A stretch of DNA of 64,000 nucleotides from Candidatus Latescibacterota bacterium (lineage in GTDB: Bacteria > Latescibacterota > UBA2968 > SICM01), in assembly GCA_965217865.1 (NCBI GenBank), contig CBDCJO010000002.1:3264001-3328000 (forward strand), in the 5' to 3' direction. The notes beneath the pieces are model-generated. The model ran no database searches. It saw nothing but the letters and a program-made list of their open reading frames with translations, and had not been told where the DNA came from. A program made the position numbers and the translations under genes. Positions 1 through 64,000 of this stretch are shown here, in pieces (position 1 is the first letter of the stretch; the number at the start of each line of letters is the position of its first letter).

Positions 1-1077
1 TTTGCTGGCTGGTAATTGTCCGAAGCGGCCAGCAACCTCTACAACGTATTTTTGCCATATGCTTGGTGTTCTTAAATACCAGCCGCGTAGATACGTTTGT
101 AAATCCTGATCATGCCCCGACGATATCGGACCGTGAACATTCAGATAACGGACAGTATTCCACGCTTCCGGGTTGTCCTCGAAAATATCAATCAGGTTGT
201 GAGCGATCATATGGTGAGACCTCTGATAGTAAGGGTCTTTCTTTAATCCGACATGTTGTACCTTAAACCACCTCTTAAATTGTTCAGGCCCCATTCTATA
301 GCCGGGGATAACATATTCTATGAAGTCCAGGATTCGATTCATCATGTTTGGAATGGAAACAGTTATTTGATGCCCTGCATTGATCTTGTCGTGCAGTTTC
401 CTAAAAGTGTACAGTGATGCCATGCTTGACAATGATTCATCAAGCCATCTATTCCGTATGGTCGGTGTCTGGTAATAGTTGGTCATAATGTGACCATATT
501 CGTGGGCGAACAGATGGATGTTCTGCAAAACTTGTAGACCTGCCGTGTCCAACAAGATCATGTGAGAACCGGTTGAGGTGCGTGAGTATAGTATTCTTGT
601 TCCATTTGATGAGTGCCGAACCAAGATGTCAGAATCGAGAGCATAGACCAGAGGTTCCGTCAAGACTTCCTGGACCTGCTCACAGACACCCTGAACCACC
701 CTTACTGATTGTCGCCATGCACCAGGCTCAATGGTGATTGATGGTAACAACTTGGGAAGGTCTTCGTAAACCGTTTCGATGATCGGGTCAGAAACAATTA
801 CCGTTGTGTCTCTTACTACAAGAGTGTCTCGAACCACGTTGTTGACGACAAGGGTATCGCGTATTATGTGGTTGACGATAAGGGTATCAACTCTGATATG
901 TTCCGGGTCGAATATTTCTCCGCCTGTCCTCCCGAAATTGGAAGAAAACATGAAGAAGTCATCCAGATCAACCTTGCCGTTTCCGTCAAGGTCGCCGAGT
1001 AATCTTTTCTGTGACGCATACGTGATCCCATAAGCAAACATTGAAGCAATGACAAACAACACCAGAAAGCGATGCAT
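1..1077 (-). CDS. Secreted zincin-like metalloprotease with dockerin/EF-hand-like motif (runs off window start)
   Basis: Manually translated; absent from ORF track because it has no stop in the window. ATG 1077 with AAGGAAGG RBS; signal peptide MHRFLVLFVIASMFAYG; GDLDGNGKVDLDDFFMFSSNFG; repeated RDT; AHEYGH followed by WLDES. Confidence 0.75.
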   Translation of the reverse strand, partial: MHRFLVLFVIASMFAYGITYASQKRLLGDLDGNGKVDLDDFFMFSSNFGRTGGEIFDPEHIRVDTLIVNHIIRDTLVVNNVVRDTLVVRDTTVIVSDPIIETVYEDLPKLLPSITIEPGAWRQSVRVVQGVCEQVQEVLTEPLVYALDSDILVRHSSNGTRILYSRTSTGSHMILLDTAGLQVLQNIHLFAHEYGHIMTNYYQTPTIRNRWLDESLSSMASLYTFRKLHDKINAGHQITVSIPNMMNRILDFIEYVIPGYRMGPEQFKRWFKVQHVGLKKDPYYQRSHHMIAHNLIDIFEDNPEAWNTVRYLNVHGPISSGHDQDLQTYLRGWYLRTPSIWQKYVVEVAGRFGQLPASK

Positions 1078-1125
1078 ATACCTTCCTTTGGGCAAAAAAA
1101 TAGGGCCTTCGTATAACCGAAGACC

Positions 1126-1635
1126 CTAATAGAATTGGATGATGCTATAATGCATACCTGCAAACCACCCGTTATTATACCCCACATAACTAAAGGGAGC
1201 TGTGGAGAAGGTAAGACCGTGTGGTGGGATTGTCAAGTGGGTTTTTTGTCCATTGCCCGCTGTATGAGGATCTTCGGGGCCGCAGTAGGGTGCACGTGTT
1301 TGTTCAAACTTTTTCAGTGCATTACGGACCGTTCCACCGATATCGAAGCATGTCCCTGTGGAGCTCAGGTGGCCTTCCTTATGCCATCTGGTGTATCGTT
1401 CCAACTGGTCGACGGGATCGAAGTCATTGCAAGTGATAAGACTTTCAGCCAGACAGAGGGCCATCGAGGTGTCATCAGTCCACTGCCCGGGAACCAGACC
1501 AAAAGGCCCGCCTCCCACCATATCGTCGATAGGCTTGAATTCTCCAGGTCTGGTGAATTCGAGGGTTGTACCGAGGGCATCTCCCACGGCAAGGCCGAGA
1601 AGGCATCCTCGATAGCGTTCCCTTAATGTTAACAC
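1126..1635 (-). pseudogene. ADP-ribosylglycohydrolase, C-terminally truncated
   Basis: GCLLGLAVGDALG, WTDDTSM and AGNG motifs; homology stops after AGNG (family is about 300 aa). Confidence 0.8.
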
Positions 1636-1721
1636 GATCGCCAGTTAGAGATAATTCCCCCACGTTTAGCACGAAAAGGTTTGAACGGAAGGGCGTACTG
1701 AATCGATTCGCTAATTATTTA

Positions 1722-1976
1722 CTAGAAAATGTTCAGAATCACCTTCCTGATGGACTGAAAATCATCATCCAAAAAGTTGGACCATATAATTTTCACCTGG
1801 TCTGAGAGAAATTCTAGATCTGTCTCTTGGTACTCTTTGGATTTTAGGATGTCCCTTGTGTAGATCTGTGTCCATTTTTCGCCTGGCCTACTACCTATTC
1901 CCTTGAATATACCTTTGTGCCATTTCGCGTAATCGAAGATTGTCTTCCGAATCTCCTGGTCACCTGGACCAATCAA
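1722..1976 (-). pseudogene. C-terminal fragment of an AT-rich hypothetical gene
   Basis: Open frame without a convincing start; composition shifts at the junction. Confidence 0.35.
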
Positions 1977-2226
1977 GAACTTGAGACGGAGACTGGTTTG
2001 GGAATTCCGGAAAGTCCATGAATCCAGGGGCTACACCCATCAGTATCTCCCGGGCTACTTCTTCGGGTGTCGATTGAAGAACGGCAGGCACTTCGCTCGG
2101 GGGGACATAGGGACGTCGGGCGTTGTCAGAGGCAGCGATGTCCGAACACCATGCCAGCATGGAATAAAGCACGGCAAAGCATAATAGAAACCGGAAGACA
2201 ACTGGGAGATTCCCGGCATTCATCAT
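1960..2226 (-). pseudogene. N-terminal fragment of a secreted protein
   Basis: ATGA overlap with the upstream lipoprotein stop; hydrophobic signal-like N-terminus; ends abruptly. Confidence 0.4.
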
Positions 2227-2732
2227 CGGACTACGGCCTCCTTTCTCAGAACAGAACCGTCTGGCTGAGACACTAAAAAGATCCACTTACCAACCCTCAG
2301 AGGTGGATAAAACTCTAAGATGTGGTCCCGATTCCATTCAGGATTCAGGTATCTCACTGTTCCGGGACAGACATCTGAAGGGATTTCTATTCCCCATAGG
2401 CTCACTTTGTACCCGACCAGATTGTACTTGAACAGATCAATTCTCGTCACGTCAATATGAGAAAACACCTCACATCCAGAGCCCACCCCGCCATAAAATC
2501 GTACGTGCATGGTATCAGAGACCGCCAACGGGGATGTAGTTTTCACCAGTAAGGTTCGGAATGTACCTTGTAGGGGATCAAAGACCCTCAAGGGGGATCC
2601 AACCGACACGCTGTCAACATGGATTTTATAAATCTGATCATCAGGGTCCGGTTTATCCGAGTTAAAAGGGTTAAGGCCGCAGGACACCATCAGGAAGGTC
2701 AATGAGACAAGGACCGGGATTTTTCGTCGCAT
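2223..2732 (-). CDS. Putative lipoprotein
   Basis: AAAGGAG RBS; MRRKIPVLVSLTFLMVSC lipobox. Confidence 0.7.
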   Translation of the reverse strand: MRRKIPVLVSLTFLMVSCGLNPFNSDKPDPDDQIYKIHVDSVSVGSPLRVFDPLQGTFRTLLVKTTSPLAVSDTMHVRFYGGVGSGCEVFSHIDVTRIDLFKYNLVGYKVSLWGIEIPSDVCPGTVRYLNPEWNRDHILEFYPPLRVGKWIFLVSQPDGSVLRKEAVVR

Positions 2733-2764
2733 GACCGATGCTCCTTTCTCCTCCCTTTGTGGCA

Positions 2765-3127
2765 ATCCCGAAGAGGTCGTCAGTCCCGCCATCTTGAGCG
2801 TCCCCACTCCTCGATGATGGCCACACCGATAGAAGGTACGAGCGATCAGTGGGTTCCAGGGCCGACTCACCTCTCTGTAATTATAATATACCCTGCCATA
2901 TGGTGTCAACATCTCATTCGGCTACCTCGAAAGCTCGTTCTCTCGTTCACCTGTTGCCCGACCACATCTCCTTCCGGCGAGACACCGAACAGCACCTGCC
3001 CGCCGCTATGATTGAGCATGGCGCACACCGTTTGGGCCGCCTCGCGGCGCGTTCCCGTTGTGCTCTTGAACTCGAGCGTCTCTGATTCGTCTGTCTGGGC
3101 CAGCGATTTCGTCTGTTAAAGCGTCAT
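2765..3127 (-). pseudogene. AlbA_2/Schlafen plus HATPase_c_4 protein remnant with large internal deletion
   Basis: ESETLEFKS...VCAMLNHSGGQVLFGV, and PWNPLIARTFYR...GTLKM; early stop codon. Confidence 0.65.
2880..2909 (-). promoter_or_regulatory. Sigma70-like promoter upstream of the lipoprotein gene
   Basis: TTGACA-18 bp-TATAAT on the minus strand. Confidence 0.45.
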
Positions 3128-3308
3128 GGACGAGTCCCGTTCTTACGTCGATTAGTCTGGGTTCATGGCGACAAGTAATTCCTCAAAGCAGAAACGCCTC
3201 GGAATTCGTTCCCATAGGTAGCGACAAATGTCGGCAGCTGTTCTTCAATGGACTCTTCTTCAGGTACACGAATGTGGACATTAAGCAGACGAATCCGCTG
3301 ACCTGATA

Positions 3309-3610
3309 ATGAGCTCCAACGGCTTCGGTCCGGGAGCCGGGTTCTCGGGCGGCCTCAGTGCAGGCTACGACTTGGGCAGGCTGCGCTTCGAGGTCGAACA
3401 CCTTTGCCGCTACCAAGGGGATGACGTTTCGCCCCTCCGCGCGGCGGGCGGGGGGAATGAAGTGCTGGCAGGCAAGTCCGGCGAGTGGAGTCCGGAAGAA
3501 CCGCCCTCGGAGAGAATTTCCGGTTTCCGCGCCCACCAGTTCTTCGTGAACGCATACTATGATTTCGAGAACGACTCGCCTGGAGGCCCTATGTGGGCAC
3601 AGGTGCCGGC
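3309..3610 (+). pseudogene. Outer-membrane beta-barrel protein, N-terminal half
   Basis: GFSGGLSAGYDLGRLRFEVE...HQFFVNAYYDFEND. Confidence 0.6.
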
Positions 3611-3614
3611 TTGC

Positions 3615-4070
3615 CCGCGCACGGCCGCTTCCGCTGTCCGGTGAACTGCCGTAAGCTGGTGACCGGACCCACCGGATCCGGCTTCCAGTGAATACGTATC
3701 GGAAGACCTTCCCAAACGTCGAACCAGGCTGTTAAATAAGGCCGACGGGAAAAACAGAGAATCAGAGAATCCGGAGGAGATATCTCTGCTCAGCGGACGC
3801 AACCCCACGGTTGTGGTCGGACACAGGGGGAAACGCTTCGAAACAGAGAATCGGCAGAGAGGGGAAGGAGGTGGCACAAGTGTTTGTGAATACGACAGAA
3901 ACGACAAGACCCCGAAGGGGTTGCCCCACGGGGTCTGGCGTTAACGGACGACCGCCTAAGTTGGCGGATTGGAATATGGCTCCCCATATGATCCTCTCCC
4001 CGGAACCATTCTCTGTTCGCAAGACGTAACTTGCTGTATTGAACGGAGCTATCGTAATTACGCCCGCGCC
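3615..4070 (+). repeat. Dispersed non-coding att-like repeat, copy 1
   Basis: Similar to 59510-59970; core GGGGTCT(G/T)GCGTTAACGGACGACCGCC(T/G)AAGTTGGCGGATTGGAATATGGCTCCCCAT; partial copies at 48126, 48904 and 51968. Confidence 0.85.
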
Positions 4071-4768
4071 GCAGACGCGGAAGACAGCGTCAAGACGACT
4101 TCCACCCTTCAGGTCAAAACAGCCACTTCTCCGACATGGGATCAGGATATCCGGGTCGTCGTTACCCGCGCTGTTCACCTTGGTGCTGACGGCGCGCCTT
4201 TCGTAGGGGCCAACACAGGCTTCACGCATCAACTCGAGAAGCCGTGGTGAGGTCGTTATCCACGTTCTGGACGCCTCACGCTGTCGGAAGCTGTGGCGGA
4301 GGAACCGTTTAACCTGAAGAAATTCTACATAGTGCGGCGTGCGGCGCAAATCTCAAATCCCCTCTTCCCACACCCGCCAAATCGCCATCACTCTTATCTT
4401 CCCCTCCATCCGCTCGTAGCTTCTGATCGCTCGGATCTGAAGCCTCCCTGGTTGACAGCTTCCGGCCAAACGGCTATATTACTCGATTGTCTGACTGCCC
4501 CTAATCGTCTTGGCTCCCAGTCTCGCGCACCCCCGGAATGCAGTGAGGGGCAAGACCACGCTCGTCGAAACCGTGGCGGGCGCGTGGGGAGCAGGAAGCC
4601 ACGCCCTTCCGGGGGGCATATCGGGTTCTCAAATATGAACAGGGAACAGAAGCAGAGTATGAAGCTGGAAGATCTCCAGGCCAATGCTGCGGTGCATGGC
4701 ATCCTATCCGACTCCCTCGTCACGGTGGTCAGCGTGCAGTGGTTCGGCTCCGAAGCGCTTGAGTTGAC
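3982..4768 (+). repeat. About 790-bp direct repeat, copy 1 (copy 2 at 48904-49681)
   Basis: Near-identical sequence by eye; identical translated blocks in the ORF track. Confidence 0.9.
4659..4768 (+). pseudogene. N-terminal stub of an SNF2-family helicase
   Basis: MKLEDLQANAAVHGILSDSLVTVVSVQWFGSEALELT resembles the start of defence-associated SNF2/DUF3883 helicases. Confidence 0.6.
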
Positions 4769-4815
4769 TGTTCCGAAGAATCTTCCTGTATTGTCTCATC
4801 GTAAGCACATCCAAA

Positions 4816-6083
4816 GGTCAAGTCTTAAGCGTCCTGCAAAATGCAAGCCTTCAACTGGAGGTCCAGTGAGGTTCAGGCAACGGCTACCATTTCAGCCGGT
4901 GGTGCGATCTGTCGTTCCTCATAGAGCAGCTGGAGCTGGAGCAGTTCGGTGGACGTGATGTTGATATTCTGCCACCTGGCAGCGGCACGGATGAGAACAG
5001 CATAGACGAGCTTCAGGCAACTCTTTTCGGAGAAGAATCGCGGCAATGTTTTGGTTCGGCGGCGTTCCTCGACAAAGCTGCGTTCGATCAGGTTGGTGGT
5101 GCGGGCGAACTTCCGGAGTCGCCAGGGAAGCTGGAGGTGTGCGAGGAGAGCTTCGAGGTCCTCCGTGAGACACTTGCACAGACCGGGGAACTCCTTGCTG
5201 AACTTCTCCAGAAACTCTCGCACCGCACTTTGGCCGGCCTGAAGATCCGGGGCGTCACGAATCATCACCAGATACGGCTTGATCTCATGCCAGCGCGCAT
5301 CGGGCACCTTGGCTTCAAAGTTGCGCATCCGATGCACCCAGCAGCGTCCGCGCAGACTCTTCGGCCACATCTGGTCGATGGTCTGGATAAGCCCACCGGC
5401 TCCGTCGGTCGTGACGAACAGGGGTGCCGGTAAACCACGCCGGTCGAGATCCCGGACGAACTCAAGCCATGCCTCGCCGCTTTCTTTGCTGCCCAGACCC
5501 AGGGAGATCAGAACTTTCCGGCCGTCCAGTGTGATGCCCCAGGCGCACAGCACGGCCTCCCGGGTGATGCCGTGGGTACGAAGCGGCTCGTACAGGCCGT
5601 CCAGGAACAGGCACAGGAGAGGAAAGTCGCTGAGATCGCGTTCCTGGAAGGCCTGGTATTGTTCCCAAAGGACTTCGGTGACTTCGCTGACCTTGCTGCG
5701 GCTAAGCAGGCAACGCCCCTGCTCATCAGTGAAGGCGTCCTCGATGTCCCGGGTAGACAGTCCACGCGCGTACATCCCGGTTGCCAGGCGCTGCACCATC
5801 CCTGAGTCGCCGCGCAGAAGATCGTAAAGGCTGCACCGGTAGGGCTCCTCTGGATCCCTGACCTGAGGAATCGCGACCTCGAGGCGGCCTTCGGCAGTAT
5901 CCAGATAGCCCGGCTCATAGCCGCTACGGTAGCCTCGACGACCTTCACCGCGTTTATACCGATCGACACCCAGGTGGTCCCGCTGATGCGCCTCAAAACC
6001 CTCCTGGCAGATCAGCCGGGTGGACAACTGAACTAGCTGAGTCAACGCCTCCTGGGCGCTCTCGACATCCTGGAGTCCTTCGC
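4816..6083 (-). mobile_element. IS256-family element, 5'-truncated (transposase 4873 to about 6083)
   Basis: GYRSGY, LFLDGLY, TDG, RCWVHRMRN, RTTNLIERSF; terminus GGTCAAGTCTTAAGCGTCCTGCAAAATG shared with 61440-61467. Confidence 0.9.
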
Positions 6084-6094
6084 CCGATGGGACG

Positions 6095-7486
6095 ATGCTC
6101 GCTTCCGGATCATGGGATGGCACGGTCAAGCTGTGGGAGGTTGCGACGGGCGAAAATATCGCCACCCTTGAGGGGCATACGTCTTGGGTCCGTTCCGTAT
6201 CGTTTTCGCCCGATGGGACAATGCTCGTTTCCAGGTCAGGGAAGGACAGGATTCTGCTGTGGGACGTGGCGACGGGAAATGCTGTTGCCCTGGAGGGGCA
6301 TACGTCTTGGGTCCGTTCCGTATCGTTTTCGCCCGATGGGACGATCCTCGCTATCGAGTCATGGAATGACAGGATTCTGCTGTGGGACGTTGCGGCAAGA
6401 GAAAATATCGCCACACTCAGGCATGGTGGGTCAGTCCGTTCCGTATCGTTTTCGCCCGATGGGACGATTCTCGCTTCAGGGTCAAATGATAGAACGGTCA
6501 GGCTGTGGGAGGTTGCGACGGGCGAAAATATCGCCACCCTGGAGGGGCATACGAATCGGATCAGGTCCGTATCGTTTTCGCCCGATGGGACGATTCTCGC
6601 TTCAGGGTCAAATGATAGAACGGCCAAGTTGTGGGAGGTTGCGACGGGCGAAAATATCGCCACCCTGGAGGGGCATACGTCTTCGGTCGAGTTTTTATCG
6701 TTTTCGCCCGATGGGACGATTCTCGCTTCCGGGGCATATGATAGAACGGTCAGGCTGTGGGAGGTTGCGACGGGCGAAAATATCGCCACCCTTGAGGGGC
6801 ATACATCTTGGGTCACTTCCGTGTCGTTTTCGCCCGATGGGACAATGCTCGTTTCCGGGTCAGGGGATGGCAGGATTCTGCTGTGGGACGTTGCGGCAAG
6901 AGAAAATATCGCCACTCTCAGGCATGGTGGGTCAGTCCAATCGGTGTCGTTTTCGCCCGATGGGACGACTTTCGCTTCCATAGCAGGGGATGGCACGGTC
7001 AGGCTGTGGGACGTTGCGGCAAGAGAAAATATCGCCACTCTCAGGCATGGTGGGTTCGTCCAATCGGTGTCGTTTTCGCCCGATGGGACGATTCTCGCTT
7101 CCGGGGCAGATGATGGCGTTGTCAAGCTATGGGGCGTGGCGACAAGAGAAAATATCGCCACCCTTAAGGGGCATACGTCTGGGGCCGGGCTCCATTCCGT
7201 GCCGTTTTCCCCCGATGGGACAATGCTCGTTTCCGGGTCAAGTGATGGCACGATTCTGCTGTGGGATATGTCGCCGTACAGCACACCTCAAGCCCCTAAT
7301 TCCGACTTTGATGGCGATGGTACTGTTGACCTTGCCGACTTTTTCCGGTTTGCCGAACAGTTTGGATCAAGTCAAGGCGATAAGGGATATGAAGCGCGGT
7401 ATGATCTGGATGGGGATGACATAATTGGGCTTGGTGATTTTTTTATCTTTGCCAACGACTTCGGCAAGGAAGCGTCATCAAATTGA
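6095..7486 (+). CDS. WD40-repeat protein with C-terminal dockerin/EF-hand-like domain, probably N-truncated
   Basis: About 9 GH...SVSFSPDG..LASG..D.T..LW repeats; DFDGDGTVDLADFF and DLDGDDIIGLGDFF; begins mid-repeat at the IS256 junction. Confidence 0.85.
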   Translation: MLASGSWDGTVKLWEVATGENIATLEGHTSWVRSVSFSPDGTMLVSRSGKDRILLWDVATGNAVALEGHTSWVRSVSFSPDGTILAIESWNDRILLWDVAARENIATLRHGGSVRSVSFSPDGTILASGSNDRTVRLWEVATGENIATLEGHTNRIRSVSFSPDGTILASGSNDRTAKLWEVATGENIATLEGHTSSVEFLSFSPDGTILASGAYDRTVRLWEVATGENIATLEGHTSWVTSVSFSPDGTMLVSGSGDGRILLWDVAARENIATLRHGGSVQSVSFSPDGTTFASIAGDGTVRLWDVAARENIATLRHGGFVQSVSFSPDGTILASGADDGVVKLWGVATRENIATLKGHTSGAGLHSVPFSPDGTMLVSGSSDGTILLWDMSPYSTPQAPNSDFDGDGTVDLADFFRFAEQFGSSQGDKGYEARYDLDGDDIIGLGDFFIFANDFGKEASSN

Positions 7487-7756
7487 CCTGTCTGTCCGTG
7501 CAGGCGGATGTCTTTCACTTGAGAAGAGCATAACCCGATGCAAAAAACCGTTCTTCGCCTCACCTCACCAATCAGATTGAGTGCTTGCCTTTTCGCGTTG
7601 ACCGGTTTCTTTCCCGGACCGTCTCTGGGCCTCCCTCGGGTGGACACTCTGAACGGATCGCGCCACGCCAATATGCCGACGACGGCGTGTGGCGGGTTGC
7701 CTGGAGGACTCCAACGGAAAACCTTGCTTCCTGAAAAACGGGAGTTCCTGTCGAGA

Positions 7757-7945
7757 TCGACGGCTCGCGCCCGGGGGTCGTCGCCCTGTGAGGCGGCCCG
7801 GGCGCTCTGCCGTTTCACGAAACGCGTGATCTTCTGATACAGCTCGAACTCGGGACCATCGATGGCGAAGTCGGCGGTGCGCGGGATGCGCTTGGTGAAG
7901 ACCGGCTTCGCGGTCCATGTTCCGTCCGTCTGACGATCCCCCCGG
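7757..7945 (-). pseudogene. Internal fragment of an SNF2-like helicase
   Basis: KPVFTKRIPRTADFAIDGPEFELYQKITRFVK. Confidence 0.5.
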
Positions 7946-8055
7946 AATGCCTGCCGGGTGGCGCGCATCTCCGAGCGGGCTTTCTACAACTGGCTCAAAC
8001 GGGGCGAGATGGCGAAGTCTGGGCGATTTCTGGAGTTTTTGGAGTCCCTAAAAAA
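7946..8055 (+). pseudogene. Terminase-small-subunit-like HTH remnant
   Basis: ACRVARISERAFYNWLKRGEMAKSGRFLEFLESLKK, homologous to 30545-30842. Confidence 0.6.
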
Positions 8056-8272
8056 GGGGAATTATATACAATAGTGCCAATATTCGTGTTGGCGTACAGC
8101 GTTCCCAATATGCGATGCCTACGAAAAAAGAATTGGAAGAACGCATTCATCTTCCAGGCCCATCACCAGAAGCCGTTGCTCAATCAGTGATGCGTGGCGG
8201 TGCTAAACGTCGGATTGAAACTGTAAAATCTAAAAAGCAACTCCTCGCCGGCACTATCGTATATAATTCCCC
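8056..8272. mobile_element. IS1595-type MITE
   Basis: 23-bp terminal inverted repeat GGGGAATTATATAC(A/G)ATAGTGCC; no transposase; short internal ORF remnant; no TSD visible. Confidence 0.75.
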
Positions 8273-8470
8273 TTTGATTTCCTATTCGTAGAGTTCCGTT
8301 AAAATATAATCTTCCGCCGTGCGCTCGGCAAGTTTGTGCAGTCCCTAAAAGGGGCGAGGCGCCGACACAGGCGCCTTATCCTCTGTGGGAAAGCGTACCC
8401 GCGCTTCCGTCACCAGGGACTCCCAGGCCAAACGGAGAAATGCCGTAGGATGCCCGCGAGACTAGCTGAT

Positions 8471-9508
8471 TTAGGCCGATTGTGGTCGCGAACTGTCAAT
8501 CTCGATCATTTGCAAATTCTTCTCTTTAAAAAACTTCGTCAAGGCTTGGGTGTACTCGTTCATGGGTGCCAGATCGACAATCCTTGACAACTCCTGACCT
8601 GATCGGGTCAAAGCAACGCCGTGTATCCTAAGCTCTTGGCCTATAGCTCGTTCGGTGGTCGACAACAAAACCCAATTTCGACCCTGAAAACTGAAAGGAA
8701 TACCCACCTTGACCGGGTTCCGTCCGGACGGAAAGACGCCTGCGCACAAGCTATAGTTAAACCAAGAGTTGTAGTCGGAGATTACGAGTCCATGCTCGTT
8801 GAGCACATTGAGGTTGCCAAAAGAGAGTCCGTACTCTCGCAACGCATTGCGTCCCGCATTACCACCCAATGAAGGAACTCTAGCATCAATGAACTGATTC
8901 CCATCCGGCCTGAGCGATATACAAGTGGAGCAGAGCTTCCCAAAAAGTCTAGCCGTCGCTTGGTCAAGATTTTTCAGAATGCTTAGAGTCTGAATGGACG
9001 TACTCCCAGGTTTTTCAACCTCGCCAGCGAGCACTTTCGCCCAAAGCAATTGCATCTCTTCCGAAGATACGTCCTGTATGTCGTTAAAGAATCGCGCCGT
9101 CCAGTCGTGATCGGGTTTATGATCAGAAACTTCCTTGTCGCCAAGCTCATCGGCCGTGACCTCCACGACGGATCTGGTATTTGCTAGGCGTTTTCGTCCT
9201 TGAAACTCAATTGACTGGGTAATGTCTTCACGGGTGATTTCCACCACGCCGCGTCCTGACTCAATCGTCGTGTCAATGGACTGCCGAGCCTGCGCCTGTG
9301 CCTCGGCGATGATCTGCAAGGAATGGGCGTTTGATTCCGTTTCAACGCGATGCACTTCCGCATCGATGCGGGCGGAGGTGAGTCTTGCCTTTCCTTCTTG
9401 GGATGCTCTCCAATTGGCTATCATCGGTCCGGCGATCGCTCCGACTCCGCTGGCGACATAATCCAAGAGTTTTTCTAGCCCAAGAACTCGTAGTACGTTC
9501 ACATCCAT
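8471..9508 (-). CDS. DUF2806 (TIGR03899-like) protein
   Basis: DWTARFFNDIQDVSSEEMQLLWAKVLAGEVEKPGSTS motif. Confidence 0.8.
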   Translation of the reverse strand: MDVNVLRVLGLEKLLDYVASGVGAIAGPMIANWRASQEGKARLTSARIDAEVHRVETESNAHSLQIIAEAQAQARQSIDTTIESGRGVVEITREDITQSIEFQGRKRLANTRSVVEVTADELGDKEVSDHKPDHDWTARFFNDIQDVSSEEMQLLWAKVLAGEVEKPGSTSIQTLSILKNLDQATARLFGKLCSTCISLRPDGNQFIDARVPSLGGNAGRNALREYGLSFGNLNVLNEHGLVISDYNSWFNYSLCAGVFPSGRNPVKVGIPFSFQGRNWVLLSTTERAIGQELRIHGVALTRSGQELSRIVDLAPMNEYTQALTKFFKEKNLQMIEIDSSRPQSA

Positions 9509-9554
9509 AGTCTTTATTCGCCCCGCTGTCCCGATACGTTCCCACGCAGTCTAT

Positions 9555-11080
9555 CAGCCCGTTGAAGAACTACCTTTCAACGCACATAAACGGAAAAGAC
9601 GCCTGGAGTGCGGGTCAGATAAATCAAGGTAAGGAGATTGAGCAGGAGACGCTGATAAGAGGTTAAAAAGGTAACCGAGGGCAGCAAACGTGATTGTAGG
9701 ACGAGCAGTAGACGCTGCAAGGCCTTGGCCAGGTCCTGGAGGGCCTTCGGAGTACCTACGCCCATCACTTTGCGCATGAGCAGAGCCAGGTTGCAGCCCC
9801 CGATGTGGATCAGCAAACGCTTGAGGATATTGCCGCGGTCTCTCAAGTGCAACCTGCGCATGCCACCGGTATCATATGTGTGAGCGATGGTTCTTTCCAC
9901 CCGTTCTGCACGACTTCGGCGCAAGGCCTTGCCGCGATCTCCCTTGATCCGGCGTCGATTCGCATATACCGCGGCCTGCTCATCTCGTCGGCCGTTCCAC
10001 TTGCGGCGTCCCCGATCCGGTTCTGAAATGTAACTCCGGATGCCGCCTTGCTTCAGACTGGTCAATACATCGTTGCTATGATATCCTTTGTCCGCAACCA
10101 CCTCCCGTATACGCTGTCTGTGCAAACGTTTGGCAGCTTTTTCGTCCTTCGCGACCTGCTTGAGATTGAGCTGCGCCTCGAGCAGCGTCCAGGGCAACGA
10201 CTCGGTATCTCCTTCATCTGCTCCCGACAACGCCACTGCCACAATGGCATTGGTGTCCAGATCCACCGCGTGCTCCACCTTGTGCGCCATGTGCGTGCGA
10301 CCGTCCTTCATCTTAGCGATCTTGGCATCCGGGTCGTGCGGGTGCTCCCAGTCCTGGTTCGATCCCTTCTTCGGTCGCTTCTTATCGATCTTGGACAAGT
10401 CCTCGCGGGTAGGCGTTTCAATGCCCGAGGCCTTGGCCAGATTCTCAAGGAATGCCTGGTAGCCTTCACCCGTGTCACGGCGTACAATGCTGCGCATCGC
10501 GGCGTTGGCCTCCAGTGTCGTAGCATCCACGCCCAACGTCTTCCCCTTCACCAGACCCGCTTTGCACAAGACCCTCAGGATCCACTTGAAAACCGCTTCG
10601 TGAACTTCCAAGGGAAGCCGATGCCGGATGCGAGACAGGCTGGAATGATCCGGGGTCTGTTCGTCAAGGGCATACCCCAAAAACCGGCGCAACGTCAGCG
10701 AGTCAGATACACGCCATTCGATCCCACGTTCCGAATCAAGTCCCTCGAAATACCCAATCAAAAGCATCCGAAAATAAACCCCGGGCGGAATGCCCTTGCG
10801 ACCCATATGAGGAGCGTAATACCGCTGGCAAAGCCCCTCGACGAACTCGTCGAAGCCGTTCGCCCCCAATACCTGATTCAGCTTCTCGTAGAACGGATGA
10901 CCCGGAGATTTCACCAAAGTGTTCGATGCGATGAACAGGTTTTCCTGTCTCTGTCGTCCTCGTTTTCCCATTGCCATTTGCTCGTCCTCCCTTCTCAGTT
11001 TGAACCTGATATATCATAGGACCAAACCACAAGGAAAGACAACAGTCATCTTGGCATAAACGCACTTTTTCAACAGGCTG
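9555..11080 (-). mobile_element. IS1182-like (IS5/IS1182) insertion sequence, copy 1; transposase 9577-10977
   Basis: IRs CAGCCCGTTGAAGAA / TTTTTCAACAGGCTG; flanks CTAT/CTAG; PDHSSLSR, VDATTLEANA, ADKGY; identical to copy 2. Confidence 0.92.
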
Positions 11081-11221
11081 CTAGGCAAGACCACAAGGGG
11101 ACGCGCGCTGAGATTTACATTAACTTTCCCACCAATATTCGCTTCTGGTTGTCGCTTGGCGTTCCAAAGCGAATTACTCCTCCGGCGTCTGGCGGGATTG
11201 TGTAGCGACGGATGACATGAT

Positions 11222-11325
11222 TTTCCTCTTGTATTTGAGGAAGTTGTGGAACAGGGACGCCTGCCGGGTGGCGGGAATCAAGGAGACGACTTTTTATCGC
11301 TGGCTCCAGCATGAAGATGGCGATA
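11222..11325 (+). pseudogene. Terminase-like HTH remnant
   Basis: NRDACRVAGIKETTFYRWL. Confidence 0.55.
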
Positions 11326-11387
11326 GCAGGAAGAGAACAGACACCCGGATTTGGCAGCAACCTAATAGTGTTCCGCCCAAAATTTTA

Positions 11388-11636
11388 TTACGACTTTGAA
11401 CGTTGGATTTGATTCACTTTCCGAAAAGCTTTAATAAGCTTCGCCTCGTTACTTATGCATTCGGGGTTCGCCAAAAGATTTTGAAGAACATTTCGGACTG
11501 CGTGTAAATACCACTCTTCCTGGTTGTCAAATTCCGTCCTTTCGAGAAAATTCTCAAACTCCTCTCGAAGAATCTCATAAGATCCACATGAAGCTTCCCG
11601 CGATGCCCGCTCTAGAGCAACCTGTTCTCCAAATAC
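11388..11636 (-). pseudogene. C-terminal fragment of a hypothetical gene abutting the CRISPR array
   Basis: Protein-like open frame whose only start lies inside a CRISPR repeat. Confidence 0.4.
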
Positions 11637-12254
11637 CTCATTACCCCTCATGGGGATCAGAAACAACGGCTACGAGGTCCTCCGGACGCCTGGTTCCCCT
11701 GGCTCATTACCCCTCATGGGGATCAGAAACACGCGTCTGTTCATTCTGGTAAGTTACTGAGACAAGATCTCATTACCCCTCATGGGGATCAGAAACACCG
11801 CAAATGGAGAAAGAAACGTCACGACAAGGGCAATCTCATTACCCCTCATGGGGATCAGAAACACGCTCGCCGCTCTGTCTGCACTTTGGTCGGAAGGAAG
11901 CTCATTACCCCTCATGGGGATCAGAAACAGTGACACGTCGGGCGCAGACGGAATCGTCACGCGCTCATTACCCCTCATGGGGATCAGAAACAACCTGCGG
12001 CTCGATATACGCGGCTTGGCTCTGCAAGCTCATTACCCCTAATGGGGATCAGAAACCTGTGAATTTGTCCACCACGCTCACCACGTTAGAGATCTCATTA
12101 CCCCTCATGGGGATCAGAAACTCCTGAATAACGCGCTTGGTGTCACAATCGGATTCCTCATTACCCCTCATGGGGATCAGAAACACCCAGGATGCCGGAG
12201 CGGCGCATGAAGGCGATCCGGTGCTGCTCATTACCCCTCATGGGGATCAGAAAC
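11637..12254 (+). CRISPR. CRISPR array: 10 repeats of 28 bp, 9 spacers of 35-42 bp, no adjacent cas genes
   Basis: Repeat CTCATTACCCCTCATGGGGATCAGAAAC at 11637, 11703, 11769, 11835, 11901, 11964, 12029 (1 SNP), 12094, 12157, 12227; CCCC/GGGG hairpin; strand inferred from the 3' GAAAC. Confidence 0.97.
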
Positions 12255-12454
12255 AACTGGATGCGCGAAGCAGAGAGGCGTGAAAGGCGGACATTCACGG
12301 CTTCCTGCAAATCGGACCCGGCCTTCGTCAAATCGTCGTGCCAGCGGCCCTTTTGGGCGCGCACCGAAAGGGCGAGCGGCGAGAGCATGACCGTCGGCAG
12401 CGTCGCCTATTCTCGCGGCGTAGGCGTCTGACCCGAGACTTGTTTCCGGGTCGT

Positions 12455-12660
12455 GACGCATCTTGACCGCTGGTGCTTGAAGACATTGAGCTGCGCCGGC
12501 AGGATGCCACGTTCCTGAACGCTTTGGGCGCTCAGCGTCTCCCGGATCCGACCACAGCAGGCGACTTTACACGTCGTTTCCGGCCATCGGATATCGAGAC
12601 GTTGATGGATTGCATCAACCGGGTGCGCACCCGGATCTGGAAAAAGCGCGCCAGGGGCGA
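12455..12660 (+). mobile_element. IS1380-family transposase internal fragment
   Basis: LEDIELRRQD..FLNALGAQRLPDPTTAGDFTRRF. Confidence 0.75.
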
Positions 12661-12712
12661 ACTCAAAGGGACGAAAGGGCCGCCATTTCATCGGTCGGGT
12701 AAGTGGGTGGAC

Positions 12713-12741
12713 TTGACATTCTGGGGTCATTTGGCTATAAT
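12713..12741 (+). promoter_or_regulatory. Perfect-consensus sigma70 promoter, paralogous to the TA promoter at 52499
   Basis: TTGACA-17 bp-TATAAT; upstream about 50 bp also resembles 52445-52498. Confidence 0.8.
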
Positions 12742-12767
12742 CATTTCGGGAGTTTTGCCAGTCATTT

Positions 12768-13111
12768 GGCAATTATATACTTGACAAAGTAAAAAGAGGA
12801 GAAATGACATGGCCAGTCACGATTTGAACGGGAGCGCTGTAAACCTTGCGAAGGCGTTTCAAAACGTGATTGTTGAAGCCATTGCGTCGATACGTGCGGA
12901 TAATCGCCTTAAAACAAACGACGAGAACACGCAAGCTCAGTTTGCAGACCAGCGAGCCGCTACGGAAAAGAAGATTGCTGAAATCAAGTCGGATATGGTT
13001 GAACTCAAGCGGATCGTGATCAAAAACGGGAGTTGATCTATACGAAGCATCCCTTGAGGAATGGACCAAACACGTTTGGTTCATTATCACTTTGTCAAGT
13101 ATATAATTACC
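12768..13111. mobile_element. IS1595-type MITE carrying a passenger ORF
   Basis: 23-bp IR GG(C/T)AATTATATACTTGACAAAGT; 8-bp TSD AGTCATTT at 12760-12767 and 13112-13119. Confidence 0.88.
12809..13036 (+). CDS. 75-aa coiled-coil-like hypothetical protein (MITE passenger)
   Basis: GAGGAG RBS; helical composition; lies wholly within the MITE. Confidence 0.6.
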   Translation: MASHDLNGSAVNLAKAFQNVIVEAIASIRADNRLKTNDENTQAQFADQRAATEKKIAEIKSDMVELKRIVIKNGS

Positions 13112-13199
13112 AGTCATTTAAAAGGACCGGGGGACAAGCCGCCATACTTTGGTGCGTTAGGATCACAAAACCGGCAATCTGATCTTTTGGTGGCCACCT

Positions 13200-13350
13200 G
13201 TTTAAGGCCAACCTTCGAATCAAGGCCTTTTCCGGCACTTCTCCCAATGCCGTGAAGACACGGATCCGGATCGCCATCAGCGTTTACGTGCTCGTCGTCA
13301 TCATCGAGAAGCGGCTGAACCTTCTCCACCACAAACTCAGCCAAACCCTC
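13200..13350 (+). mobile_element. IS4-family transposase C-terminal remnant
   Basis: LRIKAFSGTSPNAVKTRIRIAISVYVLV. Confidence 0.65.
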
Positions 13351-13511
13351 CCCATTTCCCTACCACCCTGTTTCTGCGCCGCCTCGGCACAAGTCGGATT
13401 CCGGTTGACATTCCGCTGTGGGCACATAGCTTAGAATCGTCCAAACGGTGCCCGACACAATTTCAAGAATCAGCTTGATCCATATTGAGGTGTCAAACTG
13501 GAGGAAAGTGC

Positions 13512-14267
13512 ATGAACTGCGCACTGTGCAAGGAGACAAGAGAATTGAATAAATCCCATATTATACCTGAATTCCTGTACAAACCGCTATACGACGAAAA
13601 ACACAGAGCCCATGTACTTTCAACGGCTCAGAGACATTCAGAACCTTACATACAAAAAGGTTATAGAGAAAAAATTCTCTGTCGATTTTGTGAAAATCAG
13701 TTCTCTGGTTACGAAAAATACGCAGCAGAGGAAGTTTTCGGTCATAAACTTAGAGAGATGCCAATGGTCTACGGGGACAAATTACAGAGGATTGGAGGGA
13801 TTGATTATAAACTCTTCAAGATTTTTCAATTGTCCATTTTATGGCGCGCTTCAGTATCTCAAGGTAGATTTTTTTCTCAGGTTAACCTTGGTCCGCATGA
13901 AGAGCGTGTGAGACGTCTTTTGCGATCAGGATATCCAGATATATCGGCCAAATATCCCTGCGTGATAATTTCAATTCATTCCGATGATCGTCTTATTAAA
14001 GACTTTATAGATTGTCCCGAACACATTCGAGTAAAAGGTCATCACATGTATCGGTTCTTTTTTGGAGGGTTTTTCTGGTTATATTTTATTTCGAGGCATG
14101 ACTTGCCACCATTTGTCAAAGATTTAGCAATTTCTGAAGAAGGAACGATGAAAGTGTATATCGGAAAGAAACTTGAAGACATTGAATATTTGACTAACTT
14201 CTCGGTTGAATTGAACAACAAAAACCGGTTGCCAACACCTACTGAATATCGCGGTAAGGATTCATGA
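13512..14267 (+). CDS. HNH-like zinc-binding putative nuclease
   Basis: GGAGG RBS; CxxC...SHIIP...LCxxCEN; low GC. Confidence 0.65.
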   Translation: MNCALCKETRELNKSHIIPEFLYKPLYDEKHRAHVLSTAQRHSEPYIQKGYREKILCRFCENQFSGYEKYAAEEVFGHKLREMPMVYGDKLQRIGGIDYKLFKIFQLSILWRASVSQGRFFSQVNLGPHEERVRRLLRSGYPDISAKYPCVIISIHSDDRLIKDFIDCPEHIRVKGHHMYRFFFGGFFWLYFISRHDLPPFVKDLAISEEGTMKVYIGKKLEDIEYLTNFSVELNNKNRLPTPTEYRGKDS

Positions 14268-14870
14268 AAGTATTTGGACTTGGATACCCCTTCCTTTGGA
14301 AGGGGAGGAAAAGTTTAGCTTGCCGAAGGCAAGCTAAAAGGCTGTCTTATCGTGTGCAGACCACTGAGACTCATATCGACTCAGGAGGCATACGATGGGA
14401 CTCCGACGGACCAGTCACGCAGTCTATGATAGCCAGTATCCTCTGGTATGGGCACCGAAGTATCGGAAATGGATTTTGCGAGGTGACCTTCGAGAGTATG
14501 TGGGCAAGCTGTTTCATCGGATAGCAGAGGATTTTGGTTTTGACATCCAAGAGATGGAAGTGGCCGAAGATCATGTGCATATTTTCTTGTCGTTTCCTCC
14601 CCGGTATTCGATTTCTAAGGTAGTGGGCATTTTGAAGAGTATTTCGGGCAGCGGGGTCTTCCGAGAACATCCAGAGGTGAAACGGGAGTTATGGGGTGGA
14701 GAATTCTGGGAAGATGGTTATTTTGCCCGCACCGTAGGCGACAAGGTGACTTCTGAAGTGATTGAGCAATATATTCGGTATCATCGTCAAGAGCAGAAAG
14801 GGCCCCTACAGTTGGATCTGTTTGGGGATGGGAGTGGTTAATGCCCCGCCCTTTGGGCGGGGTGGTTTAC
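14266..14870 (+). mobile_element. tnpA: IS200/IS605-family element, tnpA only (tnpA 14395-14841)
   Basis: VWAPKYR, DHVHIF (HUH), FWEDGYF, YIRYH; terminal hairpins; follows TTCAT. Confidence 0.92.
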
Positions 14871-15135
14871 TTCGATTTTCCTGAAATCCAGACCATCACG
14901 AGAACATGGATGCAGGCTAATGAACAGGGAATCTTTATGGCCGCTGTTGTGTTAGCCCTAATGCTTGCGAGCTTTATTACGATGGGCGGCCAATAAACTT
15001 CAGAATTTCCCTTCCGATTAGCAAGATCACTATGCCGCCTCCCAATTCTCCAGGTAACGCGATCAAAGCGGCACCCCCCATTATTACCCCCCCGTCGGAA
15101 CGTCCAGGCCGGGAGCTGGGGCCTGACGCGGTGGT

Positions 15136-15354
15136 ATGCCAACCAAATCCAGAGCCTCATCGAGACGCGGTCGGCGCTCGAGTTCGAGAGTCCAAGAGGC
15201 GCTCCAGATCATCGAGCGGATCGAACAAGACACTTGGGGCGTGAAACTCGTCGAAGTCGACGGGAGGCGCTTCGCGATCCTGCCGGAGAGCACCCCGGAA
15301 AATCCGCTCTTGACCATGGACGGACGGCCTACCGTCAGGCTATCGAGCGAGTGA
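15136..15354 (+). CDS. Small hypothetical protein
   Basis: 72-aa ORF; 3' end abuts the IS3 remnant. Confidence 0.35.
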   Translation: MPTKSRASSRRGRRSSSRVQEALQIIERIEQDTWGVKLVEVDGRRFAILPESTPENPLLTMDGRPTVRLSSE

Positions 15355-16222
15355 GGGAGCCTGGTTAGGCGCCGTTGCCACCAGGCGAGGCGCTGGATGG
15401 TTCGGATGTCTGAGCTGGTTTCGGCGTTCCCGGACTTCCTCGTGTGCCTTCAGGATGCGATACATCGTGCTGAGTGAGCAGAAATACAGGCCTTCATCCA
15501 GCAACTCGGCCCAGACCTGAGGAGGGGCTTTATCCATAAACCGTTCGCAGTGCAACAGATCCAAGACAGTCTGCTGTTCGGGAGGGGCCAGGGCCCGATG
15601 CGACCTGTGCTTTACCCGTGTGGTGGGGGCCTGCCGCCAACGATACAGACTTGCCCGAGACACCGACAGCGCATCACAGGCAGGCGCCACCTCAACTTTG
15701 CGGGAGAGCTCCTCTGCGGCCTGTATCAACCGCTGTCGTCTTCGTCGAGCTGGCTCAGGGGGATCCCCAGGAGATCGGAGGCTTTTTTTGGATCTCCAGC
15801 ATCGCCTCCGCACGCTGTAAGCGCCGCTTCAGGCGGGCGTTTTCCCGCTCCAGTTGTTTGACCCTGGGATCTTCCGGCTTTGCCTTGGGACCTCGCTTCT
15901 TTTTGGCAAGGCCTTCCCTGGCGACTTGGTCTATCTGCCGCCGCCAGGTGGTCAGGTTTGAGGAATGCAGGCCTTCCCGTCTGAGAATCGCCCCAACCTC
16001 CTTGGGGGCCTTGTACTGATCGACTTCCCGGAGAATGTGCAGCTTGTATTCTGTCGTGAAACGGCGGCGCCTCGCCTTCTCCGAAACAGCCGGGTCCGGC
16101 ACCGAACCATCCGCTCCTGCCACCCCATCGGACAAACTCAGTGACTTCATCATCCAATCCGCCTCACCCTCTCCACTAAACTCAGCCGGGAAACTGTCTC
16201 ACTATTATAGACACGGAGGGGG
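15355..16222 (-). mobile_element. IS3-family element: orfA intact (15755-16153), orfB truncated
   Basis: RRRFTTEYKL..GAILRREGLHSS; CSLSTMYRIL...ATAPNQ, then homology ends. Confidence 0.85.
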
Positions 16223-16328
16223 AGATCGCCGAAGTATTGCGCGGGGTTTGAACGCAATCTGGAAGAGGCAGCAGCAGGCGCGGGAACGTCAGCGTGGGCC
16301 GGAGCGAGACTTTGGCCCCATCCGTTAG
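16223..16328 (+). pseudogene. Relaxase/mobilisation-protein-like C-terminal tail
   Basis: QQARERQRGPERDFGPIR-stop, resembling Mob protein tails. Confidence 0.4.
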
Positions 16329-18963
16329 TTTTCCTCCGGTGGCTTTGTCCCGGGAGCGTGGGGAGAATGAGCACTCCCGATATAGCAAGGAGCATACTCG
16401 AACAGTGATCACAGATGGTGCCCAACTACTTAGCCAGGACGGTGCCGCGACTGTCACCGCTACGAACCTTCTCGAACGCCTCGACCTCGAACGTCTAGAC
16501 ATCTCCAATCGCCTAGCTGTCGATCCGAAGCGGCGGGCCGATCTCGGGCAATTCTTCACCCCGGCAAGTGTGGCCGCTTTCATGGCGTCCATGCTCAAGG
16601 CACCCAACCCCCCGAAGGAACTCCGCATCCTTGACCCCGGAGGGGGAAGCGGTGTCCTGATGTCCGCTGCCGTAGCTGAGATTTGTGCTCGTCCTAGGCA
16701 TATGCGGCCAGCCGTTTTACACGCAACGGTTTGGGAGATTGACGAGCTTCTCTCCCGGGATATAACCCGCACGTTTGAGCACTGTCTTAGCGTGTGCCGT
16801 GAAGTCGGCGTTGCGTTTACAGGAGAACTCCGCCAAGAAAACTTCATCTTAGACGCCACAGATTTCGTTGGTGATCGTGGACTCTTCGGTTCAGAGGATC
16901 GTCCACGCTTCCATGTGGCGATCATGAACCCGCCATACCGCAAGCTCCGTAGCGACAGTCCAGAGAGAGCATGCTTGCGTGCGGTCGGCATTGAAACAAG
17001 TAACTTATATTCGGCCTTTGTCTGGCTGGCGATCAAGCTTCTTGAAGAGGACGGAGAACTTGTGGCGATCACTCCTAGGAGCTTCATGAACGGGGCCTAC
17101 TTTGGCCCGTTCCGACAGGCACTCGCTCGCGGCTTCTCTTTCCGGCGCGTCCACGTTTACGATGCGCGCGGCGACGCTTTCTCAGGTGATGGCGTCCTCC
17201 AAGAGAACGTCATCTTTCATGGAGTTCGGGGACGATCCCCTGCGCCGATCAAGATCACAACATCCTTCGGACCGTCTGACAGCGGTCTCGTCGAGCGGAC
17301 GATCCACCCCACGGACCTAATTTACCCAGGCGATAGCAAGTTCGTCCTGCACGTGGTCCCGGACGAAACCGCTGCCCGAATCTCTCAGCAGATGAGGGCT
17401 CTCCCGAATACACTCGCCGAACTCGGGGTTTCCGTCTCTACGGGTCGAGTTGTAGGCTTCCGGGTCAAGGAGCGCTTGCACACTGAAGCCCGACCAGGAG
17501 ACGCCCCTTTGATCTTTCCCGGACGTATCCCTGACGGCTTCGTGTCCTGGCCAAACTCCTCCGGCCAGAAGCCAAACGGACTGGCCGTGAGTGGGCCTAA
17601 TGATGAGTTGTTGCTTCCCTCTGGTTGGTACGTTCTGATCAACCGTTTCAGCGCCAAGGAGGAAAATCGCCGCGTTGTCGCTGCGCTTTATGATCCTGCC
17701 CGCATCGCCGCTGCTGCCGTCGCTTTCGATAACAAGTTGAACGTCCTGCACCGCGATAACGGCGGCCTCCCCGAAGACTTAGCAAAGGGCCTTGCGGTTT
17801 TCCTCAATAGCACCACTGTTGACGCTTACTTCCGACAATTCAGCGGCCACACCCAAGTCAATGCTACCGATCTGCGCGCGTTGCGTTTTCCAGACGCCGA
17901 GGACATTGAACAACTAGGCAGGCGCATAAGCGACTCGATGCCGCTGCAGGACGAGATCGACAAGCTAATCAGAGAGGAGATTACCGCAATGAGGGAAGGG
18001 GACGACCCCGTAGAAGTCAAACGAAGGATCCAGGCTGCCTTGGGGGTTTTGAAATTCCTACAAGCACCCAGAGGGCAAACCAACGAACGCTCGGCGCTCA
18101 CACTCCTCGGGTTGCTCGATCTTGCTCCCTCGGCTCCATGGGCCACGTCGAGTGCCCCGCTCTGCGGCGTCACTGAGCTGATGGACTGGATGGCCGCGAA
18201 ATATGGACGAAAGTACGCGGCCAATACACGCGAGACAATCCGCCGATTTACGCTTCACCAGTTCATAGAGATGGGCCTCGTGCTACTCAATCCAGACGAC
18301 CCCGCGCGCCCGCCAAACAGCCCGAAGAATGTCTACCAAATCGAGCCCTCCGCCCTTGAGCTGCTGCGCTGCTTCGAGACTAACGCTTGGGATTCGAACT
18401 TGTCCGCTTATCTCGATTCGATGGCAGACAAGAACCGCCTTATTAAGAAAGCGCGGCAGATGGAGCGTATCCCTGTCACGCTTCCCGACGGCAAGCAGCT
18501 TGAGCTCACCCCCGGCGGTCAAAACGTGCTCGTCAAGGAGATCATCGAGCAATTTGCGCCACGCTTTGTCCCCGGCGGACACGTGGTCTATGTCGGCGAC
18601 GCAGGCGAGAAGCACCTTCTCTATGACATCGAGTACCTGAATGGTCTTGGCGTTGAGATCGACCCGCACGGCAAGATGCCGGACGCGGTAGTGCATTACA
18701 TCGAACGCAACTGGCTCATTCTCATCGAAGCTGTTACGTCGCACGGTCCGGTAAATGTACTGCGGCACAACCAGCTCAAGGACCTCTTCGCCGGTTCGAC
18801 GGCGGGCCTAGTGTTCGTAACGACATTCCTCGACCGCGCGGCAATGCGGGAGTACCTGCCCGAGATCGCTTGGGAGACCGAAGTCTGGGTGGCTGATGCG
18901 CCAGACCACCTCATCCACTTCAATGGAGAGCGGTTCCTCGGACCGTATGAAACCGCCGAATGA
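16294..18963 (+). CDS. Fused Eco57I-type adenine methyltransferase and BsuBI/PstI-family restriction endonuclease (start uncertain)
   Basis: LGQFFTP, LDPGGGSG, NPPY, SGHTQVNATDLR; then NERSALTLL, NTRETIRRFTLHQF, HGKMPD, IEAVTSHGP, IAWETEVW, HFNGERFLGPY. Confidence 0.92.
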   Translation: MGRSETLAPSVSFPPVALSRERGENEHSRYSKEHTRTVITDGAQLLSQDGAATVTATNLLERLDLERLDISNRLAVDPKRRADLGQFFTPASVAAFMASMLKAPNPPKELRILDPGGGSGVLMSAAVAEICARPRHMRPAVLHATVWEIDELLSRDITRTFEHCLSVCREVGVAFTGELRQENFILDATDFVGDRGLFGSEDRPRFHVAIMNPPYRKLRSDSPERACLRAVGIETSNLYSAFVWLAIKLLEEDGELVAITPRSFMNGAYFGPFRQALARGFSFRRVHVYDARGDAFSGDGVLQENVIFHGVRGRSPAPIKITTSFGPSDSGLVERTIHPTDLIYPGDSKFVLHVVPDETAARISQQMRALPNTLAELGVSVSTGRVVGFRVKERLHTEARPGDAPLIFPGRIPDGFVSWPNSSGQKPNGLAVSGPNDELLLPSGWYVLINRFSAKEENRRVVAALYDPARIAAAAVAFDNKLNVLHRDNGGLPEDLAKGLAVFLNSTTVDAYFRQFSGHTQVNATDLRALRFPDAEDIEQLGRRISDSMPLQDEIDKLIREEITAMREGDDPVEVKRRIQAALGVLKFLQAPRGQTNERSALTLLGLLDLAPSAPWATSSAPLCGVTELMDWMAAKYGRKYAANTRETIRRFTLHQFIEMGLVLLNPDDPARPPNSPKNVYQIEPSALELLRCFETNAWDSNLSAYLDSMADKNRLIKKARQMERIPVTLPDGKQLELTPGGQNVLVKEIIEQFAPRFVPGGHVVYVGDAGEKHLLYDIEYLNGLGVEIDPHGKMPDAVVHYIERNWLILIEAVTSHGPVNVLRHNQLKDLFAGSTAGLVFVTTFLDRAAMREYLPEIAWETEVWVADAPDHLIHFNGERFLGPYETAE

Positions 18964-18984
18964 GTTTCACGCCGATCAGGGGCA

Positions 18985-19040
18985 CATGGGGAGAATAAGT
19001 CATGCAGCGTAAACGAGACAGCTTACTGCCCATCGAAGAT
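18985..19040 (+). pseudogene. repA 5' stub
   Basis: ACATGGGGAGAATAAGTCATGCAGCGTAAAC matches 20745-20775. Confidence 0.65.
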
Positions 19041-19076
19041 AGACCCTAAAAAACCCCGTTTGGAGCATTAAAATAA

Positions 19077-20687
19077 GTGCCCTTTACGTTTTCTGTTCCC
19101 AGCCTAAACGGCCAAACCGAAATCAGTATAGAGCCTGGATCTTCCGTGGTTTTTGTGGGTGCTAATGGCGGGGGAAAAACCAGACTCGCCGTGTATATGG
19201 AATCCGTATTAGCCCTGAACGCGCACCGTATTTCTGCGCATCGGGCGCTTACGCTCAATCCGGGCATCTCCAAAATCAGTGAACGGGCCGCTCTATCCGG
19301 CCTGAGGACCGGATATCCCGACGAAAAGTCCACATTGGACTACCGAGAAGGTTACCGATGGCATAGTAACGAGGCCACTTGGCTACTTAACGACTTCGAC
19401 TTCCTAGTACAGGCCCTCTTCGCCGATCAGATGATCATATCTCTGAAGACGCATCAAAGAAACCGTAACGGCGATCATAGTGTCGCCGATCCTACAAAGT
19501 TTGAGAGTCTCGTCACAATCTGGGAACGCTTGCTGCCAGATCGTCAACTCCATATTTCAGGGGACAACATCCAGGCCTCCGTTTGCGGATCGGAAGAGTA
19601 CTACACGGCTTCCGATATGAGCGACGGCGAACGCGCGATTTTCTACATGATAAGTCAGACTCTCACCGCCGCCTCAAATTCGATCCTCATATTCGACGAG
19701 CCAGAACTCCATGTGCACAGCTCGATCATTGCCAAGGTTTGGGACGAGTTGGAGGCTGCCCGACAAGACTGTGCTTTCGTGTTCATCACCCACGACCTGG
19801 GATTTGCTGCCTCTCGCGTGGCCCAGAAGTTCATCATCCGTGACTTCGATCCTTCCCCTCACTGGACCATCGAAAAGGTTCCGGAAAACACCGGGTTTGA
19901 CGAAGAAATCACAACTCTTATACTCGGCAGCCGACGGCCAATTCTCTTTGTTGAGGGTGATGAGAATAGTCTTGATCAAGCAATCTATCGATGCAGCTAT
20001 CCTGACTGGACTGTTATTCCGAGAGGATCTTGCCGGGACGTCATCCACTCCGTTGTAACGATGAGGAAAAATCAGGAGCTCACCCGCGTAACCTGTTCGG
20101 GCATCGTAGACGCTGACGACCGTCAAGCCGATGAGATTGCCCAGCTGGCCAGTCTCGGTATTGCCGTCTTGCCAGTCCCGGAGATCGAGAACGTCATCCT
20201 TCTGCCGCCGGTCAGTCGAGCCCTCGCCATGAGCAATGGCTATAGGGACGACGCTCTCGAAACCAAATTGAATGAGTTGAAGGCAGATGTTTTTGCAACT
20301 CTGAATTCAGCCGAAGCGATCGACGCTGTGGTAACGCGGTATTGCCGTCGGCGGATCGACCGATTCCTAAAACAAATCGACCTTAAAGAAGCCACCAACG
20401 TTTCCAACATCACGGACGAATACGATCGCCAGATAGCTGCACTCAACATTCCAGCTATTGCCCAACAAGCTAAAACTCGCATTGAAGAGGCCATTCGTGA
20501 CAACGACCTTCCAAAACTTCTGGCCAACTACGACAACAAAGGCTTGCTGCAACTGGCGGCCAAACATCTGAAGAGTTTAAAGCTGGCAGATTTTAAGGGT
20601 TGGCTTACCAGGGTCTTAAGGAATAACACTGAGACCTCACTGGTCACGGCCATTGACAACTTCCTCCCAAAAATTGAGCCTCAATGA
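19077..20687 (+). CDS. ABC/AAA_21 ATPase fused to a DUF4435-like TOPRIM domain (OLD-like)
   Basis: Walker A GANGGGKT, MSDGER, FDEPELHVH, ITHD; FVEG...GIVDADD. Confidence 0.85.
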   Translation: MPFTFSVPSLNGQTEISIEPGSSVVFVGANGGGKTRLAVYMESVLALNAHRISAHRALTLNPGISKISERAALSGLRTGYPDEKSTLDYREGYRWHSNEATWLLNDFDFLVQALFADQMIISLKTHQRNRNGDHSVADPTKFESLVTIWERLLPDRQLHISGDNIQASVCGSEEYYTASDMSDGERAIFYMISQTLTAASNSILIFDEPELHVHSSIIAKVWDELEAARQDCAFVFITHDLGFAASRVAQKFIIRDFDPSPHWTIEKVPENTGFDEEITTLILGSRRPILFVEGDENSLDQAIYRCSYPDWTVIPRGSCRDVIHSVVTMRKNQELTRVTCSGIVDADDRQADEIAQLASLGIAVLPVPEIENVILLPPVSRALAMSNGYRDDALETKLNELKADVFATLNSAEAIDAVVTRYCRRRIDRFLKQIDLKEATNVSNITDEYDRQIAALNIPAIAQQAKTRIEEAIRDNDLPKLLANYDNKGLLQLAAKHLKSLKLADFKGWLTRVLRNNTETSLVTAIDNFLPKIEPQ

Positions 20688-20761
20688 CCGGGGCGGCATG
20701 GACTTGTAAACCTTTCTCACGTGGCTCCCTGTCTTGTCTGAGGAACATGGGAGAATAAACC

Positions 20762-21045
20762 ATGCAGCGTAAGCGCGGCGAGTTGGTTCTGATCGGCGAG
20801 GTCGTCTCCGGCCTGGATGACGTGCCGGCGATCCACGACGACTCGCCCCAGGCGCGGCACCACTTCACCCAGGCCGATCAAGTGCATCAGTTGGTGACGG
20901 CCAGCGAAGCGGACGCTGATCTCGGCTTCATGGCGCGGATGATGGCGCTGTGCTCGTTGCCCCGCTACTAACCCCGGCGATCGGATTCAGTACACAAGCG
21001 CGTCAACGGTCCTTACACGCTCTACATGACGGCAGGCGGCGGCCA
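20762..21045 (+). pseudogene. repA: Plasmid-type replication initiator RepA, frameshifted N-terminal fragment
   Basis: DLGFMARMMALCSLPR / TNPG...RVNGPYTLYMTAG. Confidence 0.7.
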
Positions 21046-21054
21046 GGCCGCGCT

Positions 21055-21435
21055 GCCGGACCAGTTCCTCGAACCGGATCGCCAGGGCCGTCAGTCTCGA
21101 TATGCGAGGTATATTCCCCGGCTCGACATTCCGGTCCTGATCCGTGTGGCGGCAGCCGTTGTTCCGGCCGTTTCCGGGCTGGAACGTGAAGGACACTTCC
21201 AGGGGTCCGGGTCCGGCCCGGGTCGCATCGGATGCGCGACCGCTCATCGCATGACCTCCTGACGGTTGAGACCCGCCTTCCGGCACAGCGCCTCGATGCC
21301 GGGTGGGCGAAAGGTGACGGTCACCGTGCCGTCCCGTCCGTCGTAGCCGACCCGCTCGATGAGCAGCCGGAGGCTCCGGACCTGCTCCCTCGGGGCCAGC
21401 GCCGTCCAGACCGGGTCGAAGACCTCCAGGGCCTG
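21055..21435 (-). pseudogene. Large serine recombinase C-terminus plus accessory gene fragment
   Basis: FDPVWTALAPREQ..LRLLIERVGYDG; PRISRLTALAIRFE; near-identical to 41152-41530. Confidence 0.75.
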
Positions 21436-21553
21436 ATGTTCTGCGCGATCCCTGCCTCTTACCCTCGTGACCACCCAAGCCTGCCGCGGAGGCGCGCGCA
21501 CCCAGGAGGCGCTCGAGACCGCGGTGGTTACCGCCCGGCGTGGAATCCATCTC

Positions 21554-22291
21554 TCAATCGTGAACAACCTTATGAGCGACGACTATCATCTGACGACTAC
21601 CTCGACGGTAAGGTTCACGGTTCAGCGAACCATAGACGTTCTCCACCTTGAGACCCAGCGAAGAAAGCAGGTTTCGCATCTGTGACAACGTGTAGAGGCG
21701 TTGAGATGATCTGCTTTCGTACTCTGCAATGCCGTCAACCACACATTGCCCAATGAGACGCTCTTCACGAGGATCCCACTTCGATTGAGCAAGCACACCA
21801 TGCCTGACGCCTACAGGACGGAAATTCCGAAGTATCCGCTCGCGATTCAGTTGGTCGATCAGAAGTCGTCCTCCTAGACGCAATGCCCGGGAGAATCGCC
21901 TCACCACGTCAATATTCTCGCCGTCAGAGAAGTATCCAAAGCTGTTGAACCAGTTGTATATAGCGTGAAATTCGTTCTCAAAATCGATAGAACGCAAGTC
22001 CATGCTCCTGAGATCGGCTTGCACGCCCTTTCTTCTGAATCTCCGTTTGGCCCGCTTTACGAAGGTCGATCGCAGGTCAATGCCGACTACTTCTACCCCT
22101 TGCCTCGCCAGATGGTAAGCGACACGTCCCGCACCACAAGGAGCATCCAGGACACGTTGTCCACTTCGGATATGTAAGATCCGTCGGAGAGAATCTGCTT
22201 CATTCTCTCCTCCTTCATCCGGGCGAAGCCATAAGCTGTCATGTAGGGTGTTGAACCACTCACTCTTGTCGTATTTAGCCTGTTTATTCAT
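21554..22291 (-). CDS. Class I SAM-dependent methyltransferase
   Basis: VLDAPCGAG, GID, FNSFGYF, GGRLLID. Confidence 0.85.
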   Translation of the reverse strand: MNKQAKYDKSEWFNTLHDSLWLRPDEGGENEADSLRRILHIRSGQRVLDAPCGAGRVAYHLARQGVEVVGIDLRSTFVKRAKRRFRRKGVQADLRSMDLRSIDFENEFHAIYNWFNSFGYFSDGENIDVVRRFSRALRLGGRLLIDQLNRERILRNFRPVGVRHGVLAQSKWDPREERLIGQCVVDGIAEYESRSSQRLYTLSQMRNLLSSLGLKVENVYGSLNREPYRRGSRQMIVVAHKVVHD

Positions 22292-22751
22292 GTCAGATAA
22301 CGTTTCCACGGTTTGCGACCCCGAACTCTTTTTGACCAATGTTATCAGGAGGAAGCCAAACGGATTGCAGACAAGATCGACATGCATTTCACACCCTAGC
22401 GCGGCAGTTGGCTCAACATCACCTGCAGTTGCCGCAGCTCATCGAGGGCAGCGAAAGCGTCTGCATCGCCGAACGGCAAGCCGCGACTCAACAGGTCGCT
22501 GATCTCTTCAGTGATCGAAAAGTCGAAAGCTCCCCTGCCTTCAACCTCGTCCCGCACAACCCGCAGCTTCCGGCATACGAGGATACCCGTGTCATGCTGT
22601 GTGCTAGGTCCTGCATGCGTGTGATGGTCGCCTCGTTCTTTGCGGCTTCCCTTGCCTGATCAAGGGCAACCTCCATCCATTCAAAATCAGATTTTCCATT
22701 CAATTCGATTGATTGTTGAAGAAAAAATATATAGTATTCCCGATTGGGGGT

Positions 22752-22865
22752 CAAAATGTTCCCGCCGGTGAAGCCGCCGTCGTCGTAGCGTCCGGCAAGG
22801 CAGCCCCAGCCCTCCTGCCGCTGGCTGGCGATGCAGGCCTCAGCCGATTCCCGTTGGGCGTCCAG
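22752..22865 (-). pseudogene. Large serine recombinase N-terminal fragment
   Basis: LDAQRESAEACIASQRQEGW...YDDGGFTGGN. Confidence 0.75.
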
Positions 22866-23165
22866 GAGGTGTCTCCAGTGTTCTGTCGGAAAGTCGAAGA
22901 AGGTGAGCATTCGATCCCAGTCTCGATCAAGGGCTTTAACTGCCTTCGGGAACTGGCTTTGGTATCGTGCGATGAACTTCTTGCGGAGCTTCCCGGCATC
23001 TGTAAGGGTGTTGGCGTAGGGGATCTGAACGAGCAACGCCCGAGCCTGGACCTGTTGGCGCTTATGGATCTGGTTGACCACGTTGAGGACCTTGTGGTTC
23101 CAGCACCGCTGCTGCCGGGTCTGTGGCCAGACCTGATTGACCGCGGACCAAAGACGATGACCACA
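22866..23165 (-). mobile_element. IS256 transposase fragment, paralogue of 23373-24641
   Basis: QQRCWNHKVLNV...DFPTEHWRHL. Confidence 0.8.
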
Positions 23166-23291
23166 TGTGGGCGGCTGGAGACCATTATCGGTTTCCTGTA
23201 TCAGAGCCAACTCTGCAACCAAACAGACCAACCTTTAGCCGCTTAACAACAACGTCGTGTAACAACCGGTTGCCACTGCGGCGCGTGCACG

Positions 23292-24670
23292 GAGCTACAT
23301 TCGAAAGGTGTGGAAAAAGAGAGAAGGCGACCCTAAACTTCCCGTGAGATAGAAATATCCACAAGATGCCGGGTGATTGGCCCGGTGGGAAGGAGGATCG
23401 CCGTGAAGAAACATACGTCAGACACACCGTGTTTGTCCATCCCTACTTGGGAGACCCTGGAAGGGTGGATTCGAGATGAGATCGAGGTTCGCATCCAGTC
23501 GATTGCCGAGGAGGAAGTGACCCAGTTCCTGGGACGGGGGTGGTATGAGCGTAAAGGAACTGTCGATGCGGCCCCCGGTTATCGCAACGGCTACGGGAAG
23601 CTGCGCCGATTGTCGACCTCTTGTGGCACGATAAAGATCAAGCGGCCCCGTGTTCGTGGATTGAAGGAGCGCTTCGAGAGCCGGATCCTGCCCTTGTTCG
23701 CGCGTCGCACAAAAGAGGTGGGAGAACTGCTCCCAGAACTTTATCTGCACGGTCTGGCTCAAGGCGACTTCGAGCTGGCCTTGCGGGGTCTGCCCGGAGA
23801 TGGAGCGCCGCTGTCTTCATCGTCGATTGCCCGACTCCGCGGCCAATGGGAAACCGACTACCAGACCTGGCAGGAACGACGCCTGGATGATCGCGAGCTG
23901 GTCTACGCCTGGGCAGACGGCATCTATGTCAAAGCCGGCCTGGAGAAGGATAAGGCGTGCTTGCTGGTCATCATCGGCGCAATGAGCGATGGCCGCAAAG
24001 AGGTTCTCGCCCTGGTGTCCGGCTACCGAGAGTCCACCGAGTCCTGGCTGGAGGTCCTCAGAAACCTGCGCGATCGTGGCCTGAGCCCCCCTGTCCTCGT
24101 CGTCGCCGACGGCAATATGGGCATCTGGTCCGCAGTCAATCAGGTCTGGCCACACACCCGGCAGCAGCGGTGCTGGAACCACAAAATCCTCAACGTAGTC
24201 AACCAGATCCATAAACGCCAACAGGCCCAAGCCCGGGCGTTGCTCGTTCAGATCCCCTACGCCTACACCCTTCGGGATGCCGAGAAGATCCGCAGGCAGT
24301 TCATCGCACGATATCAAGACCCGTTCCCGAAGGCAGTCAAGACCCTTGATCGAGACTGGGATCGTATACTTACCCTCTTCGACTTCCCAAAACCACACTG
24401 GAGGCACCTGAGAACCACCAATGCCGTCGAAAGCCCGTTTGCCTCCGTCCGCCTCAGAACCAACGCGGCCAAGCGATACAAGAAGGTCGCTGCGGCAAGT
24501 GCTCTGATCTGGCGCACGCTGATGGTCGCTGAGAAACGCTTCCGACGACTTGATGCACCCCATCTGATGCCGGATGTCTACGCACAGCACCACCGTAAAA
24601 AAAAGATCACTATCGACTCGGGAGAGAAGCTGGCCGCCTGACCTTTTTACACACCTCTTGACGAGAGCTC
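23292..24670 (+). mobile_element. Complete IS256-family element (transposase 23373-24641)
   Basis: Imperfect IRs GAGCT..; 8-bp TSD CGTGCACG; GYRNGY, WADGIY, RTTNAVES. Confidence 0.95.
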
Positions 24671-24774
24671 CGTGCACGCCTTGGCCTTCGGCAACCCGCT
24701 ACGCGGGTTCGGCAACCGGGAAGACGATACGACAGAACATTTAGTTCCTATTTTTACTTTTTGATTCTTTGTTT

Positions 24775-25480
24775 TCGAACTCCGGTATGTCGTCACTCGC
24801 GACCGCCCAGTCTTCGCCGACCGGCGGATCGTCGCGACGGTAACTCGGCCCCGGCGGAGTCCACCACGCTTTCTCATCTGAGGCGAAGGTTGGGCTTAAC
24901 TCGAACTCACCATCCTCGTTGTGCTTACGGGCCGGAGGCGGCAGTGTCGGGTCGATATCTCGGCCGAAGAACTGCCACGGCCCTGCATAGGTCACCGGCT
25001 GATCATCGAAGAAGTCTGTCATGTGGAAGTTGTCCGCGATCCTTGCGGCCAGTTCGCGAAGGGCTATCCACTGGTACTTCTTCCCGAAGCGTTCAGCCTT
25101 GTGCTCGCTGCTGTGATCGGTCTGATGTCCTACTTGGTGCTGATCAAATTTGGCGAATGCCCGCGGGGTCCAACCAAGAGAGAGCACACGTTCGAAAACC
25201 CAGCGCTGCCCTAGCTCTACGGGATACTCCGCTTCTAGGTCACGCCTTGGCTGGACCGAGGAGAGCGGATACTGGCTGAAGTCCCGGAGTTTGGGTTTGA
25301 TGACATACTTTCCGAAGTCGCCCCAGAAGATCGAGATAAACAACTTTCTATACGGCCAATCTACACCGTCGTGCTTGTCCCTGTCGTACGCACGCTCAAG
25401 CTGTTTCTTCGTACGCGGTTTCCCGGGTGGAGCGGAGCCGTGCCCGGGCCGCACCTTGAACGGATTGAGCAGACCGGACA
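24775..25480 (-). pseudogene. Fragment of a large STAND/Avs-like defence protein
   Basis: AERFGKKYQWIALRELAARIADN...GPWQ..RDIDPTL. Confidence 0.55.
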
Positions 25481-25484
25481 GGCC

Positions 25485-25950
25485 GCCTCCATGACGGCGC
25501 GCGGCGCGTCGGTGCGTTCCGACGCCCAGTCGCGGAAGCTCGACCGGAACCCGTGAGGCACCGCCGGAATGCCGAGTTCCCACAGCAGCTTGGAAAGTGT
25601 TGCGTCTGACAGCGGTTTGCTATATCTTATACCGGAAGATACCAGACCGGTCTCCTCCTGGGCGAGAGTCCGCGCTACGCTCAGGACTTCCAGCGCCCGC
25701 CCGGACAGCGGCACCCGGTGGGGACGCTTCGCCTTCATGCGCTCGCCGGGGATGGTCCACTGGCGGGCTTCCAGGTCGATTTCGTCCCACCGGGCCAGGC
25801 GGACCTCGCCCGAACGGCACGCCGTCAGCACCAGGAACTCGAAGGCCAGCTTCGCGGCCAGAGAAGCTATCCGAAGCCTGCACCGCCTCTATTGCGCATG
25901 CAACCTCGCCGTGGGGAAGCGCCCGCTGGTGGCGCTTGATATCGCCTTCT
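25485..25950 (-). pseudogene. P4-like tyrosine integrase fragment
   Basis: LTACRSGEVR.ARWDEID, MKAKRPHRVPL, PHGFRSSFRDWA. Confidence 0.85.
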
Positions 25951-25995
25951 CGGGATGCCGGCCACGCCTGCGCCCGGGCGCGCGCCGAAGTGATT

Positions 25996-26286
25996 ATGAA
26001 TATTGAACCCAATAAGCTCAATGTCGGCGGTCAGGACTTCCGCGTCAAGTATAATCCATCGGCTCTGGGCGGCGCTTTTGTCTATAGCCCGAAGACGCGG
26101 TACCGGGGTGTCCAGCGCAATCTAATCTGGTGGGCGCCGGTTCCGAAGAGGGGAGGTACCGTTAAGGTCTATCCCTTGAATGGCCCGTCTCAGATGGTTA
26201 CGCCGGGCCTGGAATTTCCTATGCGGGCGGGTTTAACTAAAGCGCCCCAGGCGTACAAGGTTAATAAGTACATCTGGGGACGATAG
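25996..26286 (+). CDS. Hypothetical protein, possibly a fragment
   Basis: 96-aa open frame with protein-like composition. Confidence 0.4.
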   Translation: MNIEPNKLNVGGQDFRVKYNPSALGGAFVYSPKTRYRGVQRNLIWWAPVPKRGGTVKVYPLNGPSQMVTPGLEFPMRAGLTKAPQAYKVNKYIWGR

Positions 26287-26479
26287 TATAAAGGATACCC
26301 TTCGCGATATGAAGTGGATTGTAGGATTGATCGACGCGAGGGCATCAAAGCCGAACCGTCCAAAGACCTACTCCCCTCGAATTTCAAACTGAGACCCATA
26401 TTCGTCAGATCTGGTGGAGCAAAGGGAAGTTCAAGGAGGGAAGATGCCCCATCCCCACGGCAGTATCCGGTTTTCAAAC

Positions 26480-26690
26480 CGTTCTTCCAGACCCCGTACA
26501 AGGTCGCTTTACCTCAATCGTGCCACCCGTCAGGTTCAGTTTTCGAGGCTTGCCATACCCATTGCGATAGCCAGAAATTAAATCGACTCCAGAATGCCGT
26601 TCGTAAGGACATCGACCCCAAAAGGCGGTTACCTTTTCCTCCTGCAATCTCCTTTGAATCTCACCGTGTATCCACTCTTTAAGCGCCTCC
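26480..26690 (-). mobile_element. Degenerate IS256 N-terminal fragment
   Basis: GYRNGYGKPRKLNLTGGTIEVKRP. Confidence 0.65.
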
Positions 26691-26697
26691 CAAGGCT

Positions 26698-26900
26698 CTC
26701 GATGGGGCGATCACCAAAGCATCCGTGGGGGTAGACAGGCCACCGGTTAAGCCCTGTGGACCGAAGGAAGCGGGGCACCTAGGTGCAGTGTGTTGACCGA
26801 CCGGCGGGGTGCCCCTTTGTCAGTCGTGGTGCCCCCTGCTAATACCCACAACAAAGACCGTCGCCCTGAAGACGCTGGATGTAATCGCGGTTGATGGGCG
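26698..26900 (+). mobile_element. Degenerate IS5-family fragment
   Basis: DGAITKA...PVDRRKRG...LTDRRGAPLSVVV..ANTH. Confidence 0.55.
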
Positions 26901-26984
26901 GAGTCCTTGAACGCGACCATATCCTGCACGGCGGAAAACGAGGTGAACTTCCACATACTTCTGCCACCGTCAAGAATCTACCCT

Positions 26985-27705
26985 GCTCGTCGCTGGGTCG
27001 TCGAATGTACCCACGCTTGGCACAACCCAGGGGGATGCGTCGCTTGAGGCATTGCCTGGTCAGTACGCTGAGCTCGATTTCGGCGATGTTGAGCCAGCTA
27101 TCGTGTTTCGGCGTGTAGCGTAGTTCAAGACACCCAACGCGCGTGCCTTCGAGGGTAGAAAGGCTTCGTAAAGCTGGCGGATCGATCCAGCCACTCGCGT
27201 TCTCCTTCTGTCAGACGAACAATGTACTTCTTCTTAGGCATACCGATGGCTCATTCACATGCGTAGTGCTGTAGCCGTCCCCACAACGATTCAATTTCTC
27301 GGCCCGTTGGCCGCATCAAGTATATAACTACGCTGCTTGAGGTGGACTACCCGGATGCGGAAGTCGTGGTCCTGGTCTGCGACAACCTCAGTACTCACAC
27401 CATCGCATCTCTCTACGAGGCCTTCCCACCCGAAAAGGCCCGTTCTCTAGCCAAACGCCTCGGATTGCGCTACACCCCCAAGCACGGCAGCTGGCTCAAT
27501 GTCGCCGAGATCGAACTGAGCGTCCTTGCCAGACAATGCCTGCACAGCCGCATTCCTGACCTGCAGACCCTCACCAACCAGGTGGAGGCCTGGAAATGTG
27601 ATCGAAACGAGAAACACAGAACCATTGATTGGCAGTTCAGGACCACCGACGCCCGCATCAAACTGAAGAAGCTCTATCCCAAGTTTTAGGTGTCAGGGTG
27701 TACTA
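26985..27705. mobile_element. Two IS630-family remnants in opposite orientation (plus-strand C-terminus 27342-27689)
   Basis: [34 protein letters not shown]; similar motif on the minus strand near 27050-27130. Confidence 0.8.
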
Positions 27706-27772
27706 GTTTGGGGTTGAAAAGCTTGTGGTAAACCTTCGCCTGATCAACGGAATGGACTGAAAGGGAGGGGAT

Positions 27773-27886
27773 ATGAGCATCAGGAAGAAGCCCGGAAGGA
27801 GTCTGCTCATACCACGGCCAAGTGCGATCGATCTGCCAAAACGAATGTTCGAACCGAAGATCAAAAGTGGAGAACCATCGGGATGA
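27773..27886 (+). CDS. 37-aa peptide coupled to the downstream operon
   Basis: GGGAGG RBS; MSIRKKPGRSLLIPRPSAIDLPKRMFEPKIKSGEPSG; ATGA overlap with the next gene. Confidence 0.5.
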   Translation: MSIRKKPGRSLLIPRPSAIDLPKRMFEPKIKSGEPSG

Positions 27887-28308
27887 AAAAGAAGGATTGG
27901 ATTCTATTAGCCCTTCTGGCCGCAAAGGACTACAGATTACAGCCGGTACAGTTACAGAAGAGCCTTTTTCTGTTGAGCGAATCCGGGCTTCTGGGGGGGC
28001 GCAGTTTCTACAAGTTCGAGCCGTATCACTATGGCCCGTTTTCGCATGAGGTATATAAAGAGGCCGACCGGATGGTCCTTGAGGGACTGATCGTCGTGTT
28101 GCCCGTACCGGGCGTGCGCTGGCGAGAATACTGGATCACAGAAGAGGGCAAGATAGCCGCAGAAAAAATCGCGACGAAACCGGAGCAGCCTTGGGAATAT
28201 TTGAAGCTGCTTGTCACGTGGATTCAGGATCTTTCGTTCCAGGATCTGATCAAAACGATCTACGCGCACTTCCCAGCCTACAAGGTCAACAGCGTTTTCG
28301 GAGAGTAA
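27883..28308 (+). CDS. SocA/Panacea (DUF4065)- or YwgA-like winged-helix protein
   Basis: QLQKSLFLL...YKFEPYHYGPFSHEVY; C-terminal LIKTIY.HFP.Y. Confidence 0.7.
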   Translation: MKKKDWILLALLAAKDYRLQPVQLQKSLFLLSESGLLGGRSFYKFEPYHYGPFSHEVYKEADRMVLEGLIVVLPVPGVRWREYWITEEGKIAAEKIATKPEQPWEYLKLLVTWIQDLSFQDLIKTIYAHFPAYKVNSVFGE

Positions 28309-28310
28309 CA

Positions 28311-29090
28311 GTGACTCTGATCGTAGGGATCTTATGTAAAGACGGAGTGGTCGTGGGATCAGACGGAGCGGCGACACTCGGATCACTCGGTTCCCAGACG
28401 GCTCGTCAGCCAACGAAAAAGCTCTGCGGCGTCGGGAATCGAATCATCGTTGGCGTATCTGGCCCCGTTGGGATGTCTCAACTACTGGTTGATCAAGTTG
28501 AATCTCTCAATGGGACAAACAAGCTGTCCAAAACGCAGTGCAAGAGCGCTGCTGATGCCATGCGTACCATCAGCACTGAATTCAAGAAAGACATCATCCC
28601 AGCAGCGCAAACGGCGCAAAGTGTAGCCAATCTCGTCGGACATCAAAACGCAGCCACGAGTGCCTTATGTTCAAGTGTTGTGGCCTTGCCGGTCAAGGGA
28701 AAGCCCACACTTCTTCAGTTCGATTACCAAGGTGCCGGAGAAGCTGCGAGCGAGGATCTTCCCTTTCTTTCGGTCGGGAGCGAACAGAAGACGGCAGACC
28801 CATTCTTGGCGTTTATCAGAAGGCTATTCTGGGAGAAACGTTTGCCAAAATTGGCGGAAGGCGTCTTTGCAACCACTTGGACGCTAAAGCAGGCAATCCG
28901 AACGAGCACCGGCGGGGTTTCGGATCCTATCCAATTGATGGTGCTGGAAGCAGATAGGGTGAGGGATATCACATCTGAGTTGGATGACCACGAAGCGAAT
29001 GTTGAAGCCTTGGAAGATCATATCAGAGAATTCAGCACTGAATACAGCAAAGTAGAGCCTGATTCGATGCCCAAACCGCCTGAACCCTAA
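28311..29090 (+). CDS. Proteasome-beta-like Ntn hydrolase
   Basis: GTG start after GGAGAG; M-T1LIVGILCKDGVVVGSD17, K36, GVSG, SVGS, TGGV. Confidence 0.75.
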   Translation: MTLIVGILCKDGVVVGSDGAATLGSLGSQTARQPTKKLCGVGNRIIVGVSGPVGMSQLLVDQVESLNGTNKLSKTQCKSAADAMRTISTEFKKDIIPAAQTAQSVANLVGHQNAATSALCSSVVALPVKGKPTLLQFDYQGAGEAASEDLPFLSVGSEQKTADPFLAFIRRLFWEKRLPKLAEGVFATTWTLKQAIRTSTGGVSDPIQLMVLEADRVRDITSELDDHEANVEALEDHIREFSTEYSKVEPDSMPKPPEP

Positions 29091-29161
29091 GCAAACCGTA
29101 TAAAATGCAATGATGTAATTGTTTATACGCGGCATAGAAAAGGCGATTTTTTCGTATGAGG

Positions 29162-29601
29162 TCAGTCGAGTTCGCCACGCAGCCACCGGGCCAGCGCCTT
29201 CTTCGGAGAAGAGATCTCCCTCACAGACGTATAGTAGTAGTCTTCCCACCCCCATTCAGGGAGACCGGTGAAGAGCATGAGGTTCAGGGGATAGACTTCG
29301 GAGTCTGTACATCTTCTTAAATCGTCGCGGAAGAGGAAGGTCTTCCGAGTTCTACCATGACGCCTTCGTCGGGCGGGGTACCGTTCACGATCGCAAAAAT
29401 ACCGTCCGCCTCGACAACGTCCTTCAGGTCAGCCTGTCCCACCTTGTATGCCCATCCGGACGCGGTGAAGTCGATCTGATTGTTTCGCTCCCACACCTCC
29501 GCTCCCAGCGAACCGATCGCCTCTACAAAGGCGGGAAGCAGTCCTTGTCTCTGCTGCTGTGAAAACCCGTAGGGGTTTGCCAGGTAAACGCTCTTCTTCA
29601 C
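29162..29601 (-). pseudogene. Nucleoside 2-deoxyribosyltransferase with small deletions and a frameshift
   Basis: VYLANPYGFS, VNGTPPDEGVMVELG, FLFRDD, YPLNLMLF. Confidence 0.8.
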
Positions 29602-29844
29602 GGTCGGACTCCTTTCTTGAACGGTCACGGATGGGCTACAGCATCCACGGATGAAGAGAACCGGAGGTCCCGTGAGTTTCACGCAACCGGTTCAGCGTCG
29701 TTCCTTGACGAAGCTGCGTTCGACGAGGCTTGGCTATTACCTTTGTGGTGATTGCCGTCAGTGCAGAAAGTGTTATAGACGAAAGGATGCTACGTGACAT
29801 GAATGGTGAGTCGATATGGCGTCCGTGCAAGAGCGAAGACCCGA

Positions 29845-30161
29845 GTAAACCACCCCGCCCAAAGGGCGGGGCATTAACCACTCCCACCCCCAAAATCTTC
29901 TGCTATCCGATGAAACAGCTTGCCCACATACGCTCGTTGGTCACCTCCCAGAACCCATTTCCGGTACTTCGGTGCCCATACCAGAGGATACTGGCTATCA
30001 TAGACTGCGTGACTGGTCCGTCGGAGTCCCATCGTATGCCTCCTGAGTCGATTTGTGTCTCAGTGGTCTGAACACGATAAGACATCCTTTTAGCTTGCCT
30101 TCGGCAAGCTAAACTTTTCCTCCCCTTCCAAAGGAAGGGGTATCCAAGTTCAAATACTTTC
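29845..30161 (-). mobile_element. Internally deleted copy of the IS200 element
   Basis: Both ends match 14266-14870; same TTCAT flank; about 290 bp lost at a TTTGG microhomology. Confidence 0.9.
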
Positions 30162-30439
30162 ATGAAGCCCCCAGTATCCACCTCGCAGAGATGTGGGCTG
30201 GAGATTCCGTGTCAATAAAAGCCACCGGATCCTAGGAACCACGTGTAATAAAGCACATGAACGCATTGCACAACCGTCCCCTGGTCTAGGGATAACGACG
30301 ATGGTTTCCGCCAAGCATTGATCGCAACCCTTCGCCGATCGCTTGATCAATCCTGATGACCGTCTACGGAACAGAAGGCTGTTCCGGTCTCCTCCATCAA
30401 TGCTCATGCTTTCTCCCAATCAGTCCTGTCGTTTTCTTG

Positions 30440-30540
30440 TGTCTGGGGAACATGAGAAAATGACGGAAACCCAATGCAGAGCAAACGAGACGGCTTGGTT
30501 CCCATCGGTGAAGTCTTCGGCGGCCTGGACGGGCCAGTGA
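30440..30540 (+). pseudogene. repA 5' stub
   Basis: MQSKRDGLVPIGEVFGGLDG versus MQRKRGELVLIGEVVSGLDD at 20762. Confidence 0.7.
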
Positions 30541-30544
30541 TCGT

Positions 30545-30842
30545 GCTTCCATCCGGGTTCTGCCGGACATGCTCCTTGGCCGTGACCGTGGGCTCCAGCG
30601 CGGCCTTCTGGATAACAACAAGGTTCGAGACTTTGAGATCCGCCTCGGTCTTTTTTATGGACTCCAAAAAATGACAAAATTGACCCGATTTCGCCGCCGC
30701 GCCAGCTCGGAGCCAGCGATAGAAAGTCCTTTCGCTGATTCCCGCCACCCGGCAGGCGTCTTTGTTCGAGAGGCCCCTTCCGAACACTTTCAGCGATCTC
30801 GGCCCCGAGCTCGGGTGTCAGCTTTGTTTTACGTCCCACCAT
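30545..30842 (-). pseudogene. Terminase-small-subunit-like HTH protein, frameshifted and truncated
   Basis: MVGRKTKLTPE...GLSNKDACRVAGISERTFYRWL...FLESIKKTEA. Confidence 0.65.
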
Positions 30843-31002
30843 CGTTCACCTTCGCTGCCTTGAGCCGCGCCTGTCTCGCGCGCGGGCGAGGGTTGCCTTG
30901 TTCCGCGAGCCAGTGGGCCGTCCGGCTCCGGGGCGCCACAGGCGCGCCTCGATACCGGGGTGAGTCAAAGGCGCTACGGCCAAACCTCGACCTAACGGCC
31001 TT

Positions 31003-31272
31003 TTAGAGGGAGGCCCAAGGGGCCAAACTCAGGGGGTCTCGGCGCGCGTCTTCCTTATCCCTGAGGACGTGTGGAGCGTAACCCATCCTTGCCGCCCTCC
31101 CTGCCAACCGATCCAGGAAGGAGTTCGCCGCCGTGAGCCGTACGCCTGGGGGCGCTTCCGGGTCTTCGGCAATGTCTGCAACGACTTCAAGCATCGCGCC
31201 CAGCCGGTCCCTAGCGAGGACCTTGTCCTTGCTTGACGACGTCTGGCGAAGCCAAATAAATAGTCTTGACAA
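31003..31272 (-). CDS. Phage-like small hypothetical protein or fragment
   Basis: VRLTAANSFLDRLAGRA resembles phage small-terminase-like motifs. Confidence 0.4.
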   Translation of the reverse strand: MSRLFIWLRQTSSSKDKVLARDRLGAMLEVVADIAEDPEAPPGVRLTAANSFLDRLAGRAARMGYAPHVLRDKEDARRDPLSLAPWASL

Positions 31273-31412
31273 AACGATCGCGAGTTGGTCTACGCCTGGG
31301 CAGATACCCCGTCAGGGCACAAAAACCTGTACAAAGAATCCCCCGCCAAGCACCTTCGTCCTATGTGTTCCAAGTGTTACAGCATGGCCGTTAATTCAAT
31401 GAGGATCAGAAA

Positions 31413-31664
31413 GTGAACGTTCGGATTCAAAGGCGGCGGACCAAAGGATGGCGATCCCCACGGGGATCAATTTACGTCGGGCGGCCGTCAAGATGGGGAA
31501 ACCCTTTCACGGGGCCTGGCTGCGTGGATAAGTATCGGGTTTGGTTTTTATCTCAACCCGGCATGCTTGCCGAAGCGAAGGAAAAATTAACAGGCCATGA
31601 CCTGTCGTGCTGGTGTCCGCTTGGTGCACCTTGTCATGCAGACGTTATTCTGGATTATCTTTGA
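31413..31664 (+). CDS. DUF4326 protein
   Basis: IYVGRPSRWGNPF...LSCWCPLGAPCHADVI. Confidence 0.9.
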   Translation: MNVRIQRRRTKGWRSPRGSIYVGRPSRWGNPFTGPGCVDKYRVWFLSQPGMLAEAKEKLTGHDLSCWCPLGAPCHADVILDYL

Positions 31665-31678
31665 TGGGAGGAAGTGAG

Positions 31679-32371
31679 ATGTTCAAGACTATCTTTCTGT
31701 TATCGATGTTTGCGGTCGCGCCAATCGAGGCGAAGCTGCTGCCGCTTGGTTCTTACGTTTCCATCATCGGAGGACCTGTATTCGTAAACGACGCAGAGTT
31801 AATATCAAGCGGTCGCGTGCGTGGGTCGTTGATAGTGGCCCAAAACGTCTCTAAGTTTGACACTGGCTTTAATACTCGTGGGGCGTTTGGCAGCAAAATT
31901 AATGGATGGCCGTTCCGGGTCGAAGGTGAGATCGGATATCGCAATACTAAGATCAAAGCCCTTCCCTATAAATCCTGGATCAGAGATGGCAAATCCACCA
32001 ATAAGGCTCTTGTGGATGCTGTCAACAACGTGTATCAGGCATCCGGAAATATGACGTCCTTGAGTATTATGACCAATGCGTATTATGACTTACATGATAG
32101 TGAAAAAATTATCCAGTATATTGGCGGCGGCATAGGATTTGCGCACGTATCCGTCAATGACGAAAGTGACACGGCCATCTCCGACAATATCGCTTATCAA
32201 TTCATCGGTGGAGTTGGATACAATATCAGCGATATTACTACTTTCACAGTTGATTATCGTTACTTCTCCACAACGACTCTTGAGCTTGAGGAGTTATGGG
32301 GATATGATTTCATGAGCAAAATCAATGTGGAAATCCACAGTGTCGAAATAGGATTACGATTTCATTTTTGA
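31679..32371 (+). CDS. Outer-membrane beta-barrel protein (opacity/porin-like)
   Basis: Signal peptide; RVEGEIGYR, MTNAYYD, AYQFIGGVGY, C-terminal GLRFHF. Confidence 0.85.
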   Translation: MFKTIFLLSMFAVAPIEAKLLPLGSYVSIIGGPVFVNDAELISSGRVRGSLIVAQNVSKFDTGFNTRGAFGSKINGWPFRVEGEIGYRNTKIKALPYKSWIRDGKSTNKALVDAVNNVYQASGNMTSLSIMTNAYYDLHDSEKIIQYIGGGIGFAHVSVNDESDTAISDNIAYQFIGGVGYNISDITTFTVDYRYFSTTTLELEELWGYDFMSKINVEIHSVEIGLRFHF

Positions 32372-32433
32372 CAAGGGCGGATCCAGCCAGGCCGTCAAGC
32401 CTTTATCCTTATCCGTCGTCGTTTTCCGAATCT

Positions 32434-35100
32434 TCAGGGACGGGTGTGAAGGTAACCCCCATTCGTGTGACTGTTGCACTCCACTGTCCCGCTCCACTGT
32501 CCCCCACTCGTCGGCACCGGACCAATCTCAGCGTCCGCGTCAGGCAGGGGGATCGCCATCCTCGCCCGTACCTCGACCCGGTAGCTGTCCATGTCGATCG
32601 CCTCGAGAATGCCCTTTGACAGGTCCTGCTCCTCAGGCGCCGGCAACTTGGGCGTCAGGAAGGTTAGAAATATGGACAGCTTCTCCCATTCCGCGTTTGT
32701 GTACGGCAGAATCGACGAGAGGAACCCATAAGTCCGCGTGAACACCTTCGTTTTGCCCTTGAAATCGACTTGGCCGTCCTCGTCGAGGTCGGATCTGTAG
32801 ATCGCCACGCAGCCATCCAGGATCGGATCGATCCGGTCGCGGTCGGCTCCGCTCAAGTAGAGAGCGACGAGTTCCTCCACCTGATCCCGGTTGTAGACCT
32901 GATAACCATCGAGGCCGGCCCTCAGGTCGTGTAGCTTGTCCGGATCGGTTTCTTCGCTGAGAATCGTGGTTCGATAGTAAGGTTCGAACGACGCTCCGAT
33001 GCCCTCGGCATCGTTCATGAAGTCCAGCACGAAAGTGTCGTGCTTCTGCGGACGCGCACGGTTCAATCGCGAGATCGTCTGAACCGCCTTGATGCCCGAG
33101 AGCACCTTGTCCACGTACATGGTGTGCAAGAGCGGCTCGTCGTAGCCGGTCTGGAACTTGTCGGCGCAAACCAGAAACCGGTAAGGGTCTTCCCGTATCC
33201 TGTCGGCAATCTTGCCAGACGGAAATCCATTGAGCGACGCCTCGGTGACCCTCCGTCCGCCGTATTCGTGCTCGCCCGAGAAGGCGACCACTGCCCGGTA
33301 GGGGCTCTTGCGTTCCTCCAGATACTCCTCGAAGGAGTGAAAATAACGGATCGCCCGTTGGATACCGTCGGTCACCACCATGGCCCGAGCATGGCCGCCG
33401 ATCTTAAGGCGCGCAATGACCTGATCGTGAAAGTGATCGACCATGATCTCCGCCTTCTGGCGGATGGCGTGCTCGTGCGATTCGATATATCTTCGAAGCT
33501 TCCTCTGTGCTCGTTTGGTGTCAAACAGAGGATCGTCCTCCACCGTCTTCATGAGCCGGCAATAGCTGTCCACCGGCGTGTAGTGCTCCAGCACATCCAG
33601 AATGAAGCCCTCCTGTATCGCCTGTTTCATCGTGTAGCTGTGGAATGGAACGTGCCCGACCTGCCCGCCCTTGGGTACGGGCTCTCCGAAAATCTCCAGC
33701 GTCTTGTTTTTCGGCGTTGCGGTAAACGCGAAGTAGCTGGCGTTGGGCAGCAGTCTCCTGGACTCCATCAGCCGGTTGATCTTGTCCTCGGTCGTCTCGT
33801 CTTCGTCCCCGGCACCGGCCGTCCCCAGGGCCATGGAGACCGCGGCGGACGTCCGGCCGCCCTGGCTCGAATGGGCTTCGTCGATGATGATGGCGAACCT
33901 GCGGCCTCGGTGTTCATCACCGATCTCGTCGAGAACGAACGGGAACTTCTGGACCGTCGTGATGATGATCTTCTTGCCGGTCTTCAAGAACGCTCGCAGG
34001 TCACCCGACCGCTCCGCATGGCCGACGACGGATTCCACCTGGGCGAACTGCCTGATCGTGTCACGGATCTGCCTGTCGAGCACCAGCCGGTCGGTGACAA
34101 CGATGATGGAGTCGAAAGTCGGTTTGCCGCCTGTTTCCAGTTCGATCATTTGGTGTGCGAGCCAGGCAATGGAGTTGCTCTTGCCCGATCCCGCCGAATG
34201 TTGGATCAGGTAGCGCTTGCCTGCGCCGGAAGCCTTCACGTCCGCCAGCAGCTTGCGAACCACGTCGAGTTGGTGGAAACGAGGGAAGATCTGCTTCGGG
34301 GCCTTCTTCCGGCCTTTGTCGTCCCTCTCCTCGACCACCTGGGCGTAGTTTTCGAGGATGTCCGTCAGGTTCCGCCTGGTCAGAACCTCCTTCCAGAAGT
34401 AGCCGGTCTTGAGGCCGGCGGGATTCGGCGGATTGCCCCCACCGTCGTTCCAACCCTGGTTGAAAGGCAGGAACCACGATCCCTCGCCTTTGAGGTGGGT
34501 GCACATCCGCACCTCGTGATCGTCCACCGCGAAATGGACGGCGCAGCCGCCGAACCGGAAAAGCAGTTCCCTCGGGTCGCGGTCGCGCTTGTACTGCTCG
34601 ATGGCGTCCTCGACGGTCTGCTTCGTCAGGCTGTTCTTGAGCTCGAACGTAGCGACCGGCAGGCCGTTGACGAAGAGCGCCACGTCGAGCGACAGCCTGG
34701 TTTCGTCCTTCGAGTAGTGCAGCTGGCGCGTGACGCTGAAGACGTTCGCGGCGAACAACTCCTCCGCCCTGGCGTTGCCGGGAGACGGCGTGCCAAAGAA
34801 GAACTCGACAGAACAAGGACCGTGCTTCACGCCGTTGCGCAGTACGTCGATGACGCCGCGTTTGGCGATCTGGCCCTGAAGGCGGTGGAGGAACTGGACG
34901 CGCTGCGGGCCATCCGTGCCGATGCCGAGCGTCTCGACGGTCTCTGGCTGCGTGGCGATCAGGAAGGCGAGAAGCTTGGCCAGGTCGACGGCATGGTCGC
35001 GGTCATAGTCCCTCGGGTCCCCGGCGGCATAGCCGGCCTCGTCGATCAGCGAGCGGACGATGAGCGATTCCAGGCCTTTCTCGCTGGTGTCAGTCGTCAC
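32434..35100 (-). pseudogene. hsdR: Type I restriction subunit R, C-terminally truncated
   Basis: FELKN, HSAGSGKS, DEAHSSQ, FTATP, QTISRLNR; after PVPTSGG the frame reads into the iteron block. Confidence 0.9.
32457..32507 (+). repeat. CTCCACTGT iteron-like block (longer copy at 50526-50590)
   Basis: CCCCATTCGTGTGACTGT..CACTCCACTGTCCCGCTCCACT shared between the two sites. Confidence 0.75.
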
Positions 35101-36469
35101 GACAGGCCTCCTCCATCACCTCTGCCTCGTCTGGTTCCGTCCCCTCTTCCAGGTCGTTGGTTCCGTCGAATGCGGGCTCTTCCCCAGACCCCGGAATCTC
35201 AACATCACGCACGTCGAGCCTGCCGCTCACGACGTCGCCGATCAGGCGGGTGCGATATTCGCGCAGCAGCTCGATTTGGCGGCGGGCGCGGTCAACCGCG
35301 GTGTCAATGTCGGCGGTGGCCTTGTCGAGATAGCGGACGATGGCGGCTTGCTCGGGGAGGGGTGGGAGGGATTGTTTCATACCACCAACAAACTGCCAAT
35401 CAGCACGGGGCATCTTGGCACCAAAAGTCGAAGCGCTGATTGCATCGACAATCGGTTTTGATCGAAGAAGGTATTTCAGATAGTTTGACATCAGGTCACC
35501 ATCACGGGGGCGTAACACTAGAAACTCCCCGACGCAAACCCCTTTGCGATCAGGTCGTGTGGCCTTTGCCAAGTAGGGCCGTAGCTTGCCGAAAAGTACA
35601 TCTCCGGCCCGGAATCGTTTTACGTTACCATCAAAGCCAACGTCCTGTCCGGCTTCACGAAACCTGCCAGTCCAACTCTCGACGTGTTCGAGAGCAATGT
35701 AAATTTCATCAGCCCCACGCTCGCTAGCTTGGTCAACAATATTTGCTACATACCCTTTAAGGCGAGCCACCTCCCAATGCTCTGGCACGTCGCCGAGCCA
35801 CTCGACGCCGGAGGGCTTGAGGGGAACGTCGGGATCCAGGCCGCGGGTGACGGCGCGGTGGATGACGGCCTGCTTCTGCTCCTCAAGCAACTTGATCAGC
35901 TTCTGCTTGGCGCGGATGTAGGCCCTGATGCGTTCGTCGGTGTGGTCGAGATAGCGGACGATGGTGGCTTGCTCGGGGAGGGGGGGGAGAACCAACGACT
36001 GGTTTCCAATATCACCTACGCTGACAGCGTCGTACGTGGATCCAGTGGAAACCAACTTCAAACCATGACCAAGTGTTTCGAGTTGGTAGTGAGAGAATCC
36101 AGTGTGGGAAATTCTCTCGTTTGAGGTAATAGCACAAAGTCCCCGACCAATGCCATATTCCTGATCGGCTGTGTTTAGCTTGCCGACAGGTGCGCGAACT
36201 GACATAAGTATCGCACCCATCGGACTGATTCTTGATGGAGCACGACAAAATTGCACAGGATTCGGGTGATGCGCCCCGAACTCCGCACAGCCTTGCAAGA
36301 ATGGTGGGCCGATGCGCTCGTCACTGCAATCGTTCGAGGATGGAGACTGACCCATAAGTAGCGTCACTGAGTATTTCAATCGCCGCACCTCCCAATGCTC
36401 TGGCACGTCGCCGAGCCACTCGACGCCGGAGGGTTTGTAGGAGGGGTAGGAGTGGAGGTCTCTAATCAC
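35090..36469 (-). CDS. hsdS: Type I RM specificity subunit
   Basis: Duplicated KPSGVEWLGDVPEHW and PPLPEQA.IVRYLD; two TRDs. Confidence 0.95.
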   Translation of the reverse strand: MIRDLHSYPSYKPSGVEWLGDVPEHWEVRRLKYSVTLLMGQSPSSNDCSDERIGPPFLQGCAEFGAHHPNPVQFCRAPSRISPMGAILMSVRAPVGKLNTADQEYGIGRGLCAITSNERISHTGFSHYQLETLGHGLKLVSTGSTYDAVSVGDIGNQSLVLPPLPEQATIVRYLDHTDERIRAYIRAKQKLIKLLEEQKQAVIHRAVTRGLDPDVPLKPSGVEWLGDVPEHWEVARLKGYVANIVDQASERGADEIYIALEHVESWTGRFREAGQDVGFDGNVKRFRAGDVLFGKLRPYLAKATRPDRKGVCVGEFLVLRPRDGDLMSNYLKYLLRSKPIVDAISASTFGAKMPRADWQFVGGMKQSLPPLPEQAAIVRYLDKATADIDTAVDRARRQIELLREYRTRLIGDVVSGRLDVRDVEIPGSGEEPAFDGTNDLEEGTEPDEAEVMEEACRDD

Positions 36470-37271
36470 GGAATGCTCTCAACCCGGTCGTCACGTAACC
36501 ATCCAGCTTCCGATGGAGGAGTGAAATCAGAGTGAAGTAGTCCGCTGCATCATCTTCACCCTTCCAGAGTATCTTCGGTTCGTGCGCGCGAGGGTTCCTG
36601 ACGGCCGCAAGGCAACCCTTCAGCAGCTCAGCAAATCCCCGGTGTTCACTCTTTTCCGTCTCGGTTTGCAACGAGTTGAACGCCAGCACTGGCCGGCTGG
36701 TAGAGAAGACCCGATCCACAAGGGTCGCTCCGTCCCCATCAACTCCCGACATCTCGCGAATCCGTTGCGCCAGCCCTTTGGTCGCCTCGAAGACAGCATG
36801 GAAGTAGTCGTCCTGCATAAGTTCAGCGCGACAGTACTTCATTACTTCCGGATGGATGCGCCGCCCCTGAAACTTTGCCTGGATCGTGTCTGCTCGCCGC
36901 TCTGCCTCGCCCAGCGTCTGTGCAGCCCGGCGCTTCCGGAAATTCCCGTCAGATCCGTACTCAAGCCCTGAGAATGCCAAGATTGTGTTCAGTGCTTGAC
37001 GGTGCGGTTCGAATTCCTCATTCCTGCCAACGAAACGGGCAGGCGTAAGGAAAGCCTTAATGAAGTTGAGTGTTTGGTTGGCGCACCTGTCCCTGTTCTG
37101 GACATCGAGGAATACCCAATAGAGCCTCCGCCATTTGGTGGATTCTCCCGAGCCATCAATCAGCCCGCAATGAGCCAGCATACGAGTGATATCCGGTCCA
37201 GTACCGCAATCACCGAGCAGTTTTGCCAACGACTCGATCTGACCTGCGGGGAACGAAGGAACCATGCTCAT
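36462..37271 (-). CDS. TIGR02391-family protein
   Basis: YFHAVFEATK, DGATLVDRVF, RNPRAH; overlaps both hsdM and hsdS. Confidence 0.88.
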   Translation of the reverse strand: MSMVPSFPAGQIESLAKLLGDCGTGPDITRMLAHCGLIDGSGESTKWRRLYWVFLDVQNRDRCANQTLNFIKAFLTPARFVGRNEEFEPHRQALNTILAFSGLEYGSDGNFRKRRAAQTLGEAERRADTIQAKFQGRRIHPEVMKYCRAELMQDDYFHAVFEATKGLAQRIREMSGVDGDGATLVDRVFSTSRPVLAFNSLQTETEKSEHRGFAELLKGCLAAVRNPRAHEPKILWKGEDDAADYFTLISLLHRKLDGYVTTGLRAFRD

Positions 37272-39232
37272 CTTTCCATTGTCCCAATAATCTTTTCGAG
37301 CAACCCCTCCGTCTCCTGCTCCAGCGCCAGAATTTCCGCCCGGATCTCCTCCAGCTTGCGCAACGGCTGTGGCTTGTAGAAGTATCGGGTGAAGCTGACC
37401 TCGTAGCCGGTCTTGATGCTGTCCGGCACAAACCATGCGTCAGGCGCATAGGGCAGCACTTCTCGGCGCAGGAACGCCTCGATTCCGCCCTCCTCCAACA
37501 GCGGGATTTGCTCGGTGTCACGCAGCTCAGTGTCGGGTTCGTACTCGACGACGACGGGCTTGCCCTTGACGGTGGCTGCGAACAGACCGCGCACGGGGTC
37601 GGGCTCGGTGCCCTTCCTGAGGATCTTCTTGATGACCGGAGGCGCGGTCTCCGAACGCCCGGCTTCCTCCTTGAGCGCCTTGATCTCTTTGGCAGTGCAG
37701 GCGCGCTCGGGGTCGATCCCCTCAAGGCGTAACGGCCGATCGACCGTTACCTTCCGGTAGCCGAAGGCCCGGTTCGGGAAGATCTTGGACTGCCCGGTTT
37801 CCTCGAACGCAAGAAACACGTCGCAGATGCGCCGGATGTCCTCGCCCGACAGTTCGCAGTTCTTCTTGCCGAGGTTCCTGCGCAGCGGCTTGAACCACTT
37901 GGTGGCGTCAATGAGTTGGACCTTGCCCCGGCGATGCTCCGGCTTGCGGTTGCCGAGCACCCAGATATAGGTCGCGATGCCCGTGTTGTAGAACATGTTG
38001 AGTGGCAACGCGACGACGGCCTCCAACCAGTCGTTCTCGATGATCCAGCGCCGGATGTTGCTCTCGCCCTGGCCGGCGTCGCCGGTGAACAGGGAACTGC
38101 CGTTGTGGACCTCGGCGATGCGGCTGCCCAACCTGGTGCCGTGTTTCATCTTGCTCAGCATGTTGGCCAGAAACAGCATCTGGCCGTCGCTGGAGCGGGT
38201 GATCAGCGAGTACTCCGGATCACCGGCGTGCCCGGTGACGAAGCGCCGGTCGCGCATGTCTTTCCTCCCACCCATGCGCTCAAGATCAGTCTTCCAGGAC
38301 TTGCCGTAGGGTGGATTTGAGAGCATGAAGTCAAATTCCCGGGACGGGAATGCATCTCCGGACAGGGTCGAGCCGAACTTCATGTTCTCGGCCTCGTTTC
38401 CCTCACCCTTCAGGATGAGATCGGCCTTGCTGATGGCGAAGGTCTCGGGGTTTACCTCCTGTCCGTAGAGGTGAACAGACACCTCCCTGCCGTTCTCTGC
38501 GGCGAGCTTGACGAGCGTCTCTTCGGCAACGGTCAGCATCCCGCCGGTGCCACAGGCGCCGTCATAGACGAGATAGGTGCCTGACCGAATCTTGTCTGCG
38601 ATGGGCGCAAGGATCAGACGGGACATCAGCTCCACGACGTCACGCGGAGTAAAATGCTCTCCGGCTTCCTCGTTGTTCTCTTCGTTGAAGCGACGGATCA
38701 ACTCCTCGAAGATCGTCCCCATGGAGTGATTGTCGAGTCCGGGAAGGCGAATGGAGCCATCCTGGTGCAAGACGGGTTTCGGACTCAGATTGATCGAGCT
38801 GTCGATGAACTTCTCGATCAGGAATCCAAGCGCGCCGGCTTCGATCAGGGTGGGAATCTGATTACGGAACTGAAACTTGGTGAGGACCTCCTGGACGTTC
38901 GGGGAGAAGCCGTCCAGGAAAGCCTCGAAATCGGCTCTGAGTTGCTGTTGCTTGCCCCGGGAGGCGAGATCACGCAGGCGGAAGGAGGACGTGTTATAGA
39001 AGGCCTGGCCGGACGCCTGGCAGAGCGCAGCATGCTGATTGGCGACGCCGGCCCTGTCGAGTTGCCCTTTCATCTTGAGCACGGCCTCTTTGGTCGGCTC
39101 GAGCACCGCATCCAGACGCCGAATGACCGTCATCGGCAGAATGACGTCTCGATACTTGCCCCGAACATAGACGTCGCGCAGCACATCGTCAGCGATGTTC
39201 CAGATGAAGTTGCCGATATTCAGGCTGCTCAT
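37268..39232 (-). CDS. hsdM: Type I RM methyltransferase
   Basis: GEHFTPR, DGACGTGGML, NPPY, FYNTGIATY. Confidence 0.95.
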   Translation of the reverse strand: MSSLNIGNFIWNIADDVLRDVYVRGKYRDVILPMTVIRRLDAVLEPTKEAVLKMKGQLDRAGVANQHAALCQASGQAFYNTSSFRLRDLASRGKQQQLRADFEAFLDGFSPNVQEVLTKFQFRNQIPTLIEAGALGFLIEKFIDSSINLSPKPVLHQDGSIRLPGLDNHSMGTIFEELIRRFNEENNEEAGEHFTPRDVVELMSRLILAPIADKIRSGTYLVYDGACGTGGMLTVAEETLVKLAAENGREVSVHLYGQEVNPETFAISKADLILKGEGNEAENMKFGSTLSGDAFPSREFDFMLSNPPYGKSWKTDLERMGGRKDMRDRRFVTGHAGDPEYSLITRSSDGQMLFLANMLSKMKHGTRLGSRIAEVHNGSSLFTGDAGQGESNIRRWIIENDWLEAVVALPLNMFYNTGIATYIWVLGNRKPEHRRGKVQLIDATKWFKPLRRNLGKKNCELSGEDIRRICDVFLAFEETGQSKIFPNRAFGYRKVTVDRPLRLEGIDPERACTAKEIKALKEEAGRSETAPPVIKKILRKGTEPDPVRGLFAATVKGKPVVVEYEPDTELRDTEQIPLLEEGGIEAFLRREVLPYAPDAWFVPDSIKTGYEVSFTRYFYKPQPLRKLEEIRAEILALEQETEGLLEKIIGTMER

Positions 39233-39445
39233 GCTTTGTCTCCTTCAACCGCTTGGCCTGCGCCAGCCCTTTCTTGCAGGTCGATCCATCCGTCAGGGTC
39301 CGAGGGTTTGAATCTCCATGCGCCGGCTGCCTCGAAGTCCGGCAACTCGACCCGCTGGGCCAACCGGTAGACCTTCTTCTCTTCGACGTTCAGGCGCCCT
39401 GCCAAGTCCCGGACGGTCATGAGCCCGGATCGATACGTCTGCCAT
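39229..39445 (-). pseudogene. Excisionase-like HTH regulator upstream of hsdM, 5' end disturbed
   Basis: LMTVRDLAGRLNVEEKKVYRLAQRVELP...AWRF. Confidence 0.65.
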
Positions 39446-39984
39446 GATGGAGTCCTCTTTGTAGTCGACAAATATAGCAAGGAATGACCGTTTGAACCAG
39501 TTCAAATTCAGGCGGGCCGGATACATGGCCCGTCGGGAGAGTTCCTGGGGCTCCATCCGTTGGAGATCGCAAGCGGATCGTCAGATCGCCGAGACGAGCG
39601 GTCAGGTGATCTCTGACAATCGGGAGATGGTCAAGGTGGTTTGCCCCGGTCCAGGGGAAGTGCTTGATTGTGAAACTGCACGACAGAAATACGAGTGACG
39701 ATTTGCCGAACGCCGTGCTACAACATTACCGCAATCTCCAGCACCATAGAAATACGATACTGGAGGGTGTTCGCACTATTGCTTTCCGCAATATGAACCA
39801 TTTGTTTTGTACCATGTCCCGAGTGGGTGTCAATACATTTGAGAATGATCGAGAAATCGATGTCTCATACGACATGATTTTCGAAGATCAGGAAATAGAC
39901 GCGGACGCGAACTGCCGCTCAACAGTAGAGTATATAAGTATGATTCCTTGGGGAATATACTTATCATGTTGGCCACAATTAAGG

Positions 39985-40200
39985 TAACATGGTGATATCA
40001 GTTTCAATTGGCGGCATATCGTACTGAATTCTCATGGAAGTACCGCATAACCAAGGAAGGGTTATCCCGGAGATGGTTCAGATAAATGCGGAGATTTCGC
40101 ATCAACGCCGGTCGGTTGCGCGCGCGTTTTCGGCCAACGGCGTTAGCCTTGACGTCCTGGTTAAGCATCTCATCCGGGTTCAGATCCGGACTGTAGGCCG
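39985..40200 (-). mobile_element. IS630 C-terminal remnant
   Basis: PAYSPDLNPDEMLNQDVK...VRYAA. Confidence 0.8.
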
Positions 40201-40204
40201 GGCC

Positions 40205-40490
40205 GACGGCGGCAGTCGGCACGCTCAGCCTCCTGGATGCCGGGATCACCGGAAACCGTTTCGGCTTCCAGTGGCTGGCCGGCGTGGACTACGCCCTGGG
40301 AGAGAAGATATCGATCGAGGTGAAAGTGCGCTGGGCAAGATTCGACGAAATGAGCGGCAGCGTCCGGTGGGACCTGATCCGGAGTCACGCGCTGGTCAGG
40401 GCGGACGGTGAGACCCCGTTCACGGGTCAGTTGAACCTCGACGGGATCGAGTATCGGGGAGTGACTCTGGGGTTGAAACACTGCTTCTGG
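40205..40490 (+). pseudogene. Outer-membrane beta-barrel protein, C-terminal half
   Basis: FGFQWLAGVDYALGEKISIEVKVRWARF...VTLGLKHCF. Confidence 0.6.
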
Positions 40491-40787
40491 GCGGCATGCA
40501 CGGCTGCCCCTGTAGCGTCAGGCGCAACGCCGACTGGAACCGCCGCCATCACGATCTGTCCCATCGCGAGGTCCCTTGACACCGGGTAATTCTCAAATCA
40601 CGTGCTCCCGGCGCAGTTTCCGGATCTCCGACAGCCGGTAGCCGGTCAGCATCAGGAGACGGATCGCGGCCACCGCTCAGGACAGTCCCTTGTGATGCCG
40701 CACGTTGACGCCTTCCCGGTCGATGAACCGGAGTGTGGTGCCCGGAGCCGAAGGATGAACGCGTGGTGATACGGAGCAGTGTGTCGT

Positions 40788-40880
40788 GGTACGTATTTCC
40801 TGAGTCGCCAGGACAAGCGAGGTGAGCCGGGAGAGCATCCGGATCCTTGGAGACGCACTTGCGCAGGCCCGGCTATTCCT
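40788..40880 (-). mobile_element. Short IS256 fragment related to 61090-61180
   Basis: Reverse complement matches GGATCCGGATGCT...GGCGACTCAGGAAATACGT. Confidence 0.7.
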
Positions 40881-41346
40881 TTGTGGTGATTGCCGTCAGA
40901 ATACTGAAGGGCAAGCGTTCTTCGGCGAGCGTCGCCCACATTTTGCGCTGCTGGTGCCAGTGGGGGACGGCGGCGATGGGACGGACGTCCTTCTCGCAGA
41001 TCGGGTCGCGGCCCCGGAGCGTGCGGGGCAGGAATAGCAGCGTTTCCTGAATGTCGGGCGCCAGATGGAGCAGGTTCATGATCTGCGTGATCCTCGCCCG
41101 GGTCACGCAGCCGAGGCGCGCCAGGTCCGCATAGTCCCGCACGTCGCCCCGCCGGACCAGTTCCTCGAACCGTATCGCCAGGGCCGTCAGTCTCGATATG
41201 CGAGGTATATTCCCCGGCTCGACATTCCGGTCCTGATCCGTGTGGCGGCAGCCGTTGTTCCGGCCGTTTCCGGGCTGGAACGTGAAGGACACTTCCAGGG
41301 GGCCGGGTCCGGCCCGGGTCGCATCGGATGCGCGACCGCTCATCGC
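40873..41346 (-). CDS. Accessory protein typically found downstream of large serine recombinases
   Basis: PRISRLTALAIRFE..DYADLARLGCVTRARITQIMNLLHLAPDIQE. Confidence 0.75.
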   Translation of the reverse strand, partial: AMSGRASDATRAGPGPLEVSFTFQPGNGRNNGCRHTDQDRNVEPGNIPRISRLTALAIRFEELVRRGDVRDYADLARLGCVTRARITQIMNLLHLAPDIQETLLFLPRTLRGRDPICEKDVRPIAAVPHWHQQRKMWATLAEERLPFSILTAITTKE

Positions 41347-41820
41347 ATGACCTCCTGACCGTCGAGACCCGCCTTCCGGCACAGCGCCTCGATGCCGGGT
41401 GGGCGAAAGGTGACGGTTACCGTGCCGTCCCGTCCGTCGTAGCCGACCCGCTCGATGAGCAGCCGGAGTCTCCGGGCCTGCTCCCTCGGGGCCAGCGCCG
41501 TCCAGACCGGGTCGAAGACCTCCAGGGCCCGGGCCAGGTCGCTTTCATCCACGGCTTCCCGCTCAAGAGCGGGAGCCTCTTCCCGGAGAGCGGTCAGCCG
41601 CTGTTCCCGCGCTTTGGCCACCGTGGCCGCCACGGCCTGTTGGTTCATCCCGATGCCGCGGACGTGCTCCACCACCGCGGTTTCGATCTGGTGGGCGTTG
41701 AGGGACCTGCCCGGACACGACGACCGGCCCCGCTGCCGGGCACTCCGGCAGACGTAATACCGGTAGCGCTTCTCCTTCTTGAGAGTATAAGTGTGCGCCA
41801 TGCCCGTCCCGCACGGCGTG
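41340..41820 (-). pseudogene. Large serine recombinase zinc-ribbon/C-terminal fragment
   Basis: C..CGTGMAHTYT...RYRYYVC...CPGRSL. Confidence 0.8.
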
Positions 41821-41824
41821 CAGC

Positions 41825-42868
41825 TAGGGGGACAGTAATCTTACGCAGATTGGTGCCATTAATCTTTTTCATGCTCGCGCTAGTTCCGGCTGCATAGCTT
41901 TGAATCTGCCTTCTACAATTCGGCGTTCTTAGGCACTGTTCGATGAACAGGGGGTCGATGGCAGATTGGTCAAAGGAAAGTCTCATCATAGTGTCTGGAT
42001 AGGAGATATCTTTCCGGGCTTCCGAGAATACTGCCGGGAGACCGACTAGGTCGCGCGTGTTAGATCTGGACACCACAAGATCACCGCAATCAATAAGTGC
42101 GGCCTTCATGGCAGGTGACCCTTCAACAGGCTTGAGTTGCCCCGGTACGTATCCCCAGCGAGAGATCGCGCTAAGCGCCAAGACCCAGTGCCCAGTAGGA
42201 TCCGATGTCACGGGAGCGGAACAGCCATTCTGCGGAGAGCGAAGCAACAAATCGCCGAGTGACGTTGCTGTGGCATTACGGGAGTTGAGCTTCGACTCGA
42301 AAATGGCCGACTGTGCAACGCGCATTGAAGTAAGCAGCCTGAAAAGCGTTGCAGACACCTGTCCTATTGCCTGCAGCGCCTCCACAATCCGCCGCTGCTC
42401 GTCCAGCGGCGGCAGGGCGAACTCGTAGGACGCGAGACTCTTCCAGTTGGTTCGCGGTGACAGCGAACCGGCTGACGTTCCGATCGCGTGCTCGAAGAAG
42501 CCATCCGTCTGGCAGATGAACGGAAGTAGGTCCGGCAGTAGATGGTGCTCGTTCGTCGATTCGAAGACGTAAATGTCACCGCTGCAAACGCCGCCGAAGT
42601 CCGGGACGGCGACCTTGCGTTGATAGGCGCGCCGCTTTCCAAACAGCACGTGTCCGGGTCGAAAGACGCTTGTGAACGTCGTGCCGGCGGCCACGTCGCC
42701 CCAGCGTCGAATCGTCAGATCTCCAGGATCCAGGTGCTCCAGACCCACGTAGCGAGCAAAGCCGGCAGCCTCAGGATCGGGCGCCCGTGCGGCACTCAGT
42801 CGGACGACATCTCCGAACGCCACGCGCGTCCAGCCGGGCTTGAGTGTGTCGCTACCCACCCTACCCAT
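41825..42868 (-). pseudogene. hsdS: Type I specificity subunit, C-terminally truncated
   Basis: LKPGWTRVAFGDVV, LFGKRRAYQRK, PPLDEQRRIV; fused to the recombinase fragment after ITVPL. Confidence 0.85.
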
Positions 42869-44372
42869 CGGACTCACCCTCCGCGACCATGTCATCGAGC
42901 ATCTGGACCATGTCGTCCATCTGCGGCCAGAAATCGCGGCCGCTCGCTTCGAACTCGGCCCAAGCGCTCCGTAGATCGCCGCCTGGGTTGGCGTCGTCGG
43001 CTGCACCGGCAACTGGCCGAACATAGCGTGGGATCGAAAGGTTGCCGTTCTTCTGGAGGATTTCCGTCGCCGTCGCGACCTTGGCGAAGCCGGGGTCATC
43101 GGTAAACGCCTGATAGGCGGTGAGAATGCGCTGCTGATGTTCGGCCCTGAGAAAGCTCTGGGCCCGCTCCCGTGCCACGTCATGCACACCGTCGATGAAC
43201 AAAACCTTTCCCTCGCGGCCGGAGGGCTTCCGCGTTCGGCAAATCACCACGCAGGCTTCCATGGGCGAGTTATAGAAGAGGTTTGGTCCGAGGCCGAGCA
43301 CACATTCGAGGAGGTCCAACTCGACAAGCTGTCGCCGCATCGCCGCTTCTTCGTTGCGGAAGAGCACACCATGCGGGAAGAGAATTGCGCAGCGGCCGGT
43401 CTGTGGGTTGAGGCTCGTGAGGATGTGCTGGAAGAAGGCGTAGTCGGCTCGGCCCTGAGGCGGTGTCCCGAGGAAGTTGCGGCCCCAGGGGTCGTGCTGC
43501 CACGCCTCGCGGTTCCACTTCTTGATCGAGTACGGCGGATTGGCGAGGACCACGTCGAAGGTCCGCAAGTGGTCGCGGTCGATGAATGCTGGCTGGCTCA
43601 ACGTGTTGCCCGCGACGATCTCGAAGTCTTCCACGCCGTGCAGGACCAAGTTCATCCGGGCAATGGCGGCCGTGATGTGGATCCGCTCCTGGCCGTATAG
43701 CCCCAGCGTACGCACGTCACCGCCTCTGCGCTTAACCTCGGCCAGCGACGAGATGAGCATGCCGGCCGTGCCGGCCGTTGGGTCGTAGATGCGATCGCCC
43801 GGTTGCGGCTCGAGTACCTGCGTCATGAGATGGACCAGGGTGCGGTTGGTGTAAAACTCCTGCGCGGTGTGGCCGCTGTCGTCGGCGAACTGCTTGATGA
43901 GGTACTCGTAGCCGTTGCCCAGCTCGTCCTCTGGGACCTTGGCCAAGCTCAAGGTGTGCTGCGAAAAGTGCTCGATGAGATTCTTCAGCGTCTCGTCGGG
44001 AATCTGCGCCTTGTCTGTCCACGAGGCATTCCCGAAGACGCCATTCAGGCGCTCCGGGTTGGCCGCCTCAATGGCGCGGAAGGCATCGAGCAGTGCCCGG
44101 CCCACGTCGCGAGACGCACTGCGGACATCGGACCAGTGTGCGCCGTCGGGGATCACGAAACGGTCATCGGCAGTGGCCCGGGCGTTACCAGTCTCGTCGC
44201 GCGCACGCTGGTACTCCTCGTTCCACACGTCCGACAGGCGTTTGAAGAAGAGCAACGGGAAGACGTACTGCTTGTAGTCGCCGGCATCGATCAGGCCCCG
44301 CAGGAGCTTCGCGGCGCCCCAGAGGTAGGACTCAAGGTCCTGCTGGCTCATGTGTTCAGCGGACGTACTCAT
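42861..44372 (-). CDS. hsdM: Type I MTase subunit with NPPY motif (m4C-type family)
   Basis: EFYTNRT, DPTAGTAGML, ANPPY. Confidence 0.9.
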   Translation of the reverse strand: MSTSAEHMSQQDLESYLWGAAKLLRGLIDAGDYKQYVFPLLFFKRLSDVWNEEYQRARDETGNARATADDRFVIPDGAHWSDVRSASRDVGRALLDAFRAIEAANPERLNGVFGNASWTDKAQIPDETLKNLIEHFSQHTLSLAKVPEDELGNGYEYLIKQFADDSGHTAQEFYTNRTLVHLMTQVLEPQPGDRIYDPTAGTAGMLISSLAEVKRRGGDVRTLGLYGQERIHITAAIARMNLVLHGVEDFEIVAGNTLSQPAFIDRDHLRTFDVVLANPPYSIKKWNREAWQHDPWGRNFLGTPPQGRADYAFFQHILTSLNPQTGRCAILFPHGVLFRNEEAAMRRQLVELDLLECVLGLGPNLFYNSPMEACVVICRTRKPSGREGKVLFIDGVHDVARERAQSFLRAEHQQRILTAYQAFTDDPGFAKVATATEILQKNGNLSIPRYVRPVAGAADDANPGGDLRSAWAEFEASGRDFWPQMDDMVQMLDDMVAEGESDG

Positions 44373-45889
44373 GCGAGCCAGCCTCCGTCGGTCAGGACCT
44401 CATGCAGGTGATCCTCGGCCGCTCGGCATTCAGAGAGCGCCTGCTTGAAGGCCGCGATCGCCTCGGACAACGGCGGGATCTTCTCCCCGATGGGCGGCAG
44501 CACGTAACGCGAGATATTGAGCGTCCAGTCTTCGGCCGTGATCTCACGCAGGCTGACGACCTTGGCGCGATCCGCTACATCCTTGAAAGCGTGCACCCAG
44601 GCAACGATGTGTTCGCGGTGCTCGGGATCGAGAAAGTTCTGGGCTCGACCTTTCCGGAACATGGTCGAAGCGTCCACTATCAGCACCTGTCCCTTCCGGC
44701 TGGCAGGCTTCGCCCGACGGAGAACGACAATCGCGGGCGCGAGCCCGGTGCCATAGAAGATGTTCGGGCCCAACCCAATGACTGCTTCGATGAGATCGCG
44801 CTCCAAGAGGTGCTGCCGAATGGCGCCCTCGGCACCCTTGCGGAAGAGCGCGCCCTGCGGAAGCACAACCGCCATGCGGCCCGTGCCTGCCGCCATTGAC
44901 GCGACCATGTGCTGAACCCAGGCAAAGTCGCCGTAGTTGTCCGGCGGGAGGCCGAAGTCGGCCCGGCCCCACGGGTCAGCCTCCCACACCTCGCGTCCCC
45001 ACTCTTTGAGCGAGAAGGGTGGATTGGCGATCACGCAGTCGAAGGTTGCGAGGCCGCCCGTGCTTGAGTCGGTGAACGCTGGGCTCCGGAGCGTGTCTTC
45101 ACGCACGATCTGGACGTCCTCAATGCCGTGGAGTACGAGGTTCATGCGGGCGATCGACGAGGTCGTGAGGTTCTTCTCCTGGCCGTAGATTTTGCCGAGA
45201 AAGGTACGCGGGTCACCGCCAGCGCGCTGCACGTGCTCGATCGCCCCGAGCAGCATTCCGCCTGTGCCGCAGGCCGGGTCGTAGATGCTCTCGCCCTCCT
45301 TGGGATCGAGGAGATCGACCATCAGGCGAACCACGCTTCTCGGCGTGTAGAACTCGCCGGCCTTCTTGCGCTTGGTGATGTCGGCGAACTTCCCGATAAG
45401 GTATTCATAGGCGTCGCCCAGGATGTCCGAGCTGGCGACCCTGTTACCGAGCGTGACCTCCGAGATCCCTTCGATCAGGTCTTTGAGGATCTCGTCAGTG
45501 AGCATCTCGCGGTTGCCCCAGTCGGCGGCCCCGAAGACGCGGTAGAGCGTGTCGGGATTGGTGCGCTCGATGGTGCGCATGGCGCGCGAGAGCGCCGCGC
45601 CGACGTTAGTCGAAGTCTCACGGATATCTTGCCAGTGGCAACCCTCTGGGACACGGAAACGGTGCACTTCAGGGAAGTCCACCGCGACGGCATCTCCGTA
45701 CACCAACGTGGCCTCCGCCGCCTCCTCGTCCCACACGTCGCAGATCCGCTTGAAGAAGAGCAGCGGCAGGATGTACGCCTTCCAGTCCGTCCGATCGACG
45801 GCACTGCCGCGCAGGATCTCGGCGCAATCCCAGAGACGAGACTTGAGGTCTTGAAGGCCCAGAGCCATATCGTCAGCAGACACTGCCAT
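44369..45889 (-). CDS. hsdM: Type I MTase subunit with NPPF motif (m6A-type family)
   Basis: GEFYTPR, DPACGTGGML, ANPPF. Confidence 0.92.
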   Translation of the reverse strand: MAVSADDMALGLQDLKSRLWDCAEILRGSAVDRTDWKAYILPLLFFKRICDVWDEEAAEATLVYGDAVAVDFPEVHRFRVPEGCHWQDIRETSTNVGAALSRAMRTIERTNPDTLYRVFGAADWGNREMLTDEILKDLIEGISEVTLGNRVASSDILGDAYEYLIGKFADITKRKKAGEFYTPRSVVRLMVDLLDPKEGESIYDPACGTGGMLLGAIEHVQRAGGDPRTFLGKIYGQEKNLTTSSIARMNLVLHGIEDVQIVREDTLRSPAFTDSSTGGLATFDCVIANPPFSLKEWGREVWEADPWGRADFGLPPDNYGDFAWVQHMVASMAAGTGRMAVVLPQGALFRKGAEGAIRQHLLERDLIEAVIGLGPNIFYGTGLAPAIVVLRRAKPASRKGQVLIVDASTMFRKGRAQNFLDPEHREHIVAWVHAFKDVADRAKVVSLREITAEDWTLNISRYVLPPIGEKIPPLSEAIAAFKQALSECRAAEDHLHEVLTDGGWLA

Positions 45890-46211
45890 GCCGCGCCGTG
45901 ATTGTCTCGCCTGTGGGTTCGCCGATCACAACGGTGGATTGCGTCATGAGGCTGCCGCTGTCAGGGACGAGGTGATCGGCTTCCGCGCCCAGTTCACCGG
46001 TAGAGCGCGGCGATTCGTTGCCAGAACAGCGGTGACGGCCTGCGTTTCCGCGCCTCCCATTGGTAGACAACGGCTCAGGAAAGGGCAGATTAGCTTGTTA
46101 GCTGACCTTGATTGAGCGGGGTGATAGCCGGTATCGAGGGATGCAGGATCAAGACCGGGAAGACCCGAAGAAAAAGGGCCGCCAGGCCGGGCCGCCTCGG
46201 TCCGGGTTTCC

Positions 46212-47003
46212 TTAGATGGGGGGTAGCGTTTCGATGTTCACGATCCAGCGAGAGGGAATAGCTTCACAGAATCCCATACCACAGTCGAGTTGGAGGGTTC
46301 CACAGTCGAACTCCGGGTGTGCCAGGGTGTAGCTCCAAGCCTTGAGGAAGTCTTCGACAAGGTTGGGCAGTTGGTCTCTTTCAAGCCGGGCAGCGATGGA
46401 AAGGTACCGATTGGCTCTATTCAACGCGACGGGTCCGGGTACGGCGACCTGGATGATCCTTGCTTTGCCATCCTCTCTAAGGAGTTCCGTTCCTTCGTCA
46501 CCGAGAAGCGCGTATGCCACGTGTTGGTCGAATTCGGACCCATGAGCCAGGTAGTGATTGAAGCCGTGAAGCAGTCCGCAACGGGAGAGCGTCAGAGAAA
46601 CTTGCCCCTCTCGGTGCCCGGCTTTGTTGCCCTCTCCATACTTGAGCAAGGCCGCATCGAGCGCCTCTTCGTTCCATCGCCGATGGCATAAAAGCGCTCT
46701 GACAAGGCGCTCTCGCCGAGCTGGTGCTTCCAAAGGCAGCAGGCCGATGGATCGAATCGAATCAACCTCCAAATCGATCAAGCGAGATCCGTGATAACCC
46801 GCGACCGTCGTCGTTCGAATCCACTCAAGCGTTGCTTTGATGATCTTCTCCCGGTTCGTGCAGGAAAAAAGCAGATCAAGCGCGTCTTCGACAAACTCGG
46901 GCTTTTCCGCGAGAAGTTTCTCCCGGGCCGCATTCGGCAAGAGAGACCCAACTGCTTTCGTGAGGAGCGGACCCCAGATGCAGTTGTTGTCGAAATCCAC
47001 CAT
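46212..47003 (-). CDS. Hypothetical protein, possible ADP-ribosyltransferase-like fold
   Basis: GGGAG RBS; GYHGSR...IRSIGLLP; C-terminal AIPSRWI. Confidence 0.6.
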   Translation of the reverse strand: MVDFDNNCIWGPLLTKAVGSLLPNAAREKLLAEKPEFVEDALDLLFSCTNREKIIKATLEWIRTTTVAGYHGSRLIDLEVDSIRSIGLLPLEAPARRERLVRALLCHRRWNEEALDAALLKYGEGNKAGHREGQVSLTLSRCGLLHGFNHYLAHGSEFDQHVAYALLGDEGTELLREDGKARIIQVAVPGPVALNRANRYLSIAARLERDQLPNLVEDFLKAWSYTLAHPEFDCGTLQLDCGMGFCEAIPSRWIVNIETLPPI

Positions 47004-47094
47004 GACTTTCTCCCATAGCTAATCTCCTCTCCTGGCGCGCAAAGGCCGCTGACGGGCCGCTGAGAGGCAGGGAAGGGGGAGCCTAGCTTTGTTA

Positions 47095-47752
47095 GAGCGG
47101 CGCAAGAAATCGACTTCGCAACGTCAAGAATGCAAATAGGTGACCTATAGTGAGTTCGTCCCGAAAAACTAACCAGGAACCGTAAGCGACCGTAGCTACA
47201 TAACTGAAGGCATTGTTGAGGGCCATCGCTGAACTGTGTATTCCTGTCCATGTGTCTCGCACAACCGACAACGATTTCACCTTTTCCAAGGATTTTATGA
47301 TAGATGATAAAACCTTCTTATCGTATGCAACCTTTTTTAGGTAGGACAGATTTTCAATGCCACTTACTGCTTGATTGTTTGCATTCGAAACGGCCTCTCT
47401 TGCTGCCGAGTCGCTATTGAAAAGGACGTGTCTAAATCCCCGCGTAGCCAACGCCATAACTGGGACAATTGCGAACCCCACTACCAGCAATTTCCATTGG
47501 ATCCAGCCAATATAGATAATTGCTGACACAAAGCTAAGGAAATTATTCATCGCAACGTTTAGGATCGTCAACAAGAATCCCTGTATGCGTTGCACATCAC
47601 TGTCCAGTCGTGTAAAAACATCTTCTGTACCTAGCGAGTGTAATGCTTCTGAGTCTAAGTCGGATATTCGTTCTAGCACCGCTATTTTAACCGCCAGTGT
47701 CAGCCGGTGAGAGATCACCGACGCAAGGTAATTATGTGCTGAATTGCTCACG
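47095..47752 (-). pseudogene. ABC transporter transmembrane-domain fragment (low GC)
   Basis: TRLDSDV, hydrophobic helices, GSWLVFRDELTIGHLFAF; lacks native start and NBD. Confidence 0.75.
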
Positions 47753-47756
47753 GTCA

Positions 47757-48128
47757 GGAGACGCACTTGCGCAGGCCCGGCTATTCCTTTGTGGTGATTG
47801 CCGTCAGAATACTGCAGGGCAAGCGTTCTTCGGCGAGCGTGGCCCACATTTTGCGCTGGCGGGGCCAGTGGGGGACGGCGGCGATGGGACGGACGTCCTT
47901 CTCGAAAACCGGATCGCGGCCCCGGAGCGTGGGCGGCAGGAACAGCAGCGCTTCCTGAATGTCGGGCGCCAGGTGGAGCAGGTTCATGATCTGCGTGATC
48001 CTCGCCCGGGTCACGCAGCCGAGGCGCGCCAGGTCCGCATAGTCCCGCACGTTGCCCCGCCGGACCAGCCCCTCGAACCGTATCGCCAGGGCCGTCAGTC
48101 TCGATATGCGAGGTATATTCCCCGGCTC
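47757..48128 (-). repeat. Copy of the IS256-scrap/recombinase-accessory composite at 40850-41220
   Basis: Near-identical DNA, including the junction GGCTATTCCTTTGTGGTGATTGCCGTCAG. Confidence 0.85.
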
Positions 48129-48486
48129 CCCATATGATCCTCTCCCCGGAACCATTCTCTGTTCGTCAGACGTAACATGCTGTATTGAAAGGACCGATGC
48201 CGATCCAACGCTTGCTGAGCCTCTTGAAGAATGGTACACATGAAGAGGTGGTACACGTGTCGCTTCTAATGAGGCCGCGATCGTTAGATCGCGGAAATAC
48301 CTCACCAGGAGAGCATCTAATGTATTTTCAACGATCTGTCCGGACAAATGCGAGCGGCGACCTCCCAAACACCGGAATCCGGGTCATTCATCTATTCCTC
48401 CTGCGTCCAACCGACTGTAAACATTGCCTGTTCAACCGACGCGAGCGCCCCCGGAATTTTCCGCGCCGCCTCGCCGTTCGCAACGC

Positions 48487-48900
48487 TCAACGCGTTACAA
48501 AAACCGGGTATTTGCCTAACTCGCCCTGGAGCGTTTTGGCGAGCAGACGGGCCTGAATTTCGAGTAATCGCCGATAACTGACACGATAGTCGAAGAGAGG
48601 ATGCGTAACGAGCGTGTCCATCCGGGCCTCATACGCGCGGAAGAACCCTTTCGCCCCGCAACCGTCAACAAGTCACGCTCGGAGACCATCTTCGTGTTCA
48701 CCGCGCTCAGCACGGCCGAATCCGCGATCAGGGGCCGTAGCGGCTCCATCAGGTCCAGCGCCAGCGCCGGCCGGCTATGACGCGGCTGGTGATAGAAACC
48801 GATCATCGGATCAAAGCCGACGGCGTAGCAGGCGACGGTCAGATCCTTCGCCAGGAGCTATAGCCGAGCGACAACAGGGCATTGACGGGGTCACGGCGGC
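48487..48900 (-). pseudogene. cas1: Cas1 C-terminal fragment with frameshifts (type I-G Cas4/1-like)
   Basis: DPVNALLSLGYS, GFDPMIGFYHQPR..RPALALDLMEPLRP, HPLFDYRVSYRRLLEIQARLL...FVTR-stop. Confidence 0.85.
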
Positions 48901-48903
48901 GGT

Positions 48904-49681
48904 CCCCATATGATCCTCTCCCCGGAACCATTCTCTGTTCGTCAGTCGTAACCTGCTGTAATGAAAGGATCTGTCCTAATTACGCCCGCGCCGCAGACGC
49001 GGAAGACAGCGTCAAGACGACTTCCGCCCTTCAGGTTAAAACAGCCACTTCTCCGACATGGGATCAGGATATCCGGGTCATCGTTACCCGCGCTGTTCAC
49101 CTTGGTGCTGACGGCGCGCCTTTCGTAGGGGCCAACACAGGCTTCACGCATCAACTCGAGAAGCCGTGGTGAGGTCGTTGTCCACGTTCTGGACCGCCTC
49201 ACGCTGTCGGAAGCTGTGGCGGAGGAACCGTTTAACCTGAAGAAATTCTACATAGTGCGGCGCAAATCTCAAATCCCCTCTTCCCACACCCGCCAAATCG
49301 CCACTCTTATCTTCCCCTCCATCCGCTCGTAGCTTCTGATCGCTCGGATCTGAAGCCTCCCTGGTTGACAGCTTCCGGCCAAACGGCTATATTACTCGAT
49401 TGTCTGACTGCCCCTAATCGTCTTGGCTCCCAGTCTCGCGCACCCCCGGAATGCAGTGAGGGGCAAGACCACGCTCGTCGAAACCGTGGCGGGCGCGTGG
49501 GGAGCAGGAAGCCACGCCCTTCCGGGGGGCATATCGGGTTCTCAAATATGAACAGGGAACAGAAGCAGAGTATGAAGCTGGAAGATCTCCAGGCCAATGC
49601 TGCGGTGCATGGCATCCTATCCGACTCCCTCGTCACGGTGGTCAGCGTGCAGTGGTTCGGCTCCGAAGCGCTTGAGTTGAC
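48904..49681 (+). repeat. About 780-bp direct repeat, copy 2, including the SNF2 helicase stub (49572 to about 49700)
   Basis: Matches 3982-4768. Confidence 0.9.
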
Positions 49682-50134
49682 GTACAAGACACCGACTGGA
49701 AATTACGCTCTCAACAATGCACCTCCTTATCGATCAAACCCGCATTCGGGAATACCGGTCACAGTGAAGGGAGGGCTTGGAAGGCAAGATGGCGACGCTT
49801 CACGCCGCGCGGCCAGTGCTTGGTGCAACCACGTTTGACGTGTATCTCGTATCGCGAATGCGATATTCTTGGCCGCCCGCTCACGCCGGAGGAAGTCCAG
49901 CATTTCACGGATACTGCGAGAAGGATTGGGACGCTACTATCTGGATCAACTTTGGCTACTGATGAGGGACGGGTATAATTTCGTTGCGTGCGACGGCGAT
50001 TGCGCATCTGAGCCCACTGCCTTTGGTGCGGATCTTCGGGCGGCTTGCATGTCTCGGACGCCGGATGGCCATGAACCAAACCTGCTATGGCATACGAGGC
50101 ACCAGCGGGTATCAGGAGTTCTTCATATATTGGC

Positions 50135-50345
50135 TCGTCGTCAGCATACGTATGAAGTACTCAGGCAGCTCGGCCGGGTAGCGGGCCGGGTGCGGCTTGA
50201 AGCCCTTTTCCTCGCAGTAGCGCAGATAGAAGCTGTTGCTCTCGGTGTTCGGGATCGCAATGAGATTGGGCGGGATGGCCGCACCGTTGTCGATGCTGAA
50301 CTTCTTGCTGATGTTGTGACCGGATGGGCGCTTCTTCGAGGAATA
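50135..50345 (-). pseudogene. N4/N6 DNA methyltransferase fragment (PvuII-like)
   Basis: RPSGHNIS...IPPNLIAIPNTESNS...HPARYPAELPEYFIRMLT. Confidence 0.75.
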
Positions 50346-50541
50346 CGCGGCGATCATGCAATATGATGGCGGAATGACTCGTGAGGAAGCCGAAACTCAA
50401 GCTCGTGAGGCGAAGATGCTTGATGATCTCCTGAACCTCCCCCCGTTCGACCTGAAGGACCTCCCCGAACCTGCGCTTGATGATCTCCTGAAGGACCTCC
50501 TCATCCTGCCGGAACTCCCTGAACTCCCCCCATTCGTGTGA
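50335..50541 (+). pseudogene. Mobile-element protein fragment
   Basis: FEEYAAIMQYDGGMTREEAE motif; Leu/Pro/Asp-rich repetitive tail. Confidence 0.5.
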
Positions 50542-51001
50542 CTGTCGCACTCCACTGTTGCAACTCCACTGTCCCGCTCCACTATCCCATATACCCCCCC
50601 ACGGTCGCTTTTCTGAAGGTTCCGCATCTTTGCCCGGATTCCTGAATAAAGTCGCACACGGGGAGAATCCGATGCCCTGTGGGCGATTCCGGGGCAAGGG
50701 GGCCATCTCGTTTAAGGATCCCAGCCCATGAGGGGTCGCGGCTCCGCCGGCGGAAACCACATGGGGCCTCCTTCCAAGAAAAAGTGGAGGCAAAAACGTT
50801 GCGCGGGGCTATCCGGTCGGCGGATTCGGAAACTCCGGCCCTGGACGAGGGGTTGATTACAGTGGCGACCGCCTCTGATCTTTCAGGTCCTTCTCCGGGA
50901 AACAGATCGCCAGGTTTTGAGGGCGCAGGGTGGCTCATGGCGATTGAGGGATGACAACTTGTGGAATTTGATTCCGTTGGGAGATTTCTGGCGTGGGTCA
51001 G

Positions 51002-51240
51002 TGGCGAGACAGTGGCTCGAGACACCTCGAGACAGCGTTGAGGGCACAGATCCGGCCCGTGGGCGACTTTCTTTCTGAATCCGGGAAAAGGGGGGACGCG
51101 ACCTCCACAAAACGGGCGGCACGGCACAGACGGCACGTGGGCGAAGTGAGAAGGTCCCGGTCCCGTGGATTTGCGGCCCGGGACCTCACTCGTGATCGGG
51201 GTCGAGCATCTCGAGAGCCCGAGCTTCGGCTTCCTCGCGA
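51002..51240 (+). repeat. About 240-bp duplication (second copy 51729-51966) with internal CGAGACA repeats
   Basis: Direct sequence match. Confidence 0.88.
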
Positions 51241-52087
51241 GTCATTCCACCCTCATGCTCCATGATCCCCGCGTGATGTCAAGCTCTCGACGTAAACAGC
51301 GGTTCTCCTCCTCCAAAGGCTTCTGGTGACCTGTACCTGGGAACGCATCGATCGGATCTGCCTCCAGCAGAGAAGCGGTAGGAGTAGCCGATATCAGCGA
51401 CAAGACGGATCACCAGGTGGAGCGGGATTTGGGGCTGTACCAGGCGCGCTTGGGCACTGGCGAGCAGACAGAGCCGAAGGCCGATGCTGTGCACGATTTT
51501 GCGGCTATAGTGCCGCCTCAAGAGCGGGTCGTTCCCGGGTCTGGAAGCTTTTCAGACGAGAAAGCCAGGCGTAAAAACCGCTCGACAATATTCCTAAGAT
51601 CTGCCATCCTCTCCACTGGAAACTTAGTGCGGCCCTTCATAAATCGGTATTTGTCTTCGGTGTCTTCGAGAAGATGGTGTCTACTTTTTGGAATGCTTCG
51701 CGCCTGCCTGGTATCGGCAAGAATTTAATGGCGAGACAGTGGCTCGAGACACCTCGAGGCAGCGTTGAGGGCACAGATCCGGCCCGTGTGCGACTTTCTT
51801 TCTGAATCCGGGAAAAGGGGGACGCGACCTCCACAAAACGGGCGGCACGGCACAGACGGCACGTGGGCGAAGTGAGAAGGTCCCGGTCCCGTGGATTTGC
51901 GGCCCGGGACCTCACTCGTGATCGGGGTCGAGCATCTCGAGAGCCCGAGCTTCGGCTTCCTCGCGAGACCCCGGAAGGTTGCCCCACGGGGTCTTGCGTT
52001 AACGGACGACCGCCGAAGTTGGCGGATTGGAATATGGCTCCCCATCTGCACCCTTTTCCTAACCGCTCACCGTCACGCCAGAGAGAG

Positions 52088-52240
52088 AATCCCTTGTATT
52101 TGAGGGACTTGGGTAACAAGGACGCCTGCAAGGGTGGGGAATCCACCAGGCGACCTTTTATCGCTGGCTCCGAATTGGTAAGATGGCGAAGTCCGGGAAG
52201 TTTCGAGAGTTTTGCCAGTCATTGAAAAAGGCCGGGAGGT
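52088..52240 (+). pseudogene. Terminase-like HTH remnant
   Basis: NKDACK...TFYRWLRIGKMAKSGKFREFCQSLKKA. Confidence 0.6.
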
Positions 52241-52498
52241 AGAGTCGGATCAGCGGGGCAAAAGTGGCGTCAGAACGACTTCCGCCCTTCAGGTCAAAAC
52301 AGCCGCTTCTCAGACATGGCGAGTGGCGATGGGGCGACAAGGGCAACTCCAGGCTGGACCTGGGGCACGTTCACGGACTTCGAGGCGGGACGTTGGTGGG
52401 GGAGCCATCGGAGAGGGACTCGGGGTGCTTCACGTCGCTTGGGGAGGACGAAAGGACCGCCATTTCATCCGTCAGGTGAGTGGGTGATTTGAAAGCAC

Positions 52499-52527
52499 TT
52501 GACATTCTGTGGTCATTTGGCTACAAT
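52499..52527 (+). promoter_or_regulatory. TA operon promoter, probably giving a leaderless transcript
   Basis: TTGACA-17 bp-TACAAT, 8 bp before ATG 52536; no RBS. Confidence 0.75.
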
Positions 52528-52535
52528 CATTCTCA

Positions 52536-52874
52536 ATGATTAAGGTTGTCCACTACGTTTCGGAAAGCGGTACGGACTATTTCGATGCATGGCTCCAGAC
52601 ACAAAGTCCCGAGACCCGCGCCCGCGTCCAGACACGCATCGATCGAGTAGAACTGGGTAACTTCGGTGATCACGAGGGCGTTGGCGAAGGCGTCTACGAG
52701 CTTCGGATCGACTTCGGCCCCGGGTATCGGGTCTACTATGGCCGCGATGGTGAAGATCTCGTGATTTTGTGTGGCGGCGGGACGAAGAAACGTCAAGCCC
52801 ACGACATCGCAAAGGCCCGGACCTGCTGGAAAGCGTACAAACAGGAGAAACGAAATGCCCGTAAGAGAACATAA
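52536..52874 (+). CDS. RelE/ParE-superfamily addiction-module toxin
   Basis: RIDRVELGNFGD..VGEGVYELRIDFGPGYRVYY...GGGTK. Confidence 0.92.
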   Translation: MIKVVHYVSESGTDYFDAWLQTQSPETRARVQTRIDRVELGNFGDHEGVGEGVYELRIDFGPGYRVYYGRDGEDLVILCGGGTKKRQAHDIAKARTCWKAYKQEKRNARKRT

Positions 52875-53139
52875 GGTCAGCGACTACCTCAGAACGCCCG
52901 AGGACGCCGCCGCCTATCTGAACGCGGCGGTCGAGGAAATGGGCGACGATCCGCGCTTGCTCATGAAGGCGTTTCGCAACGTTGCCGAAGCGCGGGGTGG
53001 CGTGTCCGCGCTTGCGCGCCAAGCCAAGCTGGATCGAGTGGCCCTCTCCCGGGCTCTGTCTGGCCGACGAAATCCACGACTCGATACGCTCGCGAAAGTG
53101 TCCGCCGCTTGCGGTATAAAACTCCGTTTCTCGGCGTAA
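52855..53139 (+). CDS. Addiction-module antidote (HTH antitoxin)
   Basis: DYLRTPEDAAAYL...GGVSALAR...LSRALS..RNPRLDTL. Confidence 0.92.
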   Translation: MPVREHKVSDYLRTPEDAAAYLNAAVEEMGDDPRLLMKAFRNVAEARGGVSALARQAKLDRVALSRALSGRRNPRLDTLAKVSAACGIKLRFSA

Positions 53140-53233
53140 GGCTAATTATCAGAAGTCATATGAGGGTTCGTCAAACTGGGCCGATCCACATGGATTTCCT
53201 GCCGTACGGGGAAGGGTCTGCCTCACCTACAAA

Positions 53234-54004
53234 ATGCCCATCGGAGTCTGGGTAAACGAGACGGCTTGGTGTCATCGAGTCACCCACGGAGTCGTATGTA
53301 TGCTTGAAGAATACGAGCGGATCGACAATATCAAACTGATTCGGAACAACCTTCGACACATTGACTGTGAGCTTGTTTCGAACAAACCAGTCCTTATGCG
53401 GGTGGCAAAGGAGTGCCATCAATTGTTCTCGCGTATGATGGTTGAAGCTCTCCGCGGGACTGCGAACCTCGGCATCACGGGGAGGCCGCCCACAAAGACC
53501 AGGGAATATTGGTACCAGAAGAGCGCCGATCCTTGGAAGGCAATTCAGAAAGAGAATATCGATGGATGTAGCGAGGCCTGGAGGTATTCTGAGCCAGTTC
53601 TTGGTTTGCCTCCATGTTCTACAGAACGGGAAGGCGCGAGCTTGTCGCCTCCAGACGACTATCTCCGCGGCTTCTATGACCTCTTGGCGATGATCCAGGC
53701 ACCCTGCTTCATGCTTCAATACACTCACAGCGCAGTTGTTTCCGTCTCGGACACTGAGATGCAATTACTTGAATGGCTCCACGAGAAGATCCGAAACGAC
53801 TTCGAGCACTTCATGCCAAAGATCCTACGCGTATCCTCCACTGATTGTCTGCGTGTGTCCGAGATCTGTTTGCGGCTTACGATCAATCTCCTGACGAAGT
53901 CCAATAACATCACGCCGTATGGAATCGACGATCTCCACACCGAGCTTCGTTCAGCCCTTGTTTCTGTTGTGGCTTTACAGCCTAGGCCTAAAATAAGCGA
54001 ATAG
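53234..54004 (+). CDS. Hypothetical protein with HEPN-like Rx4H motif; N-terminus possibly chimeric
   Basis: LEWLHEKIRNDFEHFMPK. Confidence 0.55.
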   Translation: MPIGVWVNETAWCHRVTHGVVCMLEEYERIDNIKLIRNNLRHIDCELVSNKPVLMRVAKECHQLFSRMMVEALRGTANLGITGRPPTKTREYWYQKSADPWKAIQKENIDGCSEAWRYSEPVLGLPPCSTEREGASLSPPDDYLRGFYDLLAMIQAPCFMLQYTHSAVVSVSDTEMQLLEWLHEKIRNDFEHFMPKILRVSSTDCLRVSEICLRLTINLLTKSNNITPYGIDDLHTELRSALVSVVALQPRPKISE

Positions 54005-54425
54005 GCTTGTTGAGCGGTGTGTTATACAAGATTTCGGAGCATTTCAGACTTGTGACTTGGTGGAGATGATGTCTGGGCTGTTTTTGTGATTGTTCCGGCA
54101 TGCGATTGTCTAATTAACTGAGTTTGCGGACGTGTTCTAGCCGGGGTGGACGGACTTGTCCCTGTGATGTTACGACGACAGGTGCTGACATGGCAGTCAG
54201 GCCGGTTTGAGCCATCTAATTCTGTTCCAGGCCGGGAAGAAGTCAGTCATCCACCGGTTGTAGCCCAAGACACGATAGATGATCTGTCTTCCCCGGGTCA
54301 CGATCTGGCAAGGGATCCAGATCAGATTCTGGAGGAAGGCGCGAAACTCCATTCTCAGAAGTTGATCGCGACGCTCACGCTTTCGGATCATCAACGCGAA
54401 CCAGGCTTTGAGGTTCCACGCCAAC
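53987..54425 (-). mobile_element. IS1380-family 3' remnant
   Basis: LAWNLKAWFAL...MEFRAF...IPCQIV..GRQIIYRVL. Confidence 0.75.
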
Positions 54426-54477
54426 TCACGGAGGCAGAAGTGGAGAAGGTGATCAAATCGGCGCAAGAGGTTCTGCG

Positions 54478-57147
54478 ATGAGCCAGGGGCGGATCCGACA
54501 AACGGATCTGTTTGTCGGAGGGACGGAAGGGTATCACACGCACAGGATCCCGGCGATGACGGTGACGACGAAGGGGACGATTCTGGCTTTTTGTGAGGGC
54601 CGGAAATACACGGTGAGCGATACGGGTAAGATCGACATCATTTTGAAGCGGAGTTTCGACAACGGGGAAACCTGGGGAGAGGCACAGATCGTGGTGGAGG
54701 AGGGGGAGGACATGACGTGCGGCAATCCGTGTCCCGTGGTGGACCGGAAGGACGGTGCGATCTGGCTTCCCTTCTGCAAGAACAGGGCGGATGGCCCCGA
54801 GGAGCTTATCGTCGAAGGCAAGGCACCGCGCACGGTCTGGATCACCCGGAGCACGGACGATGGGGCCACCTGGTCCGACCCGATTGAGATCACCGGGGAC
54901 GTGAAAAAAACCGAGTGGACGTGGTATGCCACAGGCCCGTGCCACGGGATTCAGCTGAAAAACCACCGCTTGTTGATCCCCTGCGATCACCAGGTGGGGG
55001 TGAACTTCAACAGCAGCGACCCTTATCACGCTCACGTGATCTACAGCGATGACCACGGCGCCAGCTGGCGAATCGGGGGAATGTCCGATGAGGGTATGAA
55101 TGAGTGCGCCGCAGTAGAGACCGACGACGGGGCCATCTACCTCAACTGCCGGAACTACAGAAGGCACAGGAGACGGGCTTACGCCTGGAGCCGTGATCAC
55201 GGGGATTCCTTTCTTGAAACGGGATGGGACGACGCCCTGTTCGAGCCGATTTGCCAGGGCAGTCTCGTGCGGTATACCGACCGGGAGAGCGATGATAAGA
55301 ATCGGATCCTTTTTTCGAACCCGGCGAGTATTCAGGAGACGGCGGCCGCCGAATCGGCTTTGAGCGACGAGGTGCGGCTCACGAAGTCTCCGAGAACAAA
55401 TCTGACGGTCAGGGGCAGTTATGACGAATGCCGGACATGTACCGCCTCGAGGCTGCTGAACGGTGGGCCGTCCGCGTATTCGGACCTTGCGATCGCCCCG
55501 GACATGACGATCTGTTGTCTCTACGAACGCGGGGCAATAAAGCCCTATCAGCCCGTTGAAGAACTACCTTTCAACGCACATAAACGGAAAAGACGCCTGG
55601 AGTGCGGGTCAGATAAATCAAGGTAAGGAGATTGAGCAGGAGACGCTGATAAGAGGTTAAAAAGGTAACCGAGGGCAGCAAACGTGATTGTAGGACGAGC
55701 AGTAGACGCTGCAAGGCCTTGGCCAGGTCCTGGAGGGCCTTCGGAGTACCTACGCCCATCACTTTGCGCATGAGCAGAGCCAGGTTGCAGCCCCCGATGT
55801 GGATCAGCAAACGCTTGAGGATATTGCCGCGGTCTCTCAAGTGCAACCTGCGCATGCCACCGGTATCATATGTGTGAGCGATGGTTCTTTCCACCCGTTC
55901 TGCACGACTTCGGCGCAAGGCCTTGCCGCGATCTCCCTTGATCCGGCGTCGATTCGCATATACCGCGGCCTGCTCATCTCGTCGGCCGTTCCACTTGCGG
56001 CGTCCCCGATCCGGTTCTGAAATGTAACTCCGGATGCCGCCTTGCTTCAGACTGGTCAATACATCGTTGCTATGATATCCTTTGTCCGCAACCACCTCCC
56101 GTATACGCTGTCTGTGCAAACGTTTGGCAGCTTTTTCGTCCTTCGCGACCTGCTTGAGATTGAGCTGCGCCTCGAGCAGCGTCCAGGGCAACGACTCGGT
56201 ATCTCCTTCATCTGCTCCCGACAACGCCACTGCCACAATGGCATTGGTGTCCAGATCCACCGCGTGCTCCACCTTGTGCGCCATGTGCGTGCGACCGTCC
56301 TTCATCTTAGCGATCTTGGCATCCGGGTCGTGCGGGTGCTCCCAGTCCTGGTTCGATCCCTTCTTCGGTCGCTTCTTATCGATCTTGGACAAGTCCTCGC
56401 GGGTAGGCGTTTCAATGCCCGAGGCCTTGGCCAGATTCTCAAGGAATGCCTGGTAGCCTTCACCCGTGTCACGGCGTACAATGCTGCGCATCGCGGCGTT
56501 GGCCTCCAGTGTCGTAGCATCCACGCCCAACGTCTTCCCCTTCACCAGACCCGCTTTGCACAAGACCCTCAGGATCCACTTGAAAACCGCTTCGTGAACT
56601 TCCAAGGGAAGCCGATGCCGGATGCGAGACAGGCTGGAATGATCCGGGGTCTGTTCGTCAAGGGCATACCCCAAAAACCGGCGCAACGTCAGCGAGTCAG
56701 ATACACGCCATTCGATCCCACGTTCCGAATCAAGTCCCTCGAAATACCCAATCAAAAGCATCCGAAAATAAACCCCGGGCGGAATGCCCTTGCGACCCAT
56801 ATGAGGAGCGTAATACCGCTGGCAAAGCCCCTCGACGAACTCGTCGAAGCCGTTCGCCCCCAATACCTGATTCAGCTTCTCGTAGAACGGATGACCCGGA
56901 GATTTCACCAAAGTGTTCGATGCGATGAACAGGTTTTCCTGTCTCTGTCGTCCTCGTTTTCCCATTGCCATTTGCTCGTCCTCCCTTCTCAGTTTGAACC
57001 TGATATATCATAGGACCAAACCACAAGGAAAGACAACAGTCATCTTGGCATAAACGCACTTTTTCAACAGGCTGCTATGACAAGATTACCTTCGCACAAT
57101 TCGACCTGGAATGGCTCACCCACGGAGCGGATCGTTTACCCCAATGA
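54478..57147 (+). pseudogene. GH33 sialidase interrupted near its C-terminus by IS copy 2
   Basis: HRIP, Asp-boxes SFDNGETW / STDDGATW / SDDHGASW, AYSDL, YERG; tail YDKITFAQFDLEWL resumes after the IS. Confidence 0.9.
55549..57074 (-). mobile_element. IS1182-like element, copy 2; transposase 55571-56971
   Basis: Identical to 9555-11080; 4-bp TSD CTAT. Confidence 0.95.
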
Positions 57148-57238
57148 ATCGTGGGGATTCAGCAAATAAACAGGTGTCGTTTGCGGTCCAAGACCATCCC
57201 GGCCTAACCTTCAACCCGGATTGAGATAAGGAGAATCC

Positions 57239-58453
57239 ATGGGAAAGTCATACACCGTCCGCGCAGCGCACTGCGATCATCTTGCCCCAGACGCAGAGAT
57301 TTATCAGACTCTGCGGAGGGTCACCGACCCGCTTTCCCGGACCTGGAGCAAGATCGAGAAAGCGAAGAAGGTGGTCATCAAGTTCAATATGATGATGCCG
57401 CCCCACAGGGTCATCATGTTTAAAGGACGGCGAAGGGAGCTGGTGGACGATGCCGTCTGCCGCGCTACGCTGCGCCTCCTGAAAGAGCATACCACGGCGG
57501 AGCTGGTGGCGACGGATACGGATGTCTATTCGAAGGAAAAACTGATGGGGACCGACTTCAACTATGCCCATCACCTGAAGGCGTTCGGGGTCAAGTTTGT
57601 GGATTCCAACGCGCCGCCTTATGAAACCTTCCGGGTTCCTGGAGGGGGATCTATTTTCGATCAGTATAATTTGAACGCTTGCTTCGCGGAGGCGGATGCG
57701 GTCGTGTCGGTCGTCAAAATGAAAAGCCACGGCTTTATGGGCCTTACGCTCTGCATGAAGAATCTGTTCGGGTTGACGCCAATCTCGCCGCCTGCCGGCC
57801 GTGTCCGGAAATATTTCCACCACATTATCCGCCTTCCCTATGTCTTGCCGGACCTGGGGTTGATCACCCAGCCGTGCCTCAATATCATCGACGCGTTGAC
57901 CGGCCAGACGCACCGGGAATGGGACGGGAGAGGTCGGATCTGCAATGCGTTGATCGCCGGGGACCAGGTGACGGCAACGGACGCGTGCGGGGCACACCTG
58001 ATGGGGCATGATCCCACGACGGACTGGCCCACGCCTCCCTTCCGGAGAGACCGCAACCATTTGTTGATCGCAGCCAAGCGGGGTTTCGGAACCGTGGACC
58101 TGAATGAGATCGACTTCGAGAGTGAAGTTAGGGCCCCCCTGGCGGAGTTCGATTCCGCGAAGACCGATCCGCCTGAGACGGTTTTGAGCTGGCGGAAGAC
58201 GACCTGCGAACAGGCCTTGTTCTATCTGGATCAGAAAAAGGATATCGTAGATCGATTCCGGGGGGAGTTCGTCTTCCTTCAGGATGGAAAGGTTGTCTGG
58301 AGCGGGGACAATCCGTACCGGCTTCCCAGCAGAAGGCAATTGTGCGGAGATCACAAGGAGAAGGCCCTCTGGCTGAAACTCGTGGACCCGGATGAAGTGG
58401 AAGGGGAACAGTATCAAGTCTACGATCAGTGCCTGGGCGGGATGGCAGCGTAA
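57239..58453 (+). CDS. DUF362 family protein
   Basis: AAGGAG RBS; VVIKFN, KMKSHGFMGLTLCMKNLFG, IIDAL. Confidence 0.85.
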   Translation: MGKSYTVRAAHCDHLAPDAEIYQTLRRVTDPLSRTWSKIEKAKKVVIKFNMMMPPHRVIMFKGRRRELVDDAVCRATLRLLKEHTTAELVATDTDVYSKEKLMGTDFNYAHHLKAFGVKFVDSNAPPYETFRVPGGGSIFDQYNLNACFAEADAVVSVVKMKSHGFMGLTLCMKNLFGLTPISPPAGRVRKYFHHIIRLPYVLPDLGLITQPCLNIIDALTGQTHREWDGRGRICNALIAGDQVTATDACGAHLMGHDPTTDWPTPPFRRDRNHLLIAAKRGFGTVDLNEIDFESEVRAPLAEFDSAKTDPPETVLSWRKTTCEQALFYLDQKKDIVDRFRGEFVFLQDGKVVWSGDNPYRLPSRRQLCGDHKEKALWLKLVDPDEVEGEQYQVYDQCLGGMAA

Positions 58454-58467
58454 GGGAGGGGAAAGTG

Positions 58468-58560
58468 AAGATTGAATATTGAATATCGAAGAGATCCATA
58501 TAGCAACAAGAAAGTCCTGAGGTTTTCAAATATTCAATTCTACGATATTCAATCTTCAAT
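58468..58560. repeat. Intergenic imperfect palindrome built from 7-mers
   Basis: GAAGATTGAATAT...ATATTCAATCTTC. Confidence 0.6.
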
Positions 58561-58575
58561 GATTCGAGGAGATCC

Positions 58576-59095
58576 GTGAAGACGATTATCGTCGTGGCGA
58601 TAAGTTCCAACGGGATCATCGGGGATCGAGGCGGGCGCCCCTGGCATTATACGCAGGATATGAAGCGGTTTAGGAGACTCACGATGGGCCATCCGGTAGT
58701 GATGGGGCGAAAAACCTTCGAAAATGACGTCAAGAAGCCTCTAAAAGGACAGCCGAACATTGTGTTGACCAGGAATTCGGACTACGGGGCCCCCGGACGG
58801 GGTGAAGGTATGCTCAAGCCTGGAAGAGGCAGAGGCGACTTGTGAGGGGATGGGGGCGGAAAAGATGTTCGTAATTGGGGGCGCGGAGATCTACGAGCTC
58901 GCTCTTCCGGAAACCGACGAAATGGAGGTCACCTATATCCCTGAGGAGGTCCGGGGAGACACGGTTTTTTCGGAATGGGACCCATCCGAATGGGAGGCTG
59001 TGGAATCCCGGGAGTCTGAGGAGGGGCTTCGCTTTGTGACTTACAGGCGAGGCCAGGGAGGGAGGGAAAATGAAAAATGCAAAATGCAAAATTGA
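58576..59095 (+). pseudogene. folA: Dihydrofolate reductase with a +1 frameshift in a C-run at about 58790
   Basis: DMKRFRRLTMGHPVVMGRKTF; second frame VIGGAEIYE...GDTVF. Confidence 0.88.
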
Positions 59096-59265
59096 AAATG
59101 CAAAAGTCAGGGGCCAGGGAATGCAAATTTAAGGACTGGCCGCCGCTGAGCGAAGTAAGCCCGCGATAGGAGAAAGACAGAAAGTCGGACCGTCAGGTGC
59201 CGGCTTTTTCCTTAAGTAGGGGGGGATTGCAAGTGCAAGTTGCAAAGTGAAAAATGCAAAATTGA
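59068..59265 (+). repeat. AAAATG(C/A) heptamer tandem runs
   Basis: AAAATGAAAAATGCAAAATGCAAAATTGAAAATGCAAAA; second run near 59245. Confidence 0.6.
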
Positions 59266-59509
59266 AAGGCTCTCAGCCTTTGGGAGTCGCCAAAGAGATT
59301 TTGGTAGGAGCCGCCTCCCGGTGGCGGAAGCCGGTGGATCGTGATTCGGTGATCGGGAACTCCGGATTTCAAGATTTCAAAACGAACACTGCGGAAAATA
59401 TATGAGAATTGGCGTATCCGGTCAACTCTTGAATCCCGTGTAGCCAATGAATCCGTTTCAAAGCCCGCTATGTGTTTCTGGGGACTGTGCCGGATACGAT
59501 TCCGGGCTC

Positions 59510-59970
59510 CAGGCGCACGGCCGCTTCCGCTGTCCGGTGAGCTGTCGTAAGCTGGTGACCGGACCTACCGGTCCGGCTTCCGGTGAATACTTGCCGGAGG
59601 AACCTTCCGAAACGTCGAAAGGACGCAACCGGGCTGTTAAACAAGGCCGACGCGAAAAACAGAGAATCGGAGAATCCGGAAGAGATATCTCTGCTCAAGC
59701 GGACGCAACCCCACGGTTGCGCTCGAACACCGGGGGAACGCTTCGAGACAGAGAACCGGCAGAGAGGGGGGAAGATGGCCCAAGCGTTTGTGAATACGGC
59801 AGAAACGACAAGACCCTGAGGGGTTGCCCCACGGGGTCTTGCGTTAACGGACGACCGCCGAAGTTGGCGGATTGGAATCTGGCTCCCCATATGATCCTTT
59901 CCCCGGAACCATTCTCTGTTCGTCAGACGTAACATGCCGTATTGAAAGGATATATCGTAATTACGCCCGC
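59510..59970 (+). repeat. Dispersed non-coding att-like repeat, diverged copy
   Basis: Colinear with 3615-4070. Confidence 0.85.
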
Positions 59971-59990
59971 ACCGTCGAGGCGGAAACCAT

Positions 59991-60215
59991 ATGAAGGACC
60001 GGTACAACCTGGAATGGAGGGCGAAGGCCGAGAAAATGGAACACATGAGAAAGTGGAACAGCCTGGCCGAAGCCGTCCGCCTGGTCAACGGCGCCGGGAT
60101 CCCCTCGGCCTTCGCTCTGGAAGGCGCACACACCGACAGGAATGGGCACGGTATAATCATCTCCGACTCCGGGGGGTGGGTTGTTGGGGTGCGCCTTCGG
60201 GCGATCGGGCCTTAG
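59991..60215 (+). CDS. Small hypothetical protein
   Basis: GAGG RBS; 74-aa ORF. Confidence 0.4.
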   Translation: MKDRYNLEWRAKAEKMEHMRKWNSLAEAVRLVNGAGIPSAFALEGAHTDRNGHGIIISDSGGWVVGVRLRAIGP

Positions 60216-60441
60216 GAGCCGTTTTTGGGATTCGAATTTCCCCAGCTGGGGGGAATTTGCAGTCTGGACCTCGAGGCAGGATTTTCCCGGGACCTTCACC
60301 GGTCGTAACTGCCTTCGACTGAACACAAAAATCGCACCCGTGGGGGGTGCGATTCGTGGTTGTCTCGGGTTTTAGATCTCCGCTAGCCGAGTATCTCGCG
60401 AACCCGAGCTAACGCCTTTTGGTCTTCGTCACAAGTGTTCT

Positions 60442-60770
60442 TTACGCAGGAGTCGCTCTTGGGGGGGGGTCAACCCGTGGCACCGTGGCATCCTTTTGTT
60501 TACGAGGGATTGCGCGATCTTCAACCCGTGGCACCGTACCATCCATGCCACGGGTTGAAACACTCACAACTTCTTGTTTTTCAACACTTGACACGGTGCC
60601 ACGGGTTGAGGGGGGGGATATGTGCGCGTTCGGCTCGGAAACATCGTCTGAGTCGTCCTCCAGGTAGCTATCCCATGCAGAGAAGAACGCCTTCCACCGA
60701 TAGCCATTTCCTTTTTCCTGTTCAACCCTTAAAGTCTCCGTTCGAATCTCGTATTTATTCAAGAGCCTTC
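60442..60770 (-). pseudogene. DUF3631-like replication protein C-terminal fragment
   Basis: LNKYEIRTETLRV....GNGYRWKAFFSAWDSYL. Confidence 0.55.
60470..60609. repeat. Iteron-like cluster TCAACCCGTGGCA(CCGT), two direct and two inverted
   Basis: Copies at 60470 and 60521 (+), 60546 and 60593 (-). Confidence 0.85.
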
Positions 60771-60944
60771 CCCGTGCCGTGGATGAGATTCCCTTCCCGT
60801 TCTTTGCTCCGTCGGCGTTTGTTTCTTCATTTTCCGATCAGCCGGAACATGGGCCTTCGCGAGTTCCTCTGGATCGGACGGCATGCGCTTCCGCCCGCGC
60901 TTGTTTTCCCGTTTCTCTTTCATCGTGCTCCCCCTTCTTCACGA

Positions 60945-61467
60945 GCATGAATGGATGCGGAACTTTGCCTCAAAGGTGCCGCAATCCCGATGGGCCGACA
61001 TCAAGCCGTTTCTGTTGATAATCCGCGACGTCCCAGACCTGGAAGCCGGACAGAACGTTGTGAAGGCGTTCCTGTCCAGGTTCAGCAAGGAATACCCGAG
61101 CCTGTGCAAGTTGTCTCCGAGGATCCGGATGCTTTCCTGGCTTACCTTCACTTGCCCTGGCGACTCAGGAAATACGTGCGCACGACCAACCTCATCGAAC
61201 GCAGCTTCGCCGAGGAGCGACGCAGAACCAAAACGCTCCCTCGCTTCTTCACGGAGAAGAACTGCCTGAAACTCGTTCACGCCGTTCTCATTCGCGCAGC
61301 ATCCCGATGGCAGAACATCAACATCACGTCCATTGAACTCCTCCAGCTTGGAGCTGCTCTATGAGGAACGACAGATCGCACCACCAGTTGAACTGGTAGC
61401 CGTTGCGTGAACCTCACAGGACCTCCGATTCACACCATCCATTTTGCAGGACGCTTAGGACTTGACC
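60945..61467 (+). mobile_element. IS256 3' remnant with frameshifts, relative of 4816-6083
   Basis: LPWRLRKYVRTTNLIERSFAEERRRTK; shared terminal IR. Confidence 0.88.
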
Positions 61468-61620
61468 ACCGAAGGCTTCTGGAGTTTCTCCAAAAATCGG
61501 CTATATCAATACAGGAGGAATCCTTCGACACGGACAATTCGCGCCGTATGGCGAGGTTCGCCAGGAGGACCCGGTTGTGCAATCCCCGTTACTCGCGGGA
61601 CGATCTTCCCGAACAGGAGT

Positions 61621-63070
<1,450 letters not shown>

Positions 63071-63231
63071 GGCTCCGAGCTTGAGCTCCAGCGGGCAGAA
63101 GATGTCGTTGTAGTCATAGAGGTCCCACCGCAGTTTCGCCGGTCCCCATTAACGAACAGCCAGTGAACCGACCACAACGGGCTCCGCTGTCACGGCCCCT
63201 GCCGCTGTCGGGTGATCAGCCGGACCCCCGT

Positions 63232-63934
63232 GGAGTTGCTTGCCCCCGGTGAGGTGGTCCTGGGAAACCGGACAGTGGGTTAAGGTGTATTCCTAGGGCT
63301 GACGGAGGGAAATGAGATGAAGAAGAGGCGTCGGTGATCGCGATGGGCAGGTGGCTGCTGACCTGGTCAATCGAGATTTCACGGCTAACGGGCCTGATCA
63401 GCTCTGGGTAGCCGACATCACTTACATCAGTACGTGGGCCGGCTTCCTGTATCTCGCGGTCGTTGTGGACGCCTGGAGCCGCCGCGTCGTTGGCTGGGCG
63501 ATGGCGACCCATCTGCGCGCCGAGCTGGTGCTCGAGGTGTTGAATATGGCGCTCTGGCAACGACAGCCGGAAGCCGTCATCCATCACTCCGGCCAGGGAT
63601 GTCAGTACACCTCCATTGCCTTCGGTCTACGGTGCCGCAAGGCCGGTGTCCGGCCCTCTATGGGTTCCACCGGTGATTGCTACGACAACGCGTTATGCGA
63701 GAGATTCTTCGCCACGCTTGAATGCGAACGCCTGGATCGCCGAAACTACCGCACACAGGCCGAAGCCCGGATGTCCGTATTTCAATACGTCGAGGGCTGG
63801 TACAACCTCCATCGGCGACACTCAGCACTCGGATATCTCTCTCCAATGAACTTCGAGAAGACCTCCAGCGATGTCGCCCTTGCAGCCGACTGAATCGCAA
63901 CTGATAAACCGTCCGCTAAACCGGGGTAACTCCA
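63232..63934 (+). mobile_element. IS3-family element with internal deletion (integrase core 63351-63893)
   Basis: WVADITY, HHSGQGCQY, DNALCERFF, YNLHRRHSALGY; ends TGGAGTT.. / ..AACTCCA. Confidence 0.85.
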
Positions 63935-64000
63935 ACGGGGAATTTTTGTTTGATTTCAACCTGTTGAGGGCGTATATTGTTCCGAAGTCCCGGGTGATCT

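What the first reader, a model, noticed from the sequence alone, without database searches (positions are those of the whole stretch)
27773..29090. Candidate new system: small peptide + SocA/Panacea-like protein + proteasome-beta-like Thr hydrolase
Seen: three tightly coupled ORFs (ATGA overlap, then a 2-bp gap) with RBSs before the first and third, intact in an island where most backbone has decayed. Gene 3 starts M-T and has Asp17, a Lys near position 33-36, GVSG and a GS motif, the catalytic layout of proteasome beta/HslV/Anbu Ntn hydrolases, although GSG is replaced by GSE. Gene 2 has the LQK...YGP signature. Known: Caulobacter SocA is a proteolytic adaptor antitoxin, and Panacea domains pair with diverse toxins. 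Inference: a TA or anti-phage module in which the Ntn enzyme is the toxin, or an adaptor with a dedicated protease/ligase. The peptide could be a substrate or regulator. I know of no described system with this composition.
Basis: partly seen in the sequence, partly recalled or inferred. Interest (0 to 1): 0.8.

Follow-up and report, generated by a model that had tools for sequence, protein, structure and literature searches.

The report
Antitoxin-like gene paired with proteasome-like enzyme
Two neighbouring genes, one for an antitoxin-like protein and one for a relative of the proteasome's cutting subunit, occur together in many unrelated bacteria and ride on transposons; they likely form an undescribed toxin-antitoxin pair whose toxin would be a protease, while the small peptide in front is not conserved.

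Summary
The real unit is two genes, not three. Gene 3 (28311-29090, GTG start) is a proteasome-beta-fold Ntn protein (pLDDT 95, Z 22 to 20S beta) with Thr1, Asp17, Lys36 and Gly50 near-invariant in 355 relatives. Gene 2 (27883-28308) is a Panacea/DarG-C-clan protein; its best fold match is DarG (7yk3), but it misses Pfam's Panacea cut-off. All 83 Ntn loci carry gene 2, and 79 of 86 gene-2 loci carry the Ntn gene. The pair is patchy across many phyla, has no conserved third gene, and is sole cargo of an IS1595 transposon in one genome. Intact Ntn genes were not found without a gene-2 sequence, whereas gene 2 also occurs alone or with other partners. The 37-aa peptide is not conserved. The window's Gly-to-Glu change beside the active site is real and unique (1 of 355), so this copy may be weakened. 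Best reading: a type II toxin-antitoxin pair with a protease toxin (0.5). Toxicity and binding are untested; complex folding was unavailable. The enzyme resembles the catalogued, context-less PHI family. Ten literature searches found no such pair; earlier scan notes saw PHI-like genes on transposons, not this pairing.

The parts
27883..28308 (+). Gene 2: 141-aa winged-helix-type protein of the Panacea (DUF4065)/DarG-C-terminal/YwgA clan; predicted antitoxin. Family motifs PVQLQKSLF, FxPYxYGPF, and a C-terminal YPxYxxNSVF followed usually by two residues.
   Evidence: AF2 pLDDT 92.8; best fold match DarG 7yk3_D, Z 11.2, rmsd 4.3, 136 aligned, Foldseek E 4.5e-4; 19 of 84 relatives hit PF13274 weakly, best E 6.4e-5; PADLOC PDC-M19A N-terminal half E 2e-16, DarG E 8.5e-5
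28311..29090 (+). Gene 3: 259-aa proteasome-beta-like Ntn protein without propeptide (GTG start, Thr1), with a helical insertion after helix 2 and a long C-terminal helix; predicted threonine peptidase and predicted toxin. This copy has Glu157 where the family has Gly.
   Evidence: Pfam Proteasome E 1.3e-9, above cut-off; AF2 pLDDT 95.0; Z 22.5, rmsd 2.2, 179 aligned to 20S beta 6z46_H; Z 21.2, rmsd 3.4, 215 aligned to Anbu 5loy_A; conservation in 355 sequences
27773..27886 (+). 37-aa ORF with an SD-like string; not conserved, not part of the family module (at most a local leader ORF)
27332..27707 (+). 3' remnant of a multicopy DDE_3 (IS630-type; family label recalled) transposase element ending 175 bp upstream of gene 2
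   Evidence: Pfam DDE_3 E 2e-12; copies elsewhere in the genome at 94-97% identity
24774..32505 (.). 7.7-kb block, containing the pair, duplicated in this genome at 99.9% identity (second copy seen at the overlapping C1 end / C2 start, so two real copies, three hits)

Best explanation
The two genes likely form a type II toxin-antitoxin module in which the proteasome-like protein would be a toxic threonine peptidase and the Panacea/DarG-clan protein upstream would bind and silence it. Shown: the fold and catalytic residues of the enzyme, the antitoxin-clan fold of the partner, near-obligate adjacency across phyla, co-inheritance, carriage as transposon cargo. Inferred: Met removal exposes Thr1 without a propeptide, so the enzyme would be active unless held by the partner, which is translated first; the partner's invariant C-terminal NSVF tail and acidic helix are candidate binding surfaces; loss or displacement of the partner (element loss, or a phage trigger) would free the protease to cut a host protein and arrest growth. 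The target is not identified. The window's own copy may be weakened by Glu157.
For: Enzyme: Thr1 338 of 355 (2 Ser, 15 gaps), Asp17 353, Lys36 355, Gly50 355, the triad and oxyanion glycine named in PMC8665760. Partner: best solved match is DarG, whose C-terminal domain binds DarT and is homologous to DUF4065 according to passages of PMC13621843; the family profile matches plasmid proteins annotated as SocA-domain antitoxins at E about 1e-23, one of which passes the PF13274 cut-off; standalone Panacea neutralises toxins directly (passages of PMC10440598). Pairing: 83 of 83 Ntn loci have gene 2, 81 directly upstream; 79 of 86 gene-2 loci have the Ntn gene, 3 end too soon, 4 lack it; 160 junctions span -4 to +26 nt; distant Ntn subfamilies are paired too (L139, L240-L242). 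One-way dependence: in three phylum samples (168, 401, 401 genomes) all 16 genomes with an intact Ntn gene have gene 2 beside it, and the four Ntn copies without gene 2 lack their N-terminus with Thr1; gene 2 occurs without the Ntn gene in five genomes, in a provirus-like contig and twice in a phage contig. Mobility: sole cargo of a 2476-bp IS1595 element with 24-bp inverted repeats and 8-bp target duplications in G971; no conserved third gene. Tree distances correlate, r 0.54 against at most 0.17 in 500 permutations, 126 pairs.
Against: Two loci have a broken gene 2 beside an apparently intact Ntn gene: L073 (several lesions) and L027 (internal deletion; Ntn cut by the contig end). Broken Ntn with intact gene 2 (10 loci) against the reverse (2) is not significant after scaling for gene length (p 0.15). 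Two loci have the genes convergent rather than in an operon (L077, L239). Gene 2 fails the Pfam Panacea cut-off and has GPF, not the GPV signature; its DarG match leads ordinary PadR/MarR matches by only 1.2 Z. The second-shell proteasome motif Asp166/Ser169 (numbering recalled) appears replaced by a TxPGG motif (my reading of the alignment). Only 6 of 70 loci scanned have a clear restriction or TA neighbour, with no background control. I recall no protease acting as the toxin of a type II pair, and in RosmerTA the protease is the antitoxin.
Confidence: 0.5

Rival explanations
1. Gene 2 is an activator or substrate adaptor for its own dedicated protease: neither protein is toxic alone, and together they degrade a specific foreign or host protein. 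The conserved C-terminal NSVF tail would dock on the enzyme the way activator tails dock on HslV or the proteasome (analogy recalled).
For: SocA acts as a proteolytic adaptor (passage of PMC8832971). The NSVF motif is followed by exactly two residues in 137 of 204 sequences and is poorly ordered in the monomer model (pLDDT 76 and 48 in the last blocks). It explains why the enzyme is never alone and tolerates L073 and L027. No AAA partner is conserved nearby.
Against: The same fold is used without any protease in DarG, in DUF488 fusions, beside an HD-domain gene and beside DUF2335, which fits a general toxin-binding domain better. Most tested PanA proteins neutralise without proteases.
Confidence: 0.25
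2. Gene 2 is a winged-helix repressor and the peptidase is its anti-repressor, a switch that controls the mobile element carrying them, as ImmA does for ImmR.
For: Many PadR/MarR matches at Z 8-10; 4 of 84 relatives hit Pfam PadR weakly; 19 of 70 loci have transposase, integrase, phage or plasmid genes within two genes.
Against: The helix that would read DNA is acidic: mean net charge -2.4, positive in about 1.5% of 135 sequences. No clear operator-like palindrome upstream in the window and the upstream DNA has no match in 252 loci. Many loci sit among housekeeping genes.
Confidence: 0.12
3. Roles are reversed as in RosmerTA: gene 2 is the toxin and the peptidase is the antitoxin that destroys it.
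For: Precedent for protease antitoxins; L073 and L027 keep the enzyme and lose gene 2.
Against: Ten loci keep an intact gene 2 with a broken enzyme gene, including an insertion that separates Thr1 from the rest in L022 and a premature stop in L048; gene 2 homologues also stand without the enzyme.
Confidence: 0.07
4. The enzyme is a connectase-like ligase or transpeptidase that attaches gene 2 protein, or the peptide, to a target.
For: Connectase shows that this fold can ligate (PMC8665760); the partner has a conserved free C-terminus.
Against: The model keeps helices H1-H2 that connectase lacks, and scores Z 13.1 to connectase against 21-22 to 20S beta and Anbu; the peptide is not conserved.
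Confidence: 0.06

Closest known systems
[quoted passage not shown]
   Same: Proteasome-beta fold, Thr1/Asp17/Lys33-type triad and oxyanion Gly, no propeptide, long insertion after H1/H2, C-terminal helix H5, scattered distribution over several phyla.
   Different: That paper reports no gene-context or co-occurrence pattern for any of its 22 families; here the enzyme has a near-obligate partner. Identity with PHI was not tested by sequence.
PanA-PanT (Panacea/DUF4065, PF13274) type II toxin-antitoxin systems; Kurata 2022 PMC8832971, Ernits 2023 PMC10440598
   Same: Two-gene module with a Panacea-clan protein beside a variable partner; LQK and GP motifs; patchy, mobile distribution; partner switching.
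   Different: No proteasome/Ntn/HslV partner in the text or searchable supplements of either paper (one file was cut when stored); gene 2 is below the Pfam cut-off, has GPF for GPV and a distinct NSVF C-terminus.
DarG C-terminal domain of DarTG (PDB 7YK3)
   Same: Best solved structural match over the whole of gene 2, Z 11.2, 136 residues; acidic surface; toxin-binding role per PMC13621843.
   Different: No macrodomain, no DarT; partner is a peptidase-fold protein; 16% identity.
Caulobacter SocAB (type VI TA; SocA adaptor to ClpXP)
   Same: Panacea-clan protein functionally tied to a protease.
   Different: Here the protease-like gene is encoded in the module and no SocB-like toxin gene is conserved.
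Anbu (PDB 5LOX/5LOY/5NYG)
   Same: Beta-like subunit with long C-terminal helix and no AAA partner; longest structural alignment (215 residues, Z 21.2).
   Different: Anbu's operon has transglutaminase, ATP-grasp and alpha-E genes (PMC5666114), none conserved here; 20% identity.

Membership tests
Proteasome-like Ntn family (PF00227) | Pfam match above the curated cut-off | tested here: met
   38.4 bits against 22.4
Proteasome-like Ntn family (PF00227) | Proteasome-beta fold | tested here: met
   pLDDT 95; Z 22.5, rmsd 2.2, 179 aligned to 6z46_H
Proteasome-like Ntn family (PF00227) | Thr1, Asp17, Lys33-equivalent, Gly47-equivalent | tested here: met
   338, 353, 355 and 355 of 355; register to solved beta subunits
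Proteasome-like Ntn family (PF00227) | Gly-Ser-Gly motif around Ser129 | tested here: inconclusive
   Family has Gly at position 157 in 339 of 355 and Ala in 12; the window alone has Glu; effect on activity not testable here
Proteasome-like Ntn family (PF00227) | Peptidase activity and ring assembly | not testable with these tools
   Needs biochemistry; complex folding was not available
Canonical 20S beta / HslV | NCBIfam equivalog cut-off; alpha subunit or HslU partner | tested here: not met
   32.4 bits against 224 (TIGR03634), 13.7 against 137 (HslV); no such neighbour conserved; the genome has separate, stronger PF00227 genes
PHI (Fuchs 2021) | Long helical insertion after H1/H2 and C-terminal H5 | tested here: met
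   Model helices 80-104, 106-116 and 221-246 against the paper's description
PHI (Fuchs 2021) | Clusters by sequence with the PHI set (representative WP_012956871.1) | not testable with these tools
   The sequence set is in an external repository; the held supplement has legends only
Anbu | Operon with transglutaminase, ATP-grasp, alpha-E | tested here: not met
   Not among recurrent neighbours of 169 loci or Pfam hits of 252 neighbours
Connectase | Lacks H1-H2; two-helix insertion at S3/S4 | tested here: not met
   H1 (53-68) and H2 (80-104) present; no helix between strands 20-34
Panacea / SocA (PF13274) | Pfam match above cut-off 25.7 | tested here: not met
   No hit for the window protein; 19 of 84 relatives hit weakly, best E 6.4e-5; L067 relative 19.9 bits
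Panacea / SocA (PF13274) | GPV signature | tested here: not met
   GP in 84 of 84, followed by Phe in 82; signature described in PMC8832971
Panacea / SocA (PF13274) | Shared fold with a solved Panacea protein | tested here: inconclusive
   No solved Panacea chain found by sequence; best match is DarG; a predicted viral Panacea protein ranks 10th, E 0.015
Type II toxin-antitoxin system | Conserved two-gene module, tightly spaced, patchy and mobile | tested here: met
Type II toxin-antitoxin system | One product toxic, neutralised by direct binding of the other | not testable with these tools
   Needs toxicity, rescue and pull-down assays
Catalogued defence system (PADLOC 2.0) | Both genes match models of one system | tested here: not met
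   Gene 3: no match; gene 2 matches only the N-terminal part of PDC-M19A and other fusions

The most novel reading that the evidence does not exclude
A toxin-antitoxin and anti-phage module whose toxin is a free-standing proteasome-beta-type protease, held off by a Panacea/DarG-clan sensor that plugs it with a conserved C-terminal tail and releases it on a phage cue, with phages carrying orphan copies of the antitoxin as a counter-measure. It would be a new class of TA toxin and the first partner and function for one of the orphan proteasome homologue families.
Probability: 0.3. Interest if true: 0.88.

Novelty: new variant of a known kind. Interest (0 to 1): 0.68.

Why it matters
Prokaryotes encode over twenty uncharacterised proteasome homologue families, and the 2021 survey that named them found no gene context for any. 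This family has a near-obligate partner from a known antitoxin clan, which turns 'what do stand-alone proteasome subunits do' into a two-plasmid experiment in E. coli. If the enzyme is the toxin, it adds a protease to the TA toxin repertoire and a new client class to Panacea-type antitoxins; if gene 2 is an activator or adaptor, it is a minimal ATP-independent regulator of a proteasome-fold protease. Either outcome is new.

Tried and rejected
Inter-protein covariation on 135 paired sequences gave no signal above shuffled pairings (top z 7.0 against 6.9-9.7), although within-chain scores reached z 11: uninformative at this depth. Peptide as third component: rejected. A conserved third gene: none; the commonest other neighbour family among 169 loci occurs in 8 loci. 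Fusion of gene 2 to the enzyme: one unrelated long hit among 7994 candidates of 348-2000 aa, weak evidence; the in-frame join in L027 is a deletion. Sequencing error for GSE: rejected. General decay of the window enzyme: not seen, 1 deviation at 36 conserved columns, equal to the median. Pseudogene asymmetry: 10 against 2, p 0.15; a second count adding four partner-less remnants gave p 0.04 but is post hoc and not used. Two loci first read as broken (L184, L192) proved intact. No match of the window enzyme in the phage or plasmid collections, of the L067 enzyme in plasmids or viral contigs, or of gene 2 and the L168 orphan in annotated phages. No sigma-70-like promoter or terminator found, 0 against 1.2 and 1.7 expected. 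No RNA holder listed among public runs. No solved Panacea structure found by sequence. Defence-island enrichment: counted without a background, so inconclusive. Look-ups of earlier scan findings by sequence and place were empty.

Full report
Observation. SD-like strings precede all three. A multicopy DDE_3 transposase remnant ends at 27707, 175 bp before gene 2. The region is a defence-rich island: a fused BsuBI/PstI-type restriction-modification gene at 16294-18963, an AriAB (PARIS) match at 19077-20687 (E 1e-141), and a type I R-M cluster at 32434-39232. The pair lies in a 7.7-kb block present twice in the genome at 99.9% identity; the third hit is a contig overlap.

Gene 3. Pfam Proteasome scores above cut-off, while HslV and 20S equivalog models are far below theirs. 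The AlphaFold2 model (pLDDT 95.0) aligns to 20S beta subunits (Z 22.5, rmsd 2.2, 179 residues), Anbu (Z 21.2, 215 residues), HslV (19.0), BPH (17.7) and connectase (13.1). A profile finds 1736 representatives at E 0.001 or better and 585 at 1e-30. In 355 distinct sequences Thr1 is in 338 (2 Ser, 15 gaps), Asp17 in 353, Lys36 and Gly50 in all. Position 157 is Gly in 339 and Ala in 12; only the window has Glu, its single deviation at 36 conserved columns. The allele is in both genomic copies and in contigs of four public runs from three studies, one of which may be the window's source. It sits beside the Ser129-equivalent (numbering recalled; register), so this copy may be weakened; that is inference. 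The extra helices after H2 and the long C-terminal helix match the description of PHI in PMC8665760 (main text parts 1-5 of 6 and the supplement's legends read; figures and the external alignments not seen). That paper states it found no gene-context or co-occurrence pattern for its 22 families. I could not compare sequences with PHI, so WPH or ACC remain possible.

Gene 2. The model (pLDDT 92.8) matches DarG 7yk3 best over its whole length (Z 11.2, rmsd 4.3, 136 residues; Foldseek E 4.5e-4), then PadR/MarR winged helices over about 80 residues (Z up to 10.0). The window protein has no Panacea hit; 19 of 84 relatives hit PF13274 weakly. The link is transitive: the family profile matches halophile plasmid proteins annotated as SocA-domain antitoxins at E about 1e-23, and one of these passes the Pfam cut-off; a Stenotrophomonas member is named 'SocA family protein' by NCBI. 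Passages of PMC13621843 call DUF4065 homologous to the DarT-binding C-terminal domain of DarG (the Deep 2023 structure paper was seen only as a reference title). The family has GPF for the GPV signature. Its would-be recognition helix is acidic (mean net charge -2.4 over 135 sequences), which argues against DNA binding. Its C-terminal NSVF motif is followed by two residues in 137 of 204 sequences and is poorly ordered in the monomer model.

Pairing. All 83 loci carry gene 2: 81 directly upstream, one separated by an insertion (L022), one convergent (L077). Hosts named in the record titles span Acidobacteriota, Chloroflexota, Proteobacteria, Planctomycetota, Gemmatimonadota, candidate-phyla bacteria and others. 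The reverse scan kept the best 80 of 336 metagenome relatives of gene 2 plus 6 viral loci: 79 of 86 have gene 3, 3 end too soon, 4 lack it. Because these are the closest hits, I also sampled whole genomes. Among 168 genomes of the window's phylum 6 have the full-length enzyme and all 6 have gene 2 adjacent; the other 27 genomes with matches have only weak N-terminal hits, and the two I checked have no gene 2. Gene 2 at E below 1e-30 is in 11 of the 168; in 5 it has a C-terminal extension and no enzyme, with a DUF2335 gene next to it in at least three. In two further phylum samples of 401 genomes each, 6 and 5 genomes matched; all 10 genomes with an intact enzyme have gene 2 adjacent (L239 convergent), including a distant subfamily (L240-L242), and the four enzyme copies without gene 2 (L247, L249, L252, L253) have lost their N-terminus. 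Junctions span -4 to +26 nt in 160 loci. Trees of 126 pairs correlate (r 0.54; permutations at most 0.17; 25 of 57 and 24 of 39 supported splits shared), which shows co-inheritance only.

Context. No third gene is conserved. Of 70 loci whose two nearest genes on each side were scanned (252 proteins; 10 near-duplicate loci and 3 without a called start left out), I count 19 with transposase, integrase, resolvase, phage structural or plasmid genes and 6 with clear restriction or TA genes; many others sit among housekeeping genes; no background was run. L071 has the pair between a terminase and a portal gene. In G971 the pair is the only cargo of a 2476-bp IS1595-family element with 24-bp inverted repeats and 8-bp target duplications: four full hits (two with identical flanks, so probably three sites) and two derivatives that deleted gene 2 together with the enzyme's N-terminal half. 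L007 and L008 are a second IS1595-linked 2.4-kb duplication, without detectable inverted repeats; G012 has a 1.45-kb duplication of just the pair.

The peptide. No homologue in 252 loci, no DNA match upstream, NTGA starts in 71 of 163 homologues, and an SD-led upstream ORF in 1 of 158. It is not part of the module, though it could be translated locally.

Mechanism. The architecture, the antitoxin-clan partner that switches partners, the one-way dependence and the transposon carriage favour a type II toxin-antitoxin pair with the enzyme as toxin (0.5). Against it: L073 and L027 keep an apparently intact enzyme gene beside a broken gene 2; broken enzymes (L022, L028, L048, L053, L079, L125, L146, L151, L155, L157) outnumber these 10 to 2, but not significantly (p 0.15); two loci are convergent. 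Rivals: activator or adaptor with a dedicated protease (0.25), repressor with anti-repressor peptidase (0.12), RosmerTA-like reversal (0.07), ligase (0.06). Toxicity, binding, target and phage defence are all untested.

Novelty. PADLOC, NCBIfam and PHROGs name no such system. Passages and searchable supplements of the two Panacea surveys (PMC8832971, 3 files; PMC10440598, 2 files, one cut when stored) contain no proteasome, Ntn or HslV partner; unnamed clusters in those tables could still hide it. Ten full-text searches (listings and abstract starts only unless cited above; PMC5666114 passages; PMC11825919 abstract start only) found no description of the pair; the library lacks most subscription papers. 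Earlier scan notes report PHI-like genes on transposons, one with an AbrB-type partner; they are unchecked leads and do not describe this pairing. Verdict: both parts belong to known clans, the combination appears undescribed; new variant of a known kind, interest 0.68.

Noticed in passing
L256:3345-5820 (G971; also L254, L255, L257, L258, L259): IS1595-family transporter element carrying only this gene pair, multicopy, with two internal-deletion derivatives; L254 and L256 have swapped flanking duplications, suggesting recombination between copies.
   Followed up: yes
L168:6001-6423 and 6717-7220: Two tandem gene-2 homologues without the enzyme in an 86-kb phage contig, next to replication and nucleotide-metabolism-like genes; possible orphan antitoxins.
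   Followed up: partly
L222:1501-2686, L223:1501-2708, L226:686-1914: Gene-2 homologues with a ~70-aa C-terminal extension, coupled to a DUF2335 membrane-protein gene instead of the enzyme; looks like another partner for the same domain.
   Followed up: partly
L169:5971-7694, L179:1450-3160: Distant gene-2 domain fused to DUF488 (PADLOC PDC-M19A-like), followed by a conserved ~270-aa gene without Pfam match; in L169 beside a DNA methylase and a long restriction-like gene.
   Followed up: partly
L173:1501-1869 (G000:C2 near 5002160): A second, short and unrelated Met-Thr proteasome-like ORF in the window's genome beside a transposase, with no gene-2 partner; probably truncated.
   Followed up: partly
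L186 and L191 (G000:C2:1616674-1617968), L187: The genome also has an adjacent pair of PF00227 genes and one more strong PF00227 gene, probably its ordinary proteasome alpha/beta pair and HslV.
   Followed up: no
window 19077-20687: Fused AriAB (PARIS) match, PADLOC E 1e-141.
   Followed up: no
window 16294-18963: 889-aa ORF joining a methylase (Eco57I/N6) to a BsuBI/PstI endonuclease domain.
   Followed up: no
window 32434-39232: Type I R-M cluster with a Hypoth_Ymh / PD-Lambda-3_B-like gene between hsdM and hsdS; several near-identical and diverged copies of the cluster lie elsewhere in the genome.
   Followed up: no
L062, L070, L075, L080, about 3600-5460: In a Methylobacterium/Lichenihabitans group three genes without Pfam match (about 275, 150 and 180 aa) are conserved directly upstream of the pair.
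   Followed up: partly
L139:4001-5224, L240:1053-2250: Distant enzyme subfamilies (profile E 2e-9 to 1e-17) still paired with gene 2; the L240 group lacks the LQK lysine (LMK/MKT variant).
   Followed up: partly
window 29317-29682: Nucleoside 2-deoxyribosyltransferase-like fragment on the minus strand just downstream, within DNA repeated elsewhere in the genome.
   Followed up: no
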